A DNA stretch of 64,000 nucleotides. It comes from Raillietiella orientalis (taxonomy: Eukaryota). Location of the stretch: positions 1,860,001-1,924,000 of the forward strand of contig JAYWIR010000009.1 in NCBI GenBank assembly GCA_036172245.1, read 5' to 3'. Shown here piece after piece: positions 1-64,000 of this stretch (positions are counted from its first letter, which is position 1; every line of letters begins with the position of its first letter). A model generated the notes under the pieces. The model did no database searches. It saw nothing but the letters and a program-made list of their open reading frames with translations, and had not been told where the DNA came from. Position numbers and translations under genes: made by a program.

Positions 1-960
1 GTTCACCCCCAGGTCCGTCCCACGGCTGGGCAACTCGAAGAAATCCTCGAGAGCGGAAGGGACGTGGGTGGAACTGGGGCCGCAGCAGCAGAAGATCGTC
101 TGCGCAGACCGACACGGCGGGAGTGGCGGGACACGAGCTCGGCAGGGCTGCCAGAGCCTCCCTGCATGCTCTCAGCACCAATTCAAAATGAATGCTGAAG
201 AGCAGGGGCTGAGGCTGTCCTCCGGCCTCATGCCACGCCGAAGCGGCACGCCGTGCACGTGCCGGCCGCTGAAATTGATATTAGTAAACGCGAAGCGCCA
301 GCAGGAGCGCAGATAGGCCAGGAAGACTGTCGGAAATCCCATGCGTTCGAGGAGCTCCGGAAGGATTTCCTGGTCGACTCAGTCGGAAGCTTTGCGCAAA
401 TCGACTGCGACTGCGTGGTCGACCTCTTCTCCCCCTTGGCCTTCCCCCACCCCCCGGTCAGAGGAGAATGCAGGGTTCTCATGACGCAGCTGCACCTCGC
501 GTCCTTCCCCAGTTCCAAAGCCGCGCTTTCGGCTTTTGCATCCCCCCCTTCCTCCTCCTCCCCTAGCGAGTTTTAAAAATGGCATCACTTCCTGGATTTT
601 GCCGTGGCAGATTACAGGGGACACTGGAGATTCGATTTCGCGGTCCGACGTCAGCTGTGTGACTGCATGGAAACGGCTCCATCCATCAGGGTGGGAACAT
701 CTCCGTCTTCCGGGGGCGGGAAGGAAGAGGGGGATGCGAGGGCGCGCCGAATGCCTCTGGCCCACGTGCCAATTGTTCACGAATCAGCGGATGGGGTAAC
801 GAGATCAACAGAGGAGCATGGGGCCAGCTTCCTGTATCCTGCGAGGCAGGATTCTCCATCTGGGGGGGGGGGGGGAAGGATCTCCGACGATCGCGCGCCT
901 CCCCAGCGGAACAGAGAGCTCGAGTGCTTCCGTTTCGAGAGCGACGCAAAAGACTGCACG
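1..960 (-). mobile_element. Degenerate non-LTR retrotransposon reverse transcriptase (L1/Tx1-like ORF2 relic), running off the window start
   Basis: Manual minus-strand translation with stops and frameshifts gives RT motifs in order: PPPDG..YRKLAP (~SPGPDG..FYK), AVAVDLRKASD*VDQEILPELLERMGFP (~LDFEKAFDRVDH..L..MGFP), VPLRRGMRPEDSLSP/LLFSI (~RGVRQGCPLSPLLF), VCADDLLL (~YADD). Confidence 0.8.
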
Positions 961-1459
961 CCCGTCTTCCTGGAGCAGCTTCAACTTCTTCCGTTGCCTG
1001 CTCGCAGACGAACACGGGGAAGTTCCAGAAGAGAAACCGCGTTGCCGCGAGGCGTTCCCGTTACTTTGCAGGAGCGCAGATCGTCTGACGTTCCCTCTTC
1101 TCACGTGTCTTCCAACGGATCGACCGATTCCGTGGGGCCTTAATGGAAGGATCGCTCCCGAACGAAGAGATGCTGTGGGGACCCCACGTCTCGATTCCGA
1201 GAGCTCTCCCGACCCCTCTCCTCCCGTCGCCGCTTCGGAGCCTTGAAACTCGCTCAGCGAAGGGTGTCCCTTGCGTGTCGCGGACGGCGAACACGTGGGT
1301 TGCACAGCCGTTTCGTCATCCAGTAGGGAAGAGAAGGGATGCCTTCGGATGCTCCTCCGGTGCGCCCGAGCCGGGAACACCGCCCTGCGAGCGCAACACG
1401 GAGGTGCGAAAGCACCCGCAGAACGGCACTCGAGGTTTCACCAGGTCAGCTGACTGACG

Positions 1460-2256
1460 CTGCCACCCCGAGTACGCCTCCCCATGGACTTCTGCGCTGG
1501 GGCGCGCTGCTCGACGTTCCCATTGAACGTCTGAAGTGGCCCCCGGTGCTCATGAACACTTCCGCCCTTCCCTTAAAATGGCAGGAGTCGGCTCTCCTGT
1601 TGCAGCACTGGGGACTCCCCTGCAACGCCCGCCGACACCACTGGACCTGGGGAGCGGTGGACCCTAATTGTGTTAGGTGTGGGGAACGGGAGTCCCTCCC
1701 CCACCTGCTTGTGGATTGTGTTGCCCTCCGGCCCCTTTGGTTCCGCTTTGCCGCGGCCATCGGAATCCCCTGCGGCAACCCCAGGGACGCTCTGAAAGCC
1801 CTCTTCGTTGCCGACGCCCTTCGGCCAGCGGCCTCGTTAGCAGCCCTGTGCTGCCTACGCGGGATCGTCGCCGCCTGGAGCAAGGCTACGGGAGGACCAC
1901 ACGACCAGGGTGCCATCCAGCCAGCCTCCCTGTTCCTGAGGTGGGCTTCGCGATGGCCCCACCTGGATCCAAGCATGCAGCAAGAGCTTGCCGGCATCCT
2001 GAGAAGGATGCAACGGCCCCACCAGCTACAGTGACCCTTCCCGTACCCTCCAACTTTTTCTTTTCTTTTTGTTTTGTTTTTTTTTTGTTTTTCCCCCTTC
2101 CCCCTGCTGCCGTGGTGGACCGTACCGGTCTGCGAGCCGGTGACCCGGCGGGCTCTGTGTTTCTTCGTGCGTGGCTGGAGCATTGGTCCAGCCACTGCAC
2201 GTCTTTCTTAAAGTTTATTGTTTGAATAAACGCCCCGGCGAAATCCGGGTGAAAAT
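1460..2256 (+). mobile_element. 5'-truncated L1/Tx1-like LINE 3' end (zf-RVT C-terminus plus 3' UTR)
   Basis: An intact frame to TGA 2034 contains LQHWGLPCNARRHHW..NCVRCGERESLPHLLVDC..LRPLW (CxxC...HxxxxC knuckle of L1/Tx1 ORF2). It is followed by a pyrimidine tract, hairpins and AATAAA at 2225-2230. Confidence 0.8.
2090..2256 (+). other. Structured LINE 3'-UTR motif (3-4 hairpins), copy 1
   Basis: Stems ACCGG 2124-2128/CCGGT 2137-2141, GTGGCTGGA 2171-2179/TCCAGCCAC 2187-2195 and CCCGG 2234-2238/CCGGG 2245-2249. The same order recurs at 50990-51160. Confidence 0.65.
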
Positions 2257-4710
2257 CGAGGTTTCACCACTTTGGACGCGACTTCGGATTCGGAAGGGTC
2301 GCCTGGCAACCCTTCGAAGCCCCCCGTGTGCTTCTCGTTCCTCGTAACGACAGAGGCTTGCAGCGTTTCTCTTCCCCCCCCCCCCCCCCAAAAAAAAGAA
2401 AAATGGCGGTACTCAAACGCGGACAGCTTGTGCAAAATGCATCTTGCTTTCGTACCAAAAAAAAAAAAAAAACAGCTTATCGATCTGCAATGTGTACGTT
2501 CTCTGATATGTTAATGCTACTTGAAAAACAAACGTTACAACAACGTGAGCCGAAATGCACCGACTTCAGACAAAACAAGAAGGATGACGTCTGTGCGCCG
2601 CATGCCGTTCTCAAGAGAAGGGAGGGGAGGGGAAAAAAAAAAGAAAAAAAGAGCGATGGCTGCCAACAAGAACGCGTGACCCGACCTAACCTTTCGTGTC
2701 CTCGCAAGCGAACATTTCCCTCGGACGCAGTCATCAACGACAAAACGACCATCTTCCCGTTCGACTGGACCGCCGCAAGTCCGACTCCTGCTGGAATCCG
2801 CTCATCGGATCGTTCCAGCGTGCTCCCTCCTCGCATACCACCCTAATCAAATTAGCACGCCTGCACGCGTGCGTGCGTTCGCGGCACGGTGGGGCCGGGA
2901 CATCCGAGCAGTTTATGCGAAGGATCATCCCTGAGGTCTCCCTGTTCCCGGGGAATGCACTCCGAGACAAACGACTCGCGGAATTCGCGTCGGAAGGAAA
3001 TTCCCATTCGTTCAAATACTTCGTTTTGTTTCTCCCTTTTCTTCTTCTTCTTCTTTTCTCTCTCTCCCCGTTTTTCCCAGAACAGATTAGCAGCGTAAGG
3101 AGCGACGCATTTCGTTCCCTGTACCTGTTTGTAGCAAAACGAATGCCACTCCCTTCATTCTATTAATATGCGTTTTTCAACCCATACCTATTTATAACGA
3201 CCCAACTGACAGCGGAAGCCGATAGCGCCGGCACAATGTCGACGGCTCGCGTTCGATCCCCGGGAACGGCAGCGCGAGTCTCCTGCAGAAGGGGTGCTGA
3301 GCGTTTCCGGGAACCGACGATGCGAGCCCGCCCGTTTGCGAGCGCAGTCGGGAACCGGAAGCGAATTCCCGCTCCCGAACGCCGCCACCCTCCGCTCTGC
3401 TCCGGGAACCCCTCGGCGCTGACTCGGAAACCGGGTCGGCTCGATTGTTGCGCCCCCGGTCGCGTGACCTGCACCTCTTTTTTTTTCTTCTTTTTTTGCG
3501 TTCTTCTCTTTCTCCCTATCCCTGGGGCCTCAGGAATGCCATCTGTTCTCTTCGGCAGGTCCAATGTGTTTCAGCAGCAGCGTTCGAAACTGCTTCTTGA
3601 CCTTGCGGACTCTTCGGTTGCCACCGTCGTTCGCGTCCCAACGAGGCTGCTGCTGCTGCTGCTGCATGCGCGCGCCATCCGATCATCTGAAGCTCTTGAG
3701 CTGAGCGAGCACGATGGGCCAATAAACATTCGTGTTCCCACGGAACGGTGACATTCGATGGGATGGGCAGAGGTGGGGGCAAGCGACCACGCTTTTGAGC
3801 GTTTCGACACGGGGAGCGGGGGAAAAAAATCTCGTCGGTAACTCACGAGGAATGAAAACTGCACGCGTGAGTGGCTGCAGGCTGATCAGCATCCCGCGAG
3901 GACCGCAATCCGCGCGTCTTCTGAGACGAGCGGCGGACGAATGCGAAACGCGCAGAAGACAGCACAACAACAACATCGAATGTGACCTCGCGGATACCCA
4001 CGGAAGAAGGGGGGGGGGGGGGGGAGGAAGAGTGTGTGACGCGAACGCGTAGGGACTAGAATCCGTAGGGACGTTTTCAGGGATGTGTTTGTGTGCTCCC
4101 CTGATACACACAGCAGCACGCATGCATTAGAATTCTTGGGCAAAGAATTTCCCGGGACTCCGTTCCTCCTAGCGCCCTGGTATGGGGGGGGGGCTAAACA
4201 AGCCGCACAGATTCTGCAGATTTCCGGGGTTTCCTTCTTAGCAAAGGGCAAATAAAATTCACGGAGGGAGGGAGGAAAGGAAAAGAAAAGCCGATGTTCG
4301 CCTTGGAAATTTTTCCGTGGGCCCGGGGCTGCACATCCTCGCGCCTTTCCGAACCGATGGCGCTGTTCGCGAGGGTCCGTCGGCCGTTCGAGCGGTCGCG
4401 GTTTCAGCAGCTGCATTCAACCCGGAGAATTGCACATGTTCCTGTCGCCGGGCAACCGACTCTCCTTGCAGCATCTTTCGAAACGAGCAACGGATCCGAC
4501 GTCCTCATCCGCCTCAACAGAACCGCTCGCGACGCGTGCCGGAGGTGAGATGACGCCGCCTCCGGAGCCTTCCAGTTGAGTCCCGTCCGAGGACGGAGAC
4601 GCTCGTGCGCCTATGCTCCCCGTTACGAGCGCCGCCGTGCCTGTCGAAGGCACCGCTCCTACTTCCGCGCCCTACTGAGTAGCGCCTGTCACGCCCTCGA
4701 ACGAGAGACC

Positions 4711-6800
4711 TTATTTATAACCTATTTTCACATGTGTCTCTTCAGGGCGCCTAATGGCACGGCTTCCCGGCGGCTCTGCCACGCCTGGCTGCTGTCCCGG
4801 CTGGCAGGGACGCGAGTCGGACTCGACCCGCCAAAAGCGCATCGGATTACGAAGAGCCGTTGCGTGTTGGCAGCGCAGGCAGTGGGACACGCACGCATCC
4901 CTCGCCCTCAGGCAAGCCCCCGCCCATCCTCGAGCAGTCTGGAGCAGGCTTTCCAGCGGAAGGGGGGGGAATGGGGAGGGGAAGAGACCAGGAGGGCGTC
5001 GTCTCCGGTTAGGGCTCATCGGGGGGTGTAGCGCCATTCGCCGCGGCCCACGGACATGCTGCGCGGCCTCGTGAGCTGCTGCCCGTCTGGTGGAGCGGCG
5101 GACAAGGACCGGCGGGCATGCCGGTCATGAAGCGGGAAGCCGCGCCCCGCAGCATTTCCCCTGCCTCTCGGCATGTTGCTCTTCCCTCCCCCGTCCTCCC
5201 GAAGATCCCGTTCTCCCAAGCGATTGTCTCCATCTTGGGCATCCTAAAGGGATCTCTGCTCGTCCGCAAAGAGGTCGTCCTATTGCCAAAGAGGGCCCGT
5301 CGTAGGAAATCCAAAGCATCGTCCGGGTTTCCCCTCCGGCGCAGCCAGATGTGCTCGTAGGGGATTCCTGTCGCCCTGCAGTGTCGTGAGCCGTCCTTTC
5401 GGAAATTCCCTCCGGGCCCTGTAGAGCGACGTTGCCTCCATCCTTGGCTCTCCGGGAGAGGGCGCTGCGGCTCCTGCGCCGGCAGAGGCGACGCCAGGGT
5501 GGTCTCCCAGGAGACGGACGGACGCCAGCCGACACCTCGAGCATGGTCTTTCACCTGAGGCGAACGGCCGTCTCCTGCTAGACATCGATGGCGACGGGCT
5601 TGCGGGGAGGATGATGGCCGCTTCTGGCCAGCTGACTCCTAATTAGGCCGCTTCCTCCGGGAAAAGCCTGTCGAGGAGGATTGATTGACCCTGGGATCCC
5701 GGATGGTGTAGCCGGGCACGCGTTTCGGGACCCTCCGCAGGTTCTTCCTGGAAGCCTGGGGGACGGGCCCGCTGCCAGCATCGCCGCCGGATGCCCAAAG
5801 GCTCCGTGCCAGCGCGAGGCCCGCCTGGCCATATGGCGTGGTCGCGCGCCCGGCGCCAGGGACATGCACACTCTGCGCTCAGGGAACGTCCGGCTCGCCT
5901 TCCCTGATGGCCAGATGGCACGGGAGACTCCCTGACGCACGGGGAGAGGGAACTCCTCTCACGGTGCGCTTTCCCGGAGACCTGCCAGGAGGAACCTCTC
6001 CCGTTCCCTGGGAACCGCCGCAACCTGGATCAAGTGCATCCTTCCTCCGGGATAAAGGGCGCACTTAACCACCAGGAGGCATCCTAAGAAGCGGAGGCAG
6101 GCCGATTCGCTCCCGAGCGACGCCGCTGCTTTTCCCCCGGAGAGGCCCGCGCCGGGAGCCAAGCAGCTATACGGCGTCTCTCTCACCTCCTGAAGAGGTC
6201 ACCCCACCCCAACCCCTGCGACCGCCCATCTGACGCCTGAGAGGCGACCAGGGAGCCACCTTTGCACCCGCGCGGTTCGGCCGCCGAACCTGGGCGTCGG
6301 GCCAGCCCTGTTCCCGGAAACCGGGAAGCGACGCGGAGAAGAACGGCGGAGGGGGTGAGCAACAGGGGGAGCGGGTAGTCGCCGCCACGGCCGGGAGAAC
6401 GCAAGACGCTCGAGGATCCCGGGAAGTCACGGGACTCCCCTCTCCCTTCCTGCCTTCGAGAACGGGTCTCTCCCCGACCCACCCCTCTTCGAGGATCCTC
6501 GACGGCGAAGGAGGCCGCGGTAGAGACAGTAACGCCCCCTCGGAGGACGGGAGTCCCTTGCTTCCCGTCTCCGGGATCATCGACCTCGCGCAACCGGTTG
6601 GAGGGGACGAGGGGGAAAAAAAGGCGCTCGTCTCCCGCCCGGCCCGCAATTTGGCTAATGGAGGGACCCGTCTCCGCGGCAACGAGGAGAGCGCCGCGTC
6701 CCGGAAGTCTTCTCCCTGGGAGATCATCCCGACTCTTCCCGCGGACTCTCCGCTCCCGGCTCCGTCAAGGGGACCGTCCTCGGCGGAGCGGCAGGCGACC
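4711..6800 (-). mobile_element. Degenerate L1/Tx1-like ORF2 relic (RT to C-terminal region)
   Basis: Colinear decayed motifs on the minus strand: GEDFRDAALS (~NFRPISL), EGALLSL (~GALLSLD), GFREQGWP (~GVRQGCP), GAGLSGGK...LRFLGCLL (~GA.LN..K...YLG), EHIWL....DALDFLRRALFG (zf-RVT-adjacent). Boundaries are approximate. Confidence 0.5.
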
Positions 6801-9800
6801 CGGGAACCTCACAGCTGCTCAATGGGAAGCCGGTCGCGGCCCCCGGGACTGCAGAGACCAACAGGAGCCGCCACGCCCTCCTCGGGAGGAACCACGTCTC
6901 CCCGCGCTCTCTCCCACGGGTCACCTACGCGGGACCATCTCTCCACCAGGACGCCTTTCGCCCCTCCTCATGGAAAGTCCGCTTTTCGCCCCGTCCCTCC
7001 GCCCACGCAGCCGGGGTGCGAGCACGCGGCCTCCGCGCCGCGGGGACGCGGAGGTCGCCTGCGGCGCGTGGATGGCGCCCCCACGTCCCCAACCCTGCGA
7101 CGGAACGCATCCGCGCGCGTTCTTCCCATCCTCCGCCGCGAGAGGATCTCCCGTTGCTCCCGTACGAGCTGCTCCCCCCCCCCTCTTCCTCGTTCCCCTC
7201 TGCTTATCGTTTACTCCCGTTGCTTTCCTTCCAGTCGGAAGTTGCGCGTGCGCGCGCTCGTCCGCCTCGCTTCCCTTCTCTCGCGCTTCCGGAGATGCGT
7301 TGCCGGAAAGAGGAGGGCTCACCGAGGAAGGGGTGCGTACGACGCGGCGTGGCGCCCGCTCCGAGGTTTTCCCCGATGCTCCTCGGGCGGTCGTAGGGTG
7401 TGGCGTGGAGGCCCTGCTTTCGCGCAGCCGCCGCAGTCCGAAAGTCCCTACGACAAAGCAGCGGGACTCTGTTGTGCACCGGTCGCGGGAGAAGCGAATC
7501 CGCGCACGCCCGGGGCTCTCTAAATCCTCCCGTTGTCATGGCATCCCCGTCCACAGCGCGCAGCTCACTTGGCTAATTGTGCGGAACCGTCCCTCTGCCC
7601 GTGCGCCGCCATCTTTGCAAGAAGCTGCAACTCGGGTTTCGCCGCATTCCCCGTTTCGGATGGCGGGCCCAAGATGCACACAGCCTCTCCGAGCGGGTTC
7701 AGCCGCAAGAGGAGCACGCACGCGCGCTTCCGTTGTTCCATGGATGCAGTTTGTTTTCCCGAACGCATCCGAGTGCGGTAACGAAAACGCAATCCATGTA
7801 ACGCGACCCGTAACCACGTGACCTACAGTGACACAAATCAGCGCTGCTGCTGATGCGCTGCGCGAAGTTTTTCATTTCACTTTGTTTTTGTTCCAATGAA
7901 ACCGTTTATCGCTCAGCTCACAGATCTTTCTTCTCCATGTTGTCATCCGGAGAAAGGGGTAGGCCATAGGGTGCTGTAGGCTGCCAACACAAAGAGCCTC
8001 TACGGCGCGAAAACACGGAGCGATTTGTGACGTCACACTGCAGTCGAAAGTGCAAGACCTTTCTGCCACGGGTGTATGTGGTCGAGGTGAAGGGGAGAGG
8101 GAAGTTTCTGGAATGGCACCCTTCCATCTGATCGGAAGAACACTGACCTGAACTGCTGTTCCCCATCTTGAAAGAGGGGGGGGGGGGCGCCGAAAAGGAA
8201 AGAAAAATGCCGAACGTTACGACGAGAGTGTTTTTTTCCCCTAAAGAAATCCCTTTCGTGGGCTTTTTGTTTTTTTGTTTGTTTTGTTTTTTAATTACAG
8301 TAATTGATTCCCTATCGGCTTCAATTCGTGGGCAATCACTCCCAACCTGAGTAGATTCGATTAAGGAGTGGCGAGTGTGTGTCTTCCACTTTATTGTCCG
8401 GGACCAGGAGCGATGAGGGACTCGGCGCTTCCCTGCATGCGAGGCTCCTGCAAAGAGCCGCTCGCCCCTCGCCGCCGACCATTGGGGTCGGGCAAATCCT
8501 CTTCCCCCCCCCCCCCCCCACACACACACACGACACGCCGGTCGACTAATCAGCGAGAGGGAACCTCCCGTTCCCCAGCGGGCGCAGTTTGGCGCAGTCC
8601 TCGTAGCAAAGATTCCCCCCGCCCTCACGGAGGAGGCACTCCGTTCCCGCGGAAAGCCGTGATTGCTTGGACACAGGAAAACTCCGCGCGCGTTTTCTCT
8701 GCGTGCGAATACACGCACGCACGTGCGCTGGCGTCCCTTTGTTCCCACGAGGGGTGTCCGGGCACTTGGGTTTCCCATCCGCTGATTGGACGTTCCTCAA
8801 CAATCGGACGGGCGAACACACGCTCACCGAACGAATCCGCTGCCTTCCTCCCTTGTTTTTTTTTTTTTTTTGTTTTGTTGTTGTTGTTTGTTTGTTTTCA
8901 ATCGGAGCCGCGGAAGTTCGTCTCGAAAGATCTGGACCGATCCCATTTTGACAGATCGGCGTTTTCCGGTCCGGATGGCCGTCCCTCAGTTACGAGGAGG
9001 AGGCACGGAGAAGCGATTCGCGGGAGCCCGTTCCCGCGAAACTCTTGCAGCGCCGCCAGCGTGAGACACGGGTACGCACGCACGTACGTAGGACGCGCGC
9101 ACGAAGTGTGTGCACGTACGTGCACAGCAAGCCAGCACGCGTGCCTTCGTGGCGCACCTCGTCTCCGGCGCGCCCATTTCGCGGGAGAAGGTGTGCCTTC
9201 GTCGTCCAAGGGCATGGCGCCTAGCCCGAGTAGGGCCGCGCAAGCCGCTGGGGACCATCGCCTGCCCCGCTCGCGAACTCGCTCTCCCTAGGAGGGGGAC
9301 TCCCTCACTTCGAGAGGACCCCGTTGCTGAAGCGTGGGGTGGAGCCGAGTAGCTCTCGGGGTCTCCGCGGAGGTAAGCCAAGGAGCGAATGGCGGCGCTT
9401 CCGAAGGAAGGGGTGGGCGGTCGCACGCCGTTGCCCCTGCGCCTCCGCCGGAGGCGGCGGAAGCGGTCCCTGACGCCTCGTCGACACCGCCGCGAGACCC
9501 GCTACCAATCCCCCGTGCGCGAAGGAGGGAGGTAGGGAGGAAGAGAGGAGGAGGGAGAAAGAACGCGCGCGCGCCCCCGCCTCCCGCTGCTGCGCGCTCT
9601 TCGCGGTCGCCGACCGAGCGGCGCTCGCGGCAACCGCAGGTCCGAGTGAAACGTCTGGAGCTCACCCGCGGAGGTGGCGGATTGCGGCGACTGGCCACTC
9701 CCTCCCCCTCCCTCCTCCTTTCCTCCCGCTTCTTCCTCCAGCCTCCCTGGCAACCGCCGCTAGCGCCCGTTTCGTTGCGTGAGAACGTGACCCCCTATCG

Positions 9801-10279
9801 GGACCCTTGTAGGGCCGGGCGTGGCCCGTTCCTTCCTGGTCGTGCCTGCTCGAAACTGGCGCTGGGGGCGAGCGAGTGCGTCGGCGTCCTGGCAACGGGG
9901 GATGGGGGGAGGGAGGAAGAAGAGGAAACGCAGGTACGGCAGTTCGTCTGCTTCCCTCTCCCTCCCGGAAAACGCAGCCGGCCGGTTCGCGAGGACCCAC
10001 GCGAGGACTCCTCTGTGGGATGACCCCATGCCCTCCGCTTGCCTCTCGGATAGCCCTCCGTCCCGTGCCAGGAGGAAGTTGCAGCGGAGACTCCCTCCTC
10101 CCCCTTCTCCCTTCCTGCTCCCCTGGGAGCCTCCCTGCCGCAGCAAGGCCCCAGCAGAGCCCGCGCTCCGAACGGGCCGCACTCGTGGGCGAGAGGGGCG
10201 ACGCGCGCGCCACCGCCGCGCGTCCTCGGTCCCGCCGTCGTCAAGGGCGACGCGCGCCCCCGGCGCGTGGACCGCGCGG

Positions 10280-10700
10280 CATCTGCGGAGCGGCGTCGGG
10301 AGCTCGGAGGGTGCGCGCGGACCACCCTCGGCTGCCAGTCCGCGGAGCAGATGTTCCCTGGACCGTGCAGCAGCTGCTCTTCGGAAGATGCGAGGATCCC
10401 GCCCGAAGCGCGCAGGTGTGCCACGAGGAGAGGGGGAGAGAGATCGTTTCCTGCTACGCGGCGCAGCCTCCCGTCCGCCCCTCCGGGGATTCCGCAGCGG
10501 AGGGACGCCGCCCGGAGAGGAGGAGGAGGCGAACGCCTCGAGGATGCTGCGGGACCGGCCGGGCGGAGCCGCCGCACCTGCCGCCCGCCCGCGTGCCGGA
10601 GCTGCAGCTGCTCGGGTCAAATCTGGAGAGCCGCTCGCCCAGCGGGGGCGGAGAATGCCCGGGGGCTGACCCCACAGCTGGCGAGAGACGGCCACGAGGA
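10280..10700 (-). mobile_element. Highly degenerate non-LTR RT fragment
   Basis: Minus-strand PDLTRA (~LDL.KAF), RRVAGNDLSPPLL (~RGVRQGDPLSPLL) and ICSAD (~YADD) in the expected order. Confidence 0.35.
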
Positions 10701-12739
10701 GGCAGCTGCCACGGGACCGGGAGGCGCCCCCTCTTCCTCCCGGCGGCGCTCCGGGTCGCCGAGGACGGGAATCCTGGACCGCCGTCACTCCCTGTCTTCC
10801 CCAACATCCCCTCCCCTGCTCTGGACGCCCCCTCCCACACGAGGAAACGTATGGAGGAGATCCGACCGGGAGGGGGGAGATGCACGATCGATCCACCAAT
10901 CTCCGGAGGTCAAAAAAAAAAAAAAAAAAAAGGAGGGGGGGGGGAGGACAAAAAGGGCAAAGACGCCAGGCACTGCCTGAAGGCAGGACGGGGTTCGCTG
11001 GCTCAGGGGAGGGGGCACGGGAGGGGCATCGGGAGCGGCCCGCGCTGTTCCAGGACGTAAGTTCGCAGGGGCGCGCTGACGGCAGCGAGTCGGCGGGGCG
11101 GTGGCGTCAGCGGGCGCGCGCACGCGCGCGCAGTCAACACGGCGACATGCGGCGGCTGTCGGAGACGCGGAGAGGGGTGGTCGGCGTGCGCGCATGCGCG
11201 CCCCTCCGCCGCGCTCGCGGAGCGTGCGCGTCCTGCCCTGTCCGGCTCCATGCGCCGGAGAGCATCGCGCGCGTAGCACAGCGGCAGTTCTCGGTGATCC
11301 GGCGCGAGTGGCGCACTGCTGTGGTGGTGCGCGCCCTCCGACTACGCGGCGTGTGCCAACTCGACCCTCGCGGAAAGCGGAGTCTCTGGAGAGATGCGGC
11401 GCTGAATCGCCCGCCTGGAGACACGCAGAACCAGTCGAACGAACGGGAATGTGCGTGGCAGGCGTGCCTCGCGGGAATTCCGAGTCTGTGGTCACGCCTT
11501 CAGGTGGGTCGATGTGGTGTGGGCAAAAGAGCACCAGCTGCCGTGCGCGCTTTGCGTCGCGGACGCACGGGGCCAACTCGAAGCCTTGCCTTTGCTATAT
11601 GTGTACATGTACGCGTACACGTTCGACGAGCGGAGGTGCCTCCTGCCGCGAATGCCGTGCCACACCACCAGGCAAGCGGTTGGTGTTGCCCCCTCAGCGA
11701 TCGGTTTTCCCCTCCCCCCCTCCAAACGTCTTGGCCCGAGGCTTCCCGGTAGCCACGTTCCGTTGCGGTGGCTTTCGTTGCAACGTTCGTCGCTAACGGT
11801 GCGGAAGTCTGCCGTTGCCGAGTTCGCCGGCCTTTGCGTGACAGCTCGAAGTGTGCAAAGCTAAGCGAATCGGAAAGCGTACAGACACCATGTCGAGCCG
11901 CCCTTCGTGCCATCATGACCTTAGAATTCCCACACAACCAGCATGGCAGTCATCAGCTGACCCAAGGTGTAAGGGGTGGGGTGGCTGTAAACGGACTGCG
12001 TCCCCGCCCCCCTCCCGTCGTCTTCCAGAAGTGCGAGCGCAGCGTTTTGGAGTGCCTCCTCTTGTGCTTCTTGTGCCTATCCACGGTCCCTTCGCAACAG
12101 CTCCCTCGAGATTGCTTGCCTACCAAGTCGAGTGCTACGGAGTGCTGAGGGCAACTCCTCTCAGCTCTCGGCTCGAGACCGAAGAGTGTGGACGCGCGCA
12201 AAAAGAAAAAAAAAACAAAGGTCTTCTCGATGCGCTCCACGCGCCTTCGCGCCCCTCTGCTCTTCCCGCTCTGGGACGGTGTTCCTTGCTTTTCGTCGGT
12301 CGAATCTTCCGCGGCATGGACCTGCTTGCAAAGGGGCCTTATGAACCACGTCAGGTCACGTTTTGCTGCGGCAGCTTTCACTTGATAGCGTCTCTCTTCC
12401 GCCCTTCGTGTGTGCGTGCGTGTCTGCTGCGTGTCTTCTGGTGGCCGCTACTGTTTGGAAGACTTCGAACTTGAACGGTGCCGTGGCAACCGTGTCGTTG
12501 CCGAGCGCCAGCTGACAGTTTGCTCCGGATGGGCGTGGTGGGACTACACATGTGTGCTGCTCGACTCTGCTGCCGCTCGGCTATGGGTGGGGGTGGGCGT
12601 GGTAGATTCGCGCGGGTCATGTGTGTTGGGGCACATGCGTGAAGTGTGCAGATGTTCATCCTATGGGTGGGTTCACAGGAGGCGCGACGCTTTCCTTTGG
12701 TGCCGCGACCCTTATGCTGTTTTCTTGTCGTCGTTGCAG

Positions 12740-12877
12740 GAGTCCTGGACAGAGAGGTCTCTCGAGGAGAATCCCGCATTTCCTGTGCTGCTCCGTGAAC
12801 TTCCACAGCAGTGGTTGACGGTGGAACCAGTCGCGGAGGACCGCGTCCTGCGGGATAGCCGGCGTTTGCGACCGTCG
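12740..12877 (+). other. Candidate upstream exon, possibly 5'-UTR of the tincar-like gene
   Basis: Pyrimidine-rich acceptor TTTTCTTGTCGTCGTTGCAG ends at 12739 and donor G|GTGAGC starts at 12878. The 138 nt between contain no ATG. No transcript evidence. Confidence 0.3.
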
Positions 12878-14123
12878 GTGAGCAGGGAGACCAGAGGATC
12901 GTCCGACCCTCCCGGGGCCATCGGCGGGCGTCGTTTGAAAGTGTGCAGACGTAGTTGGCGCCGTGCTCCTCGTTAGGGTGATTTCGCTGGGAGCTTCGCG
13001 TTCTTCACGGATCCACGTGGAGCCGAATTGTGGTGCAGAGTGCTGCTGCTGGCGCGCTTTGTGCTTTCTTTCACTCCGTATTCCGTGCTTCCTGACTTTT
13101 GTAATCCGTGTTTTGGCGCATCGGAAAGGGAGAGAGGGGGAGAGAGAGAGAGAGAGGAAAAAAAAAAGTATGTTCTGGACCTTTTTGTATGTGTGTGCGC
13201 GCGTGTTGTGGCGGTGCGAGATATTCGCTTGCAGTGTGCATCGTGAGAAAATCACCTTCACTTCACGCTTCTAAAGGATCGCCTGGGAAAGCGAATGGCT
13301 GCTCCTTCGGATGATTCTTCTTCTTCCTGGCTTAGCGTGTTTCCTTTATGTCTTGTGGATATCATCTGCAAAATGTTTTGCAGTGAATTCATGCGGATTC
13401 TTTCTTTCTTTCTTTTTTTTTTTTTTTTTTTTTTTCGTGTGTGTGTTCCCAAAGCGAAAGGTCATATGGCAACGTGTCCTGTAATGAAAACTAAGGAAGA
13501 CTGCACAGTTGCCAGAGAGGCGAATTTTTTCTCTTTTCATGTTCTTCTGAACATTTTCGGGTTGTGCAACTGGCAGAACTGATAGTGGGTGAGTATGCGA
13601 GTTTCATCGTGCACATTCGCATCTTTATCCAGCTCAGAGAAAGCACATGTGTGATGCTGAATTCCCCCCCCCCCCCAAAGGCACCGGAAACATCGCTGAC
13701 ACCATTTTCATGTAACGTGCGTTTTCCACAATTTTTGCGTGAAAGAAGAAAAAAAAAAAAAAAAAAAAAACCCTTTATGTTCAAGTTGAAAGCAAAATGT
13801 ACATTCCATGAATAAATATCTCAGCAGCGGTTGGAGTTCAGGCGCCCAGCTTCCTTCTATCCCTCTCGTGCGCTTCGTACTTCCTGCTATTCAGAGGCGG
13901 CAGTCACAAGAGTACTCAGTTCTTCGGTCAACACCGTCAATTGGAAATGAGAAGGAGCAATCCGTTGCTCATCAACAGCGCTGCCCGCGGTCCTGAAGGA
14001 CAGTCCCGTATTCGGCTCATGTTCGGTTTCCTTGTAGCAGAAGACCTTTCCCGCTCGTGGTGGTATCTGCATTCGCAGATGGGTTCCAAGTGCTGTTGGG
14101 TTCTCTGTTATCTCTCAAGTGGA

Positions 14124-14550
14124 TCATCGACCACGCTCGTGACCCGGTTCGGACCTCCTCCCGTTGAAACCCAGTTGTTCGCAGCAGTTTTCATCGTTCC
14201 TGGAGGTGGAGGCCCGGAGGCGGTTCGCTGACGTGAACGAGTTGCATCCGTCCGGGATTTCGCTTCTCTTTTCCCGATGAGCCATTTCGGTGCTTTCGTT
14301 CGGAACAGTTTCGTCTTCCCGTATTGTTACGTCTCCGTTTACGCACACACGTGTGGGTGTTCCCCGCCTGGGAGTGTCTCGTACCGTCCATGGAGTCAGC
14401 ATCCATCAGTCAGGACGTATCTTGGTTTGCTGTCTTCATCTTCCGTGCTCCAGCTGATGAAATTCCCAAAGTCAAGATCGGCAGAAATCGGAAGGATGCC
14501 CGATGCGACCAATCACATGGTATTCCTTCGGCCCCACTTTCACAGGAACC
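14124..14550 (-). mobile_element. Degenerate R2/NeSL-like C-terminal restriction-like endonuclease (RLE) relic
   Basis: Minus strand: KIRPD ... GDVTIREDE...AHREK ... RNDENCCEQLGF, resembling RPDL..IDVTIPFE...AR.EK..KY...ND..L..LG. Confidence 0.45.
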
Positions 14551-15749
14551 CCCCCCCCCCTCTTTTTTTTTTTTTCCTTTCTTCCCTGGACTCCGGAGCT
14601 CGATCGTTGCGACGCGTGGTGAAGAAATTGGAAGCTGTTGGTGGAGGAAGAGGGGAAACGGCCGAAGATCTTCAGGAGAATCCGAAAACATGGGAAGTGA
14701 GGATTCCTCGAGAGAGGACGTTCCGGGGCGAAGTCGCGGTGGAAGACTGTCCCCAAAGAGGTTTCAGCAAATACTGTCATGTTTACCCGCTCGCTGGAAG
14801 TGATTTGCGTTTCTGCTGCTGCATAGTAAAGGATAACAGGGAGGGAATTCCTAAAATAAAAAACCCTCACGGGGGAAAAGAATTCGAATTTCGATTCGAG
14901 TTGCGCGCAGTTCCCGTTTTTCGTTGCTCCCATTCATTCTGTTTTGTTTGGTTTTTATTTTTGGTGAAGCGGTTATGGTATGATGGGGACTGCTCTAAGG
15001 TGGGTCAGCACGAGAGCTTTGGTAGCGCACGTGCGAAACGTTTTTTTTCTTCTTCTTCTTCCTTTTCGTTTCTGCGTTTTCGCCGTTTCCTAATTTTCCC
15101 CTCACCACCCTCAATCCTCGGAGCGGCGCTCGAAAGACTTCTTGCCCTCGCCGTAGCCAGGGAAATCGCCGTCTCGACGGTTGCTTTTCCCATCTTGCAG
15201 GTTTTGCTTTATATTTGCAAAAGGAGCGCCTCGACGTCGCCGGGGCGGCAGGAATCTTCCTAGCCAGAGCGTCCAGGCCCTTCTTGCCGAAGCGCTGCTG
15301 CTTCCGTCCGGGATCGTTTCGTTCGATCGCAGTCGTCGCGATCGTGTCTTCCCCCTCAGCCCCGCTCCCGTTTCACGCTGCCCGCGCTCCGGCACGCCCC
15401 TCCCCCATCCGTACTTCCCTCTCACGTGGCGGCAGGAGTGCGTGCGAAAGCGCGGGTCCTCTCCGATGGACGCGGCTCCGATTGCTGCTCCCGTCCAGCC
15501 GGAAGAATTTTCCCGATGCCTCCCGTCGGCCGCCGCGGCGACTCTCTCTGTGGATTGCAGAGGCCGCTGTCATCGTGGTTCCCCTTCGCGGGCCATCGCC
15601 GGCCCCTCCTCCTCTTCGGTTTGGACCTCGTGCCCGGGAACCTTTCGATTCCAGACGGAGGGAACTGATTGACTTGCGAATTTGCGAACGTCGGAAGCGG
15701 CGGGGCGCGTTCCACTCCCCAGTTCCCCACTTTTCCGTATGCCGAGCCC

Positions 15750-16414
15750 CAGCTGCTCCATGATCCGGCTGGTGGCTTCGTCCCGTTCCGGGCAGAAACG
15801 CTCGTTTCTTCTCCCCTCGGCCCGGGCCGCTCCCAGTCGCCAGGAGGAGGAGATGAGCGAGCGCTCACAGCTTCCTTTCCGTCTGTCCACCCGCTCATGC
15901 ACGGAAACGCGCTGCACACGCTTTTGTGCACTTTTCGGTCACGGGTGTAGGGCGGCCGTGTTTGCGGAACCGCAGCCCAGTCACCAACCGTCACGTCGGC
16001 CCGCGCTATCACACGAGTTGGGTGCGGAGGCGGCGATCTGCGTGCCTCTCCCGGAGCAGGCCATTAGAACTGTCCTCTCCCTGTTGAGTGCATCTACTCC
16101 ACCCCTGGGAAACGGCGCTTGCGTTTGGCAAACCGAGAACTTCCCCGCGAAAGTATTCTCCGTGGTGGGGTCCTGCATCCAGCCGCAGTTTCGTTTTCGT
16201 GAGGGTGGCGCCCTTCCTTTCGTCACGTTCCCGGGTCGCGGAGGCAGTCGCGTTTCCCTCAAAGCCGAGGACTCCGGCTGACCGGCTTTTGCGTTTGGGA
16301 CGTCAGCAAGCCCCAAGGATCTTCTCAAATGTAAACACTTCTCCGGTACAGCGGAATCCTTCCAGAAGTGATCCCGCATAGGCTATACTTTTATTTTCGG
16401 TCCTTTCCCTTCTC

Positions 16415-16449
<35 letters not shown>

Positions 16450-17750
16450 GAGATGCTCGTTGTTTAGCAACGGAGCGGCAGCCATTTGCATTTTTTTCCC
16501 CTCCCTGGCGAAATGGAGCGACGCGCGCCGCCTTTGCATTTTCCCAATATTCTTCTGCTTGTCCGACAGTTGCTTGAAGCGCAGCAGCCCCCATCTGGAC
16601 GGGTTCATTCGGTGCCAGGCAGCTCACAGCCGAGCAGATGCTGCCACGTGTCCGATGTGTTGGGAACGGACGAAGACTGCCGCCGATGGTCTCTTTCGTA
16701 ATGAAAACCCGGGAACCCGCTCTGGGGGGGGGGTCGGTTTCTCGTTTTCCACTCCGGCGCATTGGGAGCTTTCCGAGCGTCTTTTCATGCGTGGAGGTCG
16801 CGTCTCCGAAGTCCGGTGGCTGCTGCGGTATCCGCCGCAGGTCGCGCCCGGTCGCTTGGAATTGCCGGGGCGCATTCCCGAGAATGGCCCCGTCACCAGT
16901 TGGTTCTCGCGGTGGCTCCCCTCGTTCTCACGGCGGCAGGCGCCCAAGTGCTTCGGGCGAGTCGGATCGGACGGGATCAGGAACCCCGGGACGGTGCCCG
17001 CTGCACGGTCCCTCCTCCGAACTGGTCGGAGCTCCCTCGGGAGCGTCTTTTTCGGTGAAGAACTGGTGCTGCTATTGCTGCCGGATTTTCCTCTTCTTAT
17101 TGCTTCCTATGGAGCGCTCGTCTTCCTCCTGGAAGGAAGAACGAGCTTGCTCCGCGTTCTGCAGGACGCATTTCGCCCCCAGATCGTAGCGAGGGCGGAG
17201 CAAACGGACTCGGTACAGCCAGTGGAGAGGTCGAGTCCAAGCATGACCTCGTGTGCATCAGACACCCAGGAAGAACTCCGTTTCGGAAGTGGATGCCGAT
17301 CCCCGTTCCCATCTTCCCGGTGCCCCTCCCGGCAGAACAGATTCGAACAGAGTTGCGGTGGATGAGCAGCTTCGTGACGCGTGTTGACGCATTCTGCGGC
17401 GACACAGTCGCGCTACTTGCAGACCGGACTGCCCCCCGCACCCGTGCCCCAAGCTCACGAAGGGAACCGCTCGAGGACGTTCACATGCCCCCTCCCCCGA
17501 CGGTTGGTCGGGCGGATGGCTCCGGCCTTTTCGCAGGACGAGTGCTCCCACCACGTCCTCTGTCACCGCTTCGATCGCAATCAGCGCATCCGTCCGCCGT
17601 GCGCAACGTGCGAAGAGTGGCGTCAGATGCGGCCGACCGAAACAGCTGGTACGCGGAGGTCGCACATTCGGGTCCACGAGAAGGGTCAGCGAAAACGCAC
17701 CGTACCCCTCCTTCCCGCCCCCCACCCTCGACGGGCGAGAGTTCTGCAAC
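15750..17750 (-). mobile_element. Degenerate R2/NeSL-like non-LTR element (RT to RLE)
   Basis: Ordered decayed motifs: HLTPLFARC, LVLRKG, LGLDLSTG, TVQRAPSRGS*SRPI (~V.RGVKQGDPLSPI), AADTA, SLGLADV, ADVTV...RDRKVHK. Confidence 0.4.
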
Positions 17751-18599
17751 CGTCAGGTACGTGCCTGCGCAAAGTGCGCGGACCACGCAAGGGGTAAGCG
17801 TTCGCAGCCAGCGGCGCGTTTAGTGACCACTTGGTGCTCCCGTCGCTTCCAGCCCTCGAGTTCTTGTTCCACGTGGCTTTCCCCACTCCCCTTCGGTCTC
17901 CCACGTTTTGCGTGCCGCAAGTCAGAGGCTGCCGGGGTTCCTCGTAGCGCGGATTTGCCCACGTTGCCGTGGGGCACCGAAACGGCGAACTCTCCCGTCC
18001 TGATTTTCTCCATTCGCTCCTCGCGTCTTCGGGCTGGCGTCCGCCGTTCTCTCTGAATGGCCAGGCATTCTCCGCACTTTTTAGATCACGCGAACATGCT
18101 GCCGCGGGCGGAAAAACGGGGAAATGCCGCTCCCTCGACCTGTCCGTGCCGTCTGCAGGACACTCACCGAGGTTTGCGCAGCCGCCTCCCCGCCCGCGTA
18201 CCTCCCCCCGGGGGGGGGGGGGGTGCACCTAGGTGTACGTGTGCGCATCGACAAGACATTTCCCACCAGGTGCATTTCAGATGCTCGTGGCGCTCCGACG
18301 ACGGGGGTGAGAGTTTCTTTTTTCTCTGCACGTAGCTTGAACGACTGCGGTGACTCGTGCCCGGCACGCCGCAGCGGCTGACGGAGAGGCCGAAGTCCCG
18401 CCGGAGATTTCCGGGAAGGTTTCTTTTTCCGGATTTCATGCGATGCCCGCATCCGGATGTGCCCAGGGACTCGATCCCTCGGCGCTTTCTTGTCCTGATG
18501 CAGGATTACCAAGTACCGGACGGGAATACCAGGCTTGCATCTCGGGCGGGAGCTTCCTGTGAGATTTTCCAGCTTCTCCGTTGTTTCTACGGGGGATCC

Positions 18600-20600
18600 G
18601 GGGTGCGAGGGTGCTTCCAGGCACGGTCTCACCGAATTGGCTCTGTTCTTCCACGCCGAGCTCTTTCCATTCGTCCTCGGCAGCATTTGTGGCTGCTGCA
18701 CTGCCGACCGGCGGGAGAACTTCTATCCTTCCGCGGCGCGCGGTTCTCACGGAGTGGATGGCTGGGATGAACCAGTGTATGACATTCTCACGGGGAGGAT
18801 TCTGGAGAGCCGCTTCATCCCAGCGTCGCATCAGCTCCGAACGCGTCCTTTGATGCGAGAGGAAACGGAGCATGGGCTCGTGAAAGCCCACCGAACTCTC
18901 CTCGAGCGCGTGGGTGTTGGCCCATTCTGATCGCAGCACCAAGAATGGTGTTCCCGCGCGGCACTGCTTCCCCCAGGCCGACGCATCGGCCCGGGGGAAG
19001 ATCGGAAATCTCTGCCGGTCGCACGCAGCTCTCGACTGGGAAGACGGACGAGCCAGCGGCGAGTCTGCGCGCGTGCGGAGATGTGCTCTTTCTTGCCGCG
19101 CTCGCAGAGAACACCTCCTGAAGAAGCCGCTGAGGGTGTCTTTGCAGTCCGCTGCCCTTCTCTTCCACGAAGTTCAGGGAATGCCCTCGTTCAGCATGCG
19201 TGTGCACTTTTTCTTTGTCTTTTACAGCTCTTCCTTTTCATGTAGAAGGACTTGGATTATGTCGGTCTTTACTGCGTGTTCCCTCTCCCCCATTTCGGAG
19301 TGTTCGTGGCGTCGTCCCCCTCGCATCTTCCATTTTTGAACCGTTCCTGAACGAATGCCCTCTGGAATAATTCCTATTTTCGCCGCCTCCCGTGGCCCGA
19401 AAATTAATCCCGAGGCATAATCGTCTCCGCGCGCTTTTGAACTGCGTGTCCCGGATGCCTCTTCCGTTCTTCCCGCTTCCCGATGCACATTCGTTCGCTC
19501 AGTTCGCCACGAATCCCGCTTCCGGGAACGGCACGAAGCCGTTTCCTGCAAAGTATGTCCTGCTCGCGCAGAACCCCGTGTCCCGCTTTCCCGGAGGTGT
19601 TGGACACAGGCGCGAAGGGAGCGCTCGGGACACTTTTTGGGGGCACGGCGGAATCCAGACATCTGCCCGCTGGCGGCAGCACACACGTCGTGCATTCGCA
19701 GCACGCAATCCCTGGTCTGTTTGTTTGGGTGCGTTTCTAAAGGCAGCTGAGTGCACGTCGACTGTCTGCTCGATCCCGGGAAGCTCTGTGTCGTCGTCTG
19801 TGTTGTTTCACTTTGCTGCGAGAAAGTTGAGTGCCGAGGCGCACCGTTTCTTCCCTTTTTTTGCCTGGACCTTCCGAGGGGATTTTCACGCTGCTTCGAG
19901 ACGGGGAGGGGGGAGGTTTGAGCCCGCTCCAGGGCCCTCGCGCTGCCGGTGGCTTCATGGGATTTTGTGGGCCGCTTATTCCATCTGCCGAGCAAGGGTT
20001 TCCCAACTCCATGACTCCATTTTGTTGTATTCCCCCCGCCCCCCGCGCGTCCGCTGTGCGCGTCCGCGGGTACTTGGAGGCTGCGGCGCTTTCACATCGC
20101 ATGCGGCTGGTCGAATTCACCCCGAAGGCCGAAAAGAGCTCACGGAGCCATCCTGGTCTCCCCCTAGGGAAGCAGTGCCCAGGAACCTCACGAAGAGAAC
20201 CTCGGAACCATCGAGAGTGCTCCGAGCGGATGCTCTTAACGCGTTGCCCTCAGAACGTAAGGGTCAAGCCGAGCTTCGGAACGTCCCTCAATTAGGGACG
20301 CGGGAAGAATTTCGGACCCGAAGAATCCACTTCAGGAAGTGCAAAAAGTCCACTAACGGCCTCGCGCACTTCTCTTCCGAAGTTGGTCCATCCGTGCGCA
20401 ATCATTTAGGTGCGCGATACGGAGAGCACGTATCAAACGGAGCCGACAGCAAAGACGGGCGAACGAGCGCGGGCCGAAGAGTTTCCTTCTGCAATGAAGC
20501 CGTAACCGTCGGAGGTTGGACCGGAAACAAAGGCCCCCTTCCAGAATGAAATGTTGGGATGGATCACTGCTTAGATCTGGTAGTGACACTTTAATTTCGG
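18600..20600 (-). mobile_element. Degenerate R2/NeSL-like non-LTR element (RT to RLE)
   Basis: Ordered weak motifs: PDLSSDPSQH, LFGPRSF, AHLNDCA, SKYP, GKAGHGV, RHPQRLL, IEVLPPVGSAA..EWKELG. Confidence 0.3.
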
Positions 20601-22859
20601 ATTCGAAAATACCCGCAGGTAATCAAACGCGCGTCCGGGTTGCCGATGGCTTCGCCGTCTGTCTTCGTGGCCACTGCAATCAGGGCGAAGCCATGATCGC
20701 AGCGGAGCAGTAACGAGCGGTCACAATTAATTGCACCTCGCAGTTCATTTCCATTATGCATGCATGGTGGTGATTCCTACGGAATTTTTTTTTCATGGAA
20801 CAAGGAGGAGGAAGACGAATCCCGATGCGACTCGGTCCATGATTTCCCACATGATGGTCGCGGTTCTGCAGAAGGATCCATTACTTTGCGAGCCAAGCTG
20901 CATCGAACGAAAGGGAAAATTCGGAAAATCCTCCGTCCTGCATTCGTCTCTTCCCGTCTTCTCAAGCAGAAGGAAAAACGCGCGCACACACACGTCAGGG
21001 ATTCGAACGCCACGCCAGCAAGCGGATTCGTGTCTTCCGCGTCGAAAGAACCAGAGAGGAAGGAAAATCCCCCCCCGTTGCAGCAGCGCATGCGCGCCGG
21101 GCGAAATGCGGACTGCCCGCGTCTGCGTGGAGGGGGCGGGAAAGAGAGACGGCCCAACGTCGACACGCTTTTCCGTGTGTCGACGACACGGAAGGAATAT
21201 TTGCCAGAGGGCAGTCGGTTGTCGCGGGTCTCCTCCCTGATTCTTCTTTTTCTGTGAAGTTCGCTCGTCTTCCTCTGCTGCTGCTGCTGCCGCCGCCGCC
21301 GGGCTTGGCGTGTCACGTCCTCGGTCTCTCGAGTTGAGGTTTCGCGCGCTTCTTCAAGGACGGAAACTGTCCAGAAAACCGAAGACGGTGATGATGACTT
21401 TGTCGGGGTGCGCGGGCATGTGCTCCTCCTCCTTGGTCGGGCGCTGCAGGGACGGTGTCACCAGCGTCCAAGAGCTCCGATCCAAGAAAAGCACGGCGCA
21501 CGGACATCACCAAGTGACCAAGTACCAGAAGTGATTACCCTCCCGCTGGGACTCGGTTCGAGTTTGGTTCCGGGTTGCTTTGAGCTGCAGGCTGCCGGCG
21601 AAACTGGGGGCAGCAGCTCTCGGGTCATTTCCGCGATTGGTTCTGGCCCTCTGAGTCCCCCACCCTCAGTTTGTTTTTTCCTTTCCTTTTTCCGCTCGCG
21701 GTGCACGATGCATCCGGTCATCGGTGTGAACTTGTGCTTGCACCCCACGGGGAGGGGGGGACCCCTCTTTCCCCACGCAGGGCGCGTTTTGCGGAGACCG
21801 TTCGCGCTGGCGAGCCTCGGATTTTCCGTTCCTCGGATTTTGCGCCGACGGCGGGAAGCCCTTCAGATACTTCGGCCGTCGGATATGGTGGCGGATGAAC
21901 ACATTCCTCCAGGAAGAGAATGCGAACGGCACGGCGACGGCGGCTTTTTCCTTTGAAAATATTTTGGGTTGCGCAGGGATGGAGAGGCGCGTTACGTTCT
22001 CATCTCAGATTTTTTTTCTCTCCTTCTTTTTCCATGCTTCTTCTTCTTCTTCTTGCTACGCATTTCTCATCTCGTTCTCACCTGTTGTTTCATGTATTCA
22101 GCAGAATAAAGAGGAAAAAAAAAAAAAAGTGTCTTCGTCCGGTGTGTGCCCACACCTATCTGTGTAGCGGCTTTTGCAGGAATCCGGTGGGACCGACGTG
22201 CCCGTAACGATCTTCTGGCCCTTTTATCTGTTCCCAGGCAGGAGTTGAGACACGGAAGCCTTTTTAATGACTTTTCATCTCTGGATTTTGCAAATGGCGA
22301 AGCTCCGGACAAAAGGAACGTCTCCATCACTGCCCAGCGTCGCCCTGAGCGACCGGGCTGCCAATGGACGCGGGTGCGGACGCGCAGTCGTGCCACACGC
22401 TCGGAAAATCCATCTGGATCGTGGACCGGACACCCGTCGTCATCGTTATGATGCTGTGGCTCCGAGCCAGAGAACGGATTCTAAAAACAAAAAAACAAAG
22501 GGCAGATTTGATTTCTGTAAACATTATCGGAGGAAAGATAAGGTCGTCCCGGAATCGGAATCAGCTGCTCCGGCAGGCCATCATCAAGTGATTCTCACGT
22601 GTGCCGCGAGCGTGCACAGGAGCCTCGGACGCCGTCCTCTCTCTCTCCCCTCCCCCGCCCCCTTTCCCACACAAACGCTTTCGGAGAACCTGATGAAATC
22701 GTGGCTCAATTTCTGGCGGTGTTTTTCTTCCTGCGTGGTGTTGCGAATCATCAGCAGAATCCCCCCCTCTCTGGAACTGAACTGACGGTGTAACCTCACT
22801 GATTCGATTGCCGATCGATGATTTTCGCGTGCTCGTTCGTTTTGTATTCGTCTATTTAT

Positions 22860-22890
<31 letters not shown>

Positions 22891-23290
22891 CCCGAGAAGA
22901 ATGACTGAAACTTTTGAGCGAACTTAATGATTCTGCGCTTTTCTTATCCGACAGCGAGGAGCGCTCCGAATGTCTATGGATGTGTAAACAAAAACACCGA
23001 GCGATGTTCTATTTATAATATTTCAGCACTGCCTTTGCTCCAGACGTGCAGGCAATAGGTGCCGTGTTATTTATAGGCGTGCCCCTTACCAGCAAGCCGG
23101 GATCATATCGGAAGTGTGCACTCGGTGTGTTTCGAAACCCGCAGTGTCCGACACCCTCGCATGGAGCCAAGGGGCCCCCTCATCGTAGTGGCACAACGGG
23201 AGGTTGTATCTAGGCGATCAGCCGAATTTCCCATCACCGTTCCCGACAGATCACAGACTCGTGCTCTCGTTTACGCGTGGATCCGACGTG

Positions 23291-23430
23291 TATACCATTA
23301 GCGTACCGCACGCGATGGTATAGCCGTACCGCACGCCCGGCTTCCTCATCCCCGTGACGCGTTGTCAGGCACGCGTTGTCCCGTTGCTGCCGTGACGGGT
23401 TGTCAGGCGCGCGTTGCTACCGGAACGCGC
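23291..23430. repeat. Cluster of short direct repeats and a hairpin
   Basis: CGTACCGCACGC occurs twice, and CCGTGACG(C/G)GTTGTCAGGC(A/G)CGCGTTG occurs twice about 38 nt apart. An inverted repeat TATACCAT...ATGGTATA lies at about 23291-23322. Confidence 0.6.
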
Positions 23431-23549
23431 TCTGCCAGGATGCACTCCCGGAGCGTTGGACGTCGCGCCCGGAAACCGCGCCAGTGCGCTGCTGCTGTCG
23501 GCGGAGATGCGGCACCGAGGTGGCGTCCGATTTCTTCGCCTCTTCCGCG

Positions 23550-24000
23550 GTGGTGGCATCCGTGGCTGAAGGTGGGTGCTCGAAGATTCCGCTTGCTTGA
23601 AGGCCGATCCCGCGGGGAGCGGGAGCGGAGGACGCTCGGCCGGGTCGCCCGCGCAGCGCCTGCGGATGTCCCGCGTTCGCGTGGCGCCTTCGAGGTTTCC
23701 GGGCGGGCGGGGTTGGCGTCTTCGTGTGGACGCTTCCCGTAGAGCCCGAGGCCAGCTCGCACTGCCCGTTCGTCGAGGAGGAGGAGGTGTGGCGGGATTT
23801 CGGCCCGTCACGCGTTTTTCGGCAGAGGATCCTTCGCTTTGTCCGCAGCGCCAGCATCCCCGTGCCCAGGAGGCCCGGCGCGGTACCCTTGGAAACGCGC
23901 ACCAGCATTCCCTGCGGCCAGGTCTTTTCTTGGCGTCGGAGCGCGGAAGGGTCGTTGGCAGCTCGGAGGGAAGGAGGCGGGTCGCGAGGTCGGGCTGCGC
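23550..24000 (-). mobile_element. Possible degenerate LINE RT fragment
   Basis: Minus strand KTWPQGMLVRVSKG...LALRTKRRILCRK (~SWK.G.I.LI.KG...ISL...YKIL.K) and a weak AF motif. Confidence 0.25.
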
Positions 24001-25946
24001 GGCTCCTCTCCTGCACGCTGCTCCTCCCTTCGAGAGGACTGGGCCGGGGTGTTTCCGGTGTTCGGCGGATGTTTGCGGGCCCGGTGCTTCGCCAGGGACC
24101 GCTTCTCAGGCTCGGCACGCGCGCGCGCCTGGGGGAGAAGAGGAGGAGGAGCTTGACCTCGGCGACTTCTTTGTCTCCGCAGTCTCCTCCCGAGGGCACC
24201 GGCCGGGTCGGCGGAGGGCAGGGAGCGACGAGAGCGCCCTCCTCCTGCTGTCTACGAGCCTCCGGACGCTCCTCTCCTCTTAGGATGGACCCGGATTCAG
24301 GGTGTCTCCCCCCACCTTGCGCATCGTCCCCTTCGCCGGAGAGCTCCTTTTGTCGGAGATGCGACCTGGCGGCAGTGCCATCTGGAGCGCCGCCTCTGCG
24401 AGTAGGTCCAAGAGGCTCTCCCGGCCCGGAAAGGAAAGAGGGCATCCAAGAAGGAAAAAAGCACCCTCCGGGAGCGATAGCTCCGACTACGCACTTTCTG
24501 TCCGTGCGTCCCGTGGCCGACGCCCGGAGTGAGATGTCCCCTTCGTTCCCTTCTTTTCGTCCCATTTTCGCCGGGTGCAGATCGGCTACCCTGCAGCGCA
24601 CCGCCTGCTCCCCTCCTCCTCTCTTCCCGGTTCATCGAGCTTTCGTTCCCCTTGACGTGCGGGATTCGCTCCCTCCGGAAGACGGGAACGAGGGAGGATC
24701 CGTGGCGTTGACCGGCAGCGCCCGCTGCAGCGGGAGCTGCTGGCGGGGTCGCGCGACCGGGTTTCCGGGAATACTCGCAGACCGTCGTTCCCGCGCGGGA
24801 CGCCTCCTTCTCCCGGGGAAGGCGACAAAAGAGGCCTTCCCGCGCCTCCGCGAACCGCCCACGCGGTGGGTGCCAGCAACTCCCTTGCCGCGTTCACGGA
24901 GCTCTCACAGGGTCAGGGGAGCGAACCCGTGCCCGGAGGGCGGCATCACATGCCGGCAGGCCGAGTGGCTTCCTTCACCCGCCTGATGGCTCTGGAAGGT
25001 TTTTTCGTCCGAGGTGTCGTCTCCGGGCGGAACTGTCCTTGCCGCGGGGGCACCGGTGGGAGGGGGTGGCGTAGCCGAGGCTTCCCCCCTGCGCGCGCTC
25101 CAAGGCAGCCTTTCCGCCGCCGTTGCTTTGGTGACGGCGGAGGCAGAGGCGGAGCCATCCTGGAAGCACCGAACGGCACTCTGCCCTAGTCCGTCGACCC
25201 GGACGCCGCCGCGAGTCGGGAAAGCTCGCAGCCTCCGGCCTTCATGAAGCTGGCGCATTCTCATTGCGCGCGCCACACTCGGTCGAAGGTCGGGACTGCT
25301 GCCCCGGCCCCACGCACGCACGCCCGTCGTCATCGTCGTCGTCATCGGCGGCGGCGGCGGCGGCACGCTCTCTCCAGACTCCCGGACCGGTGCGTCCCTG
25401 TGACGCGTCCCGCCCCGCCCCGCTTGCTCCAGGGGTTACTCGGGTTCATTCGCGGCCGTTTTGCGGGACTCCTCCATTCGGCGGCGGATGGCAGGAAAAT
25501 CGGGAAGGCGGCGGGCTGCTGTTGCGCGCCTGGCCGAAAGAGGGGAGCAGCAGCGGGCGAGCGTGCTGCGCCGGTGCGGGAGAGGCTGGGGCGGGTCGAC
25601 GGGCGGTGCCGTCGACCCAGAGGGCGGGTGGAGGGGCCGGCCAGGGGGCGTGACGGAGGTGTGGACGGGAGAGTCCAATCCGGGGCAGGGGAGGCGCGTC
25701 GCGGCCGCGCGAAACGTGGAGGAGGCAGCGAGGGAGAGGCGTCGCCACGTCGTTCCCGTTCGGCGCCACCAGGGCGGCGCGCGGCGTGCAGGCTGCCTGT
25801 TGCCTTCCGGGTCGCGGCCCGCGGTGACCGCCACCGACCCGGCGCGCGCCCAGGCGGTGGTGTTGACAGTCCGAAGGACTCCCATGGGGAAGGGAGGGGA
25901 TGCGGGTAGTCCAGGGGGGAAGAGGGGAGGTCCTGCGTGACGCTCT

Positions 25947-25973
25947 CTGACCGCTTCTCTTCCTGGCTTGCAG
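25947..25973 (+). promoter_or_regulatory. 3' splice (or trans-splice) acceptor upstream of the tincar start codon
   Basis: CTGAC branch-like motif, pyrimidine tract and CAG ending 25973, 20 nt before ATG 25994. An in-frame TGA (25991-25993) directly precedes the ATG, so upstream sequence is non-coding. Confidence 0.6.
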
Positions 25974-25993
25974 GCCGCGCGCGATCGTCCTGA

Positions 25994-28900
25994 ATGAAGG
26001 CGGACGTGGACGGTCGGCTCACCGGCAAGCGACGCCCGTGGCGCAAGTGCCGGGTCAGGCCCAACCACATCTGGTCCATTTGGTACTGCGTCCTGGCGGT
26101 CACGGCCCAGGTGTACCTCGTCCACGCTGGCATCGACCGATTCGTGGCGCTGACGCACATGCCATGGACCTCAGGTAAGGGGAGAAGGGGAAACCTTCCC
26201 TCCGCAGCGGCTCCTCCCGGGACCCAGCGGGTCGTTCTGCCACCTCCTCCCTCCCTCTTCCCGCGGGTCTCCAGGCAGTCAGTCCTCCCTCCAACGCATT
26301 CCAGGGAACCAGCCATACGTGGAGCTCAACGTGACCGTGGGTCTGATCGGACTGTCCATCATCGCCCTTCCCTGCTTCGTGGTCAGCTCTCTGTGTCAGG
26401 TAGGAGCACCGCCCTTCCGGCTCGGCGGGGGCCCAACCGTATGCGTGCAGATAGGGAATCTGGCCAACGACGGGCGCAAGCTGGGGAAGGGGCTGGAAGC
26501 GTGCTCGTCCCAGCCGGGGCGAGTGGGCCTGCGACTGTACCACCAGGCGGGCCTGAGGGCCCTCTGGCAGCATGGACCTCCCACCGCTGCCTTCCTGCAC
26601 CTCTTCTCGTCTTTCTGCCTGCTGCTGCCCCGCCTCCTGCTGCAGGCGCGCATGATCGAGCAGGGTCTCCTTGACAGAGGTGGGTCACGCCCCCCTTGCC
26701 CCCCTTCCCCCGTGCGAGCGAGTGAGCAGCGACCCCTTGACTTCGCTACTGCGGGGCTCTTCCGCCTCGGGTCGCGAGGAAAAGGTCCCCGAGAGCAGAG
26801 GGTTGGCGCGCGACCGAGAAAAGGGTCCTTTCCTGAGGTCATCACTCAGCACCGTCGTTGCACGAGGTTTGCATCCCAGAGCTGCACGACCAGGGGATTG
26901 GCCCCTCCCGCCCGAGCCCTTCCTGCGGGGCTCCAGAACTTCCGCGCTGGAGGACCCTGCTTAATTCCGGGAAGCAGCCTCTTTTCCGGGAGACGCCTCC
27001 GACGAGGAGGGGGGTCGCCAGGAAAACTCTGGAGACCCTCCCGAGGGAATGGCGTCACCCCTCCCAGCCTTACTCGTTCCCAGTCAGGTGATGCGCATGG
27101 GTGGCCAGCAGAGGGAGGGAGGATCCCTCTCCTTGCTCGGCCATCGCTCCCGACTCCCGAGGTGGCTGCATCGCCCAGAGACGAAGGCAGCAGCGTTCCG
27201 GCGTCTTTCCCGCTCAGGAAGGCCACCAGTTCCTGCGCAGCATCCCTCTCCATCCCACCCCCTTGCCGAAGGGAGAGCGCATGGATCTCCCGCGCGCGTT
27301 CGCCGTCGCCACGCCGGCCGCAGATGTGTACCCCCTCCTTTCCAGAGTTCCTCTGGCGGACTGAGCTGGACTTGATCCTTCCCCATCGCGACCGCCTCGC
27401 CGTACTGGGCTTCCTCTTCGGCTCCAACTCGACGCTGCTGCCGTCCACGGGCTCCTCCTTCCTCGCGTCAGTGGGCGGCTGGAGGCCGTCGCAGGCCGCG
27501 GAGCTCTGGACCACTCACTGGGGGTCCCTGTCTCCGGAGTTCCTGAACCACGCCTTCGCGCACGCGGTGTACGCGGTGGCTTACCCGGCAGTGTTCTGGC
27601 ACACCAGCCGCGTCTTTGCCCTGATCTTCTCCGTGCAGCTGGTGGCCAACGCAGCCTTCAGCCTCCTCGCCTTCTGCGGCTTCTCCGTGCTCTACAAGGT
27701 GCAGGCGGTCGGCTGCCACGCTCTCCTGGACCGCGGCTGCGCCTTCCTCCTGTCCGCCTCCATGACCACCGTCCTCTTCGTGGTCTCGTGCGCCTTCACA
27801 GTCTTCTCCAGCGCCATCGTGTACTTCTTCGGCTACCAGAGGTTCGCGGCATTCCTCCACAGGGAACGCGCCCGCAGGCACATCTTGCTGGCCGGAGGCC
27901 GCGAAGACGTCGCATGGGCCTACTGGCCCCACGTGACTGCCTTCCTGGTGCTGCTGGCCTGGATCCTGTCCGACGGCCCACTCGTCTACGACTGGGTGGT
28001 CGTGTACCGGGGCAGCCTGGACGCAGCTGCGCTGTCCGCGGCTGTCGGGGCGCTGCTGCACCTCTTCCTCTGGATCCTCGTGTGGTTCGTCTTCACCGCC
28101 AGGAACAGCTGGCGCTTCGAGCTGCTCGTCACCGTGGGGCGCACTCACGTGTGGGATGCCGAGAGCGTGGTGCTCGTCAACCAGGTGGAGATGGCTCACC
28201 GCGCAGGAGGTCGCACGATGCCCCTGCTGGTCGTGGGCGACGGCAAGACGTACACCGTCAACGACCCCACCGCCCGCAGGGCCATACTCAGCCTGGCCGA
28301 CTCGGCCGCCGCGGCTGGCGCCCCACCCCGTAGGCAGGAAGAGGATGAGGAAGACGCCGGCGGCGCCGCCGCCCGGTGGGGAGACGGCAGGAGGGTCCGC
28401 CTGGAGAACGTGAGGCTGGGCAGTCGCTGGCTGATGGACGCTTCCTCCGGAGGCAGCGGCGGCGGCGGCGGCGGCGGTCGAGTGACCTTCCGAGAGCACC
28501 CCAAGTAAAAAAAAAAAAAAACGCCGTCCGCGGACGCTTCCAGCTCTCCCTCTCTCCGCTCTTCCAGGACGTGGAGCGTCCGGGCCTACCCGAGGAGGGG
28601 CGACTCGGCCAGCTGCTCTCCGGACGCACAGCAGGATGAGGATGAGGATGATGATGATGAGGAGGAGGAGCAACAGCAGCAGCAGCAGTTCGGGGAGTAC
28701 GCCCTCCTGCGGCGTCTCAAGGAAAGCCCCTTCCACGGCGCCCAACGGTCGGAGATGCAGCAGGTGAGCCCACCAACCCGGCCCGATGTGGCTGCACTCC
28801 TTACCCCTTGCTCCCCAGCTCCTGCCCGACGGAGAGATCCTATCTCCCCGCGAGGAAGTCCTAGTACCCATCTCCAGGAACTGCTGCGCGGGTCCCTCCC

Positions 28901-29532
28901 CCTTGTACGAGTGCTTTGCTGCCCAGCAGTACGACCCGACGGGCTTGTCGCCCCCGGACAAGACGAGCACCGATGGGAGCGAGACGTCCCGCCAGGGCAG
29001 CGACAGCTCCAGCGGCGTCTTCTCGCAGCAGAGCTCGGAGTGCTCCGGGTGCCCCCCACGAAGGGCGACCAGCATCGAGCGGCTTACCGACCCTCCGCGG
29101 GCGTGGAAGAACCTGTCGCTGCCGCGGGGGGCGCCTCCGGAGACGGTGGTCATTCGCAGGGGCCCGGATCTCCCCCTGCCCGCCCGCGAGGAGGACCCCT
29201 ACGGAAGACGCACCAACCTGCGGATGACCTCCTTCCTCGACCAGACGCGCTTCCCGCCCCCTCCCGCACCCCGGGAGTGTCCCCAGAGAGACGCGCGGGA
29301 CGATGTGCCCGTCCCCATGCCCACGATCCACACTGCGTACCCCACCCCCGCCGCATTCGCCATGAGCTGCGGCAGGACCGACGGCTACCGCCAGCAGCGC
29401 AGTCGCCATGACGTCTGGGGGGGCGGAGGCGCGTGCAATACTATCAACGTGGCCTGGAAGGCCTCGTGTCCCCAGCCACTCCTGCGCAGCCACTTCAGCA
29501 CGCTGCCGTGCGCCGCGGTGGCTCACGAGTGA
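25994..29532 (+). CDS. tinc: Tincar-family multi-pass transmembrane protein (about 857 aa); exons 25994-26174, 26305-26399, 26451-26679, 27346-28504, 28568-28763, 28819-29532
   Basis: GT-AG introns join one frame carrying tincar-like motifs: IWSIWY, ELN, IGNLANDGRKLG, LWQHGPPTAAFLHL, LWRTELD..HRDR, SPEFLN, AVAYPAVFW, multiple hydrophobic helices, PLLVVGDGKTYTV, GEYALLR, SSSGVFS, RRATS, TVVIRR, GRRTNLRMTSF. The last exon could hide a further intron. Confidence 0.88.
26850..27250 (-). mobile_element. LINE 3'-region relic inside tincar intron 3
   Basis: Minus strand PDWERVRLGGVTPFPREGLQSFPGDPPPRRRRL resembles the W..IW...V.P..RDFLWR..HG.LP.R.RL segment that precedes the L1/Tx1 zinc knuckle. Confidence 0.4.
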
Positions 29533-32499
29533 ACGACCGCCGACCCCCGGGGGGACAGGCGCGACGAGGACGGTCCGCGGCGACGAGGAAGATGTGGGCT
29601 GTGGCGGCGGAAGAGACCAGCCAGCTTCCGCCCTCGAGAGCACTGCGGGCACTCCTGGGCGTCATTCCCGCCAGCTGTGCGCCTCCTCGCCATAAAGCTG
29701 TGTTTCAGGAATCGGGCAGGCGTTGTAGGGGACTTTGGGGGTTGGGGGGGATCCAGACCGCCCCCAAAACCTACTTCGCCACACTCCCTCTCTGGTCCGC
29801 GAGGCGTCCCGGCGACGGCCTCTTTCGACCTCTCGGTAGCGCTGGGAATCCTGCCCTTCTTCCCGGAGCCAAGAGCGTTTGCGTCTTTGTTTCGTCGGTG
29901 GCCCAGCCTCAGGATCTGGGCCGGACCTGCCGGACTCCGTACTCGGAAGGGAGAGCGTGGATAGGTTTTCCTCTTTTCCTGCAGTGCATGGCGGGAATGC
30001 CGTTTTTTGCAGGGAAGCAAGCGCGTGGGGGGAAGGGAGCGACGGCACCCCGAGTTGCATTGACGTCACCTGCTCGAGAAGCCAGCGCGCTCATCCACCG
30101 CATGGGCCTTCGTCGCCGTTGGCGACACGATCGAATCGGCGAGTGGGTCCTAGAAGTGGTGAGAGCTCCCTTGCCCCCCCCCCCTTAAGCTTTGCCCCCT
30201 CCCCCCTCCGCTCCCCTCCAGTGCAAGTGAACGGGAGGTGCGGCTGCTCGCATGCGCCCATGGCAACCTTCATCCCACGTTTTTGCCGCCGCCTCTGAGA
30301 GTGTTGCAGTATCGGTCGTTCCCGGACGCGAGACGACGCTGCCCGTTCGCAAGCTGGGAACTCCGGGTCCCTGGCCGTGCGGGGAGCGAGGAGTAGCAAC
30401 AGGAGGAATTCTGGCAGCTTTGGCGCCGAGGGCGTGATGAGCAACGTCGGCGTGCCCGCGACGGACGTGCCGCCCCCTTTTGGAAGCAGGCAAGACGACG
30501 GCGGGTCTTGTGCCTGCCCCTCCCTTCCCCTGCACGGGACCGGCTGTTCCACGGCGGCTTCCTTTCGGGCCTCCTTCTGCGTGCTGACCTGGGTCTCGGC
30601 ACGTCTTCACGACGTCGGTTCGGCCTACCAGCAGGTCCGCAACTCTTCCAGTGGTCTCTCCGCTTCGAATGCCTGCTTTTGTTTCCAGAACGGGTTCGGG
30701 ACCGTATGCCTGCTGTGTGGCCAAGTTGAGGGGCGTGAACGTTGCGTCGGCGGTCGGCGTGTCTGGGGCTGCCACCCGGGCGACGGCGCACTCCCACCTC
30801 GGCTGGCACTGTGACCGGCGGAGTTGGTTCCGGCAGTGGTTTGCTTCCGAGGCTCTTGACCTTCACTGCCACGTTGTGCCAGCTTGCCAGCATGACGGCC
30901 CGCCTCCTCCTCGTCTCCGAGGAAACGTGAAAACCGCTGAGGAGCTCTCAGGGAACTCTCGGAGATCGCATCGGCCGAATCCTTTCCCATCGCGCACCCT
31001 CCGAATCATCTTGTCAAAAGCTCGACGTGCCTGAAAGAAACCTGGCTGTTGCCGGTGGTTGCCCACTCACCCACTCGGCTTCCTTTGGACCGAGGGAGAT
31101 CAGGACCTCCGAGGTGGCGTACGCTTTTGCACGTACAGTGCCGATAATAATGAAGGCAGCGTACAGTGAACAGTGCAAATTCGAGCCGGGCTCGGACGAA
31201 GTACTTGTGAAATACGAATAGGTAGTAGGTCGAGCGCCAGGTAGCATCCACGCAGAAGACGCCGGAAAGCTTGCGCTGTTGAAGGTAAGGAGGCATCGTG
31301 CTAGGCGGAAGTCGTGGCGCCGTTCTTGCGGGCTTTATTTACGTCTCCCCAGTCAGCCACAGCGTTACGAAGGATAAAAAGCAAAGGAAGGACCGTAGGG
31401 GGGGGGGGGGGGAGAGAGCCCCTTTCCCAGTTTGCGCGGGCGGGCTTGGATTTCTGCATGCCACGAAAGAAAACCTCGAGCGAACTTCGCGGGCTTTGTA
31501 GCCTCCATTTGGCTCTTAGACTCACCAGGCGGATTAGGTTACTAGTTCCAATTGCATGTGCTTCCCGCGTTTTCCGATCTTCTCGGCGGTTTCTGCTTTT
31601 CGGGACCAAAGGTCCGCTTGCATTCCAAATTAGGGGACGACGGCGCTGGGTGCATTTCTGCCGGCGCCCCTTATCAATCATGTGGACCAGCGAGATGCCT
31701 CGAGTTCCACTTTTGGCTGTGAAGGGATAGAGAGGTGACCGAGCGAGGAAGACGCGTTGCAGCGCGATGCTGGAGATACTTGATCGGCTTTTCCGGGGGT
31801 GGGGAGGTTCCCTGCGAGGATCCGCTCCTGTTGCGATTTCGAGGGGTGACCGCTGCACACTGCAGTGTGGCTGGACGTTCTTCGGAATGCCTCGGGAATC
31901 CACCTCGTCGCAAGCATCCAGGAAGCTCAGCTTTTTCGGGAGAACTTACCGGAACTCGCGGGCTTCTGGTGCCGCGTTCGTATCGGCCTGCCTTCGCTCG
32001 ACGCGCCTGCGGGAACGCGCACGCTTCGCAGCCGCGTGCTGCCGGGAAGCCGTCGGTCGTCCTCCCCAGCGCGCTCTTCCGCCGATGCGGGAGATGCGCG
32101 CAGTTCCCAGAATTCGAATTCGCTTTCACATTCCGCAACTTAGGCGTGATGGGTCGTTTTCGATTCGGCGTTCCATGCCCAGTTTGCGCTCCCATCGAGA
32201 ATGGGTCATGAGATGCATATCATTTCGTGCTTGCCGATCCTGGCGCCTTCGTTCCCAATAGATTTTGCAGGTCACCCTCGGACCAGGCAATTTCTCGCGA
32301 CGGAGAGAAAAAGAATGGTACTGAACACGAGCCATTCCAGCACTCCTGCCGCAGCGAAGGATTTTAACCTACAGTTTTGTGTTTCGCGACGCCGAATCGT
32401 CCCGCCCTTTCGTGGAAGGAAGGTCAAGAAACGCCCACCCACTTCCGTGTCTTTTCAGGGTTCTGGAGTCTTCAAGTGCCTCTCAGCATGGCGAGAAAC

Positions 32500-35300
32500 A
32501 CTTGAGGACTCGAAAGCTTATCGCTCCGTGACAATTCTGCCGGGATCTGAATGCCTCTATCTGTTCGGAAGAGAGCTGGTCACAGCGCTCCAGCTCAAAC
32601 TTGAAAATCAGATGACCGATTGGTGGCTATCAGAAGCCGGAATTCACTTCCCTCATGATGAGTGCCGGAAACTCGAAGCCAAGCCATTCCCAAGAGATCC
32701 CGTTTTAACGGGATACGCAGCCTTTTGCTGTTTGTCGCTCCACTTCCTTTTTATGCGTCCCCGTAGGGATGGATTCGCTTGCAGCAGCCATCAAAGACGC
32801 AAAACTCGTTGTCTCGCGATGTCCCAGATTCCTGCGCTTCGTGCAGAAAGGGAACATTTCTTGTCCTTTCCCCCAACTTCGTGAAAGCTCATGGCCTCGT
32901 GGGCGTTTATCACCTGTTGCGAACTGTTGTTTTTCGAACGGAAGAAAAAGGAAATGTGCAAATTATCAATCCCGGAAGGAGCGAAAACTTCGTCTGCTTT
33001 GAGGGGGATACGCGAACAGTCTCATTTCAGACGCTAAGATGAGGCACGATGGTCACGGAAAACAGTTCATCACGAATGTAATCCAACCGGAGTTGGGCAG
33101 CTACCCTTTCCCCACTTCATTTCCTCGAACGTTTGAACTCTTTCAGTAACCAAAGATCGCCAAAAAGAATCGGAATTGTGATCCCTCTTACAGATAAGGA
33201 AAGAAAGCCGCCATCTCAGAGACTGAATAAATCGCAGCACCAAGTACAAACGGGTTGTAGCCTCCGGGAGGGATTCTTCGGCAGCTCAACGGTTCTCCAT
33301 GGTACAAATCATGCAGTCACTCTTGAGACCTCTGTTCTCATGGAAGTAAATTTTGACATGCATGCCAGCGGACTTTCCCGGGTCCACCGATGCAGAAACA
33401 CGAGCAAGGTGGTGACTTCACAGCAAAAATTTGAGGTGACGGGGATGTCCCAATGTCGCACCACGAGGTCGTCGTCTTCCGGCTCTACAAGACTTCGTTC
33501 GTTTCCGTACTAAGGCTGGCGCGGAAGACCTACACGAGTCGTTCTCGATAGGAATTCGATTGCACACGGTCAGTGTTGAGATGGTGCAGGGCAACGTTCT
33601 CCCGCAGCGAGAACGTTCTCGTTTTCTGGAGTGAGAGGACGAGAGAAGACGGTTTTCCTTAATAATAATAATAATAAAAGAATTCCAGCGTTTTCAGACT
33701 TCGAGCATTAGGGAAAGGCCTTACGGGGAAAGCAAAATGCTTCATGCAACCGGCAAGGCTCGAACCTTCTAAAGATAAGGCGGTTTCTAGGAAGTTGTTG
33801 GTCCCGTTGAAGAGTAGGCTTCTTGCCCCACCAGTTTCCTAGCCTTCTGCAGCCTCATGCGGACCAAGGGAAACCTCGCGAGTTTCGTGATTTCCCCGTG
33901 GAGAAGGAAGAAAGTAGAGATAGAGGTCGCCAACGCTTCTGAAGGAAGAAGTTTTTCCTGCTGCATTCCTCTCAGTGAGGTGTGGCAGGAGATGAGGCTC
34001 TTGTTGACAATGGAAACCTCCACCGGGAGCTGCTGTATGGGTGATTTCAACGAGCCCAAACTTGTGAAACAGAGATGAAATCGTCTGGATCCTTTACATT
34101 TTATGGGTTGCAAGCGATCAAATTTCATGGGGTGTAGGGTTTTAAAGGCTTCCTGGTCCTTGCAAGGAAACTTTTACGGGGAAGCTGAAGTATTCCATGG
34201 TTTGGCATCCACAGATTTCGTCAAATTGAATGCAACTCGGGGTGACGAGGCTTTCATAACCCCACTTGAAACGACCCTCAGGATTCGCTGCTCGGAGGCT
34301 CTTCAAGCGTGGCTTTAAGTTAGCCTCAGCTCCTTTAAGCGGGGGGCATCAGTGACTTGTGACATAATTCGTGACAACTCCTAACCGAATTTTGCATCTG
34401 AGGACCCACGGTAAACATTTTGTAACCGAGGAAGTATCAACATACAAGCGTGCAGCTTAACGGCCACAGAGATGAATTGCCAGGAAACCTTGAAACCATT
34501 CTGGAGAGCATTCTGAAACAAGCCCTTTTCTTGTGGGCTTCCGAATCACTCAGTGCTGTTCGCTTGTGGCTACCCTTGCGGCAGTTCGTCGCAGCCGAAA
34601 TCGAGAACCACCCGCCCTTCTCAGAAACAGACACGATGGGAGTCAGTTTCCAGAGCTCTGAACAGCCTCTCGGGACACGCCTCGAGACGGTGGAGCCTCA
34701 AAATGATCTGTCCCTTGCCATCGGAGAGCGAACCGATGGAGCTTCCATGGCCATGAGCGAACTTCAGGAAGGGGAGCGCTAAACGGGGAGGTTAGATCTT
34801 CAAGATGAAGGCCTTTCCCGTTCCCTACAAATTGGCAGAAATGAAATACCTGCACACGTTTCGGTACACTTGTTCTGAATGGCTCACGACAGATTGGAAA
34901 AAAAAAAAAGAGGAAATTCGCTGGATTTTCCTGCAACCCTCGTTCAAGAACGCCGACAGAGCGTTTTGCTTCAGCTCTCGCCGCCCGCTTGCCGCGTAAC
35001 TTGGGAGGAGCAGTTGGACGCTCTCAGCGAAATGATGCTGGCATCCTCCAGCTCTCTGGGAATGGCGAAAATATCAGCAGTATGAATCACTTGCTTACGA
35101 CGAGACGTACGTCCCGTTCCCGTTGGGCTTACTGAGCCCTAGGTCGCCATGCCGCCGTGAATTTGTTCACGGCGACATGGCGACACGGTGGGTTCAGTAT
35201 CTTCCCGGAGATCTTGAATTCATTATCTTTCCGAAGTCTATCCCTTGGCCACAATCAAGCTATCGTGCTATAAGCTCGGTGGCTGGAAAGCTGTCCCCAT
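32500..35300 (-). mobile_element. Degenerate R2/NeSL/R4-like non-LTR element
   Basis: Ordered weak motifs on the minus strand: NSRSPGR (~KSPGPD), IP/ESW, EDLTSPFSAPLPE (~DLTNAFGSVPH), SPEWF, VKTGSLG (RLE tail). Confidence 0.4.
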
Positions 35301-37984
35301 CTCACTAAAGAGGGGAAACGGTTTAGCGATCATCAAGGTCGCTACACTGTTTGCCCAGAATAATTGGACTGCAGTTCTCTGACCTGATCTTCTTCGATTG
35401 TGTTGCACTAGCTTTTTTGAGGGTCGACGTATCGACGCACCTTTCTTTCCAGCCCTTTGCCCACAAAAACCTCGTTCGAGCATCCTTTCTTTCATAAGCC
35501 ACAAGCCTTTGAGAGTTATGGTTGCGGGAAGTTTTGGAGATACCGCAGTAGGACCCACGCACTCTTCAGGTGCTCCTCTCGCTTGTATTCATCAGGCGAT
35601 CCAATAAAGGCATCACCTCACACTTGAATGCAGAGATTCTGGACGATTTAAAAATAGGGAGTTCGAGTGCCAGATTTTAGGGAGCCTGGAGTTTATGCAT
35701 GACCGTCTGACCTCGTGAGCGTGCAAGAGTGCAAAGGAAATTGCTCGGAGGGAAATGTCCATTCCGTCTCAATCCCAGTGATCAGCAAGCGGAATCATCA
35801 CTCGCTTCGTGCACCCCATCATTAGTTGTTCGATGAGATAGAGACAGTGATGGAAGACACTTAATTTGACCATGCGGGTAGCCAGTGGGGGACGCAAGGC
35901 CTGCAAACTGGCTCCGGGCTTCAATGGCGTCCTCGCGCACGTACCCACAATGCTAAGCATTCGCAAACGAACGCGTGCAGACTCTGCAGACAGCCGAGGT
36001 CTCTCGAAACCAGCCAGTCACGATGAAACACTTGTGTGTCGATTTTCTACACAGCGGAAGCCCTCACCTGTGTTCGTTGGAGTCGCTCGATATTCATAAA
36101 TCTGCCAGCACAGGTCGTTGCTTTCGTAGGAACGCTAAGAATAAATCAAAGGGGTTTGAACGTCAGCAGCCAAAGGAAGGTCCGAAGGAAGGTCCAGGGT
36201 GAGTCTTCCTGAAGGCTCCTCATACAAAGAAAACCTCGCAGTTTCAGGAGAAAGTGACCTCGTCTCCCATTTCATAACCGCTCAAGAGGGGACCCCACTA
36301 TCGACTTCGATTCTGAACCGGTGCTGTCTGTTCTTGTCTTTGTGTGTAAACAAAAGCACTTTCATTCACGATCTACAGCGCCCCCACCTTGTCTGCGCAC
36401 TCAGTTGCAAAGGGAAGGACCACTTGAAATAAGAGTTACTCGAAGGGAAGAGCAAAAAGTCGGAACTGCCGTAAAAGTTGCCGAGGCAGGTCTTGCAAAC
36501 TGGGAAGAATTTCTGCAAGAGCTCAACCGGAACGCAATTTGTATGCACTTGCAACGCAGCCTCAGATCGAAAAAAATTCTGAGCAGACAAAATGCATCCC
36601 CCCCACCCCCCCGTTTCACGGTATCTTTGTCGACAGGACCAAATGCAGTTGGCTGAAGGAATAAAGAGGAAGCTGTTTGGGAACAGAATTCATATCCAAA
36701 GAAGCGTGTTGGATGGAAAGTGGCGCAGCGCTGTCGCCCACTGAGATGACGCAGCAAATTCCACGACCGGTGCACCGGGCATAAGTGCTTACGGCAAAGG
36801 ATTAAGAAACTTTTCGTGACCACTTCAAGCTCCTGGAGTCCGCAGAATTCCTCCTTGCAGCACAATTCTAAACTCTGTCGGTTCGATTTTCACAAAAAAA
36901 AAAAAGGTTGGCTGTGGGTCTTTCCGAGTCACGACTTTAGACTTTAGCTAAAAGCTGAGGAAATCTGATCATTTCATATTCAAAAGTGGCACTTCCTTTT
37001 GCAACAGGAATCTTTGATGCTCAAATGGAGACCACTTGCGAAAAAGATTACGGATTATTCCCGAAGCATCCGTCTGACCGATGAAACCTTCAGCCCTGCT
37101 AGTGGGAAAACAAACTTCTTCCTTATCGTTTATTGGCCTGGATGTTTCAACGAGGTGTTGGAAAGAAGACTGTATCGACCTTTGGGCAACCCACCGTCAT
37201 TGGTCACTGTGATGACGTGGTGCTGATCTTAAAAAACGCCATGCAGCTCAGCAGAAAGTTCTGCTGCTGCATGTCGAGTGGGCGGCAATAGCAATCATCA
37301 CCCCGTGCTCCAAAATCACATCTATCCACGAGCTCTTCTTGGGAACTCCCTAACCATAAAACTATCTTCGGTGTTAGTGTAGCTGAGAATGGATTTCACG
37401 GTCTACACTCTGCTTAGAAAGGAGTCGTGAGAAACACTGCACACGTTTCGGTACACTTGGGCATACGCCTCAGTATTCACTTGAGTGTCCAGAGAACTCA
37501 AGAATCGAGAGATGAGAGATCAAGCAAAGGTGTCTTGAATGAAATTAGAAGCGGAACGAACACTGAGGAAGCCTTTGGACGATGCACGTGAAGCTAATCC
37601 GCGAAAATAAGACGAACGCCAGCAAGAGAGATCCCTGCAGCAGTAAACCTCATTAACTAGACCGAATTTTCATAATTTATATAAGCTAATCATGATCGTT
37701 ATTTCGCCTCCTGTTGGAAAGAACGCAAAATCATCCTGTCATTCGACAATCATCAGACAAACATTCGTCGGAAATTTCTAGTTATGGACCAGTCGGAAAA
37801 CAGGAAACGCAGTCACGAGGCTTTAATGGAATTTTTTAATTGCCTCGGAAACAAATTGGAATTATTAGCTTTCACACAGGATCTGTGCACGGAACCAACC
37901 CATTTCAGCAAACTGATGTACCTGCACATCTTCCAGCCAATGGAATTAAAGTGAGCATCAGCAGCATTTTTCATAAAATCCTAA

Positions 37985-39009
37985 CCCTAGAAGGAGGGTA
38001 ACGTGGCGTCACACGGCAACGAAAATGAGCTCTGCCACGGTCCGTGTTGCGAGCGTGCCGTTTTAGCCACCTGCCACGAGGTCTTCCGTGTTGCGGGCGT
38101 GCCGTTTTAGCCACCCACCTGCCACGAGGCCTTCCGTGTTGCGAGCGTGCCGTTTTAGCCACCCACCTGCCACGAGGCCTTCCGTGTTGCGGGCGTGCCG
38201 TTTTAGCCACCCACCTGCCACGAGGCCTTCCGTATTGCGGGCGTGCCGTTTTAGCCACCCACCTGCCACGAGGCCTTCCGTGTGCCTGCAACCGCAATGG
38301 CGTGCACATCGGGCGGTTTTGTTTCATTCCGTGCCCGATCGTGTCGTACACGGCACGTTACGTGTCCAAATGTGCACCCGTGGCTGCTCGTGTCCGAATT
38401 TCCACGCAAAATGAACGGGAAGGGTTGATTGGAAGGGGAAACGAATTGAGAAGAGTTGTCGCCTGATGGAGACGGAAATTCGGAAGCAGAGAGCGTACGA
38501 GACGCTGATGAAAGTGATGTGGACGGCCTTTGAGAGCTTTTTATGGAATGTTCGACGTTCGTTGCCTTGGAAATCCAAGTTATGCAGTCGTTTCCGGAAA
38601 AGTGTTTCTTTCCAATTGAGGATACGAGCTCGTAACACCCCACGTGGAGCGCTGGTTGCGATGCAAAAATTTGTCTCGTTCTGTGCGAGATGCGATGCTA
38701 TGCGTACGAAATAAAGATGTTCCTCAAGATGTTCCTCAAGGTGTTCCGCAGGAAGCTTTCTCCGTGCGTAAGCGCTGCGAAATGTGCCCACGTTCCAGTC
38801 AACCGGAAAGGAAGAGAAAAGCGTAGCTGTTGCAAACAGGCGGCCAACAGCTTTATGCTGCGAATGTGCAAAGAACTCATCAAACCATTTGTCAAGAGAA
38901 TTGTCGTTCATGGACAAAATGAAAAATTGTTAAATCTTTATAGAATGTCAATCGGTGTCCTTTATGGCACCACATTTGTGCACGGCATCGTCGCGTGGCC
39001 CTTCTAGGG
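37985..39009 (+). mobile_element. Non-autonomous (internally deleted) piggyBac element, 1025 bp
   Basis: Perfect 10-bp TIR CCCTAGAAGG (37985-37994)/CCTTCTAGGG (39000-39009), flanked by CTAA and TTCA (each one change from the TTAA target). A frameshifted cysteine-rich-domain remnant RKRCEMCPRS...MCKE/HQTICQENC lies at about 38767-38904. Confidence 0.8.
38032..38283. repeat. 48-bp minisatellite, about 5.3 copies, inside the piggyBac element
   Basis: Unit GCCGTTTTAGCCACCCACCTGCCACGAGGCCTTCCGTGTTGCG(A/G)GCGT repeated head-to-tail with few substitutions; the first full unit lacks 4 nt. Confidence 0.95.
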
Positions 39010-41923
39010 TTCAATTTGCTTGACAAACCTCAAATTCATAGTTCCATCTTTTGCTCATTGGGGCAAAAGACTGAGTCAGAGAGTGAAGGTGGTGAAAAGA
39101 GGATGGTGGTGGTGAAAGGTGGGTCGCAACTGATGGTATCACAGTTCTGCAACGGCATCTTAGCTGATTTGCAACGGAAGAGTTGAAGGAACGCGAGTGG
39201 AACGTTTTGTTTCCGACCAAGTAAACTGACTTGAGATAAAGATCAACTTTCTATGGCTCAAGTAATGTTGCCCTGTTTGCTAATGCCCAAGCAATGTCGG
39301 CTCATCAGAGTATGGCCTAAACTGCTTCCAGTTAAACAAGCGAAGTCACCTATCTTCTTGAAAAGGACTTCTTTAAATCGAATTCAAGATTTTCTAAACT
39401 TTTCATGGAGTTTCATTTGAATACATTCAGAATTCATTCCCACAGCGAATCGCCGTAAACAAAAACAGATATTCTCCGTGCGTTATCTTTTAGCAGTGCA
39501 CTCTTGAGCTTCGGGGCTCGGTGCAGCTGAGATGCATCATCATCCAACTGTGCGTTATTTTATACGCATCACTGATCAAATTGCCATATGCCATCCCCTG
39601 GATCCAAGGAAAACATCTATTCGTACACTCAAACTTCACAATAAATCAAACAAGCATTCCAAAGGGTGCATTATCAGTTACCTCCAGTTTTTTTTTTTTT
39701 TTTTCTGTGTGTGTGTGTGGTTCCTTCTCTTTTCCGTGAATCCGTTATGTTTTTCCATCACACTTGGTAGCTTTTGCAATTGGGCGAGTATAATTTACAC
39801 TTTCCAAATTCACACCTTGCAATTTCTGCCTCTGCTGCCTTCGAGGGAGCATTCAGGCAACACGGAAAATAGCACATGATGTCTGACATGCGCGTCTTAC
39901 GTTGGCCGGAAGCTGGAGAGAGGAGTGGTGGGAGCCCTTTCCTCGGACAGGGAAATTACGAGTTGCAGACCACAGTCAGGTGACGTCTTCTTGTTTCCGA
40001 CTTTTCTCCAATAGTGTATGCTCTTCAAAACATTGTACTCTCGTTGATGGTTCTCGATGGTCGCAGTGCGTTTCTGGTCCAAAGTCGCTTGCACTACTGT
40101 TCGCAGATGCCGGGGAACCGATTTCACGTCGATTGCGTGCGATTCATCGCGTGGGCAGATGGGATGCAACTCGGTCCTTGTCATCCGTATGGCATTCCGC
40201 TCGCAACACTAAATTCCGCCTTAGAGGATCCCCAGTCTTCAACTGAAACGGTCAGCTATGTGCGGCCACCAGGTGTGATGAATGAAACGGGTGCAATTAA
40301 GTCTGGATGAATGCAAGTGGCAGAGCTCGTGTCTCATGCCGTTTCCACACGGCAACAGAAATTCGTGACCTCAAGTGGATGGCAAAGCAGAAAGGTTCGA
40401 GACAGTTTTTGATGATTCTCGTTTTCGAATTGCTTAACAGATATTTGTTGCGAGCGCCATCACAGAGTAAACTCCTATTTCCTACTATCTTAACTTCCTT
40501 AAGTGATCCGAGTAGGTTCTTACAACTTATAGGTTCTCATAGGAGTTGCCTCAGCCAGCCTTAGCTTGGAAGAACGCCGCCCTACGAAAAAGGAAGCTAC
40601 ACATGTCTTTACTCATAGTAGGCAAGAATCCTGAAAACCGCTTTTCACTGTCGACTGCTACGGTCGTTAAGAGATTCCACTCAAAACAGAAGTGATCGTT
40701 GGCTCAGATGTCATTTTCTCCTTCTTTGCACTCACAGAAATCTGCAAAAGGAGCCTTCTTCCAGATGCTGAGGTGATTCAAAAGCATTTCGAAATTAGAT
40801 TTAAAAACAAAATGAAGCACAAAAAAATTCCGCAACCAAGTATTCAGGACCTCCAGGACACGACGCAAATGAAGATACAATCGAGTTCATTAGTTAGTGT
40901 GGCAGTATCAATGCATAAAAATTCACAAACAGAGTAATAAGAGTTTTAGCTTCTTTATAAAAAATTTTTTAGCCGTGCCCTTGTAAATACTTTCTTATTT
41001 ACTGGAGCAATTTTTCCTCACGATTGATCTTCCGTTGCTCAGAGTTATGAAAGCATTTCAGAAATCAATTTTCTATTGCTTTGCCTCGAGTGATACTGAG
41101 ATGTTGTTACGAAGACATTTATCACTGGTTCTTTTGGGGGATACGTGTTTTCGTATGTTTTGTTTTCCTTTATTTTTCGTGAATGTTCGTTCAAAAACAG
41201 AAGTTTTTATAGGATGCGGTAATCAATTCTTAGTCCAATTTTACTGCAGCATACGTCATTTTTGGTATGGATTCTGGCAGCAAGGGATACGGATGTGTCC
41301 CCTTTTTCGGGGTGTATTTGCACGGTCGATTCCATTACTCGCGTAGCAACTTTGGAATATATGATGTCAGCAAAGCTGGACAAATCCCATGAGAGAGAAA
41401 AATAAATGACCGAAAGGGACATTACATGAAACAACAAAGTTTTCCATAAAAACAGCAGTTCCAAAACATCAAATACAACACAACGCATATGCCTCATACA
41501 GAGTTGCCAATCGCAGCACCTTTTTAGCGGCTCGTTTTTGGTTCCACGAGCATCCACAAATTAACGCTGATCAAAGACATTTCAGGAATTGGAAGCACTC
41601 CGTTTCGGTGGAAAACGTTGCTGCTTTTGCTTTTGCTATGAAAGTACGTGGGAGAATCAAAACGTTGGGCATCCTGCTCACCGTGTAATAAGCAGATGTA
41701 AAAGTCTTTTACTTGTCTATCATAGTCGAGGTTTTCACTGAAGGCAAGAAACGACTGCGGTTGCCGTCATTCGTAGGTCATGTCATGTAAAAGTGGTCGG
41801 ATCGTGTATCTACGGTGCATCTTTATAAATCTGTAGAATTTTGTTGAAAGATTTTCAGAAATGGCTTGTTGTCATAAATTCTATGAGTAGATCTAATGGA
41901 AATCTGAAAGGGTTGAAACCGGC

Positions 41924-41960
41924 AGTTTAAGAACAAGACTATCTATCTTGTTCTTAAACT
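41924..41960. repeat. Perfect 15-bp inverted repeat with 7-nt spacer
   Basis: AGTTTAAGAACAAGA ctatcta TCTTGTTCTTAAACT. Confidence 0.9.
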
Positions 41961-42393
41961 AGACGTGTGGTTCCCTCCATATTTTCCTAAGATGTCGTAA
42001 TTAATAATTCGTGACTCGTTGATAAATAACATAACATAGTATATGAAGTGTATGCAGTGCATGCCATCGATGGCTTTAAGTTATAGTTACTAGCCAAATA
42101 ATTTTGATATTCCAAGTAATAGTCCAAGTAACTTTGATTCGCTATTTGGCAACTTCCTTTTTTGCCATCCTTATTGAGTTTCTTACATGGTTTTTCATGT
42201 TTGTGGTTTTTTTAATGTTTTTTAATGAATAGAGTTGCTATCGGTTCGTGGAATGGGTTTCCGTTCCATTAGAATGGAACGCAGCTGTGAAGTAGCTCTT
42301 GCACGTTCATTTCCCAGTACCATAGGAACAAAAGATAAGGCAAGGTTTTGTAGATTTCAGAATAAACGCGTTACGTCAAGACTCGTACTCGTC

Positions 42394-44250
42394 ATTCTCA
42401 TTAATGTATTAATTCGTGGGTGTTTCCATGTGGCATTGGCAGGTACGTGGGTTTGGATTATTTCCACATCCCCTCGTTAAGTGGTGATTTGCATTGGTGT
42501 TAAGCAAAATGTGTGAACTAACAAAAACAGCAATAAAAATAAGCAAAAAACCAACTTGTGACCACATAATCCTTCAACCAAACTTATTCTGCTATAAAAA
42601 CATCTGCAATGAAGTTGCTCCTGCAATGATTTTGCCCGTTTAGCAGGTATACGTAGGGAATTTATGGATATCTTTAAAATATTCCAGTGCAGGGAAATGA
42701 AAAAGAATCAATGTGCAGTAGCTGCACCTCATAAGCAGGGCGCCTTGTTTTGAGTCTATTTTCTCCAGAGAATGATATGGCCTATGTAAATGTTTCCACT
42801 CAAGGCAGGTGATTTGCAAAAAATAATGTACAGTTTTAGAAATTGCTAACTGGTTTGCTAGAGGACTTTTGTTTTTTTGTTGGTTTGCTTCTTTGGTCTA
42901 GATGAGGACTTCATTAAGTCTGTTGGGCATTGACATTGCTGTGGGGTTAACACATCACACGGCACAAAACAAGAGGTGCATTATTATGTAGCCGTTGATC
43001 ATTTCAGTGCTTTGTTCCTACTCACCTGTAACAAAGTGTGGGAGCAAGCACTGCTTTTAATCAAAAAAACGGTACTTTATTAAATTCACATGCTAGCATC
43101 ATTAGCAAGCATGCAATATAATATTCTGCAGGTCTTCAAATTATAAGAATAGTGCATGAAAAGAATATAAAACCAGAGCAAATTGTTTAAGTCAGTCTTA
43201 TGCTGACCTCTGAATTGTTTATAGTATTATTGTGCTGATGTGCTCACATAAGGGGAAACAGATAGTTGGCATCTGAAAGTTCAAATCATCATAGAAAGTA
43301 GTGAGAAAATAGGTTCTAGGTACTGACAAAACATGTTTGGGTGAATACTTTTCTTTGAGATTTCTTAGATGGTTGGATTCTACCTCTTATGAGGAATGAA
43401 CTTCCAAGATGTTGACTGGTTTAGGTATACTGCTGCTGCTAGTAGCATGAGCTAATTTCAATCCATAAAATGTCACAAATGTGCTGCAACTAATATTCAG
43501 GTAAAACAACATGGGGGTAGCAATAAACAATCAAGAGTTTCAAAAGACTGTCAGCGTTTGCATACTACCACCATCTATTCCCAGTAAAGCTGCAAAGCTT
43601 GCTTGTTTTTGTGGTCTATCTGTGAAATGGTAACTACATAAGGAATGTGCTGTGCTATATGTTATATTTGCATGCACGAATGTTGCTAAAGTCTTGTCAT
43701 TTCAAAGACTGCTGGTAGAACACAGCTCTGCTGTTAGTTTTTCTTCATAGTGGTACTGGCAGCTGCTTAGTGGCTTGTTTCTTTCCAAGCTTCTTTCTTT
43801 CCTACCTGCAATTCGCAAGTTAGACCTCATCCCACTGAGAGCTGCGTGCATTGTTCTGTGCCTAAAGTCGGACAAGTTCAAAAGCTTCCTGTTAGGCTTC
43901 CTTACATCACCTGTTACCCTCCAGCATTTTGACACTCTGGCTCAGAGGTGACACTGGAGAGCTGTGAGATGCTCCTGGAATGCATCTGTGGCTTCTCTGA
44001 ATCTCTAGGATACTACAGTGTTCTGTTTTCAGTCTGCATTCACTCATGTTTAGCTGCTACTGGACTATTGCTGTATTCGTGCACAATTGTCGCTCCCACA
44101 TATGTGGTTTTCCTACTGAAGCAAATGTTGACTAGACCTGTAATGCACCAAAGTGAAATGAAATGGACGTGGGTACGGCTAGGGTTGGTATTACCAAAAA
44201 TTTGACCCCACACCCTGAGATTCTGGAAATTCGCGGCAGAGAGAACTTGG
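42394..44250 (+). ncRNA. Candidate structured long non-coding RNA / small-RNA host gene
   Basis: TTACGTCA (42371-42378), Inr-like TCATTC (42392-42397) and donor CAG|GTACGT (42443). A strongly CpG-depleted block follows, with many hairpins using G-U pairs on the + strand and no credible ORF. Confidence 0.4.
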
Positions 44251-44599
44251 AGAACATTCAGCAAGATAGCGACATCCTGTACCGTACAATCGCCAGCTCC
44301 CTTTTATTTGCAACACAGATTTATCTTTGCGCGTATTTCTTCAGTGATGCTTTGTTCCAGAAATTATGTGAAGGAAAAGGGCTTCTGTTTATTGATCAAT
44401 AGAAAGCATAAAGAAATGCTATGAGATATCAAAACAACTTTAAACTCCTAGGAGGACAGCATTGGAGGACACCAATTCCGAGGACAGCGTTTTTTCCTTC
44501 TTGTGATGAGAATCAATCCGTAGTCATGCTTATGCGGCACAGGATATGCAATATAATGTCAACACCGGATGTGGACTCGTCATTATGAAGGAATGGATT

Positions 44600-45300
44600 T
44601 TTTCGGTGCTCATGGATAGTCGCGATCGAATCGCAAAATTCTTAAGTCCGTTTCATATGAGAGCAAAAAGAAAACTCGCTGAGGATTTTTGAAGGTGCGT
44701 TTCCACATCATTATCATTGTACCTTGTATACCGAAGATGTCAGACCTTTCCAGTTTCATGCTCCTTTGAACGTGTAGGTTCTGTTAAGTGGGCAAATGCT
44801 GGGAGGGTCAGAAACCATCTCCCGGTCGACCAGATTCCTTCTGCCGCAAAGAGATGGTTTTGTTGTCGAGCAACCTCTCAAAAACCGACGGGAGATTCGA
44901 TTTATCTGTGCTTTCTCCGATTGAGATGAGTCTCCATCCAGCTGCTTCAGTCGCTGGAGGAGAAGACTTAGGTATTGAGACAGTCTGCTTCCACTTTTCT
45001 ATATTCCTCATCTTCATGCCAATGTTCAAGATGGGAGTCGAGAACTCGGCGTCTGGGTCTACAGTTTTCCATCCCGCATCAGCCACACTGTTCCCTTACC
45101 ATTGCCAAAATCCTCATTCTTCATCCTGAGGACATCAAAAACTCAAAACAACCCAACAGCCAAAGTACCCGTAAACAAAGAGCATCAGCCAACGCCATCA
45201 TACTCAGACGAAGAGTTCTCTGTGTCTTAAGATTTCCGCCTTAAATGACGTGAAATCGATGGGGAAGGCGGGGCCTTCTTTTCCGATTCTTAGGCTCCCA
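44600..45300 (-). mobile_element. Degenerate non-LTR RT fragment (R2/NeSL-like)
   Basis: EKWKQTVSIPKSSPPATEAAGWRLISIG (~WK...VLIPK..P....WRPISI), followed by TDLRILRFD (~LD..AFD). May extend upstream toward about 48.4 kb. Confidence 0.55.
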
Positions 45301-48300
45301 CGGAGGAGCGGGCTTATCTGGTTCCAAAGTGTTAAAGAATGGCTCCTTGACGGCGGGACCGGAATGTGACTTCGAATCTCAGTGCATCCAAAAATAGTTC
45401 CGGTCACCTTTTCTGCAGCTGATCCGAATCTTTGAATTTCGGAGGTGTTCGTTGGATCCAACGCTTTGTATAGAGACACCTCTCGAGGTGGCTTACTGTT
45501 AAGGATGTCCCCTTATTTTTTCCATCAACCGGAACACTCGTGTCATAAATGTATGCCAACACGTCCACCCTCCACCATTTCTTGAAAACGAACCCTCTCG
45601 TTTGAAAATTCTGAAGATGCATGGTTTCTTTTTTATTCGTGTTGACCTGGACGGAGTTTGCTCGTTCGGAGAGCCCGCTTTGGCTATTGGCTCCGTTTGC
45701 GAATTAGCTGCTTTCATCGTTTCAACCGGATACTCCGTGGCGCGGTACAGATTATAGTGCGCGTCCTATAAAAAGGGCTTTCATCCTTCATCCCCTTTTT
45801 CTGGGAAAACACGAGGCATAACATCAGCACAGTTTCCCTCCTGCTGACTCGATTCCAGGAACGTCTGCGGAACCCTCTCTTAATTCTACTGTTGTTTCAA
45901 AGGAGTCACTGTGCGGGCGTGCGCTAAGATACCCCAAGCGGCAGAACTCGGGGCTCCCTTGCCTTCCCGATAAGGTGCTTCAGGAATCTCTTCTGGATTC
46001 TCATCTTCTCTAAGAATATTCGAGACTACCTGCTCGGTTTCTGTACAACTGCCCTCGGAACCGCTGGTCGTTGCCGAGTCCGTCGCAGTCAACTTCGTCA
46101 TTACTTCTTATGAATGCGTTGAGATCATCGTAAATCTTCATGGAGCCAGGTTATTTCGGGTCGAGGAGCATCCTGTTTTTTAATATTTGTATGAATCCAC
46201 GCCGTTCCCGGCTATCCTTTGTCAGATCGATGACGACGGTCTTGTACATGTGGACCGCGTGGGATTTTCTGCATGCAGCGTGTCAGCGTAGGTGTGGTAC
46301 AGCGGCTGGCAATGTGACGAACTATGCAGCGTTACTTTTTCAATGGCCCGTGTAAATGTACGATTTCTATTTAAGGGCTCACCCAGTTTGCAGGTTCCAG
46401 CATATCTATCTAGTGAGGCTTTTTTGAGCACGGAAGACAACCTTAAGAAACGTTTCGCACAAAATTTATGGGGGTGAAAATCTCAAAATTAGTCATCAAG
46501 GTAAAAATTACGGACCTTGAGTTCCCGGGTATTCCGGTTATGTCTGCTTCAAGAACTTCAGCTCAAAGCTTCCTTCGTTACTGAAGAAGGGGGAAAACTC
46601 CCTGTCTTTTATGCAAGCACAGAGGAAGCAATCAGTTGCAGCAAGAAAACGTAATAGCCATCACATTGCCTACTTATTGCCCAGATAAAGTCTCATCGGC
46701 ATCGACTTCCTTTTGTGAGAATGGTCAAATGATGAAAGTGCGATCTAAGAGTGTTGCAAGTCATTTCGAAATTTTGGAACCAATGTGAAGTTCATTTCGT
46801 CGAACCACGAGATGCTCATGTCCAAGGTTTTCCTGGCTACAGGAAGGCGTGACTCATTTTTCTTCATGCCCAAACCGTGATCTGTATGACTGGCCGATTT
46901 CGAAGCATGAATACAATGGTGCACCTTTTCGGCATCGGTTTCACCATTTCTTCCGAGCATTTTTTTTTTTTTTTTTGCGTCAAGTGCCGAGGCAGACAAA
47001 TGGAAACTGGAAACGCTGTTTCCCATAGACAGTGACGGCTGATCCCTGAAAGTTTCACGGAAATTAGACCGTGAAATTTTGTGGGAGGAGATTCGAAAAA
47101 ATCTCAGCCTTTCACGAAACTTTCCTAAATAGGTGACTCGTTCGGACTTTAAAATATGGGCAAAACGAAGGTACAGAAACGCCACTGCTTACTCCTGCGT
47201 GCCTGATCTGCAACGGCTTCCATTCTCGGCATCTCCCATGTCCTTACGTGCGTTGTATTGGATTTATGGAATCATTGAACGTAAACAGCAAAAAAGGACA
47301 TAGCTCTGCTTCCTAGTGCTCGATGCTTCGTGTTTCTTGCAATGCTACGTGTTCCCCTTTGGATCGGCTTCATTTGGTTAGCCCCAAGAATTCTTTTTCA
47401 AAGCATGCCTTGTCTCCTATGGTCTACTCCTGTCCGAAATCCTTGTTTTCGAAACACAAACACAGGCAAGGGCAGATTCTAGGTTCTACATGCAGCTGTC
47501 ATGTTGGCTATTCTTCAATACTTTCCAGATAAGAAACCAGAGATATCGCCATATCGGGATTCCAAGTGACTTTTCAGGATTCCTTGTTTTCTTACTCTGT
47601 TTTTTTGTTGAAAGTCTGAATCGATAGGTTCACATATTAATGGCCTTTTGGATATGTCCTCTTCCAACGCCACCCACTGTCCCCATCCATGGAGAAATGA
47701 GACGAGCCACTGTGGGGCCATCCCATGGTGGCAAGGCAATGGGTCAATCGGTTGTAATCGACCATGTCAAACACTGCTGTCAGATCTAATGATCAGTTCA
47801 TCGGATGCACATCCTCGGAAGAGACTCGAAAATCAGAAGACACATGTTCCGATAAAGCAAGAATGAGAACAAGATGCTAGGAAACGAAATCACTGGTCCC
47901 ATGCCCCCTATGAATGAGGGTCCCGCCGTTAGATTTTCAATGTATTTAAAATGCCTTGAACTAGCTTCTCTGTGCCGTTACTCCTCGCCGCTGGAACCCT
48001 GAAAAATGCAACTAGCGTTTTCGGCTGTTTTCGAATCAGCTGGAACGGAGAAGCACCCGGGTCTTTCAGAAGGCTGTCGTGGGTCGCAGCGTGAAGACTG
48101 CACAGACCGCAAAAGGTTGCCTTTTCAGTGCCATGACGGAGCACCGGGGAGACGGAATACTTTCGTACTCGAATTCTTGTAGAGTGTTGGAAGTGGTCTT
48201 CCAGGATCGTTAACCCGAGTTTTCGTCGTGTGGGGCAGCAACGTTGAGGGAGACTGCCGTGAGCGGTTCGCTTCCAAGCACCGGGACCGGACCAAGGACT

Positions 48301-48975
48301 GCTGCTGTAACAGCCAAATAGACGAGGCGAGACCCCTATTTGCGTTTCCTTTTCCTCGATTCGTGAAAGCCAAATCATGGAGAAATTGCTTTTAAAAGCA
48401 CTCTTATCGCTAATTGTGCACATAGGTTAGCATCATAATGGCTGCGCTTGGTTCAGTAAACCTGGTTCGACTTTGCCGCTTGTTCACCAATTTACTAGCC
48501 ATATCAAAAGGCGCACAAATCCTTTGAAACTCTGGCGTCATGAACTGAGCTCTGCCCAGCTTTGAATACTGAAAAAATAGGCTCACCACTTTCTGTACCA
48601 CCTGTTTACTGCTGTTAAAAGCATGGAAGTCAGCAAATAAAAATACTCCTTTCATGAAATATTCTATCTATAAAACAAGTCATCCTGGCGTTTTGGAAAC
48701 ATTTACAACCTTGGTTTGGATTTCATATTGGGCACCACATCCATGCCTGGATATCAACCTCACAGTCCAGGACATTAACAAAAAAGCTACAGATGAAGGG
48801 AAGCAACTCATTCATTTTATGTTTATTTTGTTGCATCTGAGAAAACGGTGCACAAGGCATGAAAATTTCCGGAATCCTATTGATCCTATTGATGCTTCCA
48901 TTTTGGATCACTGTTCACCATCAAGAAAATCAGTATTTCTTGACTAGAAGTATTGTATTGTGTGCTGCTATGATT

Positions 48976-50182
48976 TCAAGAATTTTCTTGAAGGTTCCTT
49001 ACAAGTGTCTGTGCATGTGTGAGCTCTGAAAGGAACACAGAAGTTTAAATGAACTTGTTCTTGGTGAGATACCAGTGTTCACCTTTCAGAAGAAATCCGA
49101 GTTGGGTGGATGAAAGTTGAAATGAAATGGGCACACTTTCTTTCTGAATGACATCAAACGTCTGCAAGTACAGTGACAGATTAAACTCATTTCTAGATTC
49201 TCTAAGGTCCGAATCAATGATGGCATCCGATTTCCAATACACTTTCTCCAAGTAATTTACTACATGCATATCAGTACAAATATGAGGTCTTCCCAATTGA
49301 TTCCAACTTACACTTAAGCTTGTTTTTTTCAAGAACAGCAGCAATTCTATCATGGAAATCTTTGTACACAGTACAAAGGGCAGTTCCATGTTCTTTGGGA
49401 AATCCTAACTGCTGTAACTCATTATTGAGGATCTCTGCTTTAACATTATATTTGACTGATGAGTTGAGAATAAAAATGATCACAGAGATTATGATATGAA
49501 GCTCTGAAACTTCTGAAAAGTTCCCACATAATCCGAACCATCCATATACATGAGAAGAAAAAAACCTACGGATTTCCCATTCTGATGCCAACTGATTCAA
49601 TTTTTGTTCCTTTTAATGTGCCACAAAAGTAAACATTGTAAACATATTTTCTTACCAGCACAAAGACGTCCTCTTCGATAATTAACTTAGCTGCATATTG
49701 ACTGATTAATTTCATCTTCGTGAAGGTCTAAAAGCAGAGCAAAGTTTTTGATTTTGATGACTTTTACAATTGGAAAAATTTCTGCAGACCTACACAAGAA
49801 ATACCAAACAGCAACTCAACACAGAAACCTACTCACCAAATAAGAAACAAGTGCAGTCTTGGCCAAAATCCATTCAGGACACTCCAATTCACCACAGAAA
49901 TAAAATCTCTGAAATGTAATGCACATTCAACGTTGATGTTATGTGCACTCACTTTCACTAACTGTAAAAAAAAACTCTTACAAACACTGGGTTCCTAATT
50001 AACAGCGTTTAATCAGCATCCACATAAGCGATAGACTATTGTCATCAAGTGAAATTATTTCTCCCATAATCACGAGTTACTGCCGGAAAAATTAACTTCA
50101 TAAGGGCGCAAACTTTTCGACATCGCACCGCATTCAGGGTTTCGACTTTGGACATTTTCATCCCAAAACCTAAACATACCAT
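48976..50182 (-). CDS. COMMD4: COMM domain-containing protein 4 (about 204 aa); exons 50182-50180 (ATG only, putative), 49908-49837, 49727-49656, 49609-49570, 49512-49312, 49259-49083, 49025-48976
   Basis: GT-AG splicing gives (M)RFYFCGELECPEWILAK...FILNSSVKYNVKAEILNNELQQLGFPKEH...VYWKSD...FLLKELTHAQTL, matching COMMD4 (MRFRFCGDLDCPDWVLAE; ELQQLGLPKEH; ELKQAQTL). The start exon ATG|GTATGT is inferred and less certain. Confidence 0.92.
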
Positions 50183-50559
50183 TGCAGGAAAGGATGTACT
50201 TTTCTTCTTTTCCCTCGGAGGAACGGTGGAGAAACAAAAACATGAACGACCAAAGCAAGCTCCTCTTCGGCTACTTCATGGGGAGCCGCTCACCTGCCAC
50301 TGCTTGGTCTTTGGTTCCCCCGACGGAAGACTCCGAGTTTCTTGTACAGCCGCACAGAAGGTCGTCGCGAAAATCTCGCTCAGCGGTCAGAGCTGCCATG
50401 CCAACTTTTGAAATAAAAGTTAAGTTGGAATTCGAAAATACAATATCCGCCTGCTGCAAAGACCATGAACTCTGTGGTGGCAACGATGCAATCAGAATCA
50501 TCCTCGGTGCTTCAGCTTCGTATTTTGGCATCTAACCAAGCTTGAGAGATTACCAATGG

Positions 50560-51160
50560 CATTTACCAGGGGATGTCTTGTCTTCCAGCACGAAAGGCAG
50601 TGCACGAGCTCCGTGAGTTGGCTGGAGTCTACACTGATATCCAAACAGTGGGTGACCTCTGTTTGGCCGAGAAATGTTAAGCGAGCTACAAAAACTAATC
50701 AGTTTTACAGAATCCTTTCGTATGCAAAGAAGTACTCTTTAACGCCCAGAAAAGCAGAGCACGAACGACAAACTGGCAAGGTGGAACGCTAAGAGAAGAG
50801 GCCAAAAAAGCAGGGACGCCATCCACTGGACGACGATCTTTTTGGAGACCGTGACAAGGTGGCCCCATGGAAATGATATTAAAACAGCACTTGTCAGCAT
50901 CCATAACAGGGTGCAGAGGACCAATCCTGGCGTGCAGTGATCCATCCCATTTCCTCCCCTTTTCAATTCTTTTCGTTTTGTTGCTCCTTTCCCCTTCGCC
51001 GTTGGGGGGAACCTCACCGGTCTTAGTACCGGTTGATGACAGGTCTTCGAGCGTGGTAGAACTAAGTGTTCTACCACGGTATAAACATTATTATAGACTT
51101 TATTATAAGATTTTTGTATAAAAATTTTAATCATAATTGTCCCGGTAAATCCGGGTGATA
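50560..51160 (+). mobile_element. LINE 3' end related to the 1460-2256 copy
   Basis: 50761-50940 encodes KLARWNAKRRGQKSRDAIHWTTIFLETVTRWPH...RVQRTNPGVQ*, colinear with IVAAWSKATGGPHDQGAIQPASLFLRWASRWPH...RMQRPHQLQ* of copy 1. The same 3'-UTR hairpin series follows. Confidence 0.7.
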
Positions 51161-51449
51161 AACGAATGACAAACTCAACATGTCAGGAATGGCATGGGAC
51201 TTTGGACTACGTACGGAAAGGGGAATGAGGCGAAAAAAACTAACAAAGCTCTTTCTGCAATGCATATGGGAGCTGTGACGCAAATGAACAAGATCATACA
51301 ATCAAAGTATACGAAAACAACCTAGGGTGCATAGCAGCTGCGAATGATTTCGTGTTCCTATTAAGGAACAAGCAAGATCAAGGGTTTCGAAAATCAATGG
51401 AAAAAAGGAGTCAGAGGTTTGGACTGTGAATCGACCTGGGAAAACCCAA

Positions 51450-52250
51450 AACACGAACCCGGATCTTCAGATCTTTCACTGACAACAAATGTTAAGTATA
51501 GTTATGTAAAGTAATTAGAGGAATGCATTGGATATGAAATTAGAGCAAACGATGAAAATAAGGAAATAAGGCATACAGAAAGTGGTACAAGAATTCAGAA
51601 CTTGGTATCAACTCGTGTTTTACTTCCAAAAATGTAATTTCTCATTCTACCAGGTTTGATGGAAATTAACGGAAAGAATAAGAAAAGTTCGGAGAAACTG
51701 ATTTCCAAAAGTTTCAAAGAGAAAACACCAAAAGCAAGGTGAAGAAGCCGCTATCAACAACACGAAAAGAGCGGGACGTGAATGGCATAAATGAAAGAGA
51801 CGCTTCACAATGCCGTTGTCCTTGTCTGGACGGACTCCTGGGAAGGGTGGCCGGTCCTCTGGAGCTCCCTGCAGACGATCTGAGCGCCCTACCTGCTTGC
51901 GCAGTTCCTGAAGCGCAGGACACTGGCGGGCGTCCTTCGCTCCCCACCTGCGGCCACCGTCGTAAACACAATGATCTTCTCTGCTCACCGCGTCATCTCG
52001 CGGGTGGACCTGAGGAGCGTCTGGAGGAAGGCCTCGGGGACGGACGGGGGTCTCATCGGGGTGTCTCGGTCCCCTGGTATAGCGTTGTGGTCAGCGCCAC
52101 GAGGAACCTCACCGAGGGCTCGTGGTTCCTCTTCTCCAGGAAGTGAGAAGGTCTCGTCCACTCCTCGGCAACAGCTCCCCCACCTGCCTTCCCTCGCCAT
52201 GCAAACGCTGGTGGGAGGCCACAGCGTGGACGATCACTGGAGCATTGCTC
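51450..52250 (-). mobile_element. LINE 3' end (zf-RVT and C-terminus relic), tail-to-tail with the previous copy
   Basis: Minus strand SCCRGVDETF/SHFL (knuckle-like) and TVAA...PASVLRFRNCASR* (compare VAA...PAS...ASRW), stop at 51805-51807, then a pyrimidine-rich UTR. Confidence 0.55.
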
Positions 52251-52899
52251 AAACCAGTAGTAGCTGTAGCGAACGTGCAAGTGCAAACATCGAACTAAAG
52301 ATGTCTTGCAACGATGCTACAGAAGATAGGAGGACCAATTTCTTGCCAAGGAAAACAAATGAGCAACTATAAGGCAAAACCATGCAGGGATAGAGATAAA
52401 AAAAAAAAAAAAAAAGAAGAAACAGCCTGAATATCAGCTTTAAGATCAACAGTAGTAAAGAAGGGAAAACATGCGAGACATCCTGGATAAGGTACCTCTA
52501 TTCAACCATGAGTGTTTTAGCCTGAGTGTGGAAGCTGCTACTATCACTACAAGTCTACCAACACAGATACTAAGAGCTGCTCGCCCTCCGCTCTGTAGAT
52601 TCCTTTCTGGTGGTGGATTGTTTTAATTTCCAACGGCATTCCACCCTCTCTCCTGTTTTTTTCTCCTCATGCTGAGAGTCAGTAAATTGAATCACAATGC
52701 TGCCGAGGTTAGAATGTTATCATGTTCCACAAGGAACCTATACTGCCCTGGGCCGGAGTATGGACGACCACCTGTCCTACACCCACATGCGTTCCAAATG
52801 CGAGGAGAGGAAGCTAATGTGGACTCTACGAAGGGCGGGAGCTGTGCAGAGAGATTATGCGGGCTTCCATACAATAATGAAACACTTGACTTTCGCAGT

Positions 52900-54500
52900 C
52901 GACTTTCGAGCGATCTTCCATTATATCGATCAGCAAGTTCCTCCTCAAGATTCTGGAAGTGTCCGATCTGCTAGACAGTCTCCTTACCTATCTTTGCTTC
53001 AGTGCAGAGCAATAACATCCATCTTTTTAAGAAGGGTGCCCACGCAATACGTCCAATGGAAACGCGAATCAGGTAGGGAGATGGCCCGAGTCCCATATTC
53101 TTCAGCATCTTTTTTCGAATTTTTTCCATTGGTGTTAGTCTGTCCTCTAAACTGTCTCCCGTCTTATTTCCCTTGCAATGGGGCAGAGGCCTAAGCCGGT
53201 GTCTATTTCTTTTCATCCAAGGACACTGACGCGACCTTGGACGAACCGTTCTTCCAGTTAATCTCCCGGGCAGAGGACATGGACATCAATCGAAAGTGCA
53301 CCGATGGGAGCGTTGTAGGATGGGCAGCCGGAAGGAATCTGCCCCCGTACCTTCGTAGTCAGTACGTTCAAGTATCTCGAAATGTTCATGAGAGCTCTCT
53401 CCGCGAGCTCCTCGTATAAGCCTGGTCCAGCTGCTTTCAAAAGGCAAATTACCCGGTTGCTACGGGTATTTTGTGGCAGTTTTTTGCTTACAGCATGAAA
53501 GTACACATTCTCCGTAGAAACTGTCTTCAACCGGGTTATGGAGGTAGGGAATGACCTGCATTCAGTCCACTCACAGAGACAGAGATTCGATGTCATCAAG
53601 CAATAGTAATCTAAATACAAAATAAATAATTAATAATGGGGATAAGAGTTTGGAGTCAGCAGGGTCCAGCCTGATTTCCGCAGAGATTCTGGGTAATGTG
53701 GACAATTTTCTTTTTCATTGTTTCTTCCATTTGTGGCCATTTCGACGCTTACAACAGCGGAAACTGTGTTCAAGAATTGTCTTCACATCAGTGATAAAAT
53801 TTTCCTTGCAGTCGTACAATCACAATGTTGCAGATGTGGCCCCATGATACTGGCAGGGTGGAACCCTACTCCTCTTTAGCAGGTCTTCAAGAGAGGTGTG
53901 TAGTCGCGGCAGGTTCTTGCTGGACGCCTTCAACTTGCAAGAAGGGAACTAAATTCCAGCAACTCATGAAGAGTTGATCCCTCCATTCTACACACGGTTC
54001 CAGACTAAAGATGCTGCTGCTTATTGCATGGGAAACTCCAGTGCAAGAAGAGCACCGATAAACGTTGTGGACTTGATGGAGCACAGAAATGTCTGTGCAC
54101 ATACATACTGTACGACACACAGCGTCTCCTCGGCCTTTCGAAAACAGTATAACCAACCAAGGCCAGATCTGCACAAAGAATAGATTAGTCCCCACGCTTC
54201 CGTCTGGAACAGCACAATTCTGCTCAATGCTGACCAAGGATTCTTCTACCCTTTCAAAGAGTCCATTCAACAGCCTCCGGAGCAGCTTGAGGTATGAGTT
54301 CACTAGAGTGTCGTGCACAGACTGCCCAGATTGCAGGTGACATGAAACTTTGGCTGAGCGGAAGGAAGAGAGAATTTGGCCTGTTTCTTCAAACAGTAGA
54401 ATCAGCTTCTGCATCTGGAGACCTCGCTCCGCTGCGAAGTAACGGATGAGTTTCAATGACTGTCACAACTTCTCCTGATGCCTTTTACCTCTTAAAAGTT
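52900..54500 (-). mobile_element. Degenerate L1/Tx1 RT region (probably extends toward about 56 kb)
   Basis: TLVNSYLKLLRRLL..LVSIEQNCAVPDGSVGTNL (~LLN.DYKIL...LI..DQ.C.VPGRSI..NL), VPFLQVEGVQQ (~GVRQG), WKNGSSKVASVSL...GLGL. Confidence 0.7.
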
Positions 54501-56641
54501 CCTCTGGAGGCGGTAATTTCAGCCACTGAAAACGGTTTGCCAAGGCGTGCATGTTCCTGCTGCTTGATAAAGGAAGCGTCCTTCTATTGCCATTGATGGG
54601 AGCTCTCTCCAGAGACGCCCTTGCATATAAGGAGGAGTAAAAGCCGCACATGAAAATTCACACTACGGCCGAGAGAGGACACCCCTGCTGTCGTTCGTCC
54701 AGCGGTCAAGCTTCCCAGAATCGCAGACCTGCCTTTTGGCTTTGCTCTTTCTGAGCAATCTCAAAAGGCGGCAGATTGCTTTCTCATCAAACCCGATCGG
54801 TTCAGAGCCTTCAAGTTCTGAACTGATGCCCACATAAGGTCATGCATGTGTCGTCCACGCAACGGTTATCTAGGATCCCACTTTTGAATCTGACGACGGA
54901 GGGTGCGAGGCAAGTCCTTTTTCGCTTGGCTACACCTCCGTTGCCAAAATCGTGCGTCTGCCCGACCAAGGCTTTGGATTAGGCAACTTCACTCTGCGCT
55001 GCACCATTCAGTTTTCGTACTCTCCTCCATCCACTTCTTCCATCTTGGCGGGGTCATGGCAAGAGGCACATTATTGGGGGAGAACCTTCGACGATAGGTT
55101 TGCGCCCACCTGATCACCATTTTCTAGGTGGAGATCTTTGCCAAGAGTCGCGGGTACTCACTTGTTTTCCGAGGAGTAACCCTTAGCGGATCCTCTCCAT
55201 CCCGCGATTCCGTCTTACACGTGGAGTTTGGATGGCTGGCTTAGGAGATGCGGCTCTCTTGTACCCAGCTGGCCGCAACCCCGATGATTTTATAGAAATT
55301 CACCTGTGTTCGAGATGACCTGTCGCTCCTTACTAGTCACATGTTTCTCGCTTCCTGACAATCGATTGGTCGATGATGCTCCCAGAGTTTGTGGAAAGGC
55401 TCCCTTTACGACCACTGTTACTCGCTACTGTAGCCCGCTTGCTATACACTTAGATGCTGTACACACACATCGTGTGTGTACAGCAATCTGCGCCAGAGCA
55501 CGTGAGCGGCGACAGTTTTTCAGAACTGCCATGGTCTGCTGGTCTATCATCTTGGGCTCAATTCCACTCAGGTAGACCATGAATGTGGTCCTCTAGCACG
55601 GGGAAAACTTTCCGTCTGCGTATGCTCAGGATTCATCGTAAACACTCATGAGAGCTGTGTCCTTGCTCAAGAGCTCGTAAGCAGTACTCCTGCTGAACAT
55701 TTATTAGACTAGAGGAGTCCTTCCTGCCCACCAAATCTTTAAAGCTTGTTAATGAGCCGGAAAAAAACATCCGTTCAAGCGAGATGATTTACTCTGTAGC
55801 GAAGTAAGGCCTATACTCTTGAGTTATCGATACCTACATCTCTGCACTGCCCAGAGGACCACCGTTGGTCGCTGCTGCCGAAGAGAAACTTATGTGCACG
55901 CTTGGGAGAAAGGGCAGGGGGTCAAATGACCTCGGCATTTCTCCTTGAGGCATCCTCGCTCTAACAGTGGGAAACTCCTTGCTTCATCAACATCCATTGT
56001 GAGAGACAGCAACTTTACAAGGCTGGCCTCACCTAGCCGTTATCATGTTGGCTGTACGATTACCGCACACAAGAATACGCAGGGGGACGTTGCCGAGGGC
56101 AACACATCACTCCATTAAACACTTCATGATCAAAGCTGTGACAGCGAGATAGGGATACAAATGGATGCCAACAGGGATCGAACGGCAAGCCACCTCTGTG
56201 CCCTTCATCCGTAACTACAGGAACAGACCGTTTCGGACGTTAAGGATGAGGCTCCATGGAATAAGAACAAAGAGTAAGCGATGTGGCAGTTGCCGTTTTC
56301 CTCGCCCATACATCACCGTCTCGTTTTCTCCTTAATTCATTTCACACTATTCAAACAGATACTCTCAAACTTAAGACAACGGCAAAAAGGACCGACAGTC
56401 AGTGAACTTATGTTATAAAAAACATTATTATTAAGACAGGAGTCAAGCAATCAGAAATATATTCATACAATTATCATAGATAATAATGCATTTGTAAACC
56501 GGAAGTGACAATAGGGAAAATATGTATTATCACTGTAAACTACCACTAGCACTTGAGAACTGCCATGATGCCCAATTTTCTAAACATCCTTCAGCGAATC
56601 CAATAAAATAAATAGCTTGCTTAGGTTATGAAATAGATTTT

Positions 56642-58862
56642 TTATTCCACATCATCTTCAATCACGGCCAAAGGAAGACCTGAAGACTCCACCAGTTTCT
56701 AAAAAAATACCTTATTTCTCCAGACATTCCCTTCAAATAAATAACGGCATTACCTTTCCCACTCTAGGCAGCTGCTGAAGCACAAGGTGATATATATTAG
56801 GTGGCAGAGTTTGTTGTAGCACTGCCATGAGTTGCTGTGGCTGACCACAGACTGCTACTGCATTACTGAGATGCTCAGCACCAGTTATTGGATCACCAAG
56901 AGCAAGAAATTCTTCTCCGAGTTGTACCTGATGGCAATATAAGGATGGGAAAGAGAAAGAAAGCAAGAAAAAAAAAAAAAAAAAAAAACCTGTTCAATGA
57001 AAAATCTCTGAAGAGCTTCCTGATCTTTCAAATCAGGTAATTTTGTGGGTTTTTTAGAAGCTAAAGCCTCAGCTTTGCGTGTGCTGCGCTCTAAAAAACA
57101 ATCAAAATCATTCCAAAAATAAACATACAAAAGTTCGCTGCGAAGCTTATTTCAATTAGCACACAAAAGTTATCAACACACTCTCTGAATCTCTGGTGGA
57201 TATCATTCTGTATTACAAAACTTCAATGATCATGCACTGTAATTATTCTTCTTCATTTCTATTTCATTTTGTTTTCTATTATCATTTCTATATCTAGGAA
57301 TGCAGGTCGGACTCATTTATTTGGAATTGATTTATTGATTCATACACTTTAAAGATCGTTAAAATAGGCAATTAAGACAAGCAAACAACACAAAACACAA
57401 ACTGCTTCATACTTATCACACAATAAACTTCAAAACTTTGATTACTTCAACTTTACTATGAACTACTCAAACTTGAAAAAAGTTGAAGAATCAACATGAC
57501 AATACCTGACAATACTAAGTTACTATTAGTTGCTAAACCATCCATCAGTTCATCATTGTATTTTTCAGATAATAAACTGTTTATGAATACTTGATATTAA
57601 ATTTCTAAATAAAATTGGCCTACATGAGTAACCTCAAAGACTAAGCAAATGACTCATTTTTACTAAAGAAAAAAAAAAAATCCTTGAAATTCCATCACAG
57701 ATTGGTGAAGCATGTTCTCTTTTAGTGCAAATGCTGTTCTCAAATTAAAAAATGAAAAACAATCACATACATGAAAACTTTAACAAGTCACTTCTCTATA
57801 GCATTTTTCCATGGGATCTTCAATGTGGTGGAGTTCCTAATTAGGCAAAAAGTTTAAACTGTTTAGAGTCAACAATAACATAAGAATGAGTTATATCACA
57901 ATGCATATTACATCAACCATAATTATAAAACAATGAACACGAGTAGCAGAGACACTATCAACATTCATGACTTTTAATTCCGTAATGGAAATGTAACAAA
58001 CTTACAGACATACAAAATAATTTTATGAAAATAATGTATCTGTCCTACATTCTGTTTGTTTGAGAAAAAAAAGGTTCACTTCACATTTAATCTTCACAAA
58101 GATTTCTGGAGTTCCGATCTGTTTATTTTGATTGAAAACAAAAAAACAAGATGTTATTATTTTCACTATATTACCAAAAATAACCAATGATATTGTATTA
58201 AATAATACAAAACTCCATGTTCTGGATAATATCTTGGAACAAACTAACCACTTGCTTTGTTTAAAACCATAATGCCCATGGACCGTTTGCTTCAAACCAC
58301 TACCTGGCACTAATTTAGAATAAATCTGAACTTGACACAAGCATTGTATTTATAGTCTGACTAGATCACACAATGAATTACTACACTACCATCTGACACA
58401 TCTGACTATTATGCTTCACATAATCATAATATTCAAGTGGTTGCAACAAAAAATTCACTTATTAACGCTTCACTTTTCCCGTCTCCATTATTCTGTGAAG
58501 TTTTTGCAAAGCTATAAAAGATGCTATCACTTATATAACAAGCAATTGGTACTATCACCACACAATCGCAAAAAACAATTTATACCAGATTGAAGATAAT
58601 TTACGGATCGAATTTTTGCAAATTGCAATCACAAAAGTATTATTTATGGATTGTGACATGTGAAACAATGTAATATCCAAACTCCTGCATGTTCCAACGC
58701 ACAAAAGAAAGCAATGAGAACTTGAAACTTACTCTGTCGCAACTTTTCTTTAAACATCGGTTCGTTCCTTCTTTTATGATCGAAATATACACAATAGCCG
58801 ATGAATAAAGTACCACATATTCCTGCTGCAATACCAATTGCTGTTGACAACGAATTAGTCAT
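56642..58862 (-). CDS. TOMM20: Mitochondrial import receptor subunit TOM20 (153 aa); exons 58862-58733, 57090-56990, 56927-56754, 56698-56642
   Basis: Spliced product MTNSLSTAIGIAAGICGTLFIGYCVYFDHKRRNEPMFKEKLRQK...LPDLKDQEALQRFFIEQVQLGEEFL..GAEHLSNAVAVCGQPQQL...LQQTLPP...EDDVE*, typical of TOM20. All introns are GT-AG and in phase. Confidence 0.97.
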
Positions 58863-60199
58863 CTTGGAAACATATAACAATGTGGACTCTGGAATTTTTT
58901 TCTACATGCTGCAATCGTTCCAAGAGAGCATCCACAGGGTAGCCACACCATCAACTCGACACTCGATTTACGCATTGAAAGTCTCAAAGCAATTATTTAA
59001 TTTTCTCACAGTAACGAAAATTTTCAGATATCTTACACGAATGTCTTGTGTGATGTCGAAGTTTCTCTTTCCAAAATGATATGAAGCAAAATTTAGATTA
59101 AAAAAAAAAACAAAGAATCCCATAGACGATGTGTCTGCTCACAGATATCCAGTTAAATCAAAAAAACAGTTTTTATGTTCTTGAATGTATGTCATTCATA
59201 GCATCAAATTCCCTTTCGAAAATATAGAACTATACTTGAAATTAATATATCTTTTTCATTTATACATGTTATATAATACATTTTACATGGCTCATCGATC
59301 AGATCATTTTTTTTTAGTCCTCAGATTCGTTTTATAATTTTGCAAAATCATGCAAACAATTTAGTCACAAAGTTTTCTAGAAATGGTATACAGATATTCT
59401 AAAGAGCTAAGAAACAGTTTAATATTGCTGTATAAAAAAATAAGTTCACGGTGTTTGCTGATGTTGAAAATCAAAACAAAAATTGCAAATGAGTTTATCG
59501 AATTTTTTGCGTAGGAATCATTAAGATAGGAGATTTTCAAGAACAAAAGTCGAAACTCCATTATGAGGAACTGAAACAGACGAAACAATATCATGAATGT
59601 AGAGGAATTACGGATTTTGGTATTAAGAAGTTTTGATTGCAAGACGCTAGCAATCAAATAAAACTTGTGTTAAACAAGGAGTGTTGATGTATCGAGATTG
59701 ATGAACGTGGAAGATTGCTAATACGGTTTAACTTTTCAACATCATTCACATAAAGTCTGTTGACATTTTAGTTGGTGAGTCTGCGAACAAGTCAGACTGG
59801 TATGTGAATTGAAAAGAAGCAATGTCCTTGCCTTTTTACCACTTATTATTTATGGAGGATATACATGTTGAAGAGGTGTTGATGTCTTCTTCTTTCAAAT
59901 GAATCCTTAAGAAATTAAGCAGGAAACATTTTTGTTTATTTTGAAAAGATCATTTCAGGAGTAGTCATCTCAGGAGTAGATTGAAATACTGAAACCTGCT
60001 TTTCCAAAATTGATTTCTATTTTCTTGAGCATTCATTTTTTTTTGATCAGTTGACTACGGATCTCCTGCACTATTTGAGGAATACGCTTGCTAAACTGTA
60101 CAGTAAGTACAAAGCGTATTCGGAATTTATAATCAGAGTGAGGCTTGCAATACTCCTTGGAAAAATTACGTGCTCAAGTAAACAGCTGGACAGATTGAT

Positions 60200-60500
60200 G
60201 CTGCCTCACATCGACACTTGGGGCAGACAAGTTGCTGCTTCTCCAGTCATTTTGTGGCGCGATTCTTGTAAAAATGGAAGCAATTATCTTCTAATTAGTT
60301 CTGATTATATTTTTTAATTTCGACCGTTTCCCGGTCATACATTTATTGCTTTGAAGAAGCCCGGTAAGAGGAGCCAATAAGTAATTTTGTAAGCGCTTCA
60401 ACGATTCGGTTGCCACCATAAGAAAATGTCACCAAATCTTGCGATTCCAAAATGTGACTTGGATTCTGTTCAACACCCTATATGAGGCCTTAGTGGTTAT
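60200..60500 (+). mobile_element. Possible Tc1/mariner transposase remnant
   Basis: Weak ordered motifs VILWRDSCKNG (~VFWD.KG), CFEEAR (~HDNAR), SPNLA..D/WILF (~SPDLAPSD..LF). No TIRs identified. Confidence 0.25.
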
Positions 60501-62099
60501 TTGAATCTTGATGGTTCTTGGTGTTTATTAGTCTTAGTGGTTATTTTAACAAAACTGAATGTAAATTGTTTGCAGAATTGGAGAACATGAAACTGTATAT
60601 TGGCTGGAAAGTTTTTTTATTCTGTATGTTAGGTAAAAAGGACTATGGAAATAGTAAGGTAGATTCTATTAGCAAAAAAAGCGTTTTTGAGGAAAATTAG
60701 TGTAATCAGCAAAGTGCAATGATTTCGGAACTATGAAGTTTCCCCCAGTACAAAACTCGGAAAAGTATGTTCCTCTATTCTGTATGTGCATTCCAGCAAT
60801 TCAGCTGGGACTGCTGCACAGATTTAATGAATTTTTCAGTTGATTTTTTGTTTCTTATGTCTTCGAAACTTTTTGCATTTGCAATTACGGAATCAGAAAA
60901 TCCACGAATATGCGTCGAATTATCAGAACGTAAAAGAAGTCCCTTTTAGGGATGAGTTTGTGCGCTTTCTAATGACAAAGACATTATTTGTAAGAGTCTG
61001 CCTTTTGGACCATTTCTTTTGTCGTTTCTCCATTAATACTTGGGTTAGTTGGTTTTACAGCCTTAAACCCAAGATATCTCCATTGGACTTGAAAAAAAAA
61101 AAAAGCATGCAATGACATCATGTTTGAGGTTTACGAGTTCAAGTTCAAAGGGTGATGCAGACACGCAAACAAAAGGAAATAAATTCACCCTTTGATGCTT
61201 CTGAAAACCGATGATTCTGTGCATGCTGCGACCCATTTTCACTCTGAAACTGTGTACTCACCGTCAGTTCGTCATTCTGCTTAGATTTCCTTTCCATAAT
61301 TTTTACTTAGTGATGCTGAGACTGGATGGTTTACCTTATCCTTTTATTAGCATCAAATGCTCCAGCATTTATGATTTATAATCACAACTAAAGTTTCCCC
61401 AACTAATGTTTCCTCAACTTATATAGAAGAAGAGCATTCGAAAGGTTTTTTATCGAAAAAATCCTCCCCAGTGTTTTTGTTAATTTACAATTCCTTGGCA
61501 GCTATCAAATACTGAAGATCAGATGAATGCTTTTAACCGATCTTCTCATGAATCGCCTGTAACATGCCATGTCAAAATGTGTTTCCCGCGATTCCCGACT
61601 TCAACAAAAACACCTCGCAAAATTTTCAAGCATGAAATTTCCCCCCCACAAAAACACGTCTTTTTCTGAAGAGAAATTTTAAACACTGTTATGTGCACTT
61701 CATTTGCAAACATCCAAGCATTACGTTTTCCACAAATTGCACTTTTTGCGGTATTCTTCGGTCTCCTTTCATATCATTACCTTCGGTTCTTACGTGAACA
61801 CCTTTGTGCTGAATACGAGATGCAGCTTCCATTTAAGCCATTGTGTGCATCTTCCGTTACTTTCGCTCTTATAACTGTGTGTACTTCAGTCATGTCTGAT
61901 TTTGGCCCAGTGGTTTCGTTTCCCACTGTTTTTTTTGGAAGATAAAAAAGGCGAGACCTATGGCATTTCGTAGGGACAACAAACATGGGCAAACTCATGC
62001 AGACTCGATGTGTCAAGAAGAGATTACGAACGTAGTTGGGTTACTTCAATCGTCAAAATTAGCAGCAGATGAAATGAAAATTCTGGCATAAAGCCCACT

Positions 62100-63320
62100 T
62101 TAAAAAACTGGGCAGCGACCGAACAGAGCCTTTTTTTTTAAGAAAGAAAGAAATTTATAGTGCCGCCCTCCTACATACCACTTCTCAGAAGCACGCGAGT
62201 ACAGCTGCATAGGTCGAGTGCCATAGTGTGAACACTGAACACGCCATGCTTTTGCCACGTGATTTGTAAGAAAGTCTAGAAAGAGGATACGAAAGAGTGT
62301 CCAATTTGAAGCTCTGGGGAAAGCAGTAACCTCGACACGTGCAAAACGGTTGGGCATGATGTAACTGTCAGATACATTACCAGTAAATGCTTTCAATGTA
62401 TTTGAAAAAAGGTGATATCTTCGAAATCAATAATTCGAACGCCCACGAGAGGGAATACCATCGCAGATGAGTGAAAATTCGACACTCGTGCGAGGAAAAC
62501 AATTCTGCATTCTGCCTAGCAAGTGCCTCTTTGTACATACGTTCGTATACACAAAGAGGCACTCATCAAACTAAGGCTTCGTATGTAACAGTCTCCATGG
62601 AAAATCCTTTTATCATTCGAATGTGAGGAAACGTAACTTGTAGTGAAGTATAATGAAGGAAGCGGAGAGTACACCAAAGTGGTCCTCCAGATGCAGCAGC
62701 TTCACAAGCATTCATCAAGTTCAGAAAGACCAACGGGCTAATCGCATGCTGCACTTATTAGGCATACTAAAACTGTTAGCAGCCGTTAAAAATCGTTTCG
62801 ATACCTTCATAAACGCTGCAGCTTCCGGAATTTTTTCGCGAGAAATAGAAATACATAACGCGGGAATGGCACAAACAATTATAATTAGGTTAAATACTGA
62901 AGATAAAGGCAATCGCTCAAGAGATAATCCAAATGAGAAAGCCCCGACGAAACTCAAATACGAAAGCATCCTCCAATTTGCAGAGAGATCAGCTCCTTGA
63001 TTAAGGATTCTGATTTCTAAGAATTTATGTGACAAAACTACTGGTTCGTGCTCTGCTGGCCTTTTAGCAAAAGCTGATCAAGATCAAACCTGATAATCCT
63101 GGAATGCGATTTAGGAGCACAAAACCGCCGACTTTCAAAAGCAGCGGAGCATGTTGAGCCAATACTAAGCAATATTTTCTGAAATACTTCAGCCACCCTA
63201 TTACTGTATGGAAAATAAATCGAAAAACACAGAGACATCAGCGGGACTGAAATCTGAAACACGTCCGTTTCACGTTTCCATGGATACCTGCATCAGGACC
63301 GCTATCAGCCATGATGCCTG
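62100..63320 (-). mobile_element. Degenerate non-LTR RT (RLE-type)
   Basis: Ordered motifs GPDAG, GADLSANWRMLSYL (~GD...NWRPISL), LVFLNLMNACE...LW (~VFLDLANAFGS...LW), KAFTGNV (~KAFMDDL). Confidence 0.55.
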
Positions 63321-64000
63321 CTGACGGCCCCACGCAACTGTCAGTGGAATCGTAAAACACTGATTTCCTAAAATCTAAATTGTCAGGGATAACGACTTTC
63401 AAATATGGGGAAACACCAATCCAGACACGACATTTTTTTTATTTTATTTTATTTTATTTTCCTTTTAATATCTGAGAAGCATCTTTTGAAAGAAACAAAA
63501 CGAGCGAAGAATTCTTGACAAAGCCTGCGTGAGGGAAACAAACTTTGATGATGATGACTTTTCGTACACACCCATTGCAATGGAGATAAAAAATCCTGCA
63601 CGGCTAGAATAAACGAAAGAAAAGGAAACTTCGATTCGCTCCATCTCCCAGCTATTAATAGTTCGGAAATACGTTTTGTTTAGAAAATAAAATGTGTAAA
63701 TTGATATTTTTTTGGCAAAGTCGGAAACTGTGAAAACAAAATCTCGCTCTCTGCAGAGAGAGGGAGAACCCAGCCCTCTTTCACGGATGCCTCCTTGCAG
63801 GAAACATGGAAAATAGGGAGAGCTCACGGGAAAATCGATTTCCAAGATACATCGCTTGCTGGTAATTGGATTCATTTTCTTACATTTTTTGAATTTCGAG
63901 AGTCCCTTTGTGGAATGTCCTGAAAATTTTTGCCCCCCCCCCCCCGGGTGTTTTGATTATTATTTCTTTTCTTTTCTTTTCCTTTTTTTTGTTTTTGTTT

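What the first reader, a model, noticed from the sequence alone, without database searches (positions are those of the whole stretch)
2030..2256. Multi-hairpin LINE 3'-UTR RNA motif conserved by covariation (copy 1)
Seen: two LINE ends with diverged protein tails (here and 50938-51160) share the same post-stop layout: CAGTGA, pyrimidine tract, GCCGT-loop hairpin, ACCGG/CCGGT hairpin, TCTTCG, GTGG..CCAC hairpin, AT-rich linker, then CCCGG-(N)AAAT-CCGGGTGA hairpin. The middle stem changes sequence but keeps pairing: GTGGCTGGA/TCCAGCCAC versus GTGGTAGAAC/GTTCTACCAC. Established: some LINE clades (L2, SART1) recognise their own 3' stem-loops, whereas mammalian L1 relies on poly(A). Inference: an undescribed cis-acting RNA structure of an L1/Tx1-like family whose copies here show no obvious poly(A) tail, possibly for RT recognition or 3'-end processing.
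Basis: partly seen in the sequence, partly recalled or inferred. Interest (0 to 1): 0.7.

Follow-up and report, generated by a model that had tools for sequence, protein, structure and literature searches.

The report
Structured tail-less ends of L1-like LINEs
Many diverged jumping-gene families related to human LINE-1 in this animal genome end not in a poly(A) tail but in the same set of small RNA hairpins, most likely a handle by which their own copying enzyme grips the RNA and sets where copying starts, a kind of signal already known from other jumping genes.

Summary
The motif is real. Both window copies are 5'-truncated L1-clade LINEs with 14-bp target duplications (1444-2255; 50775-51161). 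The tail is shared by many diverged LINE families in this invertebrate genome: the terminal module has 1,081 exact matches (control 0). Across family representatives, two hairpins covary under a tree-aware test: the CUGCG-loop hairpin (closing pair) and the middle stem. The terminal GC hairpin is 97% paired but invariant, so it gives no covariation evidence. Ends are precise (hairpin, TGA, N-A-A, duplication), with an A-run of at most 4 in 148 of 149 ends. Best reading (0.65, inferred, no RNA data): a stringent-type ORF2p recognition tail that fixes where reverse transcription starts. No Rfam family matches. Precedent exists in L2, R2 and SART1 tails and in a monocot L1 lineage. This scan already noted the motif, and the family's homing into other LINEs' RT genes, on other stretches of this genome. 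New variant of a known kind.

The parts
1430..1443 (+). Left target-site duplication of copy 1 (14 bp, begins TCGA)
   Evidence: exact repeat of 2256-2269
1444..2034 (+). C-terminal part of ORF2 of a 5'-truncated L1-clade LINE (zinc-binding zf-RVT region), stop at 2032-2034
   Evidence: PF13966, E 6.9e-5, below the curated cut-off; 93% identical to the ORF2 tail of near full-length copy L064
2035..2104 (+). Pyrimidine block: C-rich box after the stop, U tract 2055-2092, C run
   Evidence: same layout in most families
2105..2123 (+). Semi-conserved segment with GCCGT; no conserved pairing shown (local hairpin, long-range stem and pseudoknot all unsupported)
2124..2141 (+). Hairpin H2: 5-6 bp stem, CUGCGN hexaloop; closing pair covaries
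2171..2195 (+).
2213..2231 (+). AU helix whose 3' strand is AATAAAC (AATAAA at 2225-2230); loop hypervariable within family 1
2234..2249 (+). Terminal hairpin H4 (CCCGG / CCGGG), invariant stem, variable loop
2250..2255 (+). Terminal TGA-NAA; last base of the element; no poly(A)
2256..2269 (+). Right target-site duplication of copy 1
50761..50774 (+). Left target-site duplication of copy 2 (14 bp, one mismatch to 51162-51175)
50775..50940 (+). Decayed ORF2 tail and stop region of copy 2 (second family)
51016..51033 (+). H2 of copy 2 (loop CUUAGU)
51052..51078 (+). H3 of copy 2 (11 bp)
51141..51161 (+). H4 and terminal TGA-TAA of copy 2; its AATAAA is decayed (51132-51137)
51162..51175 (+). Right target-site duplication of copy 2

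Best explanation
The 3' UTR is a stringent-type recognition tail for the element's own ORF2 protein. Shown: APE+RT L1-clade elements carry H2, H3 and the terminal AATAAA-H4 module; H2 and H3 keep pairing while their letters change; every intact copy ends six bases after the H4 stem with no poly(A). Inferred: ORF2p binds the folded tail (fixed CUGCG loop and invariant H4 as shared determinants, H3 possibly family-specific) and holds it so that target-primed reverse transcription begins at a fixed distance from H4, whatever lies 3' of that point in the RNA. Inferred: the AATAAA 23-25 nt before the end marks Pol II 3' processing near the same point. Insertion-site choice comes mainly from the endonuclease, since family 1 also has a preferred base upstream of the nick.
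For: L1-clade identity: RVT_1 and Exo_endo_phos; best solved relative is human L1 ORF2p, E 1e-41, versus R2, E 2e-12. Motif in 111 of 124 protein-anchored tails and in 22 of 33 bystander tails not chosen by DNA query or pattern, versus 1 of 300 control stretches. H2 closing pair: UA 23, CG 15, GC 2, UG 1 of 47; rank 1 of 8,385 pairs in a sequence-only alignment. In the model-fitted alignment the top 3 of 10,583 pairs are predicted pairs, E 0.000, 0.005 and 0.008 for 26 proposed pairs. H3 native halves fold at -10.8 kcal/mol versus -6.2 for cross-family chimeras and -4.9 for shuffles. 39 of 47 duplications start 2-3 nt after TGA; A-run at most 4 in 148 of 149 ends; copies as short as 75 nt still end there. 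G at -4 of the nick in 11 of 13 family-1 sites. Precedent for stem-loop recognition by ORF2p: PMC4176376 (passages); for an L1-clade lineage: PMC3472496.
Against: No binding, transposition or RNA data. H4, the element nearest the start point, has no double change in any of 5 pairs. Only 1 of 5 H2 pairs and 2 of 10 H3 pairs pass E<0.05, and the H3 pairs do so only on the structure-fitted alignment (sequence-only: E 0.07-0.19 in 37 rows, none in all 46). H3 reaches z<=-2 in only 13 of 46 representatives. 11 of 33 bystander tails lack the terminal module within 4 mismatches (several look cut or interrupted, not all were inspected). No SINE sharing this tail turned up in the loci read; the short copies are plain truncations. 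My null model is a home-made imitation of R-scape.
Confidence: 0.65

Rival explanations
1. The module serves mainly host 3'-end processing or RNA stability: UGUA and AAUAAA recruit cleavage factors, H4 fixes the cut, and the RNA ends at N-A-A with little or no poly(A); the RT simply starts at the RNA end. Compatible with the best explanation as a second role.
For: AATAAA intact in 141 of 149 ends, 23-25 nt before the last base; TGTA within 45 nt upstream in 23 of 47 representatives versus 12 expected. The host actin gene has AATAAA in its 3' region.
Against: AATAAA sits in a helix of 5 or more Watson-Crick pairs in 28 of 43 representatives versus 14.5 expected, which could hide it. Canonical processing adds poly(A), and none is copied. 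It does not explain H2 and H3, 60-150 nt upstream.
Confidence: 0.2
2. No selected RNA structure: shared descent of GC-rich palindromes, or a DNA-level binding site.
For: H4 is invariant, and four of five H2 pairs vary too little to test. The CCGG arms are self-complementary by nature.
Against: Compensatory changes at the H2 closing pair (4 joint changes on the tree) and across H3. Spacers and linkers diverge freely while stems and the loop motif persist (mean column identity 40%).
Confidence: 0.08
3. The tail is a self-cleaving ribozyme (HDV-like, twister, pistol, hammerhead) or a tRNA-like element cut by RNase P or Z that makes the precise 3' end.
For: Precise ends without poly(A); multi-helix layout; H4 loosely resembles a tRNA T-arm (recalled resemblance, no call).
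Against: No Rfam match at gathering score in the window, and none to any ribozyme or tRNA at E<=1 in 10 loci. ARAGORN finds 0 genes in 14 loci. The pseudoknot an HDV-like fold needs is unsupported. H4 loops vary in length and sequence.
Confidence: 0.05

Closest known systems
Monocot 1a L1-clade lineage (LINE1-1_ZM, with ZmSINE2/3) and Chlamydomonas L1-1_CR (Ohshima 2012, PMC3472496)
   Same: L1-clade elements with a conserved 3' end, a hairpin with compensatory stem changes and a fixed loop motif, read as stringent recognition.
   Different: There about 45-80 nt and one hairpin, with poly(A) (stated for L1-1_CR; 224 of 233 flowering-plant L1 families) and SINE partners. Here an animal host, about 150 nt with three to four helices, no poly(A) or repeat, and no SINE seen.
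Stringent L2-clade tails (eel UnaL2, zebrafish ZfL2-1/2; PMC4176376)
   Same: Stem-loop near the 3' end that ORF2p recognises; stem read generically, loop specifically.
   Different: Different clade; those end in short tandem repeats (recalled), these in a single TGA-NAA; binding is shown there and only inferred here.
R2 3' UTR (PMC12503042, PMC13586686)
   Same: Structured 3' UTR (stem-loop or pseudoknot) bound by the protein; the RT can start without primer homology.
   Different: R2 has one ORF, a restriction-like endonuclease and a 28S target; these have ORF1 plus APE-RT ORF2 and 10-18 bp duplications.
Tx1 group of target-preferring LINEs (Tx1L in Tx1D, Tx1-Mar, Keno; PMC4494074)
   Same: Animal APE elements with family-specific target preference, including other transposons as targets.
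   Different: Clade placement was not tested by a tree with references. The passages read describe no conserved 3' structure, and the SINEU elements they mobilise have poly(A).
Human L1
   Same: Closest solved ORF2p; AATAAA near the end (recalled for L1); duplications of similar length.
   Different: Human L1 needs poly(A) (PMC12503042 passages); these copies have none.

Membership tests
L1 group LINE (L1/Tx1) | ORF2 with APE endonuclease and RT | tested here: met
   on L064 (93% identical tail to copy 1)
L1 group LINE (L1/Tx1) | C-terminal zinc-binding region and upstream ORF1 | tested here: met
   PF13966 E 6.9e-5, below cut-off; ORF1 with two CCHC-like motifs seen, no Pfam hit
L1 group LINE (L1/Tx1) | Target-site duplications and 5' truncation | tested here: met
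   47 of 149 ends with an exact repeat of 10-18 nt, sham 7 of 147
Tx1 clade specifically | RT phylogeny groups with Tx1L, Keno, Kibi | not tested
   no named reference sequences were held; homologues found are unnamed, 21-31% identical apart from one at 69%
Tx1 clade specifically | Target preference (over 20% of flanks in one sequence type, criterion in PMC4494074) | tested here: met
   12 of 35 family-1 ends by strict motif, 15 of 35 by score, lie at the RT KAF-D codons of other LINEs
Stringent-type LINE tail | Conserved 3' stem-loop with compensatory changes | tested here: met
   (H2, H3); H4 conserved without covariation
Stringent-type LINE tail | 3' UTR required for transposition and bound by ORF2p | not testable with these tools
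   needs a binding or transposition assay
Stringent-type LINE tail | Partner SINE sharing the tail | tested here: inconclusive
   none among the ends read; no genome-wide search was possible
Relaxed mammalian-type L1 | Poly(A) tail on inserted copies | tested here: not met
   A-run at most 4 in 148 of 149 ends, 6 in one
Known self-cleaving ribozymes and other Rfam families | Match to a covariance model | tested here: not met
tRNA-derived or tRNA-like tail | Cloverleaf or tRNA model match | tested here: not met

The most novel reading that the evidence does not exclude
An animal L1-clade radiation that has dropped poly(A) priming altogether. The RNA ends in a compact terminal pseudoknot: the base after AATAAA pairs with the second H4 loop base (CG 25, TA 13, AT 5, TG 3 of 56), a topology like the turnip yellow mosaic virus tRNA-like acceptor arm (recalled). 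The AAUAAA is hidden in a helix, and the transcript carries target-like letters at its ends (a near-constant 15-nt 5' leader matches the RT-gene target), so it anneals to its target in the manner of R2. That would be an APE-type LINE whose start point and landing site are partly set by its RNA.
Probability: 0.15. Interest if true: 0.75.

Novelty: new variant of a known kind. Interest (0 to 1): 0.45.

Why it matters
How L1-clade proteins moved between structure-specific and poly(A)-based RNA recognition is an open question raised in PMC3472496 and PMC4176376. This genome holds dozens of diverged L1-clade tail variants with one shared architecture, exact ends and no poly(A). That is a natural series for mapping which ORF2p residues read which hairpin and how the RT start is measured. 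It adds an animal example to a known principle and does not establish a new one.

Tried and rejected
GCCGT-loop hairpin: predicted in both window copies but no conserved register across families. Long-range stem around H2 (58% paired) and an upstream pseudoknot (64% paired): no significant pair. One search used a structure string shifted by one column and was redone. Kissing between the H2 and H4 loops: no such pair among the top covarying pairs; not tested further. Non-templated origin of the variable N in TGA-N-AA: N follows subfamily in one family (p<0.001) and shows no signal in two others (p 0.60, 0.48), so it is at least partly inherited. Metagenome scan with the terminal pattern: 4 matches, none LINE-related (no model hit). 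Sequencing runs: no RNA holder listed; one DNA contig set laid on copy 1 gave nothing decisive. Light-harvesting family search: no match. Pfam on 19 other long window ORFs: no family. Rows left out: 4 of 50 representatives before alignment A2 (one truncated, two mis-parsed, one with an internal deletion); 25 of 81 rows of A3 as redundant or partial; 7 of 50. Literature searches returned no description of this motif; the library lacks most subscription papers and Repbase reports, and the SART1 paper was not held.

Full report
Setting. The window lies in a 210-Mb genome in 491 contigs. Its actin best matches Actin-5C among solved structures, so the host is an animal, probably an invertebrate (inference). 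Copy 1 is a 5'-truncated LINE, 1444-2255, between exact 14-bp duplications at 1430-1443 and 2256-2269. Copy 2 is 50775-51161, with a 14-bp duplication carrying one mismatch. A near full-length relative of copy 1 (L064, tail 93% identical) has an ORF1 and an ORF2 with APE and RT domains, broken by a stop. Its closest solved protein is human L1 ORF2p (E 1e-41; R2 E 2e-12). Placement in Tx1 versus L1 proper was not tested.

Observation. All listed motifs are present, and both tails fold better than shuffles (z -2.75, -3.14). Family 1 has 1,840 first-look candidates, the best 40 at 89-100% identity; family 2 has 624, at 67-88% apart from the self-match. The terminal pattern AATAAA-NN-CCCCGG-N4-7-CCGGGTGA occurs 1,081 times, the reversed control 0 times. 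To avoid circularity I also collected tails by a protein profile: 111 of 124 have the module within 4 mismatches of 20, as do 22 of 33 bystander tails, against 1 of 300 random stretches. The profile was seeded from pattern-found elements, so unrelated LINE clades are invisible to it. 149 of 150 ends fell into 50 clusters at 20% distance, 17 with two or more members; some singletons are decayed copies, not families.

Structure. I aligned 46 of the 50 representatives plus the two window copies by sequence alone. H2 is 88% paired; its loop-closing pair is UA 23, CG 15, GC 2, UG 1 of 47 and ranks first of 8,385 column pairs under a tree-aware null (E about 0.1 for all pairs, below 0.01 for the proposed ones). 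With that pair left free in a genome-wide pattern (1,017 matches, control 2), my hand count of the 100 listed is 64 T-A, 31 C-G, 4 T-G and 1 C-A (these are copies, not events). H3 has double changes at all 10 pairs (73-82% paired). On the sequence-only alignment its best pairs reach only E 0.07-0.19 in 37 rows and none in all 46. On the model-fitted alignment (56 of 81 rows) the top three of 10,583 pairs are the H2 closing pair and two H3 pairs (E 0.000, 0.005, 0.008 for 26 proposed pairs); that alignment leans toward the structure. Native H3 halves fold at -10.8 kcal/mol, cross-family chimeras at -6.2, shuffles at -4.9 plus or minus 0.4, but only 13 of 46 representatives reach z<=-2 on their own. 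H4 is 97% paired with no double change. The GCCGT hairpin, a stem enclosing H2 and an upstream pseudoknot are unsupported. Two further leads: AATAAA lies in a helix of 5 or more pairs in 28 of 43 representatives (14.5 expected; lead from note e1-7591242), and the base after AATAAA covaries with the second H4 loop base (46 of 56 canonical, rank 8, E 11 for all pairs, about three joint changes by eye). The second is suggestive only.

Ends. 47 of 149 ends have an exact upstream repeat of 10-18 nt (sham 7 of 147), and 39 of these start 2-3 nt after the terminal TGA. The A-run is at most 4 in 148 of 149 ends. AATAAA is intact in 141 of 149 and lies 23-25 nt before the last base. The first letters of the duplication are family-specific (TCGA in 26 of 35 family-1 ends), and family 1 prefers G four bases upstream of the nick (11 of 13; p 1e-4), which points to endonuclease specificity.

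Mechanism. Shown: an L1-clade element, a conserved and partly covarying 3' fold, and a fixed end six bases after H4 with no poly(A). Inferred (0.65): ORF2p binds the fold and starts target-primed reverse transcription at a set distance from H4. Rivals are a mainly 3'-processing or stability role (0.2), neutral or DNA-level conservation (0.08) and self-cleavage or tRNA-like processing (0.05; no Rfam or ARAGORN hit). Whether the RNA is polyadenylated is unknown, because no RNA run was listed.

Comparison with what is known. PMC3472496 (main text read, parts 1-2 of 3; supplements searched as text, figures not seen) reports a monocot L1 lineage with a compensatory 3' hairpin, a stringent Chlamydomonas L1, and 9 plant and 5 algal L1 families with no 3' repeat. 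PMC4176376 (passages) shows ORF2p recognition of L2 stem-loops. PMC12503042 and PMC13586686 (passages) describe R2 3' UTR binding and the poly(A) dependence of human L1. PMC4494074 (passages) describes Tx1 families that target other transposons. PMC3747384 was seen as passages, and PMC5135761 as a search listing only. Seven searches found no description of this motif. It works like a stringent LINE tail; membership cannot be completed without a functional assay. Earlier notes of this scan describe the same tail on other stretches of this genome; they are not independent support.

Verdict. A real, conserved, partly covarying multi-hairpin LINE tail with precise poly(A)-less ends: a new variant of a known kind, interest 0.45.

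Noticed in passing
L064, L067, L069 and L159-L188 (family 1 elsewhere in the genome): Family 1 homes, antisense, into the RT KAF-D codons of other LINEs: 15 of 35 3' ends, and all 28 parsed of 30 intact 5' ends (22 by strict motif, 6 by eye; 21 distinct flanks; the query included the leader, which biases this). Already noted by earlier scan reports.
   Followed up: yes
L064:2466-2480 and the 5' junctions: Full-length copies begin with a near-constant 15-nt target-like leader (identical in 15 of 21 distinct sites). In the three copies seen whole it differs from the 3' duplication at 2, 2 and 3 of 15 bases, so it may be carried by the element's RNA and anneal to the target.
   Followed up: partly
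L042:1897-2082 (minus strand): A family-2 copy sits antisense inside a U2 snRNA sequence near its 3' end (Rfam RF00004, E 5.7e-14); a single case.
   Followed up: no
window 1-414 (minus) and 54163-54642 (minus): Fragments of other LINE RT genes (42% and 32% identical to L064 ORF2).
   Followed up: no
L065, L075, L057: One family group has a longer UTR holding what looks like a second, decayed upstream end module.
   Followed up: no
L017, L029, L070, L092: Head-to-tail tandem copies, and nests of LINEs inserted into each other.
   Followed up: no
window 38041-38283: Tandem repeat of about 92-96 bp period.
   Followed up: no
P0002: A metagenome-derived ORF2 fragment 69% identical to this family, so a related host has been sampled; its 3' UTR could not be fetched.
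   Followed up: no

Follow-up and report, generated by a model that had tools for sequence, protein, structure and literature searches.

The locus and its surroundings

The window, a stretch of 64,000 nt from the genome of Raillietiella orientalis, carries at 42394-44250 a CpG-depleted block of 1857 nt, the features of which are collected in Table 1. Two genes on the minus strand, COMMD4 (about 48500-50400) and TOM20 (about 56500-58900), lie in the same window, and the identity of both was confirmed by Pfam. The housekeeping genes of this genome are AT-rich and CpG-poor and have introns of about 40-60 nt; their exons can be short. An upstream exon of COMMD4 was read at 50294-50399 (minus strand) as an ATG-initiated frame of 35 codons that runs up to a strong donor; by our reading, this frame does not join that of COMMD4. 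Large GC-rich open reading frames of a multi-pass membrane protein, with normal CpG content and no Pfam family, occupy 26154-29532; we take them to be tincar-like. Neither the frame at 47640-47792 (minus strand), which by eye presumably resembles a LINE reverse-transcriptase motif, nor the open frame of 191 aa at 53887-54462 (minus strand) has a significant Pfam match.

Table 1 Features of the CpG-depleted block and its edges (positions in the window; o/e, observed/expected)
Feature	Position	Strand	Remarks
Small CpG-rich shoulder, left edge	42242..42476	.	13 CpGs; candidate unmethylated promoter/first exon (putative role)
Candidate first coding exon	42253..42442	+	ATG at 42253, hydrophobic stretch near the end, coding log-odds +6.5
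TTACGTCA (42371) and TCATTC (42392) motifs	42371..42397	+	Present; pair not enriched genome-wide
Candidate intron, 204 nt	42443..42646	+	Donor 5.9 (training median 4.9), acceptor 4.1, frame kept
CpG-depleted core	42476..44075	.	GC 39%, CpG o/e 0.20, TpG/CpA odds 1.45, GpC odds 1.46, single copy
Candidate second coding exon with stop (42753)	42647..42753	+	Coding log-odds -1.5
Best local hairpin	42988..43076	+	-30.1 kcal/mol, pre-miRNA-like shape, single copy, more stable on +
AATGAA, candidate variant poly(A) signal	44157..44162	+	Right edge of the depletion (putative role)

In a DNA search of the 210-Mb genome the block matches itself alone; with this tool a missing match does not prove rarity, and repeats of 64-75% identity in the flanks were recovered by it. 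No second copy or parent was found with one read-through frame against the genome, nor by local blastn and tblastn in some 0.7 Mb of fetched sequence. The copy-number check proposed by an earlier sequence-only reading of this DNA thus ended with one match, the block itself, and with no domain of a mobile element, so that a multi-copy transposon is not indicated.

The repeats checked near the block are mostly CpG-normal. The copy at 38500-39018 has an o/e ratio of 1.2 and eight relatives range from 0.79 to 1.17; it has an inverted copy of 99% identity at C9:1838802-1839320 as well as many further copies at 64-75%, and a short tandem array with units of about 60 nt is located upstream of it, at about 38040-38290. 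The family of the repeat at 45076-45195 is CpG-poor (about 0.4) in that copy and in two of four relatives, over just about 115 nt; its many copies are 88-97% identical and some form inverted pairs on other contigs. An inverted repeat with perfect 15-bp arms around a 7-nt spacer ends next to CTAG at 41924-41960, 500 nt left of the block (folding z -3.6), and could be a tiny transposon end.

CpG depletion as a mark of gene bodies

Between 42481 and 44160 only 13 CpG dinucleotides are observed against 63.7 expected (o/e 0.20, Poisson p about 1e-14), while the flanks reach 0.92-0.95; the edges of the core (Table 1) were set by maximum likelihood. Both the count of 13 and the contrast with CpG-rich flanks had been reported by the sequence-only reading and are borne out, as is its statement that the bodies of COMMD4 and TOM20 share the depletion (o/e 0.30 each). 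Among 719 windows of 1680 nt from the fetched DNA, a set that takes in windows overlapping the block itself, just two are equally low in CpG. A gene-sized loss of CpG together with a gain of TpG/CpA, by which a gene-body-methylated transcription unit is recognised, is found here, and the size and edges of the block resemble those of gene bodies as far as the sequence tells.

How often such blocks belong to genes was counted in 464 kb, comprising the window and further fetched DNA. Gene evidence exists for 15 of the 17 CpG-poor blocks of at least 1.2 kb (five by Pfam, ten by a gene-model score of at least 11), and for this reason CpG depletion is, judged by these sequences, a good marker of transcribed genes in this genome. 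Orphan blocks are uncommon, not unique: besides the present one there is C9:1976701-1978201 (2700-4200 in the handle L107). None of the 24 open frames of this second orphan has a Pfam match above the cut-off, a gene-model signal is absent, and its dinucleotide profile resembles that of the block (GpC 1.48, CpC 0.75) without likeness in sequence. Just to its left, at about L107:2390-2630, is a long AT-rich inverted repeat that looks MITE-like by eye.

The left shoulder of the block has a comparable counterpart at the right edge (44168-44333), and with shoulders at both edges the left one does not fix the strand. The CpG profile of the 5' and 3' flanks, taken as a strand cue, is likewise symmetric at the block. 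In most of 14 oriented CpG-poor genes on the contigs C9 and C4, CpGs are more numerous in the kilobase past the 3' edge than in the one preceding the 5' edge, as read off bins.

Coding potential

The longest stop-free stretch of the block comprises 90 codons as compared with a shuffle mean of 95-98, and the lengths of stop-free and stop-poor stretches show no excess over shuffles (p 0.11-0.60). Pfam gives no significant family in the six read-through frames nor in 63 open frames of at least 22 aa, while COMMD4 (E 4.5e-13) and TOM20 (E 2.7e-15) were found by the same route. The best match in the block, FYVE with E 0.0094, lies below the cut-off and about 0.6 such matches are expected; the cysteine pattern at 43456-43584, which resembles FYVE/Jiv90 (E 0.0094 and 0.058), was put down to chance. 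A gene finder self-trained on 33 loci of the genome, with its housekeeping introns of about 40-60 nt, yields z values over local shuffles of 0.7-1.1 on the plus strand and 0.7-1.8 on the minus strand (1.8 at one prior), compared with 4.0-7.2 for the controls COMMD4, TOM20 and a K2P channel. Three of five real control genes were detected by it, and EI24 and IPPT were missed. The coding training set has a CpG o/e of 0.50, the block 0.20. Strong donors, acceptors and short-intron pairs occur at chance level on both strands of the block and in a PUS1-like control; they are enriched in COMMD4.

Homology searches gave the same picture within their scope. There was no match with phmmer against 1.84 billion representatives (one of the six frames), none among PDB sequences (two of the six frames, best E 1.4 and 2.9) and no usable one for two open frames in the ESM Atlas (recognition 1079 and 1643). 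A word-based protein search with two read-through stretches found nothing either, and this blank carries little weight because a COMMD4 exon used as control was equally blank. A stop-poor frame on the minus strand at 43222-44001 (261 codons with five stops, four of them TGA) was considered as a decayed ORF or a selenoprotein and rejected, being equalled in 11-17% of 300 shuffles. RRM-like and mitochondrial-presequence-like readings, both made by eye, are unsupported by the Pfam and gene-model tests. With ORF lengths, Pfam and gene finder all near the null, the earlier description of the block as ORF-less, with no protein from the splice combinations tried, stands as far as these tests reach.

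The most coherent small ORF has 98 codons (42253-42753, split by the candidate intron of Table 1), one hydrophobic stretch and an overall coding log-odds of 5.0; homology support for it came neither from the word-based search nor from the ESM Atlas or Pfam. It would place the CRE-like and Inr motifs inside its first exon.

Folding and helix content

The block had been described as heavily base-paired and as a possible novel structured lncRNA, and folding against shuffled controls had been set beforehand as a check whose failure would count against the proposal. With 12 shuffles of the whole block per strand, the minimum free energy (MFE) of the plus strand is -494.3 kcal/mol as against a shuffle mean of -506.6 (z +1.12, 11 of 12 shuffles as stable or more), and that of the minus strand -443.7 against -448.5 kcal/mol (z +0.58, 8 of 12). 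The halves folded apart give z -0.52 and +1.64. Counting both strands, z falls below -2 in four 150-nt windows within the block; windows in the flanks fold equally well or better (z -4.1 at 41850 and -3.2 at 44700). Watson-Crick helices of at least 8, 9 and 10 bp number 32, 12 and 1, compared with 33, 8.8 and 2.5 in 40 shuffles. Neither whole-block folding, nor these helix counts, nor the best hairpin thus exceeds the chance level of dinucleotide shuffles, and with this check the claim of heavy pairing fails and that of a structured lncRNA finds no support.

The helix arms listed by the sequence-only reading do occur where it had put them, except that TTGTCATTTCA begins at 43694, one base off from 43693. 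When five of these helices were looked up at six start positions in the whole-block MFE structure, just two were present there, AGATGC/GCATCT and, in part, the GGGT/ACCC nest; the nest folded alone has z +0.63. The bulged 16-bp helix 42723/42980 is equalled in 6-7% of 150 shuffles, and in a local fold its second half takes another partner, the enclosed 276 nt being at z 0.02. The hairpin of Table 1 reaches z -4.3 if cut out post hoc, and one as good turns up in 28 of 100 blocks after local shuffling and in 12 of 54 control gene pieces; a 21-nt word of it had no match in metagenome contigs.

Helices of at least 6 bp with G-U pairs number 4401 on the plus and 3305 on the minus strand, where the shuffle means are 4223 and 3060. 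The preference of G-U pairs for the plus strand, which had been taken as a strand signal, is therefore compositional, being shuffle-like. The excess of G-U-inclusive helices of 6-8 bp over shuffles is small, 1-2 sd on the plus and 2-3 sd on the minus strand (about 2 versus about 3 sd at best), and larger on the strand that the sequence-only reading did not favour. The TGCA palindrome has 22 sites in the block, close to the 17.5 that the dinucleotide composition by itself would give. The block looks base-paired by eye because CpG decay leaves TpG and CpA, which are complementary, together with TGCA palindromes; the failure of the structure claim against shuffles is a caution for other CpG-decayed DNA rich in TG, CA and TGCA.

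Known RNA classes

A search of Rfam, which had also been suggested, finds no family at the gathering score in the whole 64,000-nt window. Up to E 10 there are three matches in 41500-45000, all below threshold, among them a weak snR11 match on the minus strand (E 0.053; 20 bits, where the gathering score is 42); no miRNA family appears in this range. As a miRNA host, the block offers a hairpin of suitable shape at 42988-43076, which has no Rfam counterpart and a frequency in shuffles as given above.

The telomere of this genome is (TTAGG)n, with 211 perfect units reaching the end of contig C13. The minimal criterion for a telomerase template is given as a permuted C-rich repeat extended by at least 1 nt (PMC9841428). 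The longest match on the plus strand, 5 nt, is below it; the minus strand has three 6-nt template-like words in 2.3 kb, by a rough estimate about what composition predicts. A simple scan, run without a positive control, yields no H/ACA two-hairpin candidate on the plus or the minus strand; of 30 shuffles, 15 yield one. The 3' H/ACA domain of telomerase RNAs of the non-insect animal type is not found in the block. For C/D guides, C and D boxes with an rRNA antisense stretch of at least 10 nt before D or D' were sought; the targets were confined to the genome's own 18S and to a 28S pieced together from partial copies. This gave no candidate on the plus strand and on the minus strand one 10-nt stretch (two targets), compared with 0.9 per shuffle. 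Five loose SECIS pattern matches have no clean helix and no SECIS family appears up to E 10; a selenoprotein mRNA was rejected on this ground and on the lack of a Pfam match in the read-through frames. Judged by the Rfam, C/D, H/ACA and template searches, the proposals of a snoRNA host or a telomerase-like RNA find no support.

RNase P and MRP RNAs (RF00009 and RF00030) have no match in the block, the genome's copies lying elsewhere. The RNase P RNA (C34:1525755-1526045, minus strand, L154) is situated in DNA strongly depleted of CpG, either inside a predicted protein gene on the same strand or directly behind it, and the RNase MRP RNA (L153, contig C1) in CpG-normal DNA. In insects and crustaceans the RNase P RNA is Pol II-hosted, and the setting in C34 is consistent with such an arrangement.

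Promoter motifs, strand and ends

The CRE-like and Inr-like TCATTC motifs that had been noted just before the block are present, and as a pair they are not enriched: the pattern has 25 genomic matches as compared with 49 for a backwards control, and two of the 25, one being the present site, stand where a CpG-poor block begins. The strong donor reported at 42443 is confirmed as the first base of the candidate intron, with a score above the training median. The AATGAA hexamer at the right edge occurs near the TOM20 3' end as well. Both this hexamer and the donor would fit a plus-strand unit.

Other strand cues diverge. On the plus strand of the block TpG (164) exceeds CpA (125; p 0.025). A non-coding strand model favours plus by 9-16, a coding Markov model minus by 8-18 and a mixed model minus by 5-8, and the flanks carry plus-strand biases as large as those of the block. 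In our judgement the plus orientation is somewhat favoured.

Interpretation of the block

With modest confidence, the block is best explained as the methylated body of a Pol II unit that is small and present once; its product would be either an lncRNA lacking structure or a short-ORF mRNA with a long 3' UTR, for example the 98-codon ORF followed by a 3' UTR of 1.4 kb. From the sequence we infer transcription, strand and methylation of this unit. Transcription would be steady in the germline and run, with the plus strand as the likelier one, from about 42250-42400 to about 44180. CpG methylation of transcribed housekeeping-type gene bodies is established for invertebrates and would extend to the block, which steady germline transcription by Pol II would keep methylated. 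Deamination of methyl-C would then have removed about 80% of the CpGs and left TpG and CpA, a scar that goes beyond the level of the neighbouring coding genes, presumably because no codon constraint guards the CpGs. The helices would be what such a composition yields by itself, as the shuffles suggest. From the earlier proposal of a methylated, transcribed ncRNA gene, methylation, probable transcription and the lack of a long ORF seem reasonable in the light of the base rate of 15 in 17 and of the negative coding tests with working controls; heavy structure is the part that is unsupported.

That the block is instead a fast-evolving spliced protein gene with short exons, on either strand and invisible to the searches, appears rather unlikely. 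The same base rate speaks for such a gene, as do the short introns and exons possible in this genome, the minus-strand preference of the coding Markov model, the minus-strand gene model with z 1.8 at one prior and the reach of the searches, in which a COMMD4 exon was missed by words, phmmer covered one frame in six and the gene finder overlooked two of five controls. It is opposed by the empty Pfam results in all read-through and open frames, where the same route recovered COMMD4 and TOM20, by gene-model z values far from those of the three controls, by chance-level ORF lengths and short-intron pairs, and by a CpG ratio under that of the training set. A non-transcribed relic, whether a dead gene, a detached COMMD4 UTR or an old, silenced mobile element that lost its CpGs during a methylated state, would account for ORF, structure, splice and promoter signals that do not rise above chance and for the repeat fragments in both flanks. 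It is nevertheless improbable, as no second copy or parent was found in the searches of the genome and of the fetched DNA, and as the 4.3-kb spacer between the block and COMMD4 holds one 115-nt repeat among the 39 of 80 candidates scored; a COMMD4 UTR detached by young insertions is accordingly not indicated. A dead gene is less likely also because its CpGs should have come back over the long time that the loss of every frame takes, unless methylation went on.

Positive folding z values on both strands, a hairpin that shuffles often equal, the lack of an Rfam family at the gathering score, of H/ACA candidates and of plus-strand C/D guides, a minus-strand C/D count at shuffle level and a plus strand without a 6-nt template word for (TTAGG)n make it very unlikely that the block is a structured functional RNA or a small-RNA host, be it for the miRNA hairpin, an orphan snoRNA or a telomerase RNA precursor. 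What such an RNA has in its favour is the pre-miRNA-like shape and plus-strand stability of the hairpin, the bulged 16-bp helix at the 6-7% level, the modest excess of short G-U-inclusive helices, the three template-like words and the snR11 match, both on the minus strand, and the RNase P RNA as a probably Pol II-hosted ncRNA in CpG-poor DNA of this genome. Foreign DNA from a CpG-poor donor, a host animal or an RNA virus, inserted in the contig could explain a dinucleotide profile at the edge of the genome's range, the GpC odds being matched by 5 and the GpA odds by 3 of the 719 windows. Native CpG-poor genes have much the same profile (CCT1 region, GpC 1.52 and CpG 0.23), no viral or other Pfam domain was found, and the CpC/GpG odds of the block are low (0.85), which is unlike vertebrate DNA; such an origin is hardly credible.

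If the small Pol II unit is indeed transcribed, it is an unannotated gene of housekeeping type that was overlooked by homology and is flagged here by CpG decay, which is useful for annotation and not surprising. A bolder and improbable extension is that orphan CpG-poor islands form a hidden class of housekeeping genes, constitutively expressed, methylated in the germline and either non-coding or coding for microproteins, of which a genome would contain some hundreds at the rate seen here, and that the block would encode an essential product. This could be the 98-residue membrane microprotein or the precursor of a small RNA absent from libraries; CpG decay would then find such genes without RNA data, perhaps even the missing telomerase RNA of this lineage.

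Comparison with known systems

Telomerase RNAs have so far not been identified in many ecdysozoan lineages (PMC12133305). With the animal and insect telomerase RNAs described in PMC9841428, PMC11892584 and PMC12133305 the block has in common that it is a single-copy, putatively non-coding locus and that the telomeres of its genome are (TTAGG)n; it differs from them in having no template word on the plus strand, chance-level 6-mers on the minus strand, no H/ACA domain and no folding signal. The U snoRNA host genes, as represented by Drosophila Uhg4 in PMC9710044, are non-coding Pol II units of housekeeping character, as the block may be, whereas here neither a snoRNA nor an enrichment of short introns was found.

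Closer is the likeness to methylated lncRNA genes of insects. For bumble-bee lncRNAs a gene-like breakdown of methylation over exons and introns is described (PMC10492822). The block could be such a non-coding unit with gene-like methylation; transcription and methylation are measured in the bumble bee (PMC10492822) and predicted from the sequence here.

Invertebrate methylation targets the bodies of compact, broadly expressed genes, and the low-CpG genes of the honeybee are compact and of broad expression (PMC2975444). Compared with low-CpG housekeeping genes the block has no recognisable ORF or intron pattern and a deeper depletion (0.20 against 0.30 in COMMD4 and TOM20). It shares with the honeybee type, as described in PMC2975444, and with COMMD4 and TOM20 a compact gene-sized stretch that is poor in CpG and rich in TpG/CpA between CpG-normal flanks. 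The block is predicted to work like a gene-body-methylated housekeeping unit, and it is probably an ordinary gene, unstructured and non-coding or for a tiny protein, and not a structured RNA of a new kind.
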